Source: Pseudanabaena sp. UBA1465 (GTDB lineage Bacteria > Cyanobacteriota > Cyanobacteriia > Pseudanabaenales > Pseudanabaenaceae). Taken from it: a stretch of 32,000 nucleotides of DNA. Within the stretch, counting starts at the first letter, position 1. Each line of letters opens with the position of its first letter. Of this stretch, positions 1 through 32,000 are shown piece by piece. Location: positions 6,143 through 38,142 of the forward strand of contig DCSN01000229.1 in assembly GCA_002325645.1 (NCBI GenBank). The letters run 5' to 3'. The translations under genes and the position numbers were made by a program. The notes under the pieces are model-generated. The model ran no database searches. It was not told the DNA's origin and worked only from the letters and a program-made list of their open reading frames with translations.

Positions 1-221
1 GACTTGACCGATACTTCGCGAATTGGCGCAGTTGTGCCTGTATATTCAGTTTCAGACTGCGGAACGTCGGAACTGGCGATCGCTACATCCACCGCTATTT
101 TTTGACCTTGATTTGCGTTTTGGTTTTGAGCTTGAGACGCATCCTTATCACCTTTAGAGCTACAACCTACAAATGCAACCGATAAAGAAGCAATAAATAT
201 CAATATCCAAATAGGTTTCAT
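1..221 (-). CDS. Efflux-pump periplasmic adaptor (membrane-fusion type) lipoprotein, N-terminal part only; the gene runs off the left edge
   Basis: Manual minus-strand translation from ATG at 219-221 gives MKPIWILIFIASLSVAFVGCSSKGDKDASQAQNQNANQGQKIAVDVAIASSDVPQSETEYTGTTAPIREVSVKS. This is a signal peptide with a lipobox (FVGC) followed by a YTGTTAPIREVS motif typical of RND adaptor subunits. It is absent from the ORF track because the window edge truncates it. Confidence 0.5.
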   Translation of the reverse strand, partial: MKPIWILIFIASLSVAFVGCSSKGDKDASQAQNQNANQGQKIAVDVAIASSDVPQSETEYTGTTAPIREVSVK

Positions 222-248
222 AACGTTAGGATTATTACAACACAAAGC

Positions 249-291
249 CAAGAAGGAAGTTGCGGCGCAAAGCGCCGCAACTTCCTTCTTG
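249..291 (-). terminator. Perfect 20-bp-stem hairpin (caagaaggaagttgcggcgc aaa gcgccgcaacttccttcttg)
   Basis: Perfect inverted repeat read directly from the sequence. It lies downstream of gpsA and the MITE-like element on the minus strand. Confidence 0.35.
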
Positions 292-332
292 TTATTATGG
301 CAAGTAGTGGCTATATGACTACACTCTATCGA

Positions 333-721
333 GTGAATAATTAGTAATGTGCGATGAAGCCGCACATTACTAACTGATGTTACGCAGATTGAAAACCGCC
401 CTCACCCCCCCAGCCCCCTCTCCCAGAGCTACGGTGTACACACAAGTTGTCAGCTATAGCGCGAGTTACTAATGATCCCCCTCAATCCCCCTTAAAAAGG
501 GGGAAGAAGAAAATTTAATTTATTCTCCCCCCTTTTTAAGGGGGGCTGGGGGGATCTAAACCCTGAAACGTAGATAGAGAGACTTGTGTGTACACGGTAG
601 CTCCCAGAGAGGAGAGGCAGAGCAAAACCCAGAAAATTCTTATTTCCCTCGCCCTTGGGGTGAGGGTCTTGGGGTGAGGGTCTTGGGGGCTTCTGCGTAA
701 GGTGAATTACTAATTATTCAC
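333..721. mobile_element. MITE-like nested inverted-repeat element of about 390 bp, non-coding
   Basis: Outer inverted repeat gtgaataattagtaat (333-348) pairs with attactaattattcac (706-721). Inner matching blocks in both arms are ttacgcaga (380-388 vs 692-700), ccctcacccc vs ggggtgaggg, and gagctacNgtgtacacacaagt. The centre holds two C5-6/G5-6 hairpins (cccccttaaaaaggggg and cccccctttttaagggggg). A tandem 14-nt ggggtgagggtctt x2 lies at about 656-685. There is no ORF. Confidence 0.6.
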
Positions 722-737
722 CAAGAAAAAAATTAAG

Positions 738-1688
738 TTAATTTTCAGGTTTAAGATCTCGCTCCATCAGTCCTTCTACCGCTTGCTGTAAATTGATCTC
801 GCCCTTGAGCAGACGATAAACATATCGTGAGATAGGCACAACAATTTTTTCGCGATCGCTGATTTCCATCAAAACATTAGCAGTATTTACCCCTTCGGCT
901 GTCCCTTGTACCTGCGCGATCGCCTCTTCTAGGCTTTTACCCTGCGCGATCGCATAGCCCACTTGATAATTGCGACTGAGATTGCTACTACAGGTTGCCA
1001 ATAAATCACCCAAACCCGATAAACCCCAAAAGGTTTCAGGCTGCGCCCCAAAATAAACACCAACCCGAATAATTTCGATCAGCGATCGCGTAATTAATGC
1101 TGACTTAGCATTTGTCCCCAAATGTAAACCATCGCAAGCACCAACGGCGATCGCAATTACATTTTTCAGCGTGCCGCCCAACTCCACGCCAATGGGATCG
1201 GAATTGGTATATACCCTAAAATTTCGAGAAGCAAAGATATTTTGAATAAACTGAGCCGCCGCCGCCTCGGTACTCGCCACCACCGTCGCCGCAGGTTTGC
1301 CTGCCATAATTTCGGCGGACAGATTTGGTCCCGACAAAACCACAAGAGGATGTTCGGGCAGCAGCGATCGCCAAATTTGTGACGGAGTTTGTCGTGTTGT
1401 TGGTTCTAACCCCTTAGTTGCGCTGACGATAACAGCGTGGGGCAGTAATTGATTATTTTGTTGAGCAAGTTGCAACTGTTCCGCAATCGCCCTGACTCCT
1501 TTAATGGAAACGGCTGAGATGATCGCATCACTATGACTAACTGCCTCCGCCAAGGTCTGTGGACTTTGGCGCGACCAAATCTGCACCTGATGATGATTTG
1601 TTTGGACTAGGTTAGCTAAAGCCTTTCCCCAAGCTCCAGCCCCAACCACTGTAATATTTTTAATGTTTTTCAAGTCTGCTGATGTCAT
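738..1688 (-). CDS. gpsA: NAD(P)H-dependent glycerol-3-phosphate dehydrogenase
   Basis: The translation has the Rossmann motif VVGAGAWG and GpsA-typical blocks (GPNLSAEI, LKNVIAIAVG, GLGDLLATC). The ORF opens at 1724, but the ATG at 1686-1688 (MTSADLKNIKNITVVGAGAWG) is the more likely start. Confidence 0.85.
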   Translation of the reverse strand: MTSADLKNIKNITVVGAGAWGKALANLVQTNHHQVQIWSRQSPQTLAEAVSHSDAIISAVSIKGVRAIAEQLQLAQQNNQLLPHAVIVSATKGLEPTTRQTPSQIWRSLLPEHPLVVLSGPNLSAEIMAGKPAATVVASTEAAAAQFIQNIFASRNFRVYTNSDPIGVELGGTLKNVIAIAVGACDGLHLGTNAKSALITRSLIEIIRVGVYFGAQPETFWGLSGLGDLLATCSSNLSRNYQVGYAIAQGKSLEEAIAQVQGTAEGVNTANVLMEISDREKIVVPISRYVYRLLKGEINLQQAVEGLMERDLKPEN

Positions 1689-1869
1689 AGTAAAAACAAG
1701 ACTGGAAGCCAGATTCCCGATCACGCCGATGATATAATAACCTGCAAGAGTCTCTCAATTTCTAAAACCCTTGCTAGTTAGATATTGATCGTCTTTAATT
1801 ATCAATATCAAATCAGGATTTTTGATTGATGAGGAATACTTTCACTCATTTCTTGAGAAGGCAGCAATA

Positions 1870-2367
1870 ATGATTGAAATGAAGGTGGCTGGGATCGCTA
1901 TTGATGCAGTCAGTCGTAACCCTATCGTTCTACTAAGAGATACCTTAGAGCGTCGCGCCTTGCCGATTTGGATCGGTGAAGCTGAAGCCAGAGCGATCAG
2001 TGGCGCTTTAGATGGTAGACCACTAGAACGCCCGATGACCCATGACTTAATCTTAAATTTTCTAGATGCATGGGGCATAACCGTCGAGCGAGTCGTCGTC
2101 CATGCCCTCAAAAACAGCACATTTTACGCAGTAATCACAGTTTCTCAAGGAGACATCAAAAAAGAAATTGATGCTCGTCCCAGCGATGCGATCGCGATCG
2201 CCGTTCGCGCCAAATGTTCAATCTGGGTCATAGAAGAAGTGATCCTTGAAGCCTCAATTCCTGTAGATCAAGATGCCGATGAAGCTGAAAGAAGAGCATT
2301 TCGTGAATTTTTATCTAAGCTCACTCCAGAGGAGCTAGTCAAAAAAAGTGGACTCGAAAGCAATTAA
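1870..2367 (+). CDS. Bifunctional nuclease family protein (DUF151/BFN domain)
   Basis: MIEMKVAGIAIDAVSRNPIVLLRD...ALPIWIGEAEARAI...RPMTHDL...DARPSDAIAIAVR matches the BFN family pattern. The ORF-track start at 1822 is a TTG, so the ATG at 1870 is preferred. Confidence 0.7.
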   Translation: MIEMKVAGIAIDAVSRNPIVLLRDTLERRALPIWIGEAEARAISGALDGRPLERPMTHDLILNFLDAWGITVERVVVHALKNSTFYAVITVSQGDIKKEIDARPSDAIAIAVRAKCSIWVIEEVILEASIPVDQDADEAERRAFREFLSKLTPEELVKKSGLESN

Positions 2368-2368
2368 T

Positions 2369-2400
2369 AAAAAAGGCGGTGCTTAGCACCGCCTTTTTTA
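2369..2400. terminator. Bidirectional rho-independent terminator between convergent genes
   Basis: aaaaaaggcggtgc tta gcaccgcctttttt is a GC stem flanked by an A-run and a T-run. It sits between the stop at 2367 (+) and the stop at 2398 (-). Confidence 0.75.
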
Positions 2401-3525
2401 GGGGATTTCGCTGTTTGACATCGATTCTAAAAATCCGCGTAGCTCTGTTTCCTTGGGTTCAATGGTGTTAGGTTGATTGATCCCAAAAAGTCTTTCAGCA
2501 ATTTCTCCCTCTCTACCTAATGTTTTGATTTGCTGATTGTTATAACTAAGCCCCACTGACGAAGCATTGCCAGCACGAATCGAGATTTGGCGATCGCCTG
2601 ACCAAGTGAGCTTTTTCCCTTCATCAAGGACACCTTCAAACTCAGTCTTACCATCAACGATGATGCGTAACCAAGACTGCCCCTTCATCACAATGCCAAC
2701 ATTAACAGGCTTATTACCTGCAAACTCAAACTTACCGTCAGCACCATCGATCGCCGAGTTTTTTTGCGTAGTACTGCGTTGTAAATCCACATTACTTGTC
2801 CAAGATTTGAGGACATTATTAAAGCTAGAGTTTACTTCCCCAAACGCAGACTCAGACTGAGATTTGTTGAGTGAATTTGCCGAGGTTGTTAATCCTTCAG
2901 GGGCATTGGCTGTTGGTAATACCACTGAAGGATTAATAACTGAAGGATTAATAACTGAAGGATTATTGGTATTAGTTGCCATTGCCGATGGATCAACAAC
3001 TGTCTGCCGCAAAACCTCTAGCCCACCTATAGCAGGTACTAGGCTTTCAACCTTTGCGCTTGTGTTAGCCTTGGGCAAATTTACCTGAGCTGCTTTACTC
3101 AAGATGGTTTGGCTATCGTTGATTTTGTTGGCATCTGGGGCATTTAAAAATGTTGCTAACAGGCTGACAGCACCAGCAATCACACCAATATATAGTGCAT
3201 ATAAGTGTAGAGGACGTAGTTCCGCCGCAGGACTACCCGCCCATTTGGTTTGAGGCAGCACAGGGTTTAAAGGGAAATCTTCGGATAAGTCGCCAACACC
3301 TAGCGCGTCACCATACTTACGGATAAATCCTCGTACATATACAGGCTCAGGCAATGAGTCTATTTCGCCATCTTCGATCGCCCGCAGATAGCGTTCAGAA
3401 ATTAAGGTAGTTGCAGTTAAATGCGGAATCGATAGATCCTTATCTTGTCGAATTCGCTTAAATTGCGCTCCGATTTCCGCTAGTTTCTCTGCTTGCTTCG
3501 AGGTTGTAATGTTCACAATACTCAC
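2398..3525 (-). CDS. RodZ-like cytoskeleton/morphogenesis protein (N-terminal HTH, TM segment, C-terminal DUF4115-like domain)
   Basis: N-terminal XRE-type HTH (LSIPHLTATTLISERYLRAIEDGE), a hydrophobic segment (LYALYIGVIAGAVSLLATF), a low-complexity linker, and a C-terminal block SWLRIIVDGK..EGVL..G....W. Confidence 0.65.
   Translation of the reverse strand: MSIVNITTSKQAEKLAEIGAQFKRIRQDKDLSIPHLTATTLISERYLRAIEDGEIDSLPEPVYVRGFIRKYGDALGVGDLSEDFPLNPVLPQTKWAGSPAAELRPLHLYALYIGVIAGAVSLLATFLNAPDANKINDSQTILSKAAQVNLPKANTSAKVESLVPAIGGLEVLRQTVVDPSAMATNTNNPSVINPSVINPSVVLPTANAPEGLTTSANSLNKSQSESAFGEVNSSFNNVLKSWTSNVDLQRSTTQKNSAIDGADGKFEFAGNKPVNVGIVMKGQSWLRIIVDGKTEFEGVLDEGKKLTWSGDRQISIRAGNASSVGLSYNNQQIKTLGREGEIAERLFGINQPNTIEPKETELRGFLESMSNSEIP
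2924..2967. repeat. 15-nt tandem repeat (actgaaggattaata, about 2.9 copies) inside the RodZ-like gene
   Basis: Read directly from the sequence. It encodes PSVINPSVINPSVV in the low-complexity linker on the minus strand. Confidence 0.8.
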
Positions 3526-3720
3526 GACATGTATGAAGAGATTGGGGGGACTGGACTACAAAAAATGACTTTGAACCAGATTTCGATAGCCACAAATTAT
3601 ATAGAGCGTTTATATGGAGATTTGTTTCTACTTTGAGCAACTCACCGTAGCCTAATTACTCTAGCCTAGCTAACTATAACATTTTGTAAAGTGTTAATAG
3701 TAAATCAATAACTCATAACA

Positions 3721-3767
3721 GATAAATTTTTAAAAGGCTTGCTTTGCAAGCCTTTTAAAAATTTATC
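3721..3767 (-). terminator. Perfect 22-bp-stem hairpin downstream of the pseudouridine synthase gene
   Basis: gataaatttttaaaaggcttgc ttt gcaagccttttaaaaatttatc. Confidence 0.55.
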
Positions 3768-3813
3768 TGGATTTGTAAGAAGGCGCAAAATATCGTAATA
3801 TCCTTGACGATCG

Positions 3814-4530
3814 CTATAAGTTTTTAATTTCTTGTTCAGTTAGTAAGCGATAATCTCCGACTTTTAATGAGGTAACTGAAATAGAGGCGATTGCCCTTCG
3901 ATGCAATGCTAGGACAGGATGCCCTAATTGTTCAGCAACCTTCCTGATTTGACGGTTACGCCCCTCTGACAAAATAATTTGCAATCTGGTTTTGGGATGT
4001 TGGGAATGCTCAATTTGCTGGATTTGTACGGTGGCGGGTAAAGTCATTTTGCCTTCTAATAAAACTCCTTCTTGCCACTGTTTAAGGGTTTGCCGACTGG
4101 GAATATCCTTTACCCAAACCTCGTAGGTTTTTGCGACATGGTGGCGCGGGTGCATCAGATAGTTGGCAAATTCGCCATCATTGGTCAAAATTAACGCGCC
4201 ACTGCTGTTATAGTCCAATCTTCCTACGGGATAAACCTGTTTATATGGGGATGGCAATAGATCGAGAACTGTTTTTCTGCCTTGGGGATCATCACAGGTA
4301 CTCACTACACCCATGGGTTTGTTGATTAATAAATAGATAAATTCTGGAGCCTTGGTTTGTAATAATTTTCCATCAACTTCAATGCGATCGCGGTCAGGGT
4401 CAGCCTTAGTTCCTAATTCTCTAATTTGCTTCCCATTGATCCAAACTCGTCCTGACAAAATAATCTGTTCAGCTTCACGGCGTGAAGCAAGGCCATAGCG
4501 AGAGAGAATCTTTTGGAGGCGATCGAGCAT
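3814..4530 (-). CDS. Pseudouridine synthase, RsuA/RluB family (S4 domain + catalytic domain)
   Basis: MLDRLQKILSRYGLASRREAEQII..GRV.ING (S4 domain) and GRLDYNSSGALILTNDG (catalytic Asp motif). The ORF-track start at 4596 runs through a hairpin, so the ATG at 4528-4530 is preferred. Confidence 0.8.
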   Translation of the reverse strand: MLDRLQKILSRYGLASRREAEQIILSGRVWINGKQIRELGTKADPDRDRIEVDGKLLQTKAPEFIYLLINKPMGVVSTCDDPQGRKTVLDLLPSPYKQVYPVGRLDYNSSGALILTNDGEFANYLMHPRHHVAKTYEVWVKDIPSRQTLKQWQEGVLLEGKMTLPATVQIQQIEHSQHPKTRLQIILSEGRNRQIRKVAEQLGHPVLALHRRAIASISVTSLKVGDYRLLTEQEIKNL

Positions 4531-4793
4531 ACAGTCTGTTGAGGCTTCAAGTAGTATGAAGAAATTTTTGAAAGCGCGGCTCTGCGGCGCTTTCAAAAAT
4601 TTCTTTGGGTTTTAATGATGTCTTAAGTGAATGGTGGAAAGTACTTTCCACCATTCACAATCATAATTGCTTTGTACATATGCTTTGTGTAACAAGGGGC
4701 TTAAGCCCCTTGTTCTTTATATTTACACAATGCAAGTGATTATGCGCTTATTGCATATAGATATTGCCATTATTAAATAATAGTTAAAAATAT

Positions 4794-4807
4794 GTAGCTG
4801 TTTATAC
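4794..4807 (+). promoter_or_regulatory. NtcA-type binding site (GTA-N8-TAC) of the nirA operon promoter
   Basis: gtagctgtttatac fits GTAN8TAC. A TAN3T -10 candidate (tagtgt, 4830-4835) begins 22 nt after the box. That spacing places the box centre near -41.5 and a predicted TSS near 4842. Confidence 0.6.
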
Positions 4808-4892
4808 GCATTTAGATCGAAACGTTAAGTAGTGTAAACCCTATACCAAGTTGAAATACAGCTTAAAAGTTAGATATTTACAATTTTGCATA

Positions 4893-4940
4893 TTTATAAA
4901 AAAGTTTATAAAAAAGTTTATAAAAAAGTTTATAAAAAAG
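4893..4940 (+). repeat. Four perfect tandem copies of the 12-nt unit tttataaaaaag in the nirA leader
   Basis: Read directly from the sequence. It is followed immediately by a HIP1 site (4941-4948). It produces the artefactual FIKKFIKKFIKK stretch in the ORF track. Confidence 0.95.
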
Positions 4941-4988
4941 CGATCGCATCTATCTATTTCTCTCCAGCATGAGCCAAGGATAAGTAAC

Positions 4989-6548
4989 ATGGCAAACAAA
5001 ATTGAAGATCTGAAGATGGCCAAGGATGGGCTTGCGCTTAAAGCCGAAATTGATCGTTTCGCCGAAATTGGTTGGGAAGCGATCGATGACGACGACTTAC
5101 AATATCGGTTGAAATGGCTCGGTATCTTCTTTCGCAAAAGTACTCCTGGTCGTTTTATGGTCAGGATGCGGGTTCCCAACGGGCTAATCAATAACGATCA
5201 AATGCGCGTCCTCGCCTCGGTAGTTGAGAAATGTGGTGAGCATGGCGTTGCTGATATTACTACACGTCAAAATATCCAAATGCGCGGAATTTTGATCGAA
5301 GATGTGCCTGAGATGTTAGCGAAGTTCCGTTCTGTTGGACTTACCAGTGTCCAGTCAGCAATGGATAACATCCGTAATATTACGGGTTCGCCCGTGGCGG
5401 GGCTTGACGCAAATGAGCTTTACGACACCCGCGAACTAGCGATACAGGTTCAAAATTTGCTAACCAACAACGGTGAAGGCAATCCTGCTTTTACGAATTT
5501 GCCGCGCAAGTTTAATATTGCGATCGCAGGCTGTCGGGATAATTCCACCCATGCCGAAATCAATGATTTAGCCTTTGTGCCAGCCTTTAAAGAAGTATCT
5601 AAACAAACTTTTGGATTTAATGTACTTGTCGGTGGATTTTTCTCAGCGAAGCGAGTTGAAGCTGCAATCCCTTTGAATGTATGGGTTCCACCTGAAGATG
5701 TAGTTGCTCTATGTGAAGCCCTATTGATTGTCTATCGTGATCATGGATTACGCGAAAAGCGAGATAAATCCCGTTTAATGTTTTTAATCGACCAATGGGG
5801 AATTGAGAAATTCCGTGCCGAAGTTGAGAAACAACTCGGTAAAACCCTTGCCACTGCTGCTCTCAAGGACGAAATTGAATGGGAAAAGCGGGATCATATC
5901 GGCGTTCATCCCCAAAAGCAGGAAGGATTGAGCTATGTCGGTTTACAAATTCCTGTTGGTCGGATGTATGCCCCTGACATGTATGAGTTTGCCCGTCTTG
6001 CTGAGACTTACGGCAATGGTGATATGCGTCTCACCGTAGAGCAGAATCTCCTAATTACCAATGTCAGTGATCAGAAATTACCAGCGCTTCTGCAAGAATC
6101 GCTACTTCAGAAGTTTCCCGTCAATCCTGACAACCTCATGCGGGGATTGGTTTCCTGTACGGGTAATCAATTTTGTCCTGTGGCGATCGTGGAAACCAAA
6201 AATCGTTCTCTCGCTCTGACCAAACAACTCAGCGAAGATTATCACCTTCCCAAAGTAGTTCGTATTCATTGGAGTGGTTGCCCGAACTCTTGCGCTCAGC
6301 CACAGGTTGCCGATATTGGCTTCACAGGTTGCAAAGCGCGGAAAAACGGCAAAGTTGTCGATGGTGTTGACATATATATGGGAGGCACTGTTGGCAAAGA
6401 AGCCCATCTCGGTAAATGCGTGATGGAAAAAATCCCCTGCGAAGATTTGCGCGAAGTTGTCGGCAAGCTTTTAGTCGAACAATTTGGCGCAATTCCCAAG
6501 CAACAGGCGATCGCTGAACCTTCAGCCGAACTGGTCGCCGTTGGCTAA
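4989..6548 (+). CDS. nirA: Ferredoxin-nitrite reductase
   Basis: Sirohaem/4Fe-4S Cys cluster region (SCTGNQFCP...GCPNSCAQ) and NirA-like blocks (RLKWLGIFFR, TTRQNIQ.RG). Genomic context is upstream of nrtABDC-narB. The start is taken at the ATG at 4989 (MANKIEDLK), after the tandem repeat. Confidence 0.9.
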   Translation: MANKIEDLKMAKDGLALKAEIDRFAEIGWEAIDDDDLQYRLKWLGIFFRKSTPGRFMVRMRVPNGLINNDQMRVLASVVEKCGEHGVADITTRQNIQMRGILIEDVPEMLAKFRSVGLTSVQSAMDNIRNITGSPVAGLDANELYDTRELAIQVQNLLTNNGEGNPAFTNLPRKFNIAIAGCRDNSTHAEINDLAFVPAFKEVSKQTFGFNVLVGGFFSAKRVEAAIPLNVWVPPEDVVALCEALLIVYRDHGLREKRDKSRLMFLIDQWGIEKFRAEVEKQLGKTLATAALKDEIEWEKRDHIGVHPQKQEGLSYVGLQIPVGRMYAPDMYEFARLAETYGNGDMRLTVEQNLLITNVSDQKLPALLQESLLQKFPVNPDNLMRGLVSCTGNQFCPVAIVETKNRSLALTKQLSEDYHLPKVVRIHWSGCPNSCAQPQVADIGFTGCKARKNGKVVDGVDIYMGGTVGKEAHLGKCVMEKIPCEDLREVVGKLLVEQFGAIPKQQAIAEPSAELVAVG

Positions 6549-6599
6549 CAATCCTCAAAATTAAATTCTCAAACCTCAATCAGTTATTAAAGGAAATTC

Positions 6600-7931
6600 A
6601 TGAGTACATTCTCTCGTCGCAAATTTTTAACCACCGCAGGGCTTTCTACCGTTAGCGCGATCGCTCTCAACGCTTGTGGTGGCAGTGAAACTCCTACGAC
6701 TACAACCGCCGCAAGTCCCACCACGACTAAGGCTGCGGCTGCTCCCGTCAATGCTGCTGATGCCCCTGAAGTCACTAAAGCTAAATTGGGATTCATCGCT
6801 CTCACCGATGCATCTCCTCTAATTATTGCTTTGGAGAAAGGCTACTTCAAGAAATACGGCATGACCAATGTTGAAGTTCTCAAACAAGCATCATGGGGAA
6901 CCACCCGCGATAACATTGTCCTTGGCTCCGATGCAGGTGGTATCGATGGCGCTCACATTCTCACCCCCATGCCTTACCTAATTGCCGAAGGTAAGATTAC
7001 TAACGGCAACAAAGTGCCAATGTATATTTTGGCAAGACTGAATACCAATGGACAAGCGATTTCGATCGCTAATGATTTTAAAGATGCCAAGATTGCTCTC
7101 AAGAGTGATGCTTTAAAGGATACTTTCGCCAAAATCAAAGCGGGCGGTAAAGATCTTAAATGTGCTGTTACCTTCCCAGGAGGGACTCACGATCTCTGGA
7201 TGCGCTATTGGTTAGCAGCGAATGGCGTTGACCCTGACAAGGATGTATCAACGATCGTCGTACCACCGCCACAGATGGTTGCCAATATGAAGGCTGGCAA
7301 TATGGAAGCTTTCTGTGTAGGAGAACCTTGGAATGCTCGACTCATTGAGCAGAAATCTGGTTACACGGCTTTGATTACAGGCGAACTATGGAAGGATCAC
7401 CCTGAAAAAGCATTTTCACTCAGGGCTGATTGGGTAGACAAAAATCCTAGGGCGGCAATGGCTCTGCTCAAAGCCGTTTTGGAAGCACAGGTATGGTGCG
7501 AAGATCCCGCTAATAAGGAAGAAATGTGCAAGATTGTCGGCGCTGACAAGTGGTTTAAGGTTCCACCTGCCGAAATTTTGGGTAGACAGCAGGGCAAGGT
7601 CGATTACGGCGATGGGCGCACTTTGGACAGCACAGATTTGTCGATGAAGTTCTGGAAAGATAATGCTTCTTATCCCTTCAAGAGTCACGATCTTTGGTTC
7701 CTTACCGAAGATATCCGTTGGGGATATTTTGATGCAACTCTGGATACCAAGGCACTGGTTGATAAGGTTAATCGTGAAGATCTATGGAAAGAAGCTGCCA
7801 AGGCGATCGGCAAGGAAGCCGATATTCCTAAGAGTACTTCTCGTGGTATTGAAACCTTCTTTGATGGCGTGAAGTTTGATCCTGAGAATCCTAAAGCTTA
7901 TTTGGATGGACTCAAGATCAAGAAGGTTTAG
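6600..7931 (+). CDS. nrtA: Nitrate/nitrite ABC transporter substrate-binding lipoprotein
   Basis: Twin-Arg-like signal with a lipobox (RRKFLTTAGLSTVSAIALNACGG), then the NrtA/CmpA pattern (KLGFIALTDASPLI, VGEPWN). Context also supports the call. Confidence 0.9.
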   Translation: MSTFSRRKFLTTAGLSTVSAIALNACGGSETPTTTTAASPTTTKAAAAPVNAADAPEVTKAKLGFIALTDASPLIIALEKGYFKKYGMTNVEVLKQASWGTTRDNIVLGSDAGGIDGAHILTPMPYLIAEGKITNGNKVPMYILARLNTNGQAISIANDFKDAKIALKSDALKDTFAKIKAGGKDLKCAVTFPGGTHDLWMRYWLAANGVDPDKDVSTIVVPPPQMVANMKAGNMEAFCVGEPWNARLIEQKSGYTALITGELWKDHPEKAFSLRADWVDKNPRAAMALLKAVLEAQVWCEDPANKEEMCKIVGADKWFKVPPAEILGRQQGKVDYGDGRTLDSTDLSMKFWKDNASYPFKSHDLWFLTEDIRWGYFDATLDTKALVDKVNREDLWKEAAKAIGKEADIPKSTSRGIETFFDGVKFDPENPKAYLDGLKIKKV

Positions 7932-8052
7932 AAACTCTCGTTAGATCAGGCGGCGCAGAGCGCCGCCCCTAACCAATCATCTCTAACAAGGGGCTGAAGT
8001 CCCTTGTCATCATTTCAAATATTCATCTTTAACATTTTAGGAGATACCCAAA

Positions 8053-8982
8053 ATGGCGGCAGGGAGATTAAGTTCCAAATTTACCCCGAACAAGATCGGC
8101 GAATGGTTTCAGCAACAAGCAAAATATCTTGTTCCTCCAGCGATCGCCCTAATATTTCTATTAGGTATCTGGCAAATTCTCTGTTCTGGCGCTAAGCCTC
8201 CATTGCCACCACCGACCAAGGTTTGGCAAGAGACACAGGAATATATCTGGCATCCATTTTTCGATCGCAACTACTTTGATGTCAATCAGAAAGAAAAAAT
8301 TGATAGCCCTGCGCGTCAAGCCCTCAAGGAGAAAGTCACCATCGAGCAAGGCTTAGGCGTAAAAACGATGACTAGCTTACGCCGCGTGGCAATTGGCTAT
8401 ACTGCTTCCGCCATAGTTGGTATTTCTCTTGGTATTGCGATCGGCACAAATGCCTTTTTATATCGAGCATTCGACCCAATTTTCCAAGTCTTGCGGACAA
8501 TCCCACCCCTTGCATGGCTACCGATCGCCATGTCCGCCTTCCAAGGTGTCAATGAATCTCTCAAATCCGTCGGTCTAGATGTTACCGAAGCGGCGGCGCT
8601 ATTCGTGATTTTTGTAACTTCAATTTGGCCGATCTTGATGAATACGGCGGTGGGTGTGCAGCAAGTTCCCCAAGACTATCGCAACGTATCGAGAGTACTC
8701 CGCCTCAGTAAAATTGATTACTTCATTACCATTTTGATGCCATCGGCGGCTCCTTACATTTTCACTGGGTTACGCATTGCGGTTGGTCTATCATGGCTGG
8801 CGATCGTGGCTGCGGAAATGTTGACAGGTGGTGTGGGTATTGGCTTCTTTATTTGGGATAGCTACAACAGCCAAAAAAGTAGTGAATTGATTCTGGCTCT
8901 GTTTTACATTGGTGTAGTTGGCTTCTTATTAGACAAATTGATCTATTACATTAGTAAGTTTACGGTTCAGTCAGATTCATAA
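8053..8982 (+). CDS. nrtB: Nitrate/nitrite ABC transporter permease
   Basis: Multi-TM protein with the ABC permease EAA-like region (MLTGGVGIGFFIWD). An AGGAG Shine-Dalgarno lies 8 nt upstream. Context also supports the call. Confidence 0.85.
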   Translation: MAAGRLSSKFTPNKIGEWFQQQAKYLVPPAIALIFLLGIWQILCSGAKPPLPPPTKVWQETQEYIWHPFFDRNYFDVNQKEKIDSPARQALKEKVTIEQGLGVKTMTSLRRVAIGYTASAIVGISLGIAIGTNAFLYRAFDPIFQVLRTIPPLAWLPIAMSAFQGVNESLKSVGLDVTEAAALFVIFVTSIWPILMNTAVGVQQVPQDYRNVSRVLRLSKIDYFITILMPSAAPYIFTGLRIAVGLSWLAIVAAEMLTGGVGIGFFIWDSYNSQKSSELILALFYIGVVGFLLDKLIYYISKFTVQSDS

Positions 8983-8989
8983 ACCTATA

Positions 8990-9026
8990 GAAATTTTGAT
9001 TTTGCCGTAGGCAAAATCAAAATTTC
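8990..9026 (+). other. Intra-operon hairpin between nrtB and the next gene
   Basis: gaaattttgattttgcc gtag gcaaaatcaaaatttc. Its apical part matches the hairpin at 25414-25452. Confidence 0.5.
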
Positions 9027-9055
9027 AAGCCTTTAAAATTAATCAAAATAGCAAT

Positions 9056-9892
9056 ATGCAGACACTAGATCTCACCGATAACGACCAGAAAAAAAATCAA
9101 GATCCTTTTTTAGTAATTGATGGAGTTTCCAAAGTTTACCAAACTGCCAGAGGTCCCTATACCGTTCTCGAAGACGTGAACTTAACCGTATATGAAGGCG
9201 AATTTATTTGTGTGATTGGTCACTCTGGTTGCGGTAAATCGACGTTGCTAAATATGGTGGCAGGTTTTAATAGACCGACTGCTGGCGAGATTTGCTTAAA
9301 GTCAAAACCAATCCTGCGTCCAGGTCCCGATCGCATGGTGGTGTTTCAAAACTATTCGCTCCTGCCTTGGATGAGTGCCTTTGAGAATGTCTATCTTGCC
9401 GTCAAACAAGTTTATACCGACAAATCTAAAGAAGAGAAAATTGCGATCGCTAAGAAAAGCTTAGAGTTAGTTGGCTTAACGGAAGCGATGCATAAAAAAC
9501 CGAAGGAACTTTCAGGCGGGATGCGTCAGAGGGTATCGATCGCCCGTGCATTATCGATCCGTCCTGAAGTGCTGATTCTTGATGAACCTTTCGGTGCATT
9601 GGATGTCATGACCCGCGAAGAATTGCAGGAAGAATTACTTGCTATTTGGCGGGAAAATCGAGTGACCGCATTGATGATCACCCATGAAATCGATGAGGCT
9701 TTATTTCTCGCCGATCGCATTGTGATGATGAGCAATGGACCCGCCGCCCATATCGCCGAAATCATCGATGTTCCCTTTGCCCGTCCCAGAAATCGCAAAG
9801 CGATCGCTGACGATCCTCGCTACTACACGCTCCGTAACTACATTCTCGAATTTCTGTATAACCGCTTTGCCCTTGCTGATGACGCTGAGTAA
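9056..9892 (+). CDS. nrtD: Nitrate/nitrite ABC transporter ATP-binding protein, short (NrtD-type)
   Basis: Walker [10 protein letters not shown], signature LSGGMRQR and Walker B LILDEP. At 278 aa it has no C-terminal extension. Confidence 0.8.
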   Translation: MQTLDLTDNDQKKNQDPFLVIDGVSKVYQTARGPYTVLEDVNLTVYEGEFICVIGHSGCGKSTLLNMVAGFNRPTAGEICLKSKPILRPGPDRMVVFQNYSLLPWMSAFENVYLAVKQVYTDKSKEEKIAIAKKSLELVGLTEAMHKKPKELSGGMRQRVSIARALSIRPEVLILDEPFGALDVMTREELQEELLAIWRENRVTALMITHEIDEALFLADRIVMMSNGPAAHIAEIIDVPFARPRNRKAIADDPRYYTLRNYILEFLYNRFALADDAE

Positions 9893-9898
9893 TTAATT

Positions 9899-11920
9899 AT
9901 GTCCAAATTCCTAGAAATCGATCACGTTAGCCGTGTTTTTAAAACCCAGAATGGCAAGCCCTACGTTGCCGTCAAAGATGTTTATTTTGAAATGAAGGAA
10001 GGCGAGTTTGTCTCGATTATTGGACATTCTGGCTGTGGCAAATCGACGGTACTAAATATTTTATCGGGATTGGATCGTGCTAGTGCAGGCGGTATTGTCT
10101 TAGAGGGACGAGAAGTACGCGAACCAGGTCCTGATCGGATGTTGGTGTTCCAAAACCACTCGCTCTTGCCTTGGTTAACGGTGCGTCAAAATATTGGATT
10201 GGCAGTTAATCGGGTTTTGAGAGATTTATCCAAAGAAGAACGTCGCCGCATTATTCAAGAAAATATTGATCTGGTTGGCTTAAGTCACGCGGCGGATAAA
10301 TATCCTAGAGAAATTTCGGGTGGGATGAAGCAACGGGTGGGTATTGCTCGCGCTTTGTCGATTAAGCCCAAGATTTTATTGCTCGATGAACCTTTTGGAG
10401 CTTTAGATGCTTTAACCAGAGGTCGTTTGCAAGAGAAATTAATGCAAATTTGTGATGAGCATAAAATCTCGGCGGTAATGATTACCCATGATGTTGATGA
10501 AGCTCTGTTGTTAAGCGATCGCATTGTGATGATGACCAATGGACCCGAAGCGAAAATCGGTCAAGTTCTCACCGTTGACCTGCCCCATCCGCGCAAAAAA
10601 CTAGAGGCGGTAAATCATCCCAATTATTATCGACTCAGAGGCGAAGTTGTTAATTTTCTAGATCGCCAGAAACAAATCAAACTGGAACGAGCCAAGAACA
10701 AGAGCAATGCGGCGATCAGTCTCGGCAACATTGAGAAAACCAATCTTACTATTGGCTACATTCCGCTTACGGATTGCGCTCCCTTTGCGATCGCGCAGGA
10801 AAAAGGACTATTCGCAAAATATGGTTTAGATGTTACCCTTTCTAAGGAAAATAGCTGGAATGACTTAGCGGAAGGAATTCGTGAAGGTCGTCTTGATGCC
10901 GCGCAAATGGTTACAGGGATGCCCCTAGCCATCACCCTCGGCATGGGTGGTAAGATTCCGACACCAGTAGTAACTTCCCTCACCTTAAGTCGCAATGGTA
11001 ATGCAATCACTCTCAGTAAAAGATTGCAAAATGAAGGAGTGCATGATCTCGCTTCTCTCAAAGCTTATATCGATCAATTCCAAGATAATGCTTATAATCC
11101 TGCGATGGGCATGGTACATCACGCATCAATGCATAACTTACTACTGAGACACTGGCTCTCTAGTGGTGGCATTGAACCAGACAAAGATGTGGATGTGATT
11201 GTGATTCCACCACCGCAGATGGTGTCTAATCTGATGGCAAATAATATCATCGGTTACTGTGTCGGTGAACCTTGGAACGTCCGCGCCGTCAATGATAACG
11301 TTGGCTTTGTCGTGGCAACTGACCTTAGTATTTGGCGCGGACATCCAGAAAAAGTTTTAGGGGTTCGCAAGGATTGGGCGGAACAATATCCCAATACCCA
11401 TCTTGCAGTCGTGAAGGCACTATTGGAAGCTTCGCAGTTCTGTGAACCCTTAGAAAATCGTGATGAAGTGGTGCTTACTTTAGCAAAACCACAGTATCTC
11501 AATCTCGATCCAATCTATATTCGCCCGGGATTTGCGGGTCCCTATCGGGTCAGTACAATGGAAGCAAAGTATGATCAGGATTTCTGCCAATTTGGTGTGA
11601 GCAATATGCCATCTCGCAAAGAACATCTCTGGGTATTAACCCAAATGGCACGTTGGGGATTAGTTAATTTCCCTGAAAACTATGCAGAAGTGATTTATAA
11701 CTTGTTGGCAACTAATCTGTATCAACAAGCCGCCAAGGAATTAGATCTGCCAATTACAGAAGAGGATAAATCCCCAATCGTTCTAGCGGATGGATCGTTG
11801 TTTGACCCCAATGATCCGATCGCCGCATTGCAATCGATGCCATACTCCCGATTCACTGAAACTAGTTATTTTGATCCCGCCAAAGGTTTTGCGATCAAAA
11901 AATTAGCTGTTCGTCAATAG
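9899..11920 (+). CDS. nrtC: Nitrate/nitrite ABC transporter ATP-binding protein with a C-terminal NrtA-like regulatory domain (NrtC-type)
   Basis: N-terminal ABC ATPase ([23 protein letters not shown]). A C-terminal half of about 390 aa resembles NrtA ([21 protein letters not shown]). Total length is 673 aa. Confidence 0.85.
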
Positions 11921-11940
11921 CTGAATACTTCTCTCTCTAT

Positions 11941-14109
11941 ATGTCTGAAACTATCCCTTCTATCCATGCCACACCTCACACTGTTAAAACCCTCTGCCCC
12001 TATTGTGGTGTCGGCTGTGGTTTGGAAATTGTGGAAACCACGAAAGAGCCAACCGTAAAATTTCCCGATCGCTTCAAAGTTCGAGGCGATCGCCGTCATC
12101 CATCTAGTCAAGGTATGGTCTGCGTCAAAGGCGCAACCGTTGCCGAATCCATTCAAAAGGATCGGCTATTACATCCAATGATGCGCGATCGCCTCGATCA
12201 AGAATTTCGCCAAGTCAGTTGGGAGCAAGCGTTTAGCGCGATCGTAAATCGAATTCAGAAAGTGCTGGCTACCACAGGGGCGGACGCTCTCTGTATGTTT
12301 GGTTCGGGGCAGTTTCAGACTGAGGACTATTACATAGCCCAGAAATTATTTAAAGGGTGTTTGGGAACCAATAATTTTGACGCAAATTCCCGTCTCTGTA
12401 TGTCTTCCGCCGTTTCAGGCTATGTCAAAAGCTTGGGAGCCGATGGTCCTCCCTGCTGCTATGAAGATTTTGAGTTAACTGATTGTCTATTTGCGATCGG
12501 TACAAATACTGCCGAATGTCATCCGATTATTTTCAATCGCTTTCGTAAATACCATAAAAAAAATCCCCATGTAAAGCTAATTGTCGTTGATCCACGCCGC
12601 ACTCAAACCGCCGAAGTTGCTGACCTCCATTTAGCGATTCAACCAGCAACAGATATTGATTTGTTAAATGGGATCGCTCACCTATTATTAAAATGGAATA
12701 AATGCGATCGCGCCTTCATCGAGAACCACACCACAGGTTTTGGTGAATTTCAAGAAATCACCGAACTTTATACTCCCGAATTTGTATCGCGGCGCTGTGG
12801 CATTAGCATCGAAGATTTGGAACTAGCTGCTAAATATTGGGCAGAATCGCAGCGAGTTCTCTCGATCTGGTCAATGGGAGTCAATCAATCCATTCAAGGC
12901 ACGGCAAAAGTGCAATGTATCATTAATCTGCATTTACTCACGGCTCAAATTGGGAAAGAAGGCACAGGTCCCTTTTCGCTCACAGGTCAGCCCAACGCAA
13001 TGGGAGGCAGAGAAGCGGGAGGTTTAGCCCAGTTATTACCTGGCTATCGCTTTGTCACTAATCCCGATCATCGTGCCGAATTAGAACAATTCTGGAATTT
13101 ACCTGCGGGACAAATTTCACCTCAAGTCGGTCGCACCGCATGGGATATCGTGCGCGGTTTAGAAGCCGATCAAGTTGATTTGCTCTGGATTGCGGCCACT
13201 AATCCCGCTGTTAGTTTTCCCGATTTAGTGCGAACCAAAGCCGCGTTAAGGCGATCGCCTTTCACCGTTTATCAAGATGCCTATTACCCCACCGAAACCT
13301 CTGAATTTGCCCATATCCTCCTGCCAGCAACCCAATGGAGCGAGAAGACTGGCACAATGACCAATTCTGAGCGTTGCGTCACTCTCTGTCAAGCCTTTCA
13401 GCCCCCTCTCGGTGAATCCCTTGCCGATTGGAAAATCTTTGCCGAAGTTGGTCGGAGATTAGGTTTTGCCGATAAGTTCCCATTCCAAAACTCCGCCGAG
13501 GTCTATGCCGAATTTGTGCAGATTACCCGCGATCGCCCTTGTGATATGACAGGTATTAGCCATGCCAAACTTGCGGAACTAGGCGCAATCCAATGGCAAG
13601 CTTCCGATCAACATCCTGAGCAAGATCAATTGCATAATAAGCGTCTCTACACCGATCTGCAATTCCATACAGGCGATCGCAAAGCTAGATTTGGAGCCTA
13701 TCATTCTCAAGGTGTATTTGAAGTTCCCGATGACCAGTATCCCTTCATTCTCACCAATGGCAGGGTATACGGACATTGGCATACGCAAACTCGCACAGGT
13801 CGCATTGATAAGATTCGGCAAATGTATCCGCATCCCTTTCTCGAAATCCATCCCAAAGATGCAGCTAGATTTTCCATTAACAATGGAGATTTAGTGGAAG
13901 TGAAATCACGACGCGGTTCTTCTAAGTTTCCTGCATTGGTGACGGAGGCGATCGCACGCGGTGTGTTATTTGTACCAATGCATTGGGGAACGCTCTGGGC
14001 GGACAATGCGGAAGCCAATGCTCTCACCCATCCCGAAGCTTGTCCCGACTCGAAGCAACCAGAGTTAAAGGCTTGTGCAGTGGCGATATCCTTAGTTAAT
14101 TTGCCTTAG
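11941..14109 (+). CDS. narB: Assimilatory ferredoxin-nitrate reductase (molybdopterin oxidoreductase)
   Basis: N-terminal 4Fe-4S motif CPYCGVGCG...C, followed by MopB-family blocks. It lies at the end of the nir-nrt cluster. Confidence 0.9.
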
Positions 14110-14121
14110 TAGATTTGTAGT

Positions 14122-14170
14122 AAGAAAAAACTTAAAAGTGTTGCGAAGCAACACTTTTAAGTTTTTTCTT
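14122..14170 (+). terminator. Terminator hairpin after narB
   Basis: aagaaaaaacttaaaagtgttgc gaa gcaacacttttaagttttttctt is a perfect 23-bp stem ending in a T-run. Confidence 0.7.
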
Positions 14171-14283
14171 GGTTTGGATTTGAGCGCAAAGCGCTGTAAG
14201 TGTTTCTCTGGTGCTGATGTAAAATGAAAACATCGGTAAACTTCGTGGTGTAAATAATTATGACTTACGCAAAAGACCGAAAT

Positions 14284-14311
14284 GTAGGGGCAATTCATGA
14301 ATTGCCCCTAC
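14284..14311. repeat. Perfect 28-nt palindrome gtaggggcaattcatgaattgcccctac at the left edge of the NLR module
   Basis: Read directly from the sequence. It lies immediately left of the vestigial effector 3' end. Confidence 0.9.
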
Positions 14312-14322
14312 GCTGGAATACT

Positions 14323-14382
14323 AATAATGTAAAAGTGACGGGTGATATCAATTGAGATAATCTGACTTAGGAGGTTTAGGCG
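14323..14382 (+). pseudogene. Vestigial 3' end of a second Bell-like effector gene copy (encodes ...NNVKVTGDIN stop) plus the conserved Shine-Dalgarno spacer
   Basis: About three quarters of positions, by eye, match 15292-15351, the 3' end of the 164-aa gene plus its spacer. The match includes aatgtNaaNgtNacgggtgatat and the aggagg-N-ttagg-N-g ATG junction. Confidence 0.7.
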
Positions 14383-14808
14383 ATGGAAGAATTGTTAGAA
14401 CTTAAGGGATTTTTACTTGATGGCAATATCCATGAGGCTTTGCTGTTGGTTGAGGAAATGACGGAAATGAGCAAAGACGACAAGCTGAATAAAATCTCCA
14501 GTTTTGCAAAGCTCCTCTTGTTGCATTTAATCAAGCGCCAAGCCGAAGGACATACAACGCGATCGTGGGATGCTTCTATTGAGAATGCTGTCTATGAAAT
14601 TCAAAAAACTAATCGTCGTCGTAAATCTGGTGGTAACTACTTATCGATTGAAGAATTAAGGGAAGCCATAAGTGATGCCTATCGAGTGGCTCTGTCTAGT
14701 GCGGCGGCGGCGGCTTTCGGTGGTTGTTATACAGTGTCACAGTTAGCTGATATGGTCGATCGCAATACCATAATTCAAGAGGCGATCTCGTTAGTTTCTA
14801 GTAGCTGA
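14383..14808 (+). CDS. Small helical protein, DUF29-like (paralogue A1 of the NLR-operon accessory protein)
   Basis: 141 aa with an AGGAGG Shine-Dalgarno. It is about 65 percent identical by eye to the ORF at 15352-15783. The pattern LLVEEMTEMSKDDK...LLLHLIKRQAEGHTTRSWDASI resembles the DUF29 pattern (EEIE.L.....hhhHLLKW......RSW..TI). Confidence 0.75.
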   Translation: MEELLELKGFLLDGNIHEALLLVEEMTEMSKDDKLNKISSFAKLLLLHLIKRQAEGHTTRSWDASIENAVYEIQKTNRRRKSGGNYLSIEELREAISDAYRVALSSAAAAAFGGCYTVSQLADMVDRNTIIQEAISLVSSS

Positions 14809-14853
14809 GATAAAATCAAAATATTTATAAATTAGTAAATCATTGGTGTAAAT

Positions 14854-15348
14854 ATGGAGCCTGTTTCTTTGCTTATGGGTTTGTTGGTGATTGTGGGTAC
14901 AGGCTCATTAACTAAGGTTGGTGAAAATATTACCGATGAAACAGTGAAACTGGCTCGATCGCTCTGGTCAATTCTCAGTCGCAAGGCTCCAGATTCGCAG
15001 ACGGCTAGGTTAATTGAGGCAGGGAAAGAGATTGATTATCAGCAAGCGGTAATTGATGTGGAGGCGATCGCTGATGATCCTGATGTGATTAAGTTGTTGG
15101 ATGAAGTGCGATCGCTTTTATCTAGCAATCAAGAATTAGCGACGAAGGTTGAAGAGTTGGTGGTACAGGCTAAAATTGGGTCAAAAAGTGTACAAGTGAT
15201 GGCTAATGATATTGAGGGCGTAAACCTTCGCGCAAAATCGATGAAGCAAACAGCGCCATCGGTTAGCGGTTCGGTCGAGCAAACGATGTTAAAAAATGTC
15301 AAGGTAACGGGTGATATTGATTTGGGTGATTTAACTCAGGAGGCTTAG
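14854..15348 (+). CDS. Bell-like putative membrane-targeting effector with a C-terminal NLR-matching (amyloid-signalling-like) motif
   Basis: 164 aa. N-terminal hydrophobic helix MEPVSLLMGLLVIVGTGSL, a helical body, and the C-terminal tail QTMLKNVKVTGDIDLGDLTQ, which aligns with residues 9-28 of the downstream NB-ARC protein. Confidence 0.65.
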   Translation: MEPVSLLMGLLVIVGTGSLTKVGENITDETVKLARSLWSILSRKAPDSQTARLIEAGKEIDYQQAVIDVEAIADDPDVIKLLDEVRSLLSSNQELATKVEELVVQAKIGSKSVQVMANDIEGVNLRAKSMKQTAPSVSGSVEQTMLKNVKVTGDIDLGDLTQEA

Positions 15349-15351
15349 GTG

Positions 15352-15783
15352 ATGGAAGAGTTATTAGAACTGAAGGGATTTTTGCTCAGTGGCAATATCT
15401 CTGATGCTTTGTTGTTGGTGGAGGAGATGACAGAAATGAGCAAGGATGACAAAATCAACAAGATTTCTAGCTACGCGAAGATTGTCATCTCTCATTTGAT
15501 TAAACGGGCTGCGGAAAAACGCACAACTAGATCTTGGGATCTGTCAATCAAACATGCGGTTAACGAAATTCAGAAAACAAATCGGCGGCGTAAGGCTGGC
15601 GGTAAATATATTGCTGATTCTGAATTGTTCGAGACATTTAATGAGGCATATCCTTTTGCTTTAGATTTGGCTGCTGTTGAGGCGTTTGGTGGGCATTATG
15701 AATCGGCTGAGTTGGGTGCGATGGTTGATCGCGATCGCGTAATTCAAGAGGCGATCGCTTTAGTTTTGGGTGAGGCAACATGA
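15352..15783 (+). CDS. Small helical protein, DUF29-like (paralogue A2), translationally coupled to the NLR gene
   Basis: The ATG lies 4 nt after the stop of the effector gene (TAG GTG ATG) and behind an AGGAGG Shine-Dalgarno. The stop overlaps the next start (ATGA at 15780-15783). It starts MEELLELKGFLL, like A1. Confidence 0.75.
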   Translation: MEELLELKGFLLSGNISDALLLVEEMTEMSKDDKINKISSYAKIVISHLIKRAAEKRTTRSWDLSIKHAVNEIQKTNRRRKAGGKYIADSELFETFNEAYPFALDLAAVEAFGGHYESAELGAMVDRDRVIQEAIALVLGEAT

Positions 15784-18269
15784 CGACAGATCCGAAAAAT
15801 CAACAGTCGGCTTTACAAGGTAATGATGTGGGGCGCGACCTCACAATTGGTAACATCACTCAGACCATTAACTATAACCAAATTGTAGAGGAGGCAAAAC
15901 GGGCAGGAAGCTTGCTGAATCTTCCGCAGACTAATGTGACTTTTTTTGCGGGACGGGATGAGGATCTGGAAAAGGTGCATGAACTTTTGCAGAAAAATCA
16001 GAAGGTGGCGGTGTCTGCTTTTGTGAAAGGCATGGGTGGTGTCGGTAAGTCGGAACTTGCCCTGCAATATGCGTTACGGCATCTGTTGACGGACTATGGC
16101 GGCGGGATCTGTTGGTTACGGGGAAATGAGGGGACTTTGCCGACCCAGTTACAGGATTTTGTACAGGTGCAGCTTGGGGAAACGATGCCCGATGGGTTGA
16201 ATAGTGGCGAAAAGTTGGCAGGGCATTGCTGGCGGCGGCTATCGGAACGGGTGGCGGGGCAAATGTTGGTGGTGTTGGATGATGTGAAAGATTATGGGAA
16301 TGTGGAGCCATTTTTGCCAACCCTAGATGGCAAGTTTCGGGTATTGGTGACAACGCGGTTGGGATTGGGGAATGCGATGCAGCAATACAGGTTAGATGTT
16401 TTGGTGTTGGCGGCGGCAGTGGATTTGCTAAAGTCGTTTTTGCCTGAAGCCGATCCGCGTCGGGAGAATGAAGAAGCAATCAAAAATCTCTGTACATGGT
16501 TGGGGCGGTTGCCTTTAGCGATCGAGTTGGTGGGGCGGTATTTGGCTTTGCCGAATCAGTTAGATACTGGTATTTCTGAGATCTTGCAACGTTTGCAAGG
16601 GGAATGTATGGTGCAGCTTTCAGAAATTACTGATGAGGAAAGGAAGTTATTACCCAAAAATCTAAATGTGGCGGCTTCATTTTTCTTGAGTTGGCAAGAG
16701 TTGTCACCTTTGGCGCAACGTTTGGCTTGTTTGTTGGGTTTATTTGCTTTAGCGCCGATTCCTTGGACTTTAATCCAGTCTGTGATGCTAGATGAGACAA
16801 AGCAAAAACAATCTTTTTGGCAAGGTTTGCAAGGGCTGTTTCAAAAAAAAGCGGTGGCGCTTACGGAACGAGATTTGCAAGGGGCAAGGGGAGAGTTGCT
16901 AAATCTGCATTTGTTGGAACGGACGCAACAGGGAGTATATGAATTGCATCAGCTTTTGCGGGAATATTTTCAGTTTCAATTGCAACAACATCCCGAATGG
17001 CAAGTTTTGCGGCAACAGGTGGCGGTATCACTGCTGAATATTTCTAAGGGAATTGAAGAAATAATCACTATTGATCAAGTTAAAGAAGTTGCACCCGCGA
17101 TTCCCCATCTAGAAATACTCGGACGGGAAATGTTGGCTGTTATTCCCAATCCTGAAGATAATTTAGTTTGGGCATTTTTGGGAGTTGCTAGGTTTTACAA
17201 AGGTCAAGGGCTATATGCTTCAGCAGTAGATCCATATCAAACCTGCCTCAAAGTCTCCGAATCACACTTAGGAGCAGACCATCCCTCTGTCGCCACCAGT
17301 CTCAATAATCTCGCAGAACTTTACCGCGTGCAAGGAAAATACAGCGAAGCCGAACCTCTCTATCTGCGATCGCTCGAAATCAGGGAACGTCAACTAGGGG
17401 CAGACCATCCCGATGTCGCCCAAAGTCTCAACAATCTCGCAGGACTTTACAATTCGCAAGGGAAGTACAGCGAAGCCGAACCTCTCTATCGGCGATCGCT
17501 CGAAATCAGGGAACGCCAACTAGGAGCAGACCATCCCGATGTCGCCACCAGTCTCAACAATCTCGCGTTACTTTACGAATCGCAAGGGAAGTACAGCGAA
17601 GCCGAACCTCTCTATCGGCGATCGCTCGAAATCGATAAACGCATCTATGGAGAAGACCATCCCGAAATCGCAACAGATCTCAACAATTTCGCAGGTCTTT
17701 ACCGATCGCAAGGGAAGTACAGCGAAGCCGAACCTCTCTATGTGCGATCGCTCGAAATCGATAAACGCATCTATGGAGAAGATCATCCCGAAATCGCAAC
17801 AGATCTCAACAATCTCGCATTACTTTACAAATCGCAAGGGAAGTATAGTGATGCCGAACCTCTTTATCTGCGATCGCTCGAAATCAGGGAACGCCAACTA
17901 GGGGCAGACCACCCAGATGTCGCAATAGATATCAACAATCTCGCATTACTTTACGATAATCAAGGGAAGTACAGCGAAGCCGAACCTCTCTATCTGCGAT
18001 CGCTCGAAATCAGGGAACGCCAACTAGGGGCAGACCACCCAGATGTCGCCCAAAGTCTACTCAACTTAGCCGCTCTCTATCACAATACCCAACGTCATCC
18101 CGAAGCCCTGCAATCCATCCAACGCGCCATCCAAATTTACGAACAAAAACTTGGCACAGAGCATCCCAACACTCAAAATGCACTTGGTTGGCTTCAGACA
18201 ATCCGTGCAGCCAATAAACCTAGTTTTCCTATAGAATTCTTGCTAAACACAAAACCTCCTACCCCATGA
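15780..18269 (+). CDS. STAND NTPase: short N-terminal signalling motif + NB-ARC + TPR array (bacterial NLR-like protein)
   Basis: Walker A GMGGVGKS (16029-16052), Walker B LVVLDDV (16263-16283), RVLVTTR and GRLPLAIELVG (16503-16523). These are followed by about eight 42-aa TPR units of the kinesin-light-chain type (TPR_10/12-like). Confidence 0.9.
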   Translation: MTTDPKNQQSALQGNDVGRDLTIGNITQTINYNQIVEEAKRAGSLLNLPQTNVTFFAGRDEDLEKVHELLQKNQKVAVSAFVKGMGGVGKSELALQYALRHLLTDYGGGICWLRGNEGTLPTQLQDFVQVQLGETMPDGLNSGEKLAGHCWRRLSERVAGQMLVVLDDVKDYGNVEPFLPTLDGKFRVLVTTRLGLGNAMQQYRLDVLVLAAAVDLLKSFLPEADPRRENEEAIKNLCTWLGRLPLAIELVGRYLALPNQLDTGISEILQRLQGECMVQLSEITDEERKLLPKNLNVAASFFLSWQELSPLAQRLACLLGLFALAPIPWTLIQSVMLDETKQKQSFWQGLQGLFQKKAVALTERDLQGARGELLNLHLLERTQQGVYELHQLLREYFQFQLQQHPEWQVLRQQVAVSLLNISKGIEEIITIDQVKEVAPAIPHLEILGREMLAVIPNPEDNLVWAFLGVARFYKGQGLYASAVDPYQTCLKVSESHLGADHPSVATSLNNLAELYRVQGKYSEAEPLYLRSLEIRERQLGADHPDVAQSLNNLAGLYNSQGKYSEAEPLYRRSLEIRERQLGADHPDVATSLNNLALLYESQGKYSEAEPLYRRSLEIDKRIYGEDHPEIATDLNNFAGLYRSQGKYSEAEPLYVRSLEIDKRIYGEDHPEIATDLNNLALLYKSQGKYSDAEPLYLRSLEIRERQLGADHPDVAIDINNLALLYDNQGKYSEAEPLYLRSLEIRERQLGADHPDVAQSLLNLAALYHNTQRHPEALQSIQRAIQIYEQKLGTEHPNTQNALGWLQTIRAANKPSFPIEFLLNTKPPTP
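17205..18215 (+). repeat. Tandem 126-bp (42-aa TPR) repeats: six near-identical units (17331-18086) flanked by degenerate units
   Basis: The unit start caagg(g/a)aa(g/a)ta recurs at 17331, 17457, 17583, 17709, 17835 and 17961, an exact 126-nt period. Every unit contains a HIP1 site (GCGATCGC, encoding RSLE). Confidence 0.95.
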
Positions 18270-18294
18270 GCCGCTTTTTGCGATTACAAGGAAA

Positions 18295-18627
18295 TTAAAC
18301 TTCTTCATCTAAAAAAGGTAAAAGATCCTCTAAGTCTCTCATCCCATGCAAAACTCTTAGAACTTCGACTCGATCCTCTAGAACCTTGTAAAAAATCAAA
18401 TAATCCTTAAAATTCTTAATTCGCCATTGACGGATCGTTCCCATATCAGACAAAACTAATGGCACAACCCTACCCATATTGGGAGTTATCCCTAGCTGCG
18501 CGAAAGCATACTCAGCAAATTCTAGAAATCTCTCAGCCGCATCTCGATTTCCCATCGCTAAAATATAATTTGCCTGTCGCCTGATATCTTGGGTAGCGTG
18601 ATCGCGAACAATTATCGGAAAAGTCAT
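18295..18627 (-). CDS. parE: ParE-family toxin (RelE/ParE superfamily)
   Basis: MTFPIIVRDHATQDIRRQANYI...AAERFLEFAEYAFAQL...IRQWRIKNFKDYLIFYKVLEDRVEVLRVLHGMRD is the typical ParE pattern. The start is taken at the ATG at 18625-18627, 5 nt after the parD stop. Confidence 0.8.
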   Translation of the reverse strand: MTFPIIVRDHATQDIRRQANYILAMGNRDAAERFLEFAEYAFAQLGITPNMGRVVPLVLSDMGTIRQWRIKNFKDYLIFYKVLEDRVEVLRVLHGMRDLEDLLPFLDEEV

Positions 18628-18632
18628 ACTTG

Positions 18633-18887
18633 CTACTGCTCTGTTCCAAGTACCGACAATCGGAGATCTTGCCAATAAGCTGAAGTTACCAGTTCAGGCT
18701 CTGAGTTCAAACCCTCTTGTAACAAACTCACTAGTTTTGTCTGAGCCTCCCTCCTTTGCCGATCTTGATTCAGCAAAGCCAGAAAATAATCCGCCACAGT
18801 ATTATAAGTTCCAGACTGAATCTGTCCTTGAACATAGGACTCAAGTTCTTTTGGTATTGGAAAACTTACATTCATAAACCTTTTCAA
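18633..18887 (-). CDS. parD: ParD-family antitoxin
   Basis: MNVSFPIPKELESYVQGQIQSGTYNTVADYFLALLNQDRQR is the ParD4/COG3609-like pattern. It sits directly upstream of parE. Confidence 0.75.
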   Translation of the reverse strand: MKRFMNVSFPIPKELESYVQGQIQSGTYNTVADYFLALLNQDRQRREAQTKLVSLLQEGLNSEPELVTSAYWQDLRLSVLGTEQ

Positions 18888-18923
18888 GATGAATAAAGTA
18901 CTGCCAATAATTTTAGCATTAGT

Positions 18924-19004
18924 CGAGAACTAGGCGCAGACCATCCGACAACTCAAAATGCACTTGGTTGGCTTCAGGTGAGCAAGGAAAAAGGAAAAGG
19001 GTAA
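18924..19004 (+). pseudogene. Relic of an NLR/TPR gene 3' end (RELGADHPTTQNALGWLQVSKEKGKG stop)
   Basis: Positions 18951-18977 are identical (27 nt) to 18171-18197 in the intact NLR gene. No upstream coding body is present. Confidence 0.75.
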
Positions 19005-19076
19005 AAGGAAAAATGTGGATTTTTTGAGTTTTGTTGGTTGATGTTATCTTAGGACATAGGATTAGGCTAAAAGTAT

Positions 19077-19328
19077 ATGTATCAAGTCACACTAAATTAC
19101 GCCAAAGCAAACCTTGATGAACTATGCGATCGGGCAGGTCAAGAACCAGAAGGAGTAGCGATCGTTCGTGAAAATCGCAGTTATATTCTGATTACTCAAG
19201 AAGAATGGGAATCTCTAATTGAAACTGCGGAATTAATGCAATTACCCAACCTGCTCACCCAAGTTGCATCTGCTCGCCAAGAATATCAAGCAGGAGAAGC
19301 ACTCTCTATGGAGCAAGTCTTTGGATGA
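19077..19328 (+). CDS. Phd/YefM-family antitoxin
   Basis: MYQVTLNYAKANLDELCDRA....VAIVRENRSYILITQEEWESLIETAELM is the typical Phd/YefM fold pattern. It overlaps the next gene by ATGA. Confidence 0.8.
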   Translation: MYQVTLNYAKANLDELCDRAGQEPEGVAIVRENRSYILITQEEWESLIETAELMQLPNLLTQVASARQEYQAGEALSMEQVFG

Positions 19329-19582
19329 AAATCTACAGAGTCCTCTTTTCTAAACAAGCTCAAAAAGATATCAGCGAACTCACATCTAAACAAAAAGCAA
19401 AACTCCAAGAAATTTTGCTTAACACACTCGCCCCCAATCCTTACCTCGGAAAAGCGCTAAAAGGTGACCTGAACGGTTTGCGTTCCTATCGTCTTAACCT
19501 CAAAGATCGCATTGTTTACGAGATTTATGAAGAAGACCAATCAATATTGATCATTAGAGCAAAAACTCACTATGGAGAATAA
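19325..19582 (+). CDS. relE: RelE/ParE-family toxin
   Basis: KIYRVLFSKQAQKDISEL...GKALKGDLNGLRSYRLNLKDRIVYEIYEEDQSILIIRAKTHY is the RelE/StbE-like pattern. Confidence 0.8.
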   Translation: MKIYRVLFSKQAQKDISELTSKQKAKLQEILLNTLAPNPYLGKALKGDLNGLRSYRLNLKDRIVYEIYEEDQSILIIRAKTHYGE

Positions 19583-19799
19583 CTACAGCATTTCTATCCA
19601 ATGGTCAGAAGAAGACCGTAAATTTATCGCTCACTTACCCGAATTTGGTCCCTACGCCCACACTCACGGCGACACCTACGCTCATGCCCTAGAAAATGCC
19701 CTAGAAGTTTTGGAATTACTAATTGAGGATTACACCGCTCGTCACAAACCCTTACCAACACCACGCATAATTAAAAAATCCGACTTCATTGCAGCTTGA
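19572..19799 (+). CDS. hicB: HicB-family antitoxin-like protein (no intact hicA partner)
   Basis: YSISIQWSEEDRKFIAHLPEFGPYAHTHGDTYAHALENALEVLELLIEDYTARHKPLPTP is the HicB/UPF0150 pattern. It overlaps the relE 3' end by 11 nt. Confidence 0.75.
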   Translation: MENNYSISIQWSEEDRKFIAHLPEFGPYAHTHGDTYAHALENALEVLELLIEDYTARHKPLPTPRIIKKSDFIAA

Positions 19800-19819
19800 T
19801 AAGAGTAGACTATCTATCT

Positions 19820-20002
19820 GTTACCACCAGTCTCAACGGTCTCGCATCACTTTACGAATCGCAAGGGAAGTACAGCGAAGCCGAACCTCTTTATGTGTGA
19901 GCTATCCAAATCCTTGAAAAAGCCCTTGGTTCCGAGCATCCCAATACCGTCACAGCCCGCCAAAATTATGAGATTATGTGCGAAACCATGAAGGAGACAT
20001 AA
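19820..20002 (+). pseudogene. TPR gene fragment with an in-frame stop (VTTSLNGLASLYESQGKYSEAEPLYV-stop-AIQILEKALGSEHPNTVTARQNYEIMCETMKET)
   Basis: It is nearly identical to the TPR unit of the NLR gene (tacgaatcgcaagggaagtacagcgaagccgaacctct). A TGA replaces the Arg codon expected in LYxRSLEI. The body 5' of it is missing. Confidence 0.8.
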
Positions 20003-20107
20003 ATGGGAAAATACGAAAAATTTAGACAAAAACTGCTTGATGGCGGCAGCGACAACAGTAATGCAATTAAGAAAAAGAAAAAATCGCAAATACTGAATCT
20101 ACCATAA
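20003..20107 (+). pseudogene. Possible truncated hicA-like toxin remnant (34 codons)
   Basis: MGKYEKFRQKLLDGGSDNSNAI resembles the N-terminus of one HicA subfamily as I remember it. The rest (KKKKKSQILNLP) is unrelated and short. Confidence 0.3.
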
Positions 20108-20120
20108 CCAGAACCTAACC

Positions 20121-20381
20121 ATGAATACATCCACTAAAACCATCAAAGTTTACGATGAAATTGTTGACTTTATTGCATCTGGCACAACGCCCCAGAGCGT
20201 AATCGACTTCCATCTTTCTGAAGCCGCACAAGAGCGCTTAGAAGATTTAATATACAACGCTAAAAACAATGCGCTTACAAAAGAAGACAAGCGTGAACTA
20301 GACCATTTCCTGACAATAGAACATATATTGACCCTAGCCAAAGCTAAAGCCCATAGATACATCAACACTGAGGCTAAATGA
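20121..20381 (+). CDS. Small helical protein of unknown function, coupled to the downstream HNH nuclease gene
   Basis: 86 aa. Its stop lies 1 nt before the next ATG. The C-terminal half EDKRELDHFLTIEHILTLAKAKAHRY is amphipathic and helical. Confidence 0.6.
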   Translation: MNTSTKTIKVYDEIVDFIASGTTPQSVIDFHLSEAAQERLEDLIYNAKNNALTKEDKRELDHFLTIEHILTLAKAKAHRYINTEAK

Positions 20382-20382
20382 A

Positions 20383-20823
20383 ATGCCTCGAACCTATATT
20401 AGCGTTCAGCTAAGGCAATTAGTCATCGAACGCGCTGACAGCATTTGTGAATACTGTTTGGTTTCAGCATCAGATAGATCCTCTAGTTGCCAAGTTGACC
20501 ACATCATTAGCGTGAAACATGGCGGCGATTCGACAGCCGAAAATCTTTGCTATGCTTGCCTATTCTGTAACCTGCAAAAAGGCACAGATCTAGGCTCGAT
20601 TAATTGGCGAAGCGGAGAACTTGTCAGATTCTTTAACCCTCGTAGAGATTTATGGAGAGAACATTTTCAACTAGATGGAGCGATAATTCGATCAACTACA
20701 GATATCGGCGAAGTCACAGCAAGAATCCTTGATTTTAATGATGCAGATCGTATTTTAGAGCGACAAATACTCATCGAAAATAACAGATATCTATCAACAG
20801 CAGCCAAAAAGAAAATAGGCTAA
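20383..20823 (+). CDS. HNH endonuclease
   Basis: CEYC...QVDHIISVKHGGDSTAENLCYACLFCNLQKG contains CxxC, the HNH His-Asn core and a second CxxC zinc ligand pair. Confidence 0.8.
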   Translation: MPRTYISVQLRQLVIERADSICEYCLVSASDRSSSCQVDHIISVKHGGDSTAENLCYACLFCNLQKGTDLGSINWRSGELVRFFNPRRDLWREHFQLDGAIIRSTTDIGEVTARILDFNDADRILERQILIENNRYLSTAAKKKIG

Positions 20824-20844
20824 ATAAGTTAAACTAAGGCGATC

Positions 20845-20866
20845 GGTTGGCTTCAGTAGATCCGTG
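20845..20866 (+). repeat. Third short relic of the NLR gene 3' end (ggttggcttcag ta gatccgtg)
   Basis: It matches 18186-18207 of the intact gene (GWLQ.IR region) with 3 mismatches. Confidence 0.55.
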
Positions 20867-20907
20867 ATGTCCTGTAAAATAAGAAGATAAAGCGATCGCA
20901 AAAAACA

Positions 20908-21117
20908 ATGACTACCAAAGAAAAGCTAATTCAAGAAGTCGAAAACATTTCTGAATCATTATTAGCAGAAACCCTTGACTTTGTATTGTTTCTCAAATCT
21001 CGCTATGCAGAAGAGGAAATAACTACAGAAGAAAAAGAAAACATTCTCGCTTCTCAAACAGCCTATCTTTCAGGTGATTACCTAACCCTCGACCAATACG
21101 AGGCAAATCAAGCATGA
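20908..21117 (+). CDS. Antitoxin-like small protein (DUF2281-like)
   Basis: KEKLIQEVENISESLLAETLDFVLFLKSRY is the DUF2281-type N-terminus. It overlaps the downstream relE-type gene by ATGA. Confidence 0.65.
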   Translation: MTTKEKLIQEVENISESLLAETLDFVLFLKSRYAEEEITTEEKENILASQTAYLSGDYLTLDQYEANQA

Positions 21118-21368
21118 GCTATCGCATCGTTATCCCTAAACCCGCCCAAAAGCAACTAGATAACATCACAAAAATTGAACGCGATCGCTTGATTCTAACA
21201 TTGCGCTCTCTAGCCAACGATCCGCGTCCGAACGGAGTTAAAAAGCTCAAAGGCTACGACAATACCTATCGTGTCAGAGTTGGAGACTATCGCATTATCT
21301 ACGAAATTAAAGACAGAGAGCTAATTGTATTATTGTTAAGTGTCAGTCATCGTAAAGATGTCTACTAA
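21114..21368 (+). CDS. relE: RelE/ParE-family toxin
   Basis: YRIVIPKPAQKQLDNI......L..LANDPRPNGVKKLKGYDNTYRVRVGDYRIIYEIKDRELIVLLLSVSHRKDVY is the canonical RelE pattern. Confidence 0.85.
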   Translation: MSYRIVIPKPAQKQLDNITKIERDRLILTLRSLANDPRPNGVKKLKGYDNTYRVRVGDYRIIYEIKDRELIVLLLSVSHRKDVY

Positions 21369-21380
21369 CAGAAAAAAAGA

Positions 21381-21627
21381 TTCTATTGTCAGCAACCCCG
21401 CACTGAAGTGACGGGGCTTCGAGCCGAAAGCTTGGAGCCGTGCTGACCAGCCTAAGTCTTAACTGACTACGTTATTTAGGTCACGACACCTCGGAATGCT
21501 TGCTAGTTCCCCGCTCTGTCGTTTGTAATTAAACAGTTCTAAGGTCACTGGAACAGTGTTGCAAGCCTAACAAGCCTAGATAACCTTGGCAAAGCAAACA
21601 TTACAAGCAATTAGAAAAGACGCAATA
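21381..21627 (+). ncRNA. Omega-RNA-like structured region upstream of the IscB relic
   Basis: It occupies the position of an IscB omega-RNA scaffold, roughly 250 nt directly 5' of the IscB start. It has a stem-loop ccccgcac-tgaa-gtg(a)cgggg (21396-21416) and a further hairpin cactg-gaa-cagtg. Several blocks are shared with the minus-strand element at 30978-31384. Confidence 0.5.
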
Positions 21628-21906
21628 ATGTCTAACCAAATCTTCGTATTAGATACTAATCACAAACCGCTAACACCTTGCACAGCAGGAATGGCTCGAT
21701 CATTACTCAAAGCTGGTAGGGCGGCTGTATTCCGTCAATTCTCCTTCACGATTATTAAAAAAAAAGAGGTAACTGCTACACCAGAACCAATCGAGATAAA
21801 GATTGATGCTGGCTCCAAGACAACGGGATTAGCTTTAGTTCAAGACGAAAAAGTTATCTATTGCAAAACTATTCATCGCAAGGATGGCTATAGCTATGGT
21901 TTCTAA
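21628..21906 (+). pseudogene. iscB: IscB (IS200/IS605-family OMEGA nuclease) relic with a large internal in-frame deletion
   Basis: The N-terminus MSNQIFVLDTNHKPLTPCTAGMARSLLKAGRAAVFRQFSFTII...IEIKIDAGSKTTGLALV is the PLMP domain plus the RuvC-I Asp motif. It joins directly to the IscB C-terminal signature CKTIHRKDGYSYGF. The bridge helix, RuvC-II/III and HNH segments (about 300 aa or more) are missing. Confidence 0.7.
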
Positions 21907-21969
21907 TATCTACTGGCGGTTTGAAACCAACCTTCGCTTACCTCTCAGCGCTAAAGCGCGGAGTTTCTC

Positions 21970-22188
21970 GTGTATCGAGAGGTCTTTTATGAAGAAGAAC
22001 TCCGCAACGCCCTAAAAGAAGCACTCAAAAATTACAACGCAGCCTTTGAAAGAGAAAATAGCTATGGCAAAAAATATATAATTGACTTTTCGATGAACAG
22101 ACGGGATAAGCAAGCGATCGTTCGTAGCGTCTGGATTGTCCGTTTTGAAGAAAATTTTCCCCGTTTAGTCACCTGTTACATACCTTAA
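21970..22188 (+). CDS. DUF6883-like protein, apparently 5'-truncated
   Basis: EELRNALKEALKNYNAAFERENSYGKKYIIDFSMN...AIVRSVWIVRFEENFPRLVTCYI matches the C-terminal two thirds of the DUF6883 pattern. The usual N-terminal 40 aa or so are absent and the only start is a GTG. Confidence 0.5.
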   Translation: MYREVFYEEELRNALKEALKNYNAAFERENSYGKKYIIDFSMNRRDKQAIVRSVWIVRFEENFPRLVTCYIP

Positions 22189-22200
22189 AAGGAGATAATC

Positions 22201-22422
22201 ATGAAATTATTAGATGTAGTTGCACTTTTAGAAGATGTCCCCAACTGTCAATTATATCGAGGACAAGTCGGCACAATTGTAGAAATTTACGAACCTAAAG
22301 TCTTTGAAGTCGAATTTAGCGACCTCAATGGAAGAGCCTATGCGATCGAAACCCTAACAGAGAGACAACTAATGGTTTTATACCATCACCCCATCCAAGA
22401 AAGACAATTAGTTGCTGCCTAG
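22201..22422 (+). CDS. DUF4926 domain protein
   Basis: MKLLDVVALLEDVPNCQLYRGQVGTIVEIYEPKVFEVEFSDLNGRAYAIETL is the typical DUF4926 pattern. An AGGAG lies upstream. Confidence 0.7.
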   Translation: MKLLDVVALLEDVPNCQLYRGQVGTIVEIYEPKVFEVEFSDLNGRAYAIETLTERQLMVLYHHPIQERQLVAA

Positions 22423-22433
22423 ATTTAGGTTTG

Positions 22434-22459
22434 TCAGTCTCAGCAATCTCGCATCACTA
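22434..22459 (+). repeat. Fourth TPR-gene relic (cagtctcagcaatctcgcatcact)
   Basis: It matches the SLNNLA(S)L coding stretch of the TPR units and of the fragment at 19820. Confidence 0.5.
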
Positions 22460-22467
22460 ACGCCACC

Positions 22468-22572
22468 CTTAGATTTAAAACCCGTCATATTGATGCAGAA
22501 ATAACCACCGAAGAACAAGACACGATCGCCGCTTCTCAATCCGCCTATGAATTAGGAGGCTATCTCACCTGA
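22468..22572 (+). pseudogene. Relic of a DUF2281-like antitoxin 3' half (LRFKTRHIDAEITTEEQDTIAASQSAYELGGYLT stop)
   Basis: It aligns with FLKSRYAEEEITTEEKENILASQTAYLSGDYLT of the ORF at 20908-21117. It has no N-terminal part and no start codon. Confidence 0.65.
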
Positions 22573-22586
22573 GTGGCAACAGCTAT

Positions 22587-23750
22587 ATGCGAGAATATGC
22601 GATAAATCCACTAAAAAGCATCATGCAACTATTTAGCCGCCGTAACATTCGCCTGTTTGGGATCATTTTTGTGATTACAGTGCTGTTATTTGCGCTTGGA
22701 TGGTTTATATTTTTGCGTCCTGAAGTCACTAGTTTAAATAAATCTGTACAGGTAGCAGGATCGAGTCTCCAAAATATTACCCTCACTGAATTTGATGCGA
22801 ATGGGAAATTACTTTGGGAAATTACTTCTAAACAAGCTAATTATCGTCAAGATCGCAAAATTGCTGATGTTAAAGAGGTGAAGGGAAAGTTTTATCGTAA
22901 TGGTGAACCTCTGATGGAGGTAACTGGCGATAAAGGTACAATCGATCAAGTTTCTAAGGAAATTTCGTTAGAAGGCAACATTAAAGCGATCGCAGTTCAA
23001 GAAAAAATCGATATGACCGCCGATCGCATGGTTTGGAAATCGGAACAGGATTTGCTCAAAGCGACAGGCAATATCCAGATCAATAAACCTGAAGATAAAA
23101 TTAAAATGACTGGTAAGGAACTTACCGCTAAGCCCAGTACCAATGTCTACAGCCTCGCAAAAAATGTGATCGTTATAGCTGCTGAGCCAGCGTTAGAAAT
23201 GAAGAGTGAAAAAATTACTTGGGATGCGAAGCGCGATCGCGTCTACACAGAATCTCCCATTTCCGTGTTGCAGGTCAAAGATAAATTACAGCTATTTGCC
23301 AACAAAGGTGATTGGAATATTCAGACAAAAGAAGTGACTTTTTCTGGTGATATTAAAGCGAAAGATCCCAAACTAGATCTTGATCTAGAAACATCTCAGG
23401 CTTTGTGGAATCTTGATAAAAAATTAGTAACCTTGCCCGTAGAATTTACTGCTACCAGTAAAAGTCGGGGCATTGTCGTTAAGGCTCAACAGGGGCAAGC
23501 TCAACTTAAAGAAGAACGGATTAACCTTACAGGACAAGTTTCTGCAAGTTTGCAGTCTACTCAAGGTATCGTCAATGCTGATCGGGTGGAATGGTTAATT
23601 CCCACGAAAATAGTTACGGCGGATGGCAATATCGTTTATAAGCAGCCCGATAAAAATCTCAATGTGCAAGGCGATCGCGCTGTGGCTAATCTGGAATTAC
23701 AAACAGTTACGATTACAGGTACAAATGTAATTTCGACATTAACTCCTTAG
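22587..23750 (+). CDS. LptC/OstA-like periplasmic LPS-transport protein (long cyanobacterial form)
   Basis: An N-terminal membrane anchor (IRLFGIIFVITVLLFALGWFIF), followed by repetitive beta-rich OstA-like segments. Confidence 0.5.
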   Translation: MREYAINPLKSIMQLFSRRNIRLFGIIFVITVLLFALGWFIFLRPEVTSLNKSVQVAGSSLQNITLTEFDANGKLLWEITSKQANYRQDRKIADVKEVKGKFYRNGEPLMEVTGDKGTIDQVSKEISLEGNIKAIAVQEKIDMTADRMVWKSEQDLLKATGNIQINKPEDKIKMTGKELTAKPSTNVYSLAKNVIVIAAEPALEMKSEKITWDAKRDRVYTESPISVLQVKDKLQLFANKGDWNIQTKEVTFSGDIKAKDPKLDLDLETSQALWNLDKKLVTLPVEFTATSKSRGIVVKAQQGQAQLKEERINLTGQVSASLQSTQGIVNADRVEWLIPTKIVTADGNIVYKQPDKNLNVQGDRAVANLELQTVTITGTNVISTLTP

Positions 23751-23770
23751 GGACTCGCAGTAAAATAAAG

Positions 23771-23819
23771 AACCAAGTTTTTTGTGGCGCGGCTTCGCCG
23801 CGCCACAAAAAACTTGGTT
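23771..23819 (+). terminator. Terminator hairpin after the LptC-like gene
   Basis: aaccaagttttttgtggcgcgg cttc gccgcgccacaaaaaacttggtt is a perfect long stem. Confidence 0.65.
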
Positions 23820-23844
23820 TCATCATAGATATAGAGCCGATCCC

Positions 23845-24531
23845 ATGCCCATAACTATCGAACTTTCTCCGATGACTACCCTCATCCTTCAGATTAGCGC
23901 TGTGGCTACTTGGCTCGGTTTAGTTTTTCTAGCTTCCGAAGTCCTGCACCGCCTTGAACAAGATCCAGAGCTAGTTCGCAAAGTTGTGCATATTGGTACG
24001 GGGCATGTCCTGTTAATCGCTTGGTGGTTGCATATTCCCACATGGATATGTGTTTGTGCTGGCGTATTATTTAGTGCGATCGCCCTAGCCTCTCACCGTA
24101 TTAATATTCTGCCCATGCTCAACGATGTGGGGCGCAAAACCTATGGAGTGTTCTACTACGCTCTCAGCATCACGATTTTGGTAACTCTGCTCTGGGACAA
24201 CTATCCCCAATATGCAGTTATTGGCGTAATGGTCATGTCTTGGGGCGATGGCATGGCAGCTCTCATCGGTAAACGCTTTGGTAAACATACCTTTGTACAT
24301 TTAGGCAATAAACGTAGTTATGAAGGCTCTTTCGCGATGTTTGCCACTAGTTTAGTAGTGATGCTTGGTATTTTTGGAATTACGCATGGTGTTCAGGCTA
24401 AAGATATTGGAATCGTAATACCTGTTGCGGCGATCGCGGCTCTCCTCGAAGCTTATTCCCCTGGAGGTACAGATAATCTCTCCGTACCTTTATCGAGCGC
24501 TTTCCTGAGTTTAGCCTTGCAATCGCTCTAA
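23845..24531 (+). CDS. Phytol kinase / dolichol kinase family membrane protein (CTP-dependent, VTE5-like)
   Basis: A multi-TM protein with the motif WGDGMAALIGKRFGKH. The ORF-track start at 23782 lies inside the preceding terminator hairpin, so the ATG at 23845 is preferred. Confidence 0.6.
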   Translation: MPITIELSPMTTLILQISAVATWLGLVFLASEVLHRLEQDPELVRKVVHIGTGHVLLIAWWLHIPTWICVCAGVLFSAIALASHRINILPMLNDVGRKTYGVFYYALSITILVTLLWDNYPQYAVIGVMVMSWGDGMAALIGKRFGKHTFVHLGNKRSYEGSFAMFATSLVVMLGIFGITHGVQAKDIGIVIPVAAIAALLEAYSPGGTDNLSVPLSSAFLSLALQSL

Positions 24532-25379
24532 TTTACGGAACCGTCTTGCTTAGTGTTTTTTTTCTTACTTTTACTTGAGCCAAATCCCTTAGCAACAGGT
24601 CTGGCAGGAACAATCAATTCAGTCAGTGAAAGTTGACGCTTATGCGCTTTTTCAATCTGACGTTGCTGCTCTCGTAAATTTAAAATGTAGTCTGGCAGTT
24701 TCGGCTCTAATTCCTTAACTGAAAAGTCCGACTCTTTTTTCAATCCCAATTCCACTTGCACCGCCGCCCAAGAACCTGTCAACAACTCATCAACTTCGGT
24801 ATTCGCAAATACTTCCCCGATTAGATCAGCCGCTTCTACCGCCTTCAATTCAGTTAAATTGCTCACCAACGTTGACGTAATCACATCATCATTGATATCA
24901 CGGTAATTTTGGAGCGAATCAATCAAATTCTCTATGCAAGTCTGACGAAGCTCAGCGTAGGATTTGCCGATCTCTTCTAATCCATTAGCGGCAGTAACTC
25001 TTACCCACTGATGTTGGGTTGAATCATCAATGATATTTTTAAACGGGGCGATCGCCAGACCACCAACCTGTCGGGATATTCCATTTACTTCTTCAAGCAG
25101 ATAATCATCATCAGGAAATGCGATTGATAGCTTCACATATTCTTTGATAGCGGTTTCTGGCTCTAACTGAGCGACGGCTCTAATGGCATGGGTTTCGCAA
25201 TTAGTTGAATCACTATCGGTTAAATCTTGATCCCAACATAGTCGGATCAGTTCAGGAACATCCGCTTTTGTGAATCCAAATTTAGCAGCGTAGTCAATCC
25301 AAGTGTCTTGCCAATTAGTTGGGGCATCAAAATTAAGAAGTTGAGCAACAGGATTCTGATAGGGTTGCGATTCTGACAT
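24528..25379 (-). CDS. Conserved hypothetical protein (acidic, helical; Lys-rich C-terminal tail)
   Basis: A 283-aa ORF with coding-like composition. I did not recognise a domain with confidence. Confidence 0.6.
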   Translation of the reverse strand: MSESQPYQNPVAQLLNFDAPTNWQDTWIDYAAKFGFTKADVPELIRLCWDQDLTDSDSTNCETHAIRAVAQLEPETAIKEYVKLSIAFPDDDYLLEEVNGISRQVGGLAIAPFKNIIDDSTQHQWVRVTAANGLEEIGKSYAELRQTCIENLIDSLQNYRDINDDVITSTLVSNLTELKAVEAADLIGEVFANTEVDELLTGSWAAVQVELGLKKESDFSVKELEPKLPDYILNLREQQRQIEKAHKRQLSLTELIVPARPVAKGFGSSKSKKKNTKQDGSVN

Positions 25380-25413
25380 AGTTTTAAGAGTTCGATTTTA
25401 GATGTTTTGAAAT

Positions 25414-25452
25414 TTGAATTTTCATTTTGCCGCAGGCAAAATGAAAATTCAA
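25414..25452 (-). terminator. Hairpin downstream of ndhE (end of the ndh operon)
   Basis: ttgaattttcattttgc cgcag gcaaaatgaaaattcaa. Confidence 0.55.
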
Positions 25453-25456
25453 AATA

Positions 25457-25762
25457 TTACCAACGCAATAAATTAAATTGCTCCATATCCACTGTGTCGC
25501 GACTACGATAAATCGATAGCACGATCGCTAGACCGACAGCAGCTTCGGCAGCAGCGATCGAAATTACAAAAATCGTAAATACTTGACCACGAATACTCGC
25601 AGAATCAAGAAAATTAGAAAATGCCATCAAGTTCAAATTAACGGCATTTAGCATTAATTCCACGGACATTAATACGCGCACCGCGTTACGGCTAGTAATT
25701 AAGCCATAGATGCCAATGCAAAACAGAGCCGCCGCAATAATCAAAAAAGGTTCTAAAGACAT
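25457..25762 (-). CDS. ndhE: NAD(P)H-quinone oxidoreductase subunit 4L
   Basis: A 101-aa three-TM protein with the NdhE/NuoK pattern ([25 protein letters not shown]). Confidence 0.9.
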
Positions 25763-25789
25763 ATTTGTTTACTATTAATTTCAATTTAA

Positions 25790-25828
25790 AAATATTTAAA
25801 TACCGCCGAAGGCGGTATTTAAATATTT
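25790..25828 (-). other. Intercistronic hairpin ndhG/ndhE
   Basis: aaatatttaaataccgcc gaa ggcggtatttaaatattt. It abuts the ndhG stop codon. Confidence 0.6.
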
Positions 25829-26438
25829 ACTTAGAAGCAACAAGTTGCTCTTTGGGCTTTTCTAATAACTCAAGCGACTCTTCATCATCACCTTGAGCAA
25901 AATTTACCGCATCAGGCATAAGCTCACGACGGGCTAGCACGATCGCGCCAATCAGTGAAACCAATAGCAAAATTGATGCCAATTCAAAGGGTAGTAAATA
26001 ATCGCTGAAAAAGTGCTGACCGATAACTACCATCGTTGAAGGGAGTTTGGCGATCGTCGGAGTAATTGCCCAGTTTGTCGAGGTTACAGTCACACCTAGC
26101 AATGCAAATAAACCGACGCATACAGCACCAGTAACAACACTGCGTAAAGCCCCATATTTGACATCTTGGTAATCTTGGCGCTTATTGACCAGCATGATCG
26201 CAAATAGGATCAAAATATTTACCGCACCGACATAAATCAAAACCTGCGCCGCCGCTACAAAATCAGCATTGAGCAACAAGTATAGCCCCGCCACACTGAT
26301 AAAAGTTGCACCGAGCAAAAATGCCGCGTAAACGATATTTTGTAACAGCACCACACCCATCGCCGAAGCGACTAACATCGCTGTTAAGACAACTAGAGAT
26401 ACGGTTTGTGAACCATCGCCTAAGCCAATATTGTTCAT
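25827..26438 (-). CDS. ndhG: NAD(P)H-quinone oxidoreductase subunit 6
   Basis: NdhG/NuoJ pattern (QVLIYVGAVNILILFAIML). Operon context also supports the call. Confidence 0.9.
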   Translation of the reverse strand: MNNIGLGDGSQTVSLVVLTAMLVASAMGVVLLQNIVYAAFLLGATFISVAGLYLLLNADFVAAAQVLIYVGAVNILILFAIMLVNKRQDYQDVKYGALRSVVTGAVCVGLFALLGVTVTSTNWAITPTIAKLPSTMVVIGQHFFSDYLLPFELASILLLVSLIGAIVLARRELMPDAVNFAQGDDEESLELLEKPKEQLVASK

Positions 26439-26469
26439 TCTAAATTTCCTTTATTAGTCCTAATCTTAA

Positions 26470-26508
26470 AATCAAATAAAACGATGCGAAGCATCGTTTT
26501 ATTTGATT
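26470..26508 (-). other. Intercistronic hairpin ndhI/ndhG
   Basis: aatcaaataaaacgatgc gaa gcatcgttttatttgatt. It abuts the ndhI stop codon. Confidence 0.6.
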
Positions 26509-27097
26509 ATTTTTGCTCCGAAGCTGCTTCAGCAATTTCTTCAGGGCGAAGACCCGCACGTTTTGCCGTATGCGGCACTTCATGTCCTTCGATTACACCC
26601 TTAGGCAAGTAAGCCAACTCACGAATCGGTGTTACAAAAGGATCTTCCGTAACTTTAGTGGGCATCCGTCCGAGGGCGACGCTATCAAAGTTCAACTCAT
26701 GGCGATCGAAGGTGGACAGATCGTATTCTTCCGTCATCGATAGGGCATTAGTAGGGCAGTATTCCACACAGTTACCGCAAAAAATACATACGCCGAAGTC
26801 GATGCTGTAGCTCTTGAGTTCCTTTTTCTTGATCTCTGTGTTGAAGGTCCAATCCACCACAGGCAGATTAATTGGACATACGCGCACACAAACTTCACAG
26901 GAAATACACTTATCAAACTCAAAGTGAATCCTTCCACGGAAACGCTCAGAGGGGATCAGTTTTTCATAGGGATACTGCACCGTAATCGGACGGCGGCGCA
27001 TATGGTCAAAGGTGACTGACATACCCTGTCCAATATATTTCGCTGCTTGGACTACATCTTTGGTGTACTCACCAACTTTACTAAGAAATTTCAGCAT
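26507..27097 (-). CDS. ndhI: NAD(P)H-quinone oxidoreductase subunit I (2x 4Fe-4S ferredoxin-type)
   Basis: Two CxxCxxCxxxCP motifs ([12 protein letters not shown] and [12 protein letters not shown]). Confidence 0.9.
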
Positions 27098-27123
27098 TTT
27101 AGTAATTAATAAATGGGTTTATT

Positions 27124-27156
27124 TGTAAAAAAGTGCGAGAAATGCACTTTTTTACA
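27124..27156 (-). other. Intercistronic hairpin ndhA/ndhI
   Basis: tgtaaaaaagtgc gagaaat gcacttttttaca. Confidence 0.6.
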
Positions 27157-27162
27157 GAGTTT

Positions 27163-28281
27163 CTATCCGCCAAACGCAAAGGGGAAAGCCAATTTCAAAG
27201 CTGCGGTGATCAATAGATTAGCCAATCCGATGGGCAGTAAAAATTTCCAGCCAAGATCGAGTAATTGATCGATCCGTACGCGGGGAACCGTCCAACGCAA
27301 CAGAATCGCAAAGAAGATGAAGGCATAGGTTTTAACTAGGGTTGCAGTTAAACCAATGAAAGCTGCTAAAACTTGCCACCAAGCAGTATTTGCTTGAATC
27401 CCTAGCGCATCGCTAATTTTGTCAATGGGGAAAGGCAACTCCCAACCACCAAGATATAAAATCGATGCAAGCAAGCCAGCTAGTAGTAAGTTGGCATAAG
27501 AACCACCGTAGAAAAAGGCAAATCTGATCCCTGAATATTCAGTCTGATAACCAGCAACCAGTTCTTCTTCGGCTTCGGGTAAGTCAAAGGGTAAGCGCTC
27601 ACATTCAGCCAAAGCCGCAATGATGAAAATCACAAAGCCAATTGGCTGCCGCCAAATATTCCAAGAGAGAATGCCATACTCAGCTTGCTGATTGACAATA
27701 TCAATGGTGCTGAGTCCATTGGTCATCAGTGCGATCGCCAATACCGCCAGTGCCAGAGGAATTTCGTAACTAATTGACTGTGCAGCAGCACGCAAACCAC
27801 CGAGCAGCGAGTATTTATTGTTAGAAGAGTAACCTGCCATCAGCAAACCAATCGGGGCAACGCTAGAAATAGCGATGATAAAAAATACACCTGTACCAAT
27901 GTCCGAAATGATCAAATTCTGACCAAAGGGGATCACTAAATAGCAGAGGAAAACAGATGTAAATACTAGAGCTGGACCGATCGTGTAGAGCAAAGGATCG
28001 GCTTTGGCAGGGATCGTGCCTTGCTTGATTAACAGTTTGCCCACGTCCGCGAGGGGAATCAGTAACCCAAAAGGTCCTGCATATTCAGGACCAATCCGTT
28101 GTTGGGCGGCGGCGGAGATTTTGCGCTCTAGCCATGTGCAGACCAGTGCGCCCACAGTTACGCCCAAAATCATCACTGCCATGGGCAGTACCATCCAAAT
28201 TAATTTGGCAACATCCGTCGGCAGCCCAAGCCCCGACAGGATTTCGATTAAAGATTTTTGTAAATCAATTCCACCGTACAT
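27163..28281 (-). CDS. ndhA: NAD(P)H-quinone oxidoreductase subunit 1
   Basis: NdhA/NuoH pattern ([36 protein letters not shown]). Confidence 0.9.
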
Positions 28282-29462
28282 TAGCGATCGACCTCACCCA
28301 TAATAATGTCCACACTGCCAAGGATTGCCATGATGTCGGCAAGCTTCATGCCGCGCACCAGTTCAGGCAAAATCTGTAAATTGATAAATCCTGGTGGACG
28401 AATCTTGAAACGCCAAGGAAAGACGCTATCTTCACCAATAATATAGACACCTAGTTCACCTTTAGGCGCTTCGACCCGCACATAATGTTCGCCAGCCGCC
28501 ACCTTGAAAGTGGGCGATGGCTTTTTACTAATAAACTGATAGTCCATCGAGTTCCATTCGCTCTTCGGTCCCGCCAGAACGCGCTGTGCTTCAAGGTTTT
28601 CGTAAGATCCTCCAGGAATTTGTTTGAGGCATTGCAGGATCATTTTGGCGGATTCGCGCATTTCTCTGACCCGCACCAGATAACGGGCAAGGCAGTCGCC
28701 GCCGTTGTCCCACTGCACATCCCAGTCGAGTTCATCGTAAAGCTCGTAATGATCAACTTTGCGTAAATCAAGTTTTACGCCTGAGCCACGCAGCATTGGA
28801 CCAGATAAGCCCCAATTGATTGCTTCATCACGGGTAATTGTGCCTAAACCTTCTACACGCTTGCGAAAGATCGGATTATTTGTAATTAATTTTTCGTATT
28901 CGTCAATCACAGGGGTGAAGTAATTGCAAAAATCTTCACATTTTTCGATCCAGCCGTAGGGTAGATCGGCGGCAACGCCCCCGATGCGGAAATAGTTGTG
29001 CATCATCCGCATCCCTGTTGCAGCTTCAAACAGGTCATAGATCATTTCCCGTTCGCGGAAAACGTAGAAAAATGGTGTTTGTGCGCCGATGTCTGCGACG
29101 AATGTGCCGAGCCAAAGTAGGTGAGAGGCGATGCGGCTAAGTTCTAACATGATCATGCGAATGTAGCTGGCGCGTCTCGGCACTGGCACATTGGCTAGCT
29201 TTTCGGGGGCATTGACAGTGATTGCCTCGGTGAACATGGTCGCGAGGTAATCCCATCGGGTCACATAGGGCAAATATTGGATAATCGTGCGATTTTCAGC
29301 GATTTTTTCCATGGAGCGATGCAAGTAACCTAAAACAGGTTCACAATCGACTACATTTTCGCCGTCTAGTGTGACGATAAGTCTGAGAACGCCGTGCATG
29401 GATGGGTGGTGAGGTCCCATATTTATGACCATGCGTTCGGCTTTGGTTTCAATCATCACCAT
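28281..29462 (-). CDS. ndhH: NAD(P)H-quinone oxidoreductase subunit H
   Basis: [22 protein letters not shown] and the rest of the NdhH/NuoD pattern. Its stop overlaps the ndhA start (TAATG on the minus strand). Confidence 0.9.
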
Positions 29463-29770
29463 GATTTGCGATCGCCTCTTTACTCTGTAAACTGTTGCTC
29501 TGGCTAGGGGTGCTAGTTTTGGTTAGCGAGTATGTGCTGTGCAAAGCACAACACATACTCGCTCTTCGGTTGTTATTTTAAGTCACTGTTAGAGCGATCG
29601 CTCTAACAAATGACTCTATTGGTTATGTTATTTAAGTAGATATACCTTGATACTTCTCAGTATATCGTCATGTTGGGGTAGGAATATCTGTTAAGCGGTG
29701 GTCAAGTGGTGCAAATTTTTCCAGTCTATCGAGCTTCACCAATGTTAAAACCCTATCCTCGTCCTTACGG

Positions 29771-29811
29771 CTAAAACAGAGAATGGCACAAAGTGCCATT
29801 CTCTGTTTTAG
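29771..29811 (-). terminator. Hairpin overlapping the glycosyltransferase stop codon
   Basis: ctaaaacagagaatggcac aaa gtgccattctctgttttag. Confidence 0.55.
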
Positions 29812-30977
29812 CGAGTTCTTAATACAGGTTTACCTGTATTAAGAACTTGTTCCACGATATCTGCTGCTAATTTTACACCACCAGACTTTTGCATAGCAGC
29901 TTGCATCTTTTGAGCATTATCTCGATATTTCGATCGCGTTAATACCGTTTGCACAGCTTTCCGCAATTTGGGAACGGTTGCTTTTTTGACAGGAATAACT
30001 ACCCCTGTCTCTGTCCAAGCAATTCTCGCGCCTACGCCCGGTTGATCATTGGCGATCGGAATCGCCACCATTGGCACTCCACAACTTAAAGATTCCAATG
30101 CAGTATTTAGCCCTGCATGGGTAATGGTAAGTTGTGCTTTTTGTAAGAGGTCTAACTGGGGAGCATATTTAACCACGATGGGATCGCCTGCAAAGGCTGG
30201 TAGATTATTGGGATCAGCCGAACCTCCTAAGGAAATGATCAATTGAGCGCCCAAATCTTGGCAAGCCTCGGCAATTTGATTAAAAATGCTGAGCAATCGA
30301 TTTTGAATAGTTCCCATAGAAGCATAGATCAAAGGCTTGCCATTCAGTTTTTCGTAGGGAAAATCGACATTGGCGCGACTTAAATTGCTATGAAAAGAAC
30401 CTACAAAATGGAAGCAATCTGGTAATTCTTGTCGAAGAAATTCAAACTCCCCAGGTTGACGGCAAATTTGGGCAAGTTTAGAATTTGCATTGTTAGACTG
30501 GCTAAAAGGTGGCAAATTCAACGACTGTCGATGGGAGTTAATCGTCTCTAGAAGAGGTTTTACCAAACGATCTAGAAGTTTGTAACCAAGTTTGTTCCGA
30601 AGTTTTGCCCAAGGTGCTGTCGAATAATTCCAGCCGAAGCTCAATGGAGGAAGTGCCTCCTCACGATTTGTCATCAAAGCACTAGTAATAGTGATATAGG
30701 GAATTCCTAAATATTCCGCAACACTAGAAGCACCAAAGGAGGCTTGATCGATTAGCAATAAATCAACTTTGGCATCACGAACTACTTCTAGTCCTTCAGT
30801 CATGACTGCGATTATGTTTTGCTGAAATAGCTCAATGGAGTATTTTAAGGCAGCAGAGCCACTTAATTCTCCGAGCTTAACTAGACGAGTTGGGTTAAAG
30901 CCAAGCGGATTAGATTTTTCAGCATAGGCTGTGACGACTCCCATCCCTAACTCGCGGACGAGTATAGGGTGGGCTTC
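29808..30977 (-). pseudogene. GT1-family (MGT/UDP-glycosyltransferase-like) glycosyltransferase, 5'-truncated
   Basis: The C-terminal nucleotide-sugar motif THAGLNTALESLSCGVPMVAIPIANDQPG is present. The longest ORF starts at the ATG at 30944. In-frame codons upstream still read EAHPILVRELG, the remnant of the GH..P...L..EL N-terminal motif, and then hit a stop at 30978-30980. The first 15-20 codons and the true start are missing. Confidence 0.65.
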
Positions 30978-31384
30978 TCAGCTAATCCTGCTATTGCATC
31001 GGAAGCACACTGAGCTTTGTAACGACATCGAGCGCCCCTCGACACCGAGAAAGTTAGACTTTCCAAGCTTGGTTTCTCCAATGGAGAAAAGCTTTTTATC
31101 CTTTATTCCTTGAAAATTTTACATACAGGAGGCAGTTACAAATTAATGTTAAACTCCCCTGTAAAGCGCCATATTTTCAGTTGTCAAGGTTCATGATCAA
31201 CCAGCACTTTCAGCCTTGTTGATTGCATAATTATAACTGAAATGTTGGGTTCGTTCAAGATAATTGTCCATCGGCGGGGCATTGAACCCCTTGATGGACG
31301 CGCTTTCATCCCGTCACTCATCCTTGTAAACGGATAGAGTGCGGGGCTTTCGCTTGTGAGCTAAATTTTCAACTGACGATAGAA
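30978..31384 (-). ncRNA. Orphan omega-RNA-like element, homologous in blocks to 21381-21627, with no nuclease ORF
   Basis: Blocks shared on the minus strand are ttctatcgtcag (31384-31373, vs ttctattgtcag at 21381), the ccccgcac...gtg(a)cggg stem with the same bulged A but a longer helix (31346-31310), aagcttgga plus aagtctaact (31070-31052), and cgctc..tgtcgtt. No ORF of 60 aa or more lies on that strand. Confidence 0.4.
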
Positions 31385-31416
31385 AAGCGATCGCGGTGTA
31401 AACCATTTTCTATCTC

Positions 31417-31459
31417 CAAAACAGCAAAAGCCTTGCAATGCGAGGCTTTTGCTGTTTTG
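31417..31459 (-). terminator. Second hairpin downstream of sir
   Basis: caaaacagcaaaagcc ttgcaatgcga ggcttttgctgttttg. Confidence 0.5.
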
Positions 31460-31469
31460 ATAAGGGTCC

Positions 31470-31511
31470 TAAAAACTGTGGCGCACGCGCCGCGTGCACC
31501 ACAGTTTTTAG
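31470..31511 (-). terminator. First hairpin downstream of sir
   Basis: ctaaaaactgtgg(c)gcacgcg/cgcgtgcaccacagtttttag is a long GC-cored stem with A/T-run flanks. Confidence 0.6.
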
Positions 31512-31530
31512 CTCTGGTTTTTATAGAGTT

Positions 31531-32000
31531 CTAACCTAAATATTTCTCTAAAGCTGCCTCAACAATATCCTTCATCGAAGCACCCTGCACCTCCACAGCA
31601 TTTTTCAATAATTCATAGGATTTTCCTGAAAGGGTGACACGATGGCGAATATCTTTGCGTTTACCTTTGCTTCCATCAACTTCAGGCACATATTCAGTTA
31701 CATAGGCTTCCGCGAACTGACGTAAATCCTCAATGCCTTTGCGATCGCAAAAATCACCAAACCCTTCACCCTCCACGCGTTCATTTTTGAAGTAAACAAA
31801 CAAAGGCTCTAGACCTTTCTCCAAATTGTTAATGTGCAAGCGTTGGACATAGGGCTGAGCCAAACGGGTTGAGTCAAAATTACCGCCTAGCCAAATTTGG
31901 TATTCATCAACAGCGCTACCGACAAAGGCAAGTTCGGCCATGTAGGGACGGGCGCAACCGTTGGGGCAACCTGTCATGCGGGTGACAAAGGTTTCATTGT
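31531..32000 (-). CDS. sir: Ferredoxin-sulfite reductase, C-terminal part (gene continues beyond the right edge)
   Basis: [19 protein letters not shown] (sirohaem/4Fe-4S Cys region) and the Sir-like tail. The reading frame is open to the window edge. Confidence 0.8.

Follow-up and report, generated by a model that had tools for sequence, protein, structure and literature searches.

A DUF29-subfamily gene, present twice in a Pseudanabaena Bell/NLR operon, recurs beside Bell and NLR genes in cyanobacteria

Results

Organization of the locus

The window, a 32,000-nt stretch of contig DCSN01000229.1 from Pseudanabaena sp. UBA1465, contains four ORFs in a row on the plus strand, here called A1, B, A2 and C (Table 1), and ORF translation bore out their positions as given in the first-pass annotation. 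A terminator-like hairpin behind narB marks the 5' limit of the operon region. The B stop codon (TAG, 15346-15348) is followed by an in-frame GTG at 15349 and the A2 ATG at 15352, leaving a gap of 3 nt, and the A2 stop codon (TGA, 15781-15783) overlaps the C start codon at 15780 as ATGA; the order AGGAGG-TAG-GTG-ATG and the ATGA overlap had both been read correctly before. As judged by the RBS inside B, the 3-nt gap and the ATGA overlap, A2 is translationally coupled to both B and C.

Table 1. Positions of genes and sequence features at the locus, numbered within the window.
Feature	Position	Strand	Evidence or remark
narB (molybdopterin oxidoreductase), upstream neighbour	11941-14109		
Terminator-like intrinsic hairpin, 20-bp stem and T run	14124-14168	+	3' end of narB
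Perfect palindrome, 28 nt, GTAGGGGCAATTCATGAATTGCCCCTAC	14284-14311	.	Directly upstream of BASS4-tail remnant
Pseudogenised BASS4-tail remnant with RBS	14326-14382	+	DNA alignment to B 3' end, translation
A1, stand-alone DUF29-subfamily protein, 141 aa	14383-14808	+	Pfam PF01724, 32.2 bits
B, Bell-domain effector, 164 aa	14854-15348	+	N-domain identity to BBC24761.1
BASS4 motif of B, aa 142-162, EQTMLKNVKVTGDIDLGDLTQ	15277-15339	+	PPJ64015.1 motif; match in C
AGGAGG RBS for A2, within the final Q-E-A codons of B	15338-15343	+	
A2, stand-alone DUF29-subfamily protein, 143 aa	15352-15783	+	Pfam PF01724, 31.5 bits
C, NLR-type STAND NTPase, 829 aa	15780-18269	+	NB-ARC and TPR in Pfam
NLR-side BASS4 motif of C, aa 8-28, QQSALQGNDVGRDLTIGNITQ	15801-15863	+	Alignment to B tail
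NB-ARC domain of C, aa 60-278	15957-16613	+	Pfam PF00931, 48.7 bits
Self-similar TPR array of C, 126-nt tandem repeat	17269-18058	+	6.3 copies, 86% matches

B and C as a Bell/BASS4 and NB-ARC/TPR pair

Residues 1–105 of B form a helical domain that opens with MEPVSLL, a hydrophobic helix of the 'MEPIS' type whose second residue is acidic. The AF2 model places helices at residues 3–105 (pLDDT about 75) and leaves residues 109–164 disordered (tail below 45), in agreement with the hydrophobic N-terminal helix and helical body proposed earlier. A Foldseek comparison of this model with the PDB gave no link to a solved pore-forming domain or to any other entry. In the B family the N-domain is conserved and the tails are swappable: the N-domain of B is 78% identical to that of the published Bell protein BBC24761.1 (P0214), which Dyrka et al. 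(10.1101/2020.01.06.895854) list in their Table S2 as the Bell member of a BASS3 pair, and the tail agrees at 22/23 positions with the Bell-side BASS4 motif published for PPJ64015.1.

The B tail aligns without gaps to residues 8–28 of C (BLOSUM62 score 36). This is the top-scoring window along the whole of C, with 0.5% of shuffles reaching its score (p = 0.005), and the recurrence of the tail at the N-terminus of C, first noticed by eye, is thereby confirmed. The C motif also resembles published NLR-side BASS4 motifs, e.g. ILQNVQVGGNLTTGNITQ and ILENVWAGRDITIGDIHQ. The NB-ARC domain of C scores 48.7 bits in Pfam (PF00931; cut-off 23.5) and carries GMGGVGKS (Walker A), LVVLDDV (Walker B), RVLVTTR and GRLPLAIE; it is accompanied by eight TPR_12/TPR_10 stretches, so the full signature and roughly eight TPR units claimed for C hold up. 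Every 126-nt unit of the TPR array contains a HIP1 site; strongly conserved internal repeats have been reported as characteristic of these NLRs (10.1101/2020.01.06.895854). Based on these motif and profile matches, B and C are a Bell-domain/BASS4 and NB-ARC/TPR amyloid-signalling pair of known type, as the first-pass annotation had it.

Bell/BASS pairs of filamentous bacteria have been described as two-gene units, 57% of them at most 10 bp apart (Dyrka, Saupe et al. 2020, 10.1101/2020.01.06.895854). Those of the BASS4 class have, as here, a C-terminal motif of about 21–25 aa that reappears in the short N-terminal part of an NB-ARC/TPR protein encoded collinearly, and share highly self-similar TPR repeats with C; relatives of B and the exact motif type are found in Table S2 of that work. 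The present locus differs in that the gap is taken up by a conserved DUF29 gene encoding 141–143 aa, of which another copy lies upstream. The amyloid-motif architecture has been shown experimentally to defend against phage in the E. coli abortive-infection system Bab/Agp (Ibarlosa et al. 2024, 10.1101/2024.11.07.622273), where killing by the small helical effector domain requires its conserved N-terminal helix of the 'MEPIS' type. Adjacent genes with a common amyloid motif and the N-terminal helix (MEPVS in B) are shared with our locus, whereas the Bab/Agp motif is BASS11, its Babybell domain, at about 80 aa, is shorter and it has no third gene. Fungal HET-S/NWD2 follows the same logic, in that the N-terminal motif of the NLR templates the amyloid fold of the C-terminal effector motif and frees a membrane-targeting N-terminal helix, but uses another domain (HeLo) and other motifs, and has no gene between. 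HET-s contains two pseudo-repeats, but reading the B tail as a double repeat found no support (p = 0.69).

A1 and A2 belong to a DUF29 subfamily

A1 and A2 had been called DUF29-like and, by eye, about 65% identical. Both exceed the Pfam DUF29 (PF01724) gathering score of 22.5, with 32.2 and 31.5 bits, over profile positions 29–113 of 138, and the measured amino-acid identity is 68%. Over codons 1–40 pS is 0.80 and pN 0.066, i.e. synonymous sites are saturated, and overall dN/dS is 0.096; these values indicate purifying selection on both copies, as had been suspected. By this measure A1 and A2 are old paralogues kept by purifying selection. A1 is 84–86% identical to the A protein encoded between B and a C-like NLR in Pseudanabaena lw0831 and UWO311 (loci L021 and L025), and proteins identical to A2 occur on 23 metagenome contigs with gene order unchanged.

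DUF29 is an uncharacterised, mostly cyanobacterial family of small, stand-alone, helical proteins, and A is alike in these respects. The A subfamily departs from canonical DUF29 in three features: the first canonical helix is missing, an invariant MEELLEL...EEMTEMSKDDK segment stands at the start, and there is an NRRRK-GG-Y loop. The A2 AF2 model (pLDDT 90) is an all-helical bundle in which NRRRKAGG forms a hairpin loop at residues 78–85. Foldseek against the PDB gave no match to this fold below E = 0.5, and sequence and profile searches of the PDB gave no real match. PADLOC returned for A1 just a weak, sub-significant SduA/DUF4263 match (E = 0.0016), PHROGs gave no significant match, and none of 495 clusters held an informative domain fusion. 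A is absent from phage collections and the sole DUF29 on plasmids is one distant protein (32% identity), which points to a chromosomal gene.

A block of Bell gene, BASS4 tail and A was duplicated

The 57 nt directly 5' of A1 (14326-14382), which the first-pass annotation had missed, are a decayed copy of the final codons of B with the same RBS. They read NVKVTGDIN*DNLT*EV* against NVKVTGDIDLGDLTQEA* in B, the alignment scores 46 (95% background, 19), and the conserved AGGAGG (14369-14374) now serves as the RBS of A1. Similar tail remnants precede the upstream A copies of loci L008, L026, L030 and L035. A tail remnant with the same RBS in front of A1 implies that the BASS4 tail was duplicated together with A, not A alone. 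These remains show a duplicated unit of Bell gene, BASS4 tail and A, of which the upstream Bell copy decayed to 57 nt and its companion A1 stayed intact. The palindrome GTAGGGGCAATTCATGAATTGCCCCTAC is single-copy in the window, has no counterpart in shuffled sequence (0) and may be a scar left by deletion of the upstream Bell gene.

In at least 11 loci a decayed Bell gene accompanies an intact A. No other gene of the mosaic loci is as well conserved as A: its identity across loci is 59–97%, versus 24–34% for Bell bodies and 32–39% for NB-ARC domains. The C N-motif is 82–91% conserved in loci whose NB-ARC domains share just 32–36% identity. Comparison of the loci shows exchange of the block formed by BASS4 tail, A and NLR N-motif among loci with differing Bell and NB-ARC bodies.

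Linkage of A to Bell and NLR genes

The linkage of A-family genes to Bell or STAND genes in other genomes, on which the initial proposal depended, proved strong: a Bell-like or NB-ARC gene lies within 2.5 kb of A in 37/80 A-family loci and in 24 of the 30 close relatives (at least 70% identity). Throughout the 925 kb surveyed, all NB-ARC genes (25/25) are on the same strand and downstream of A, within 2.25 kb, and all Bell-like genes (35/35) are on A's strand, 33 of them within 300 nt. The tight Bell-A-NLR sandwich recurs in 11 further loci, whose Bell-like N-domains are of three unrelated kinds and whose NB-ARC domains are only 32–39% identical to that of C; divergent NLR classes alike retain the start-stop coupling. 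At least three more loci have a split KAP-like STAND NTPase and a TPR_12 protein behind A, with no Bell gene. In the published BASS4 pair of Cuspidothrix, the 433-bp gap is an A gene (PPJ64014.1), which drew no comment in 10.1101/2020.01.06.895854. The literature searched contains no mention of DUF29 in a Bell, BASS or NLR context, consistent with the first-pass statement that no such role had been described. Canonical DUF29 genes are merely in the vicinity at L032 and L048; among DUF29 groups, the A subfamily is the first for which a gene-neighbourhood link is reproducible.

The association is not obligatory. The genes of published BASS4 pairs are separated by 6 bp, which leaves no space for A, and Nostoc BASS4 pairs have none in cis; no A gene lies within 5 kb of the B-family/NLR pair of Pseudanabaena ABRG5-3; and among 11 B-centred loci an A gene or A remnant is adjacent in seven and A is missing from four. 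Since Bell/NLR pairs occur without A, A is not essential to the relay. Conversely, in at least 21 A-family loci with sufficient flanking sequence neither a Bell nor a STAND gene is close, and the neighbours are EngA, ABC transporters, tRNA synthetases, Uma2, DUF2281, housekeeping or small island genes. Judged by these solitary genes, A must have a function for which no Bell or NLR is needed in cis. A also occurs as orphan copies and in tandem arrays of two or three (A-A, A-A-A; L007, L037, L043, L064). The Bell-NLR gap of sister loci can be occupied by HicAB, MNT/HEPN or RelE-like cassettes, i.e. the slot is permissive. The earlier view of A as a third component thus holds for a recurrent coupled accessory, not for an obligatory part.

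Discussion

With a probability of about one half, we interpret the locus as a resident Pseudanabaena Bell-BASS4/NB-ARC-TPR cell-death module in which A is a co-directional, coupled accessory. By analogy with the published family, C would sense a trigger via its self-similar TPR array and oligomerise by its NB-ARC domain, upon which its N-terminal BASS4 motif would take the amyloid fold. This fold would template the matching BASS4 tail of B, and the MEPVS hydrophobic helix of B would enter the membrane, killing the cell before phage spread. A would stand outside this minimal relay as a regulatory accessory produced in step with B and C; the 6-bp BASS4 pairs, the ABRG5-3 pair and the four B-centred loci without A argue against its being needed there.

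Several observations mark A as a recurrent, built-in accessory: the coupling signals, the 11 sandwich loci, the polarity of the linked genes, the conservation of A and its dN/dS, the intact A genes beside decayed Bell genes, the KAP-like STAND/TPR loci and the chromosomal nature of A. Its role is probably regulatory; going from a linked accessory to a function, we infer that A is most likely a brake that would keep either the Bell protein or the NLR/BASS junction inactive before triggering. The fold, PADLOC, PHROGs and domain-fusion searches on A offered no biochemical pointer to a brake, antidote, chaperone or co-sensor.

A could instead be a small autonomous gene of a much-expanded cyanobacterial DUF29 family with no role in NLR signalling, gathering in variable defence loci as TA cassettes do and co-transcribed only through joint duplication and recombination with the BASS4 tail; we consider this possible, at a probability well short of even. 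Solitary A genes, A arrays and orphan copies, TA pairs in the same Bell-NLR slot, Bell/NLR pairs that work, or at least occur, without A, a tail-A junction inherited as a block, and the lack of A domain fusions and defence-database matches would all be expected. Type II TA cassettes (HicAB, MNT/HEPN, RelE/ParE) are likewise small, co-directional and tightly packed; A, however, is a single gene with no toxin, antitoxin or DNA-binding domain match, and is far more tightly tied to Bell/NLR loci than a generic cassette would be. The polarity and proximity of linked genes far exceed what island co-residence would give, NB-ARC genes are always downstream of A, 24 of 30 close relatives are linked, and start-stop coupling is maintained across divergent NLR classes. 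Furthermore, A stays intact under strong purifying selection as neighbouring Bell genes decay, and there is no sign of a mobile A among phages and plasmids.

It is improbable that A is an antidote that neutralises the Bell effector or caps the BASS4 tail in the manner of an antitoxin, with the NLR overriding the B-A pair. The fixed 3-nt or 24-nt distance of A behind Bell-BASS4 genes (17 plus about 8 loci), the HicAB-like toxin-then-antidote order with coupled translation, and the Bell remnants beside intact A, which would follow if the antidote could not be lost first without killing the cell, would fit. However, A can be missing where the same Bell N-domain carries a BASS3, BASS5 or other tail, and Nostoc BASS4 pairs have no A in cis; A also precedes STAND/TPR systems without a Bell gene or stands alone; and one nearly invariant A would need to bind three unrelated Bell-like N-domains.

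We likewise give little credence to A as a guarded bait or co-sensor, a DUF29 decoy attacked by phage factors whose modification or sequestration would fire the NLR via its TPR array. In its favour, the gene that accompanies A most constantly is a STAND NTPase with TPR_10/TPR_12 repeats downstream of it, split KAP-like STAND and TPR systems without a Bell gene included; A hardly varies next to NLRs that differ greatly, as expected of a bait they share; and the real targets could be A and DUF29 genes that stand alone elsewhere. Against it, self-similar, fast-evolving TPR arrays suggest variable ligands and not a conserved one, the same NLR classes are found without A, and DUF29 has no precedent for such a role.

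The reading of A as a coupled regulatory accessory of a Bell-BASS4/NB-ARC-TPR module brings out what is new at this locus: two small DUF29 copies are, by their gene order, wired into a Bell/NLR operon, in an arrangement that recurs in many cyanobacteria and is undescribed in the literature searched.

Effector and receptor

All four ORFs reported in the first-pass annotation, A1, B, A2 and C, were found on the + strand at the claimed positions, together with the described junctions: AGGAGG and the run TAG-GTG-ATG between B and A2, and an ATGA in which the TGA of A2 overlaps the ATG of C. C starts 431 nt past the B stop on the same strand. The domain calls were upheld by Pfam scores above cut-off: C is an NB-ARC STAND NTPase (PF00931, 48.7 bits, cut-off 23.5) with TPRs, and A1 and A2 match DUF29 (PF01724, 32.2 and 31.5 bits, cut-off 22.5), over profile positions 29–113 of 138 only.

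Coordinates of the operon, its surroundings and features of related loci (L0xx, loci of other genomes holding A-family or B-family genes)
Locus	Feature	Position	Strand	Remark
Window	Terminator	14124-14168		20-bp stem, ends upstream narB gene
Window	Palindrome	14284-14311		28 nt, perfect
Window	B-tail remnant	14326-14382		57 nt before A1
Window	A1	14383-14808	+	141 aa ORF
Window	B	14854-15348	+	164 aa ORF
Window	AGGAGG	15338-15343	+	within last codons of B
Window	B stop TAG	15346-15348	+	then GTG, then A2 ATG at 15352
Window	A2	15352-15783	+	143 aa ORF
Window	A2 N-terminal hairpin	15382-15441		residues 11-30
Window	C	15780-18269	+	829 aa ORF
Window	C TPR region	17269-18058		126-nt tandem repeat
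Window	Small toxin-antitoxin-type genes	18295-21200		3' of C
L019	153-aa effector	7515-7976
L024	153-aa effector	7365-7976
L027	153-aa effector	7482-7943
L009, L049, L073	153-aa effector
L008	Dual-motif NLR	7878-10442
L023	Dual-motif NLR	10662-14165
L035	Dual-motif NLR	2718-5105
L096	Gap cassette	5405-5892
L014	Gap cassette	8876-9351
L030	Gap cassette	8961-9627
L037	Gap cassette	7473-8154
L035	Gap cassette	2310-2776
L033	Split STAND	7992-10713
L034	Split STAND	7992-12093
L012	Split STAND	7968-11596
L043	Tandem A array	7998-9314
L064	Tandem A array	3978-4841
L037	Tandem A array	6110-6993
L007	Tandem A array	3251-4219

B begins with MEPVSLLMGLLVIVG, and its AF2 model has helices over residues 3–105 (pLDDT about 75) and a disordered tail beyond. 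Over the N-domain, B shares 78% identity with BBC24761.1 (P0214). Dyrka et al. (10.1101/2020.01.06.895854, Table S2) give this protein as the Bell partner in a BASS3 pair of Pseudanabaena sp. ABRG5-3, and their Bell HMM recovered it. The MEPxS (‘MEPIS’) N-terminal helix is a conserved feature of Bell, Hell, Bab and Avast2, and killing requires it (10.1101/2024.11.07.622273). The 188 relatives of B, essentially all from Pseudanabaena, have a common 105-residue N-domain starting MEPVSLL and at least five unrelated C-terminal tails; at related loci, the tail type of the local effector is mirrored at the N-terminus of the NLR that follows. In B the tail, VEQTMLKNVKVTGDIDLGDLTQE, is one residue off the BASS4 motif VEQTMLKNVKVTGDIDLGDLSQE listed for PPJ64015.1 of Cuspidothrix (22/23 identical), and residues 142–162 align without gaps to residues 8–28 of C with a score of 36, the best window along C and one reached by 0.5% of shuffles. 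A HET-s-like pair of pseudo-repeats in the tail (VQVMANDIEGVNLRAKSMKQ and TMLKNVKVTGDIDLGDLTQ) scored no better than shuffles (p=0.69).

The receptor carries Walker A, Walker B and downstream NB-ARC motifs (GMGGVGKS, LVVLDDV, RVLVTTR, GRLPLAIE), with NB-ARC from residue 60 followed by eight TPR_12/TPR_10 stretches in Pfam. Its TPR region is a tandem repeat of 6.3 copies with 86% matches, suggestive of repeat shuffling or concerted evolution in the sensor domain; self-similar repeats have been reported as a trait of such NLRs (Dyrka et al., 10.1101/2020.01.06.895854). Each repeat unit also holds one HIP1 site, at an exact 126-nt spacing (17366, 17492 ... 17996).

The elements of a Bell/BASS pair are thus present: a Bell-type effector (B), a matched motif of about 20–25 aa at the effector tail and NLR N-terminus (B and C), and an NLR architecture with a short N-terminal extension, collinear with the effector at less than 5 kb (C). 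Based on the links to BBC24761.1, PPJ64015.1 and the MEPxS helix and on the match between the B and C motifs, we assign B and C to the Bell-BASS4/NB-ARC-TPR class, a predicted amyloid-signalling pair of an already known kind. Fibril formation and cross-seeding (prion-like behaviour) would be expected of the two motifs, for which the tail left disordered in the AF2 model is indirect evidence. B matches no family in Pfam, NCBIfam, PADLOC or PHROGs, PADLOC returned only a generic TPR match for C, and none of A1, B, A2 and C gave a significant match to a specific defence-protein model in PADLOC-DB. A Foldseek comparison of the B model (domain pLDDT about 75) with the PDB gave no match below E=1, with Bcl-2-family entries only among the insignificant ones. 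The crystal structure of Bab has an N-terminal hydrophobic helix cupped by four helices and resembles solved pore-forming death domains; the authors of the Bab/Agp study state that topology varies widely among Bell models (10.1101/2024.11.07.622273).

The A subfamily

A1 and A2 are 68% identical, with a dN/dS of 0.096 and saturated synonymous sites (Nei-Gojobori); in codons 1–40, pS is 0.80 and pN is 0.066. The two are therefore old paralogues, and the earlier suggestion that purifying selection maintains both is borne out. They are divergent DUF29 proteins without the first canonical helix, from a subfamily with an invariant start (MEELLEL...VEEMTEMSKDDK) and an NRRRK-GG-Y loop. The model of A is all-helical (pLDDT 90) and has no Foldseek match in the PDB below E=0.5; sequence and profile matches in the PDB were to PPR-repeat and coatomer proteins only, and were judged spurious. 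The invariant N-terminal hairpin of A2 (LLSGNISDALLLVEEMTEM) gave repeated weak matches to designer PPRs in the PDB profile search, none individually significant, and may be a TPR/PPR-like helical hairpin.

At 50% identity the subfamily comprises 495 clusters, nearly all of stand-alone proteins of about 140–170 aa, and no informative domain fusion (Rosetta-stone) occurs among them: the only long match, P0270 (651 aa), a glycosyltransferase-4 with a terminal A domain, most likely reflects a merged gene call. Carriage of A by phages or plasmids was rejected, as A has no match in IMG/VR or INPHARED and plasmids yielded one distant DUF29 only (32% identity, Gloeocapsa). PADLOC gave a weak SduA match for A1 (E=0.0016) and none for A2, and nothing significant was returned by PADLOC or PHROGs. 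Tandem A arrays of two or three copies also occur, with spacings of 3 to about 100 nt or a 4-nt overlap. The searchable literature gives no functional account of DUF29/PF01724, which turns up there once, incidentally, among yeast two-hybrid self-activators; its papers on bacterial amyloid signalling and STAND systems make no mention of a third gene.

Linkage of A to Bell and NLR genes

The survey of A took one genome per species and found 429 relatives; 80 loci were retained. In 37 of these, A has a Bell-like or C-like NB-ARC gene within 2.5 kb: 24/30 loci at 70% or more identity to A2, 13/50 below. The association proposed in the first-pass annotation is therefore found in other genomes as well, above all among close relatives. 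It is also polar. Across the 925 kb surveyed, every NB-ARC gene (25/25) is downstream on the A strand within 2.25 kb, and all Bell-like genes are on the A strand (35/35), 33 of them within 300 nt of A.

The tightest arrangement is a sandwich, in which A starts 3 or 24 nt past the Bell stop codon and ends with a stop codon that runs into or adjoins the start of the NLR gene. This order was found at L007, L018 (where the Bell gene is frameshifted), L019–L022, L024, L025, L027, L060 and L069, and involves three unrelated Bell-like N-domains, one of a Nostocales type, and NB-ARC domains 32–39% identical to that of C. The published BASS4 pair of Cuspidothrix is one of these loci (L069), and its 433 bp ‘distance’ coincides exactly with the A gene, PPJ64014.1, which is annotated as a ‘DUF29 family protein’. 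In at least three loci scored as unlinked (L012, L033, L034), A lies directly 5' of a split receptor, a KAP-like STAND NTPase plus a TPR_12 protein.

This A, KAP-like STAND NTPase and separate TPR_12 order follows narB in P. minima Chao 2107 and strain SR411, and recurs at another site in Snowella (L012); at L033, small downstream ORFs have BASS-like motifs at C- and N-termini. The region 3' of narB has the look of a defence hot spot whose content varies but in which the A gene is retained.

Duplication history and mosaic structure

The 57 nt ahead of A1 align to the final codons of B and to the same RBS, a feature missed in the first reading: the translation NVKVTGDIN*DNLT*EV* corresponds to NVKVTGDIDLGDLTQEA* in B. 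This remnant indicates that the duplicated unit was [Bell gene - tail - A], and that the upstream Bell copy was lost with only its tail left. Similar tail remnants precede upstream A copies at four other loci (L008, L026, L030, L035), and at L018 (frameshifted), L023, L029, L083 and L086 an intact A gene follows a longer piece of a Bell gene. The A1-B-A2 order is common to the window, L008 and L026, with a different NLR downstream. A2 belongs to a different clade from A1, which is 84–86% identical to the A between B and a C-like NLR in Pseudanabaena lw0831 and UWO311.

Comparison with L007 and L020 gave identities to the window of 87–90% for the BASS4 tail, 74–97% for A and 90% for the NLR N-motif, against 32–36% for NB-ARC and 76–80% for the Bell body. 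With a second effector family (L019, L024, L027), A retains 73–75% identity, NB-ARC 35–38% and the Bell body 24–34%, the tail and N-motif not being comparable. This pattern shows that unlike effector and receptor bodies have swapped a block ‘tail - A - NLR motif’, and A is the most conserved part of these mosaic loci.

The second effector family, of 153 aa, starts MSDPLTASVLVGLAVQKF..., ends in the tail VEQIGARDVNAAGDAVFKVKQT and always lies 24 nt 5' of an A gene; wherever the contig extends, an NLR starting MSEQQ.NQTG.KDVSVGGNLTANLDQ follows. Its tail string is absent from the published pair table. Other NLRs have tandem N-terminal motifs, BASS4-like (ALENVTAGGDVNANISQ) then BASS5-like (NKLAEKIGIAVSGGVVNVENL), at loci where effectors with both tail types are or were present, which suggests that one such receptor may serve two effectors. 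The Bell-NLR gap is repeatedly filled by toxin-antitoxin pairs, namely HicA/HicB, nucleotidyltransferase/HEPN (MNT/HEPN) and RelE-like, and the published Pseudanabaena pair ‘distances’ of 466 and 476 bp are such inserts.

Genomic setting

The operon is flanked by the nirA-nrtABCD-narB nitrate operon on one side and a toxin-antitoxin-rich island on the other. A promoter and terminator scan found no terminator-like site between A1 and the end of C, the narB terminator being the only one seen, and an Rfam scan found no RNA family in the operon. HIP1 (GCGATCGC) is a genome signature of cyanobacteria; it has 50 sites in 1–32000, where 0.56 are expected from shuffles, and some lie in B, A2 and C. 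Given these sites inside the genes and exact sequence matches in Pseudanabaena, the operon is a long-resident piece of the Pseudanabaena chromosome. The island 3' of C is densely packed: ParE and a partner lie on the minus strand, PhdYeFM is accompanied by a ParE-like gene, and there are also a HicB-like ORF, an HNH protein and a further ParE pair. A perfect palindrome (GTAGGGGCAATTCATGAATTGCCCCTAC), single-copy in the window, lies past the narB terminator and ahead of the BASS4-tail remnant; it may be the scar of a deletion or else a repeat element.

Is A required?

The first-pass annotation had placed A as a third component between effector and sensor; as an obligatory component it does not stand. 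In other published BASS4 pairs the two genes are separated by 6 bp (Dyrka et al., 10.1101/2020.01.06.895854), and in the ABRG5-3 pair of a B-family gene and an NLR, HicA-HicB occupies the gap and A is missing from the surrounding 5 kb. Conversely, A occurs without a Bell or NB-ARC gene at 24 well-flanked loci, at least 21 once the three split-STAND loci are subtracted, with EngA, ABC transporters, tRNA synthetases, Uma2 and DUF2281 genes as neighbours of unlinked copies. In a small B-centred sample (9 loci from a metagenome scan, supplemented by two look-ups), an adjacent A gene or A remnant was present in 7/11. A is dispensable in cis. Since A paralogues are 70–80% identical, A could act in trans on pairs without their own copy, which would weaken this argument without removing it.

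Discussion

Amyloid-templated NLR signalling is known in fungi, proven once in bacteria (E. coli) and only predicted in cyanobacteria; we know of no regulator of it in any bacterium. By analogy with the published family, (i) the TPR array of C would perceive a trigger, (ii) C would oligomerise and its BASS4 N-terminus form an amyloid template, (iii) the template would convert the tail of B, and (iv) the MEPVS helix of B would enter the membrane and the infected cell die.

The linkage of A to these genes is strong, polar and at the level of the operon; A is under strong constraint and persists beside decaying Bell genes. We therefore favour, at a probability of about 0.5, a Bell-BASS4/NLR locus in which A is an accessory with a system-related role. 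The evidence on A is genomic, and neither its predicted structure nor its sequence points to a mechanism. As a regulatory accessory, A would most plausibly be a brake on spontaneous firing, a specific role that we consider doubtful.

The best-surviving alternative is that A is a passenger inherited together with the BASS tail, as the exchanged block and the loci that lack A would allow; set beside the low dN/dS and the intact A genes next to Bell fragments, we hold it possible, if somewhat unlikely. That A is an antidote of Bell/BASS4 is improbable, for all that A directly adjoins the effector at many loci. Equally improbable is a guarded bait, a role that the conservation and position of A would suit. 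A type II toxin-antitoxin module of A and B was rejected, as they are not obligately paired, each gene is found without the other (A without any Bell gene at no fewer than 24 well-flanked loci), and A has no match to an antitoxin or DNA-binding family.

A stronger form of the accessory reading gives the amyloid-signalling NLR systems of cyanobacteria a third component of their own, the A subfamily, which would bind to the NLR or to the BASS motif and prevent spontaneous prion-like firing, or else serve as guarded bait. We regard it as unlikely in this form. A would then be a small helical protein whose synthesis keeps pace with that of effector and receptor, could act in trans, and would give the orphan family PF01724 its first function and bacterial amyloid signalling its first known regulator.

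Nothing in the searchable literature describes the recurrent DUF29 insert, the history of its duplication or the mosaic block. Even if A is a passenger, the loci emerge as recombination mosaics that trade a ‘BASS tail - A - NLR motif’ block, the Bell-NLR gap as a preferred landing site of small cassettes, and the ‘distance’ values of published pair tables as numbers that can conceal genes. With a system-related role, DUF29 would gain its first functional context, and A, highly conserved between two amyloid motifs in many loci, is a concrete candidate for the control of a self-propagating death switch.

Follow-up and report, generated by a model that had tools for sequence, protein, structure and literature searches.

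The closest described relatives of the gene pair reported here are the Bell/NLR pairs, usually neighbouring collinear genes no more than 5 kb apart, whose two partners share a BASS motif of about 20-25 aa. These motifs contain many Q, N, G, V and I but few K, P and L residues and have beta propensity, and the Bell domain is a helical domain of about 100 aa whose N-terminal helix is hydrophobic and which has an acidic second or third residue (Dyrka et al. 2020, 10.1101/2020.01.06.895854). According to the BASS literature, BASS4 is often repeated on the Bell side, as in HET-s, and single on the NLR side, and 57% of the published collinear BASS pairs are separated by 10 bp or less. Prion behaviour has been demonstrated for BASS1 and BASS3 (BASS literature) and the mechanism for Bab/Agp, which uses BASS11 (10.1101/2024.11.07.622273). 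In the accessible BASS literature we found experimental tests for BASS1, BASS3 and BASS11 and none on BASS4 peptides.

We analyzed 32,000 nt from Pseudanabaena sp. UBA1465 (GCA_002325645.1, contig DCSN01000229.1, positions 6,143-38,142 of the forward strand). This whole stretch is called the window and all coordinates refer to it. The original prediction had proposed that a motif of about 20 residues is shared by the C-terminus of an effector (gene B) and the N-terminus of an NLR (gene C). The features of the locus are the following.

14323..14382, + strand: 3′-terminal remnant of a BASS4-type Bell gene (its final 18 codons, with in-frame stops), from the ungapped alignment to 15293-15350
14383..14808, + strand: DUF29 gene, upstream copy, 141 aa (Pfam PF01724, E 1.5e-7)
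14854..15348, + strand: gene B, Bell-type effector with C-terminal BASS4 tail, 164 aa (ORF, homologues)
14854..15177, + strand: helical N-terminal domain of B, residues 1-108 (AF2, paralogues with published tails)
15190..15249, + strand: R1, degenerate first BASS4 pseudo-repeat of B, residues 113-132, VQVMANDIEGVNLRAKSMKQ (partial profile match)
15268..15345, + strand: R2, BASS4 motif at the C-terminus of B, residues 139-164 (BASS4 profile; encloses the originally predicted 15280-15339)
15349..15783, + strand: DUF29 gene between B and C, 144 aa (GTG 15349) or 143 aa (ATG 15352) (PF01724, E 2.4e-7)
15780..18269, + strand: gene C, NLR-like receptor, 829 aa (NB-ARC and TPR, Pfam)
15795..15869, + strand: BASS4 motif at the N-terminus of C, residues 6-30 (BASS4 profile; encloses the originally predicted 15804-15863)
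15957..16613, + strand: NB-ARC domain of C, residues 60-278 (Pfam PF00931; Walker A GMGGVGKS at residue 84)
17145..18200, + strand: TPR sensor repeats of C, seven 126-nt units (direct repeat family D1; TPR_12/TPR_10 matches)

B and C lie on the same strand, separated by 431 nt (B stop to C start). They had been taken as neighbouring genes, but they are not adjacent because the 144-aa DUF29 gene (15349..15783) occupies the gap. This gene begins directly after the stop codon of B, its ribosome-binding site sits within the last codons of B, and its final 4 nt (ATGA) are shared with the start of C. B, DUF29 and C are collinear with start and stop codons that abut or overlap, and the DUF29 gene is predicted to be translationally coupled.

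The coordinates and sequences originally given for the two motifs are exact. Residues 143-162 of B (nt 15280-15339) read QTMLKNVKVTGDIDLGDLTQ and residues 9-28 of C (nt 15804-15863) read QSALQGNDVGRDLTIGNITQ. Aligned without gaps, they are identical at 7 of 20 positions, as had been counted, with a BLOSUM62 sum of 34. We compared these values with composition-preserving shuffles. At fixed register, P is 0.0012 for at least seven identities and 2e-5 for a BLOSUM sum of at least 34; both values are generous because the register was held fixed. Local alignment is the fairer test, and here the last 30 aa of B against the first 40 aa of C give a score of 36 compared with 19 ± 4 for the shuffles (P ~0.003), so that the similarity does beat the shuffled controls. 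Slid along the whole of C (829 aa), the B tail fits best at residues 8-28, and the C N-terminus slid along B fits best at residues 142-162. The pair is nevertheless among the weakest cognate matches in the family (36 vs 60-83 for BASS3 and BASS5 pairs), and against the leading motif of NLRs that carry two such motifs at other loci the B tail scores 41-45, slightly above its own partner's 36. Residues of the QNGVI type make up 12 of 21 positions in the C motif and 8 of 21 in R2, which has a fair number of charged residues (3 D, 2 K, 1 E); K, P and L account for two and five positions, respectively. In the AF2 model R1 and R2 contain short strands of low confidence. Taken alone, the pairwise similarity of B and C is only moderately significant, and the evidence at the family level is strong.

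For the family comparison we rebuilt a BASS4 profile from 50 published cyanobacterial motifs (42 Bell-side and 8 NLR-side), excluding the two closest homologues; by the class mapping, BASS4 is the published motif class C06. Among the 553 six-frame segments of the window the B tail matches this profile with 43.5 bits (E 5e-13), R2 as a domain match having 41 bits (iE 3e-12). The N-terminus of C reaches 17.6 bits and E 7e-5 with all motifs and E 1e-6 with the NLR-side motifs only, and the NLR-side profile also detects the B tail (E 5e-4). The vestigial copy matches weakly (E 0.1), and every unrelated segment of the 553 has E > 4. In the six-frame translation of all fetched loci (5556 segments, 347 kaa), E 0.01 is passed only by Bell tails, NLR N-termini and one Bell remnant. 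The tail motif of B and the N-terminal motif of C both fit the BASS4 consensus, which is approximately Q-h-h-x-x-h-x-h-x-G-[DN]-h-x-h-G-[DN]-h-x-Q. Comparison with the published BASS families thus identifies the motif as BASS4, and a near-identical tail is already in the published set: A0A2S6CW54, a Bell-side entry, ends with ...VEQTMLKNVKVTGDIDLGDLSQEG. This protein appears in the set as ...VQVMATDIEATNLKAKSMQQ...VEQTMLKNVKVTGDIDLGDLSQEG; it is entered twice and therefore has two repeats. An example of a published NLR-side BASS4 motif is ILQSILQNVQVGGNLTTGNITQTII.

B starts with M-E-P-VSLLMGLLVIVG, and the hydrophobic helix after M-E-P agrees with the published description of Bell domains. 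In the AF2 model from the deeper alignment (A3), the N-domain has a pLDDT of 65-89 and helices at residues 3-15, 28-44, 49-55, 62-71, 76-91 and 93-108; five to six helices over residues 3-108 are in line with a Bell domain. The tail which follows is modelled at low confidence. We found 188 homologues of B, all named ones being from Pseudanabaena, in which the N-domain is conserved and the tail is exchangeable (BASS3, BASS4, BASS5 and others), and the family profile reaches proteins with BASS3, 4, 5, 7 and 9-type tails. Close paralogues (P0094, P0067/P0117) are 77-86% identical to B over the N-domain, and their tails are exact entries in the published Bell-side sets of BASS3 and BASS5. B has no family in Pfam or PADLOC-DB 2.0. 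Foldseek with the N-domain model against the PDB gave nothing below E = 1 (best E 1.6), a profile search against PDB sequences gave coiled coils at best (E 0.19), and the modelled fold could not be tied to HeLo or Bab.

Upstream of R2, B carries R1, a degenerate second copy whose match to the BASS4 profile is merely partial (iE ~1) because of a one-residue deletion. R1 is strongly conserved and aligns with the first repeat of published BASS4 proteins, the equivalent segment being listed for A0A2S6CW54. At three related loci (L040, L042, L043) the R1-equivalent segment is a significant BASS4 match. The original prediction had missed this pseudo-repeat as well as the intervening coupled DUF29 gene and the recurrent cassette of vestigial tail and DUF29 described below.

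C has an NB-ARC domain at residues 60-278 (E 7.5e-13) and eight stretches matching TPR_12 (E 2.9e-130; both Pfam) and thus the NLR architecture of NB-ARC or NACHT with TPR or WD repeats. The seven TPR units of 126 nt are 63-87% identical among themselves. NLRs with near-identical NB-ARC starts bear different N-terminal cassettes. The N-terminus of the NLR at locus L018 is the published entry OYQ63523.1. In PADLOC-DB 2.0, B and DUF29 have no match and C matches a generic TPR model only, which gives no catalogued antiphage system.

The tail is the most constrained part of B. Across 12 orthologues, dN/dS is 0.057 in R2, 0.17 in the linker and R1 and 0.23 in the N-domain, and the tail stays near-invariant where the N-domains have diverged. 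The NLR motif of the C type is retained as well (L005, L006, L007, P0129), and the motif is conserved in both partners of orthologous pairs. Covariation, proposed as a check in the original prediction, is seen between classes. In 22 of 23 paralogous loci the class of the Bell tail equals the class of the N-terminal motif of the downstream NB-ARC/TPR gene, whereas 200,000 permutations gave a mean of 14.2 and a maximum of 21, a statistic which ignores shared ancestry. The two classes switch together, and within the BASS4 class the tail is invariant. On account of the BASS4 profile, the matching of tail classes and the constraint on the tail, we regard B and C as a Bell/NLR amyloid-signalling pair as in Dyrka et al. 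Judged by sequence, this appears to be an already described kind of system and not a new one. The original prediction, which saw here the arrangement expected for amyloid signalling, appears right and is supported by BASS4 membership, conservation in orthologues and co-switching of the classes.

We think it probable that B and C form a module of the published BASS4 family which works as proposed for such pairs. C with its NB-ARC and TPR regions would be the cytoplasmic sensor. A trigger bound by the TPR repeats would let C oligomerize via the NB-ARC domain. The oligomer would gather the N-terminal motifs (residues about 6-30) and so nucleate a cross-beta fold, which could then template the tail of B, with R1 (113-132) and R2 (139-164) acting like r1/r2 of HET-S towards r0 of NWD2. 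The converted tail would free the helical N-domain of B, whose hydrophobic first helix might attack the membrane. The cell would be killed or arrested, a regulated cell-death or abortive-infection response. This model starts from the observed gene structure, the domains of C, the BASS4 membership of both motifs, the co-switching of classes and the purifying selection on the tail. The amyloid state, the templating step, the attack on the membrane and the kind of trigger are inferred by analogy with HET-S/NWD2, BASS1, BASS3 and Bab/Agp (BASS11).

The shared motif might instead be a docking tag through which cognate partners pair in an ordinary manner, by beta-strand addition or as a small heteromeric beta-sandwich, and not as a self-propagating cross-beta polymer. 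The motif is rich in charged residues, the tail strands in the AF2 model are short and of low confidence, the pairwise similarity is modest, and BASS4 is not among the experimentally tested families in the accessible literature. The co-switching of classes, too, is evidence of specific pairing and not of amyloid formation. However, two effector repeats facing one NLR motif is the layout of HET-S/NWD2, and the conserved G-[DN] turns with alternating hydrophobic residues suit beta-arch stacking. Moreover, this Bell scaffold also carries sister tails of the RHIM-like BASS3 type, which has been shown by experiment to form prions and fibrils, and all BASS families tested so far gave amyloid. We therefore consider simple docking unlikely.

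Still less likely, in our view, is a decaying relic, in which the similarity stems from past duplication and recombination of tail cassettes amid pseudogene fragments and signalling has been lost. A vestigial Bell tail does lie 1 kb upstream, related loci (L003, L041, L046, L047) contain Bell pseudogenes and truncated NLRs, the B/C match is weak and R1 has a deletion. Yet B and C are both full-length ORFs with intact Walker A and TPR array, the dN/dS of 0.057 in the 12 orthologues means strong purifying selection on the tail, and exactly the same protein B is found on 6 contigs, with variants of 97-99% identity on further ones. A chance resemblance of two low-complexity termini rich in G, N and Q could be argued from the mere 7 of 20 identities and from a P of ~0.003 that would fail in a genome-wide pair search. 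But an independent published profile singles out exactly both termini and the remnant, and both motifs are retained in orthologous pairs. We consider chance refuted by the specificity of the BASS4 profile, in the window and in all fetched loci, and by the co-switching of the classes. The amyloid-signalling module stays our preferred reading.

The vestigial copy had been described as ending at a stop (14323-14355). It does read NNVKVTGDIN and then stop, but the homology continues beyond: 14323-14380 aligns to 15293-15350 without gaps (44 of 58 nt) and takes in the 18 final codons of a Bell gene together with its stop, with TTG changed to TGA and CAG to TAG. The remnant includes the AGGAGG ribosome-binding site of the DUF29 gene that comes after. 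A direct repeat (D2; 14323-14622 vs 15292-15591) is 73% identical, and the upstream and downstream DUF29 copies share 68% nt identity. Similar Bell remnants precede DUF29 at L001, L004, L013, L014, L019, L025, L037, L046 and L047, and the vestigial tail with its DUF29 gene appears to be a recurrent cassette of Bell 3′ end and DUF29.

DUF29 occupies the same position in 14/14 sufficiently covered Pseudanabaena-type BASS4a loci and in L040, L041 and L044, the last having the three-gene layout with two DUF29 copies. It is present in 17/17 cases of an intact Bell gene with a ...NVKV[TS]GDIDLGDL.QE tail, and 16 loci have a DUF29 gene no more than about 60 bp upstream of Bell. The Bell-DUF29-NLR layout also recurs with Bell domains of ~37% alignment identity to B or unlike B (L041, L045). 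At least 8 loci have an intact DUF29 after only a decayed Bell remnant of varying length. That DUF29 is kept while Bell decays is the asymmetry expected of a toxin and its antidote. Tentatively, and rather against the odds, DUF29 might be a functional third component of this BASS4 subtype and not a passenger; it could be an antidote or brake on the effector or on motif nucleation. Neither BASS paper mentions DUF29, and this linkage is possibly the sole new angle.

The original prediction had, by eye, correctly rediscovered a bacterial amyloid-signalling pair, and the locus adds one more BASS4 example, from Pseudanabaena, to a family described in 2020. Its value lies in BASS4 being absent from the experimentally tested families in the accessible literature. 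Pseudanabaena offers a natural panel, in which a single Bell scaffold bears at least five exchangeable tails and every tail has its matching NLR; this panel is well suited to tests of templating specificity. Should the DUF29 linkage be functional, it would add a regulatory third partner absent from the published two-gene model.

Compared with the BASS4 Bell/NLR pairs of filamentous cyanobacteria and actinobacteria (Dyrka et al. 2020, 10.1101/2020.01.06.895854; datasets PMC8086366), B and C have the same helical Bell effector with a C-terminal motif and the same NB-ARC/TPR receptor with this motif at the N-terminus. They are collinear and less than 5 kb apart, the BASS4 profile detects the motif in each partner, B appears to carry it twice (here with a degenerate R1) as is usual on the Bell side, and the host is a filamentous cyanobacterium of a genus listed with matches. 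Unlike those pairs, DUF29 lies between B and C with abutting or overlapping codons, R1 has the one-residue deletion, and the cognate match is weaker than most.

The BASS3/RHIM-like and BASS5 pairs of Pseudanabaena share with B and C the N-domain (64-86% identity), the type of NB-ARC/TPR partner and the genus. They differ in the tail cassette, and some BASS5-type NLRs have two N-terminal motifs. In place of DUF29 they have toxin-antitoxin-like genes in between (HicAB-like, nucleotidyltransferase/HepT-like, RelE/ParE-like; by sequence resemblance only).

HET-S/NWD2 of Podospora anserina, with its HRAM motif, likewise has neighbouring effector and NLR genes, an N-terminal hydrophobic helix in the effector, two C-terminal pseudo-repeats (r1, r2) facing a single N-terminal one in the NLR (r0), and proposed templating. 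It is, however, fungal, combines HeLo and NACHT/WD instead of Bell and NB-ARC/TPR, and its motif sequences are dissimilar; the beta-solenoid structure of HET-s is solved and there is none for BASS4. Bab/Agp, the BASS11 abortive infection system against phages in E. coli (10.1101/2024.11.07.622273), belongs to another motif family, has a shorter effector (109 aa), resides in a prophage defence island and has a demonstrated role in phage defence. It has in common with B and C a small Bell-related effector whose C-terminal amyloid motif equals the N-terminal one of the adjacent sensor, and it is the demonstrated example of the mechanism suggested here.

The feature belongs to a family described before, the BASS4 Bell/NLR amyloid signalling pairs (BASS, bacterial amyloid signalling sequence; Dyrka et al. 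2020, bioRxiv 10.1101/2020.01.06.895854), and is therefore of modest interest. The original prediction of a shared motif in a gene pair stands. The effector gene B and the receptor gene C are not adjacent; it missed the DUF29 gene between them.

Features of the window around the Bell/NLR pair
11941-14109, molybdopterin oxidoreductase gene directly upstream, probably nitrate reductase
14122-14170, perfect 23-nt inverted repeat just past the oxidoreductase stop, terminator-like
14284-14311, perfect 28-nt palindrome GTAGGGGCAATTCATGAATTGCCCCTAC, abutting the Bell remnant, unique in the window
14323-14382, decayed 3′ end of a Bell gene (Bell remnant)
14383..14808, plus strand, second DUF29 copy upstream of B, preceded by the vestigial Bell tail
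14854..15348, plus strand, gene B, Bell-type effector, 164 aa, ends ...SVSGSVEQTMLKNVKVTGDIDLGDLTQEA
15349..15783, plus strand, DUF29 gene (PF01724), begins right after the B stop and shares its last 4 nt with the start of C (ATG)
15780..18269, plus strand, gene C, NLR-like receptor, 829 aa, begins MTTDPKNQQSALQGNDVGRDLTIGNITQTINYNQ...
C residues 60-278, plus strand, NB-ARC domain (NLR-like architecture)
C, plus strand, eight TPR_12 units (NLR-like architecture)
17145-18200, plus strand, TPR repeat array of C, seven 126-nt units with 63-87% nucleotide identity
18295-21368, toxin-antitoxin-type cluster directly downstream of the NLR gene: three ParE-family toxins, Phd/YefM antitoxin, DUF2281, HNH endonuclease

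On re-reading the sequence, the residue numbers, nucleotide coordinates and 7 of 20 identities of the B/C motif were all exact, and along the whole partner protein the best match of each motif is the other's terminus. In fixed-register shuffles 7 or more identities have P = 0.0012, and the BLOSUM62 sum has P = 2e-5. Local alignment is the fairer shuffle test; here the last 30 aa of B against the first 40 aa of C score 36 (Smith-Waterman) compared to 19 ± 4 for shuffles, and thus the similarity lies above the shuffled controls (P ~0.003). The pair is among the weaker cognate matches (36 vs 60-83 for BASS3 and BASS5 pairs), and pairwise similarity by itself would be suggestive rather than compelling.

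For the family assignment we used the motif datasets of Dyrka et al. (text deposit under PMC8086366; according to its README C03 is BASS3, C06 is BASS4 and C07 is BASS5). The protein A0A2S6CW54_9CYAN appears twice in the BASS4 Bell-side set, with QAVKAGTIVQVMATDIEATNLKAKSMQQKATLHPEFVE and QQKATLHPEFVEQTMLKNVKVTGDIDLGDLSQEG, and the B tail differs from the latter by two substitutions. The C motif QQSALQGNDVGRDLTIGNITQTINY closely resembles the BASS4 NLR-side members PEEILQSILQNVQVGGNLTTGNITQTII and DFQVVQRILENVWAGRDITIGDIHQIYQ. Close paralogues of B carry tails identical to the BASS3 and BASS5 Bell-side entries C03_s083 and C07_s040, and the NLR N-terminus of the related locus L018 is the published entry OYQ63523.1; the B family thus belongs to the published Bell set. 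Published cyanobacterial motifs, 42 from the Bell side and 8 from the NLR side, went into a BASS4 profile, the two closest homologues being left out. Run on the window (553 six-frame segments), the profile detects the tail of B (43.5 bits, E 5e-13), the N-terminus of C (17.6 bits, E 7e-5) and, weakly, the vestigial fragment (E 0.1), and no other segment below E = 4. An NLR-side-only profile recovers C at E 1e-6 and B too at E 5e-4. Over all loci (5556 segments, 347 kaa) hits of the BASS4 profile that pass E 0.01 are confined to Bell tails, the N-termini of NLRs and a single Bell remnant.

B matches no family in Pfam or PADLOC, and a PDB sequence search was also without usable match. It opens with M-E-P and a hydrophobic helix, as Dyrka et al. 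describe for Bell domains. Its 188 homologues, all organism-named ones from Pseudanabaena, have in common some 105 conserved N-terminal residues (MEPVSLLVGLLVIVGTGSLTKVGENITDET...AAKVE), past which their tails fall into at least five mutually unrelated classes. An AF2 model from a deeper alignment (overall pLDDT 69) predicts five or six helices for residues 3-108 (pLDDT 65-89) and, with low confidence, short strands at two places in the tail; a model from a shallow genus-level alignment was dropped (pLDDT 49). Foldseek of the B model against the PDB gave no match below E = 1, and a link to HeLo or Bab folds is putative; DUF29 likewise has no relative in the PDB (best E 0.6). Repeat arrays as internally conserved as the TPR units of C can diversify through unequal recombination.

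The homologues recovered with the N-terminal 140 aa of C were fragments only; they revealed N-terminal cassette swapping. Related loci were fetched via the relatives of B (21 genome and 18 metagenome loci, and a few by exact protein look-up). In these, the Bell tail class predicts which motif the NB-ARC/TPR gene that comes next has at its N-terminus.

Bell tail classes and N-terminal motifs of the paired NLR
BASS4a tail (the class of B and its orthologues): ...QQSALQG..VG.[DN]LTI...ITQTINY (window, L005, L006, L007)
Class 2 tail (QTGFDNVKIKGKATIKLNQQIN): QTGISGSTFGDNAQIEIKQEI or NKQTGLDNVNIGGDAEINISQEI
BASS3 tail: MSNPE[IV]NI.Q.G..NTQNNTFN
BASS5 tail: ...NK[LIV]ADK[IV]G[IV]....GS.VNI

The orthologous BASS4a pairs (L005, L006, L007) conserve both motif copies. 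The classes match in 22/23 loci; the permutation mean is 14.2 and 22 was never attained in 200000 trials, a test that ignores shared ancestry. BASS4a and class 2 tails were pooled, which makes it more conservative; class 2 is BASS4-like only and stays above E 0.01 with the BASS4 profile. NLRs with near-identical NB-ARC starts carry different N-terminal cassettes, thus both partners evolve by cassette swapping. In the sole mismatch, L030, the NLR gene (1973-4564) about 1 kb past a BASS5-tailed Bell gene (467-883) has an N-terminus of BASS3 type, suggesting that a partner was lost or rearranged.

In some NB-ARC/TPR proteins the N-terminus holds a tandem of two different motifs, first the BASS4-like NKQT[AG]LENV..GD..INISQEI and then the BASS5 motif NK[LIV]ADK[IV]G.... 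(L001 7429, L010 6959, L013 8193, L018 6844, L019 2718, L032 5829; proteins P0123 and P0126). The B tail scores 41-45 against the first of these motifs vs 36 against its own NLR, and one such receptor might address two effectors. Truncated NLR genes of 103-110 aa (L003 6915-7247, L041 4900-5211) keep a BASS4-like N-terminal motif and have lost most of the NB-ARC; these are pseudogenes or else free-standing peptides with little more than the motif.

Selection was estimated from 12 orthologous BASS4a Bell genes.

dN/dS and dS along B
N-domain: dN/dS 0.23, dS 0.78
Linker plus first repeat (R1): dN/dS 0.17, dS 0.50
C-terminal repeat tail (R2): dN/dS 0.057, dS 0.22

The most constrained part of B is thus its supposedly unstructured tail. 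The lower dS there may stem from recombination of the tail cassette or from the DUF29 ribosome-binding site in the last codons (CAG GAG GCT TAG). Since the tail is almost invariant in the BASS4a class, no covariation is measurable there. Residues 113-132 (VQVMANDIEGVNLRAKSMKQ), invariant among orthologues, are the counterpart of the first repeat in the published BASS4 proteins; in the window this repeat matches the profile only partially because one residue is missing (DIEG-VNL vs EIELTGDL), and it is significant in L040, L042 and L043.

The linkage to DUF29 is the only lead beyond the literature, the dual-motif NLRs of sister loci being a smaller one. DUF29 lies directly 3′ of Pseudanabaena-type BASS4a Bell genes in 14/14 cases with enough sequence, its ribosome-binding site within the last Bell codons and its stop often overlapping the NLR start. 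DUF29 was noted in the window (15349-15783, 14383-14808) and in L001-L008, L012, L022-L024, L028, L040, L041, L044 and L045. Bell genes that have a BASS4 tail and a very divergent N-domain are followed by DUF29 too (L040; L041, the locus with a truncated BASS4 NLR; L044, with two DUF29 copies). Other BASS4 loci have 0, 1 or 2 copies, and the BASS4 pairs of L042 and L043 have none, so DUF29 is not obligatory for BASS4 in general. Four DUF29 paralogues sampled regardless of Bell lie in another Bell-like/DUF29/NLR triple (L045), 3′ of a Bell pseudogene (L046), between an 11-codon remnant and a P-loop ATPase gene (L047) and alone (L049).

The vestigial motif copy of the original prediction proved to be a Bell 3′-end remnant, part of a duplicate (14323-14808) that is 69% identical to 15293-15783. 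In many loci an intact DUF29 gene comes after a decayed BASS4-type Bell 3′ end of 11 to >28 codons (window 14323-14382; L001, L004, L013 at 5349-5525, L014, L019, L025, L037, L046, L047), which resembles orphan antidotes outliving their toxins. Intact DUF29 genes are often preceded only by a dead Bell gene, and among the fetched loci no intact Bell gene with a ...GDIDLGDLTQEA tail was seen without DUF29. This asymmetry is the pattern of a toxin-antidote pair; operon structure and shared ancestry could produce it just as well, and we consider a functional role of DUF29 rather unlikely. The palindrome at 14284-14311 is in none of the fetched loci and the truncation is tied to no mobile element. 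Promoter and terminator scans inside the operon gave nothing informative.

The Bell-NLR gaps of sister loci hold small gene pairs which by sequence resemblance are of toxin-antitoxin type, namely nucleotidyltransferase/HepT-like, HicA/HicB-like and RelE/ParE-like (L009, L014, L021 at 6480-7190; L012, L013, L016 at 3424-3899; L018, L019 at 2310-2776). The gap looks like a hotspot of small genes, selfish or accessory.

Chance resemblance of the termini is excluded by the BASS4 profile searches together with the matching of tail and NLR class. A decaying relic is unlikely because the reading frames are intact and purifying selection is strong. The motif could instead be a non-amyloid docking tag, a reading to which we give little credence. 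The published amyloid-templating mechanism, carried over by inference to BASS4 and to the present locus, is the best-supported reading, and we regard the amyloid-signalling interpretation of the original prediction as supported. Ligand-induced oligomerisation of the NLR would cluster its N-terminal motifs, the clustered motif would adopt a cross-beta fold and template the effector tail, and the Bell domain thereby activated would attack the membrane.

The 2024 paper on E. coli Bab/Agp (BASS11; bioRxiv 10.1101/2024.11.07.622273) states that the function of bacterial Bell/NLR pairs is still to be elucidated. Templating is demonstrated for that pair and for fungal HET-S/NWD2, and prion and fibril formation for BASS1 and BASS3. 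In HET-S/NWD2 there are two effector repeats and one NLR motif, an arrangement that a 2021 paper records for BASS4.

What the first reader, a model, noticed from the sequence alone, without database searches (positions are those of the whole stretch)
18171..22572. Toxin-antitoxin cassettes interleaved with relics of NLR/TPR gene 3' ends, including a 27-bp direct repeat bracketing parDE
Seen in the sequence: five TA-like modules lie downstream of the intact NLR gene. Short remnants of the same NLR/TPR gene family separate them.
- 18924-19004 encodes ELGADHPTTQNALGWLQ... Positions 18951-18977 are identical to 18171-18197 of the intact gene, so the parDE cassette is bracketed by a 27-bp direct repeat 780 nt apart.
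- 19820-20002 is one TPR unit plus a C-terminal cap, with a CGA to TGA nonsense change.
- 20845-20866 reads ggttggcttcag..gatccgtg.
- 22434-22459 reads cagtctcagcaatctcgcatcact.
- 22468-22572 is a relic of a second DUF2281-like antitoxin.

Inference, with two readings:
- (a) TA cassettes integrate repeatedly at a preferred site in the NLR 3' end (core around GGTTGGCTTCAG) and duplicate it like an att site.
- (b) Several NLR paralogues, each followed by a TA module, once stood here, and their bodies were lost by recombination between TPR repeats.

Either way, this is a recombination hotspot that couples addiction modules to an NLR locus. It defines an island of about 8.4 kb between narB and the LptC-like gene.
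Basis: partly seen in the sequence, partly recalled or inferred. Interest (0 to 1): 0.65.

Follow-up and report, generated by a model that had tools for sequence, protein, structure and literature searches.

The report
Toxin-antitoxin array stitched by TPR-gene-end relics
Downstream of an NLR-like immune gene in a Pseudanabaena-type cyanobacterium, small toxin-antitoxin gene pairs alternate with leftover 3' ends of related TPR genes, and comparison with other genomes suggests these leftovers are the joints at which ordinary homologous recombination adds, removes and reorders the pairs without any integrase.

Summary
All five relics exist at the stated coordinates and are far beyond chance. I found more decay products: a HicA stub, a truncated DUF6883 gene and a gutted IscB with an intact omega-RNA.

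The att-site reading is not supported:
- The 27-bp repeat is the most conserved stretch of a family-wide C-terminal "cap" (...QKLGTEHPxTQNALGWLQ...). It recurs with 0-7 mismatches in 19 further cap copies in other loci.
- It is not a target-site duplication. The relics differ in length and tail type, two lack the core, and no recombinase is present.

What other genomes show:
- Each relic stays joined to the TA operon that follows it, and in other genomes that same pair follows a full-length STAND-TPR gene.
- Some left junctions recur with different right-hand sides. One contig carries a chimeric relic whose crossover lies inside the cap core and lacks 1.85 kb of cassettes.
- Cassette order is permuted between genomes.
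- Of 35 TPR ends surveyed by eye, about 29 are followed directly by a TA-type pair.

Best explanation: homologous recombination between conserved TPR ends builds and reshuffles the array, much like C-terminal displacement in Rhs/CDI loci. Microhomology deletions then trim it, and addiction protects the TA genes. In the sampled population the array is fixed and only toxins decay.

Verdict: a new variant of a known kind, of moderate interest.

The parts
14854..15348 (+). 164-aa Bell-like gene. Its C-terminal motif matches the N-terminus of the NLR. It is part of the island's upstream half.
   Evidence: No Pfam hit. Motif pairing is seen in the window, L045 and L028. Homologues precede the STAND gene in L027, L028, L039, L045 and L050.
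15349..15783 (+). DUF29 gene wedged between the Bell-like gene and the NLR. A second copy lies at 14383-14808.
   Evidence: Pfam DUF29. The two copies are 70% identical in DNA.
15780..18269 (+). Intact NB-ARC/TPR (STAND, NLR-like) gene of 829 aa. It has 126-nt TPR units from 17271 and a C-terminal cap at 18027-18269 ending ...NALGWLQTIRAANKPSFPIEFLLNTKPPTP*.
   Evidence: Pfam NB-ARC and TPR_12. Period-126 repeats. The identical protein occurs on 13 contigs.
18171..18197 (+). 27-mer, copy 1, inside the intact cap.
   Evidence: The same 27-mer occurs with 0-7 mismatches in 19 cap copies in other loci.
18295..18627 (-). parE toxin (110 aa as called).
   Evidence: Pfam ParE_toxin, 3.6e-15. A 65-nt deletion variant is in L009.
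18633..18875 (-). parD-like antitoxin (80 aa).
   Evidence: NCBIfam TIGR02606, 7.4e-9, below the curated cutoff. 96% aa identity in L027.
18924..19004 (+). Relic R1: the last 26 codons of a TPR gene with the tail VSKEKGKG*. It contains 27-mer copy 2 (18951-18977).
   Evidence: It is contiguous with phd/relE behind a long TPR-ending gene in L029, at 91% nt. The same parD|R1 junction is in L027 and L034.
19077..19582 (+). phd/yefM antitoxin (19077-19328) and ParE/RelE-like toxin (19325-19582).
   Evidence: Pfam. An internal toxin deletion variant is in L010.
19572..19799 (+). Orphan hicB-like antitoxin of 75 aa. Its hicA partner is lost through a junction at about 19580.
   Evidence: Weak Pfam HicB_lk hit. 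It is paired with HicA in L030 and L045.
19800..20002 (+). Relic R2: one TPR unit plus a different cap (...ARQNYEIMCETMKET*), with an in-frame TGA.
   Evidence: The HicB|TPR-unit junction is shared with L030, L031 and L045. The cap is 96% identical to L062, where hicAB follows it.
20003..20107 (+). hicA stub. This 34-aa ORF is homologous to HicA only up to 20063, then fused by deletion to the leader of the next cassette.
20121..20823 (+). 86-aa gene plus a 146-aa HNH endonuclease (PtuB-like HNH). A putative TA-like pair.
   Evidence: Pfam HNH. PADLOC PtuB-like. The pair is conserved in L027, L041 and L045. In L045 it directly follows the intact NLR.
20836..20877 (+). Relic R3: a cap-core stub, (K)AIGWLQ*IRDVL*, of the TIRDAV tail type.
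   Evidence: It is contiguous with DUF2281/relE behind TPR-ending genes: full length in L036 and L042, split open frame in L028. Identity is 92% nt for L028 and L036.
20908..21368 (+). DUF2281 antitoxin (20908-21117) and ParE/RelE toxin (21114-21368).
   Evidence: Pfam.
21388..21906 (+). HEARO/IscB omega-RNA (21388-21604) followed by a gutted IscB ORF (21586-21906).
   Evidence: Rfam RF02033, 159.8 bits. Pfam RRXRR matches positions 1-80 of 174. The segment is absent in L036.
21970..22422 (+). N-terminally truncated DUF6883 (21970-22188) and DUF4926 (22201-22422).
   Evidence: Pfam: DUF6883 covers profile positions 45-108 of 110, and DUF4926 scores 2.8e-26.
22435..22458 (+). Relic R4: a 24-nt piece of a TPR unit.
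   Evidence: A 120-nt version follows DUF4926 in L045.
22468..22572 (+). C-terminal relic of a second DUF2281 antitoxin. Its toxin partner is gone. This is the right edge of the island.
   Evidence: 86% nt identity to the intact gene in L045.

Best explanation
The segment 18.2-22.6 kb is an accreted and eroding array of units. Each unit is the 3' end of a STAND-TPR gene (a conserved cap, a short tail and a stop codon) plus the type II toxin-antitoxin operon that natively lies within about 30-75 nt of that stop.

**Shown**
- The relics are homologous to the 3' ends of TPR genes that in other genomes are followed by the same TA operon.
- Left and right halves of relics re-assort between genomes.
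- Cassette order differs between genomes.

**Inferred mechanism**
1. The cap and TPR units are multi-copy and conserved at the DNA level (80-100%) among paralogues and between related species.
2. General, RecA-type homologous recombination therefore pairs them. The partner can be incoming DNA or another copy in the same or a sister chromosome.
3. A crossover in the TPR or cap region brings a new 3' end plus its TA module behind the resident gene. The old 3' end and its TA module are pushed downstream as a relic. This resembles C-terminal displacement.
4. Recombination between two relics loops cassettes out, duplicates them or permutes them.
5. Short-homology deletions then trim whatever is dispensable: gene bodies, relic 5' parts, and eventually toxins.
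6. Deletions that would remove an antitoxin or its promoter are counter-selected by the toxin. TA modules therefore pile up like a ratchet.

No site-specific recombinase is involved. The 27-bp repeat is the best-conserved stretch of the cap and not an insertion duplication.
For: 1. **Relic+TA linkage elsewhere.**
   - R1-type tail plus phd/relE follows a long TPR-ending gene in L029 at 91% nt. The frame there is split, so this may be one gene. It also follows the caps of L038 and L040.
   - R3-type tail plus DUF2281/relE follows full-length genes in L036 and L042, and a split gene in L028 (92% nt for L028 and L036).
   - The R2 cap plus hicAB occurs in L062 and L030.
   - The long tail plus parED occurs in L034.
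   - The closest NLR, in L045 (74% aa, 82.7% nt), ends in another cap directly followed by the 86-aa/HNH pair at 91.6% nt.
2. **Re-assortment at relics.**
   - The parD|relic junction is shared by the window, L027 and L034. In L034 the relic continues with the R3-type tail and DUF2281/relE, with the switch inside a 25-nt cap-core overlap. L034 lacks window 18982-20835.
   - The HicB|TPR-unit junction is shared by the window, L030, L031 and L045, with four different continuations.
3. **Permuted order.** In L029, phd-relE is followed by a parD fragment. In L034, DUF2281-relE' is followed by an HNH fragment. In L027, DUF4926 precedes the 86-aa/HNH pair.
4. **The cap is far more conserved than the rest of the gene.** Cap identity is 64-89% aa against 29-34% in the N-terminal half in L036, L038, L039, L040 and L042.
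5. **Generality.** The cap search returned mostly stand-alone short ORFs. L030 holds at least 6 relics alternating with TA pairs in 4.9 kb. Of 35 TPR ends or relics I tabulated by eye in 18 loci, about 29 are followed directly by a TA-type pair or its remnant.
6. **More recent exchange than the species split.** The parD-R1-phd block is 94% identical to UWO311, and its non-coding part is 91%. Core genes are 82-84%.
7. **Erosion in progress.** Microhomology deletions in parE and relE occur in co-occurring variants. Relic size and integrity decline with distance from the gene.
8. **No recombinase.** None is present in the 32 kb.
Against: - No cassette-level polymorphism was found. More than 20 contigs from several samples and assemblers carry the same array. 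Any shuffling is slow, on a between-species timescale.
- No empty site and no circular intermediate was observed.
- Several breakpoints are plain illegitimate junctions outside relics: 19580, 20063, 19416|22281 and 18482.
- Comparator loci are mostly short-read metagenome contigs. Repeated cassettes could create chimeric assemblies.
- Many comparator arrays are related by descent, so the counts are not independent.
- Deletion alone, acting on an ancestral array with duplications, could produce much of the pattern.
Confidence: 0.58

Rival explanations
1. Strict reading (b). Several complete STAND-TPR paralogues, each with its own TA module, once stood in tandem at this very locus. Only deletions, with no import and no relic-to-relic recombination, removed their bodies. 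TA addiction protected the small operons.
For: - Relic+TA units match full-length gene+TA units elsewhere.
- Many junctions are illegitimate deletions.
- The array is stable in the sampled population.
Against: - No locus with two full-length family members in tandem was seen among about 70 loci.
- Deletion alone cannot explain permuted orders, unless extra duplications are assumed.
- It does not explain the same left junction carrying different right halves, as in the L034 chimeric relic.
- The TA blocks are about 10 points more similar to UWO311 than the core genes are.
Confidence: 0.22
2. Reading (a). TA cassettes are mobile elements inserted by a site-specific recombinase at a core (GGTTGGCTTCAG) in the NLR 3' end. 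Each insertion duplicates the core as an att site.
For: - Three exact copies of the 12-mer, all in the same orientation, lie at cassette boundaries.
- The crossover in L034 lies in this core.
- Cassette-specific DNA starts at about the same distance after the stop codon in different units.
Against: - No integrase, transposase or attC-like palindromes were found.
- R2, R4 and the cap of L045 lack the core, yet sit at the same kind of boundary.
- Homology extends well beyond the core on the left and into the tails on the right. The relics are diverged gene ends of variable length.
- The junction is older than the split from UWO311, and there the two copies are not identical.
Confidence: 0.07
3. 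The relics are kept mainly because they are functional. They would carry the promoter or operator of the downstream TA operon; for example, the TAAAAT that overlaps the TPR stop codon could be a -10 box. They would not be kept for a role in recombination. This reading can coexist with the best explanation.
For: - DUF2281 starts only about 30 nt after the TPR stop, so any promoter of its own must lie in the cap.
- R3 spans about -72 to -31 relative to the ATG.
- TGTAAAAT is conserved in caps upstream of different TA families.
Against: - A consensus promoter scan found nothing above chance and no site in R3.
- R1 ends 73 nt before phd.
- R4 precedes a dead gene.
- parDE is read from the opposite strand.
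Confidence: 0.1
4. Chance similarity to abundant TPR sequence, or an assembly artefact.
For: TPR_12 repeats are abundant in cyanobacteria, and repeats break or mis-join short-read assemblies.
Against: - Shuffle controls give 0.01 and 0 expected matches.
- Homologous, longer versions sit at the same positions in other genomes.
- The window's arrangement is reproduced on more than 20 independent contigs.
Confidence: 0.02

Closest known systems
C-terminal displacement and orphan modules in Rhs and CDI (cdiA-CT/cdiI) loci (PMC3150448; Jackson et al. 2009, cited from memory)
   Same: - A full-length gene is followed by an array of 5'-truncated copies of its own 3' end.
- Each copy keeps a conserved stretch that allows homologous recombination with the main gene.
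- Each copy is followed by a small protective gene.
- The array grows when new ends displace old ones.
   Different: - The displaced fragments here encode no toxin domain. The tails are only 6-25 residues.
- The variable cargo is an autonomous TA operon downstream of the stop codon, in either orientation.
- The host gene is an intracellular STAND-TPR sensor rather than a secreted toxin.
Sedentary chromosomal integrons with TA cassettes (e.g. Vibrio; 10.1101/2022.08.03.502626, PMC11023631)
   Same: - An ordered array of small cassettes, many of them TA modules, separated by a repeated sequence.
- The TA modules are thought to protect the array from deletion.
   Different: - There is no IntI, attI or attC here.
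- The separators are relics of a protein-coding gene end, of variable length.
- The recombination inferred is homologous rather than site-specific.
Defence islands and TA accumulation next to NLR-like or other defence genes (general knowledge: Makarova et al. 2011)
   Same: A variable, non-syntenic island next to core genes holds a STAND NTPase, TA modules, an HNH nuclease and a decayed IS-type element.
   Different: The regular alternation with relics of one gene family's 3' end, and the re-assortment at those relics, are not part of the usual description.
Bell-domain/BASS amyloid-signalling NLR gene pairs of filamentous bacteria (bioRxiv 10.1101/2020.01.06.895854)
   Same: - The upstream 164-aa protein ends in a short motif that matches the NLR N-terminus.
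- The NLR has the NB-ARC plus TPR architecture, with highly similar repeats.
- Pseudanabaena is among the genera listed in that paper.
   Different: - This comparison concerns the host gene rather than the array.
- The Bell domain was not confirmed by a profile.
- A DUF29 gene, or a TA pair in relatives, sits between the two genes, which are normally adjacent or overlapping.

Membership tests
Integron cassette array | IntI tyrosine recombinase and attI next to the array | tested here: not met
   No integrase among the Pfam-annotated genes of window 1941-28269 or in the remaining ORFs.
Integron cassette array | attC imperfect palindrome at the end of every cassette | tested here: not met
   The inverted-repeat search of 15700-22700 found no arms at cassette boundaries. 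The separators are direct, coding-derived TPR fragments.
Integrative island with att duplication | Identical core repeats of fixed extent at both ends of each inserted unit, created at insertion | tested here: not met
   - Copies are 77-88% alike outside the 12-27 nt core, and their lengths are 24-183 nt.
- The 27-mer is a family-wide conserved stretch.
- The same junction in L027 and L034 has non-identical copies.
Integrative island with att duplication | Element-encoded site-specific recombinase | tested here: not met
   A recombinase acting in trans from elsewhere in the genome cannot be excluded.
Rhs/CDI-type orphan (C-terminal displacement) array | Full-length gene followed by 5'-truncated fragments of its own 3' region that retain a conserved recombination-competent segment | tested here: met
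   Relics R1-R4. Recombinant relic in L034.
Rhs/CDI-type orphan (C-terminal displacement) array | Fragments encode polymorphic toxin domains, each followed by a cognate immunity gene. The host gene is Rhs/YD or CdiA. | tested here: not met
   The tails are 6-25 aa with no domain. The host gene is NB-ARC/TPR. The array works like this family but is not a member.
Type II toxin-antitoxin modules | Two small adjacent or overlapping genes with recognised antitoxin and toxin families | tested here: met
   - parE with a parD-like gene (ParD hit below the NCBIfam cutoff), phd/relE-like, and DUF2281 (just below the Pfam cutoff) with relE-like.
- Inconclusive for 86-aa/HNH and for DUF6883'/DUF4926.
- Toxicity and neutralisation cannot be tested here.
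IS200/IS605-family IscB element | omega-RNA (HEARO) upstream of a full-length IscB with RuvC and HNH domains | tested here: inconclusive
   The HEARO RNA is complete at 159.8 bits. The IscB ORF is only 106 aa, with the RRXRR N-terminus alone. This is a decayed member.
Bell/BASS-NLR amyloid signalling pair | Matching short motif at the C-terminus of the upstream effector and the N-terminus of the NLR | tested here: met
   Visual matches in the window, L045 and L028. There was no statistical model, and the Bell domain itself was not tested with a profile.

The most novel reading that the evidence does not exclude
The conserved 3' caps of a multi-copy STAND-TPR (NLR-like) gene family may serve as portable homology handles for a whole guild of addiction modules.
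- The guild would include ParDE, Phd/RelE, HicAB, DUF2281/RelE or PIN, PBECR2/DUF2283, Rpn-like genes and an HNH pair.
- Together they would form an integrase-free cassette system.
- TA operons would spread within and between cyanobacterial genomes by RecA-mediated single or double crossovers at gene-end relics.
- Their promoters might be embedded in the cap. Rpn-family nucleases, which recur in these arrays, might assist.

If true, this would give a concrete and testable answer to how chromosomal TA loci move without mobility genes. It would also tie TA accumulation to NLR gene turnover.
Probability: 0.28. Interest if true: 0.72.

Novelty: new variant of a known kind. Interest (0 to 1): 0.55.

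Why it matters
**TA mobility.** Chromosomal toxin-antitoxin loci are notoriously mobile, yet they usually lack any mobility gene. These arrays point to a simple route. A TA operon that lands just behind a member of a multi-copy gene family with a conserved 3' end gains homology on which general recombination can act. Addiction then prevents its loss, so the modules ratchet up next to the gene.

**Analogy with polymorphic toxin loci.** Bacterial NLR-like loci appear to undergo a form of 3'-end displacement already known from Rhs/CDI loci.

**Annotation.** The many 50-130-aa "tetratricopeptide repeat proteins" called in cyanobacterial genomes and metagenomes are, at least in this family, gene-end relics.

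Tried and rejected
- **Synteny through the LptC-like gene** (genome collection). Only six relatives were found, at 78-88% aa. None has narB or the island upstream (dusB in L001, sufE in L002), so no empty site was obtained.
- **Exact-protein look-ups** of the NLR, narB, DUF2281 and the hicB-like gene. Every context is the same array. There is no cassette gain or loss in the population, only small deletions.
- **Target-site duplication or att reading.** Rejected for the reasons given in the report.
- **Promoter and terminator consensus scan** of 18100-22700. Counts do not exceed the shuffles, so the scan says nothing about promoters in relics.
- **Plasmid collection, distant blastn** of 18198-21387. 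No match, so no plasmid vector was identified.
- **Gene conversion between the intact cap and R1** as the cause of the exact 27-nt identity. This stays equivocal. L027 and L034 relics share a GCGAT variant, which encodes NAIGWLQ. That variant could be derived in their lineage rather than erased in the window.
- **A shared GATC|GGTTGG left boundary** in R3 and in an L036 relic. It is explained by the NAIGWLQ allele and is not a recombination signal.
- **Literature searches**. I found no description of TPR-relic/TA arrays.
- **PADLOC**. It finds no named defence system for the NLR, the Bell-like gene or DUF29. Only the HNH gene gives a hit, which is PtuB-like.

Full report
**What is in the window**

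The window comes from a Pseudanabaena-like cyanobacterium. The LptC-like protein is 78-88% identical to six Pseudanabaena/Phormidium genomes. Near-identical contigs come from cyanobacterial mat metagenomes. Between narB (ends at 14109) and the LptC-like gene (starts at 22587) lies an island of about 8.5 kb:

- A DUF29 gene, then a 164-aa gene, then a second DUF29 gene.
- An 829-aa NB-ARC/TPR gene at 15780-18269.
- parE/parD on the minus strand.
- phd/relE-like, with an orphan hicB-like gene.
- An 86-aa gene plus a 146-aa HNH gene.
- DUF2281/relE-like.
- A complete HEARO (IscB omega) RNA followed by a gutted IscB ORF.
- A truncated DUF6883 gene plus DUF4926.

**Checking the observation**

- The 27-mer at 18171-18197 equals 18951-18977. 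Similarity runs 50 nt to the left at 88% and stops after CAG.
- R1 reads RELGADHPTTQNALGWLQVSKEKGKG*.
- R2 is a TPR unit plus a cap with an in-frame TGA.
- R3 reads GWLQ*IRDVL*.
- R4 is a 24-nt TPR piece.
- 22468-22572 matches residues 27-60 of a DUF2281 antitoxin at 79%.

The shuffle controls exclude chance. The 12-mer GGTTGGCTTCAG occurs three times against 0.01 expected. The 24-mer occurs six times against none expected.

I add one further relic. The 34-aa ORF at 20003-20107 is the start of a hicA gene. That gene is intact behind the same cap in L062 and L030.

**The 27-bp repeat is not an insertion duplication**

A search with the last 80 residues of the NLR returned 21 proteins. Most are short ORFs of 48-130 aa that consist only of this C-terminal cap.

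Their tails fall into the same types as in the window:
- TIRAANKPSF... as in the intact gene.
- VIKEKGKG as in R1.
- TIRDAV/M as in R3.

At the DNA level the 27-mer recurs with 0-7 mismatches in 19 cap copies in other loci. It is 27/27 in L035 and 26/27 in L028.

The parD|R1 junction is shared with Pseudanabaena sp. UWO311 (L027) and with L034. In those loci the two copies that bracket parDE are not identical. The tails themselves are diverged homologues. The long tail differs from TIRDAV* by a 5-nt deletion that removes the stop codon.

**Relic and downstream TA operon form a conserved unit**

- In L029 a long ORF runs into a TPR end with the tail VIKEKGKG. This is directly followed by phd/relE, 91% identical to window 18928-19588.
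- In L036 and L042 a full-length STAND-TPR gene ends in TIRDAV and is followed by DUF2281/relE. L028 shows the same, although its open frame is split. L028 and L036 are 92% identical to window 20836-21380.
- The R2 cap is followed by intact hicAB in L062 and L030.
- The closest NLR is in L045, at 74% aa and 82.7% nt. It ends in yet another cap, directly followed by the 86-aa/HNH pair at 91.6% nt. Relative to L045, the window's gene therefore carries a different 3' end, followed by three extra cassette units before that pair.

**Relics behave as recombination joints**

- L034 has the window's parE-parD-relic left junction. However, its relic continues with the R3-type tail and DUF2281/relE. The two alignments overlap by 25 nt in the cap core, and L034 lacks window 18982-20835.
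- The HicB|TPR-unit junction (window 19799-19820) is shared with L030, L031/L032/L037 and L045. Four different caps and TA operons follow it.
- Orders are permuted. In L029, phd-relE precedes a parD fragment. In L034, DUF2281-relE' precedes an HNH fragment. In L027, DUF4926 precedes the 86-aa/HNH pair.
- The cap is much more conserved than the rest of the gene. It is 64-89% aa, against 29-34% for the N-terminal half, in L036, L038, L039, L040 and L042.
- The parD-R1-phd block is 94% identical to UWO311, and 91% in its non-coding part. Core genes are 82-84%. This indicates exchange later than the species split.

**Generality**

- L030 carries at least six TPR relics alternating with TA pairs in 4.9 kb.
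- L045 has a similar array in a different genomic context.
- More distant arrays (L046-L048) show the same alternation.
- I tabulated by eye 35 TPR ends or relics in 18 loci. About 29 are followed directly by a TA-type pair or its remnant. The families seen are ParDE, Phd/RelE, HicAB, DUF2281 with RelE or PIN, a PBECR2-like gene with DUF2283, and Gp49/HigB-like.
- The loci were found through the cap and not through TA genes. Many are related by descent, so the counts are not independent.

**What was not found**

- There is no integrase or transposase in the 32 kb, apart from the gutted IscB, and no attC-like palindromes.
- There is no plasmid match.
- More than 20 contigs from several samples and assemblers carry exactly this array.
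- The only variants are a 65-nt microhomology deletion in parE (L009) and an internal deletion of the relE-like toxin (L010). The array is therefore not visibly active in this population. What can be seen today is toxin decay.

**Mechanism**

I conclude that the array grew and was reshuffled by general homologous recombination between conserved TPR ends. The process resembles C-terminal displacement in Rhs/CDI loci. Short-homology deletions then trim the dispensable DNA. Addiction protects antitoxins and their promoters, so TA modules accumulate.

The homology, the linkage, the re-assortment and the erosion are shown. The RecA dependence, the direction of events and any circular intermediate are inferred.

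The strict "tandem paralogues eroded in place" model remains possible. However, no locus with two full-length family members in tandem was seen. That model also needs extra duplications to explain the permutations.

Caveat: most comparators are short-read metagenome contigs. The key junction sequences are unique rather than copies of either parent, which argues against chimeric assembly.

**Comparison with known systems**

- The array works like Rhs/CDI orphan arrays (PMC3150448), but it is not a member of that family.
- It resembles TA-bearing chromosomal integrons only superficially.
- I found no description of such arrays in the searchable literature.

I rate it a new variant of a known kind, of moderate interest.

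Noticed in passing
window 21388-21906: A complete HEARO/IscB omega-RNA (RF02033, 159.8 bits) is followed by an IscB ORF reduced to 106 aa. The ORF keeps the RRXRR N-terminus and a short C-terminal piece, and the RuvC/HNH core is missing. The guide RNA has outlived its nuclease. The whole segment 21388-22197 is absent in L036, where the relE end joins the DUF4926 start.
   Followed up: partly
window 14854-15348 and 15780-15880; L045 738-1154 and 1566-1900; L028 4349-4759 and 5212-5290: The 164-aa protein upstream of the NLR ends in a motif that matches the NLR N-terminus. In the window this is LKNVKVTGDIDLGDLTQ against LQGNDVGRDLTIGNITQ. In L045 it is NKLAEKIGIVVQSGGKADITTFN against NKVADKVGILAQKGSTVNIENFN. 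The pattern resembles the Bell/BASS amyloid-signalling NLR pairs of filamentous bacteria (10.1101/2020.01.06.895854).
   Followed up: partly
window 15349-15783; L045 1155-1624; L028 4756-5231: The slot between the Bell-like gene and the NLR is normally a gene overlap. Here it is occupied by a DUF29 gene in the window, L027 and L050. In L045 it holds a RelE-type TA pair, and in L028 it holds HicAB. Small selfish modules also colonise this position, and DUF29 may behave like one.
   Followed up: no
L027 8229-9002, L036 3406-4152, L041 803-1441, L062 799-888: A DUF2887/Rpn-family gene (recombination-promoting nuclease type) recurs in these arrays directly next to TPR relics. In L027 and L036 it interrupts parE at the same breakpoint, about window 18482. 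It is either another addictive cassette or a helper of the illegitimate joins.
   Followed up: partly
window 18303-18367 (L009/L019) and 19346 to about 19557 (L010/L021): Co-occurring variants carry microhomology deletions that inactivate the parE and relE-like toxins while leaving the antitoxins intact. Several contigs break exactly at these points.
   Followed up: yes
window 20873-20880 and the equivalent positions in L028, L030, L034, L035, L036, L038 and L045: TGTAAAAT, which overlaps the TPR stop codon, is conserved upstream of different TA operons. It may be the -10 box of the TA promoter, embedded in the gene end.
   Followed up: no
L027 6367-7958: In Pseudanabaena sp. UWO311 the TPR array of the orthologous NLR is interrupted by a GTPase (MMR_HSR1) fragment and a glycine-zipper ORF. 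A 77-aa cap relic follows.
   Followed up: partly
window 14105-14183: A hairpin-rich stretch lies just after narB. It draws weak miRNA-type Rfam hits. An 80-nt similar copy lies in L028 (1800-1879, opposite strand), so it is possibly a small dispersed repeat or a terminator.
   Followed up: no
window 14383-14808 vs 15349-15783: Two DUF29 genes, 70% identical in DNA, flank the Bell-like gene. UWO311 has only one, which is closer to the first copy (85% aa) although it sits in the position of the second.
   Followed up: no
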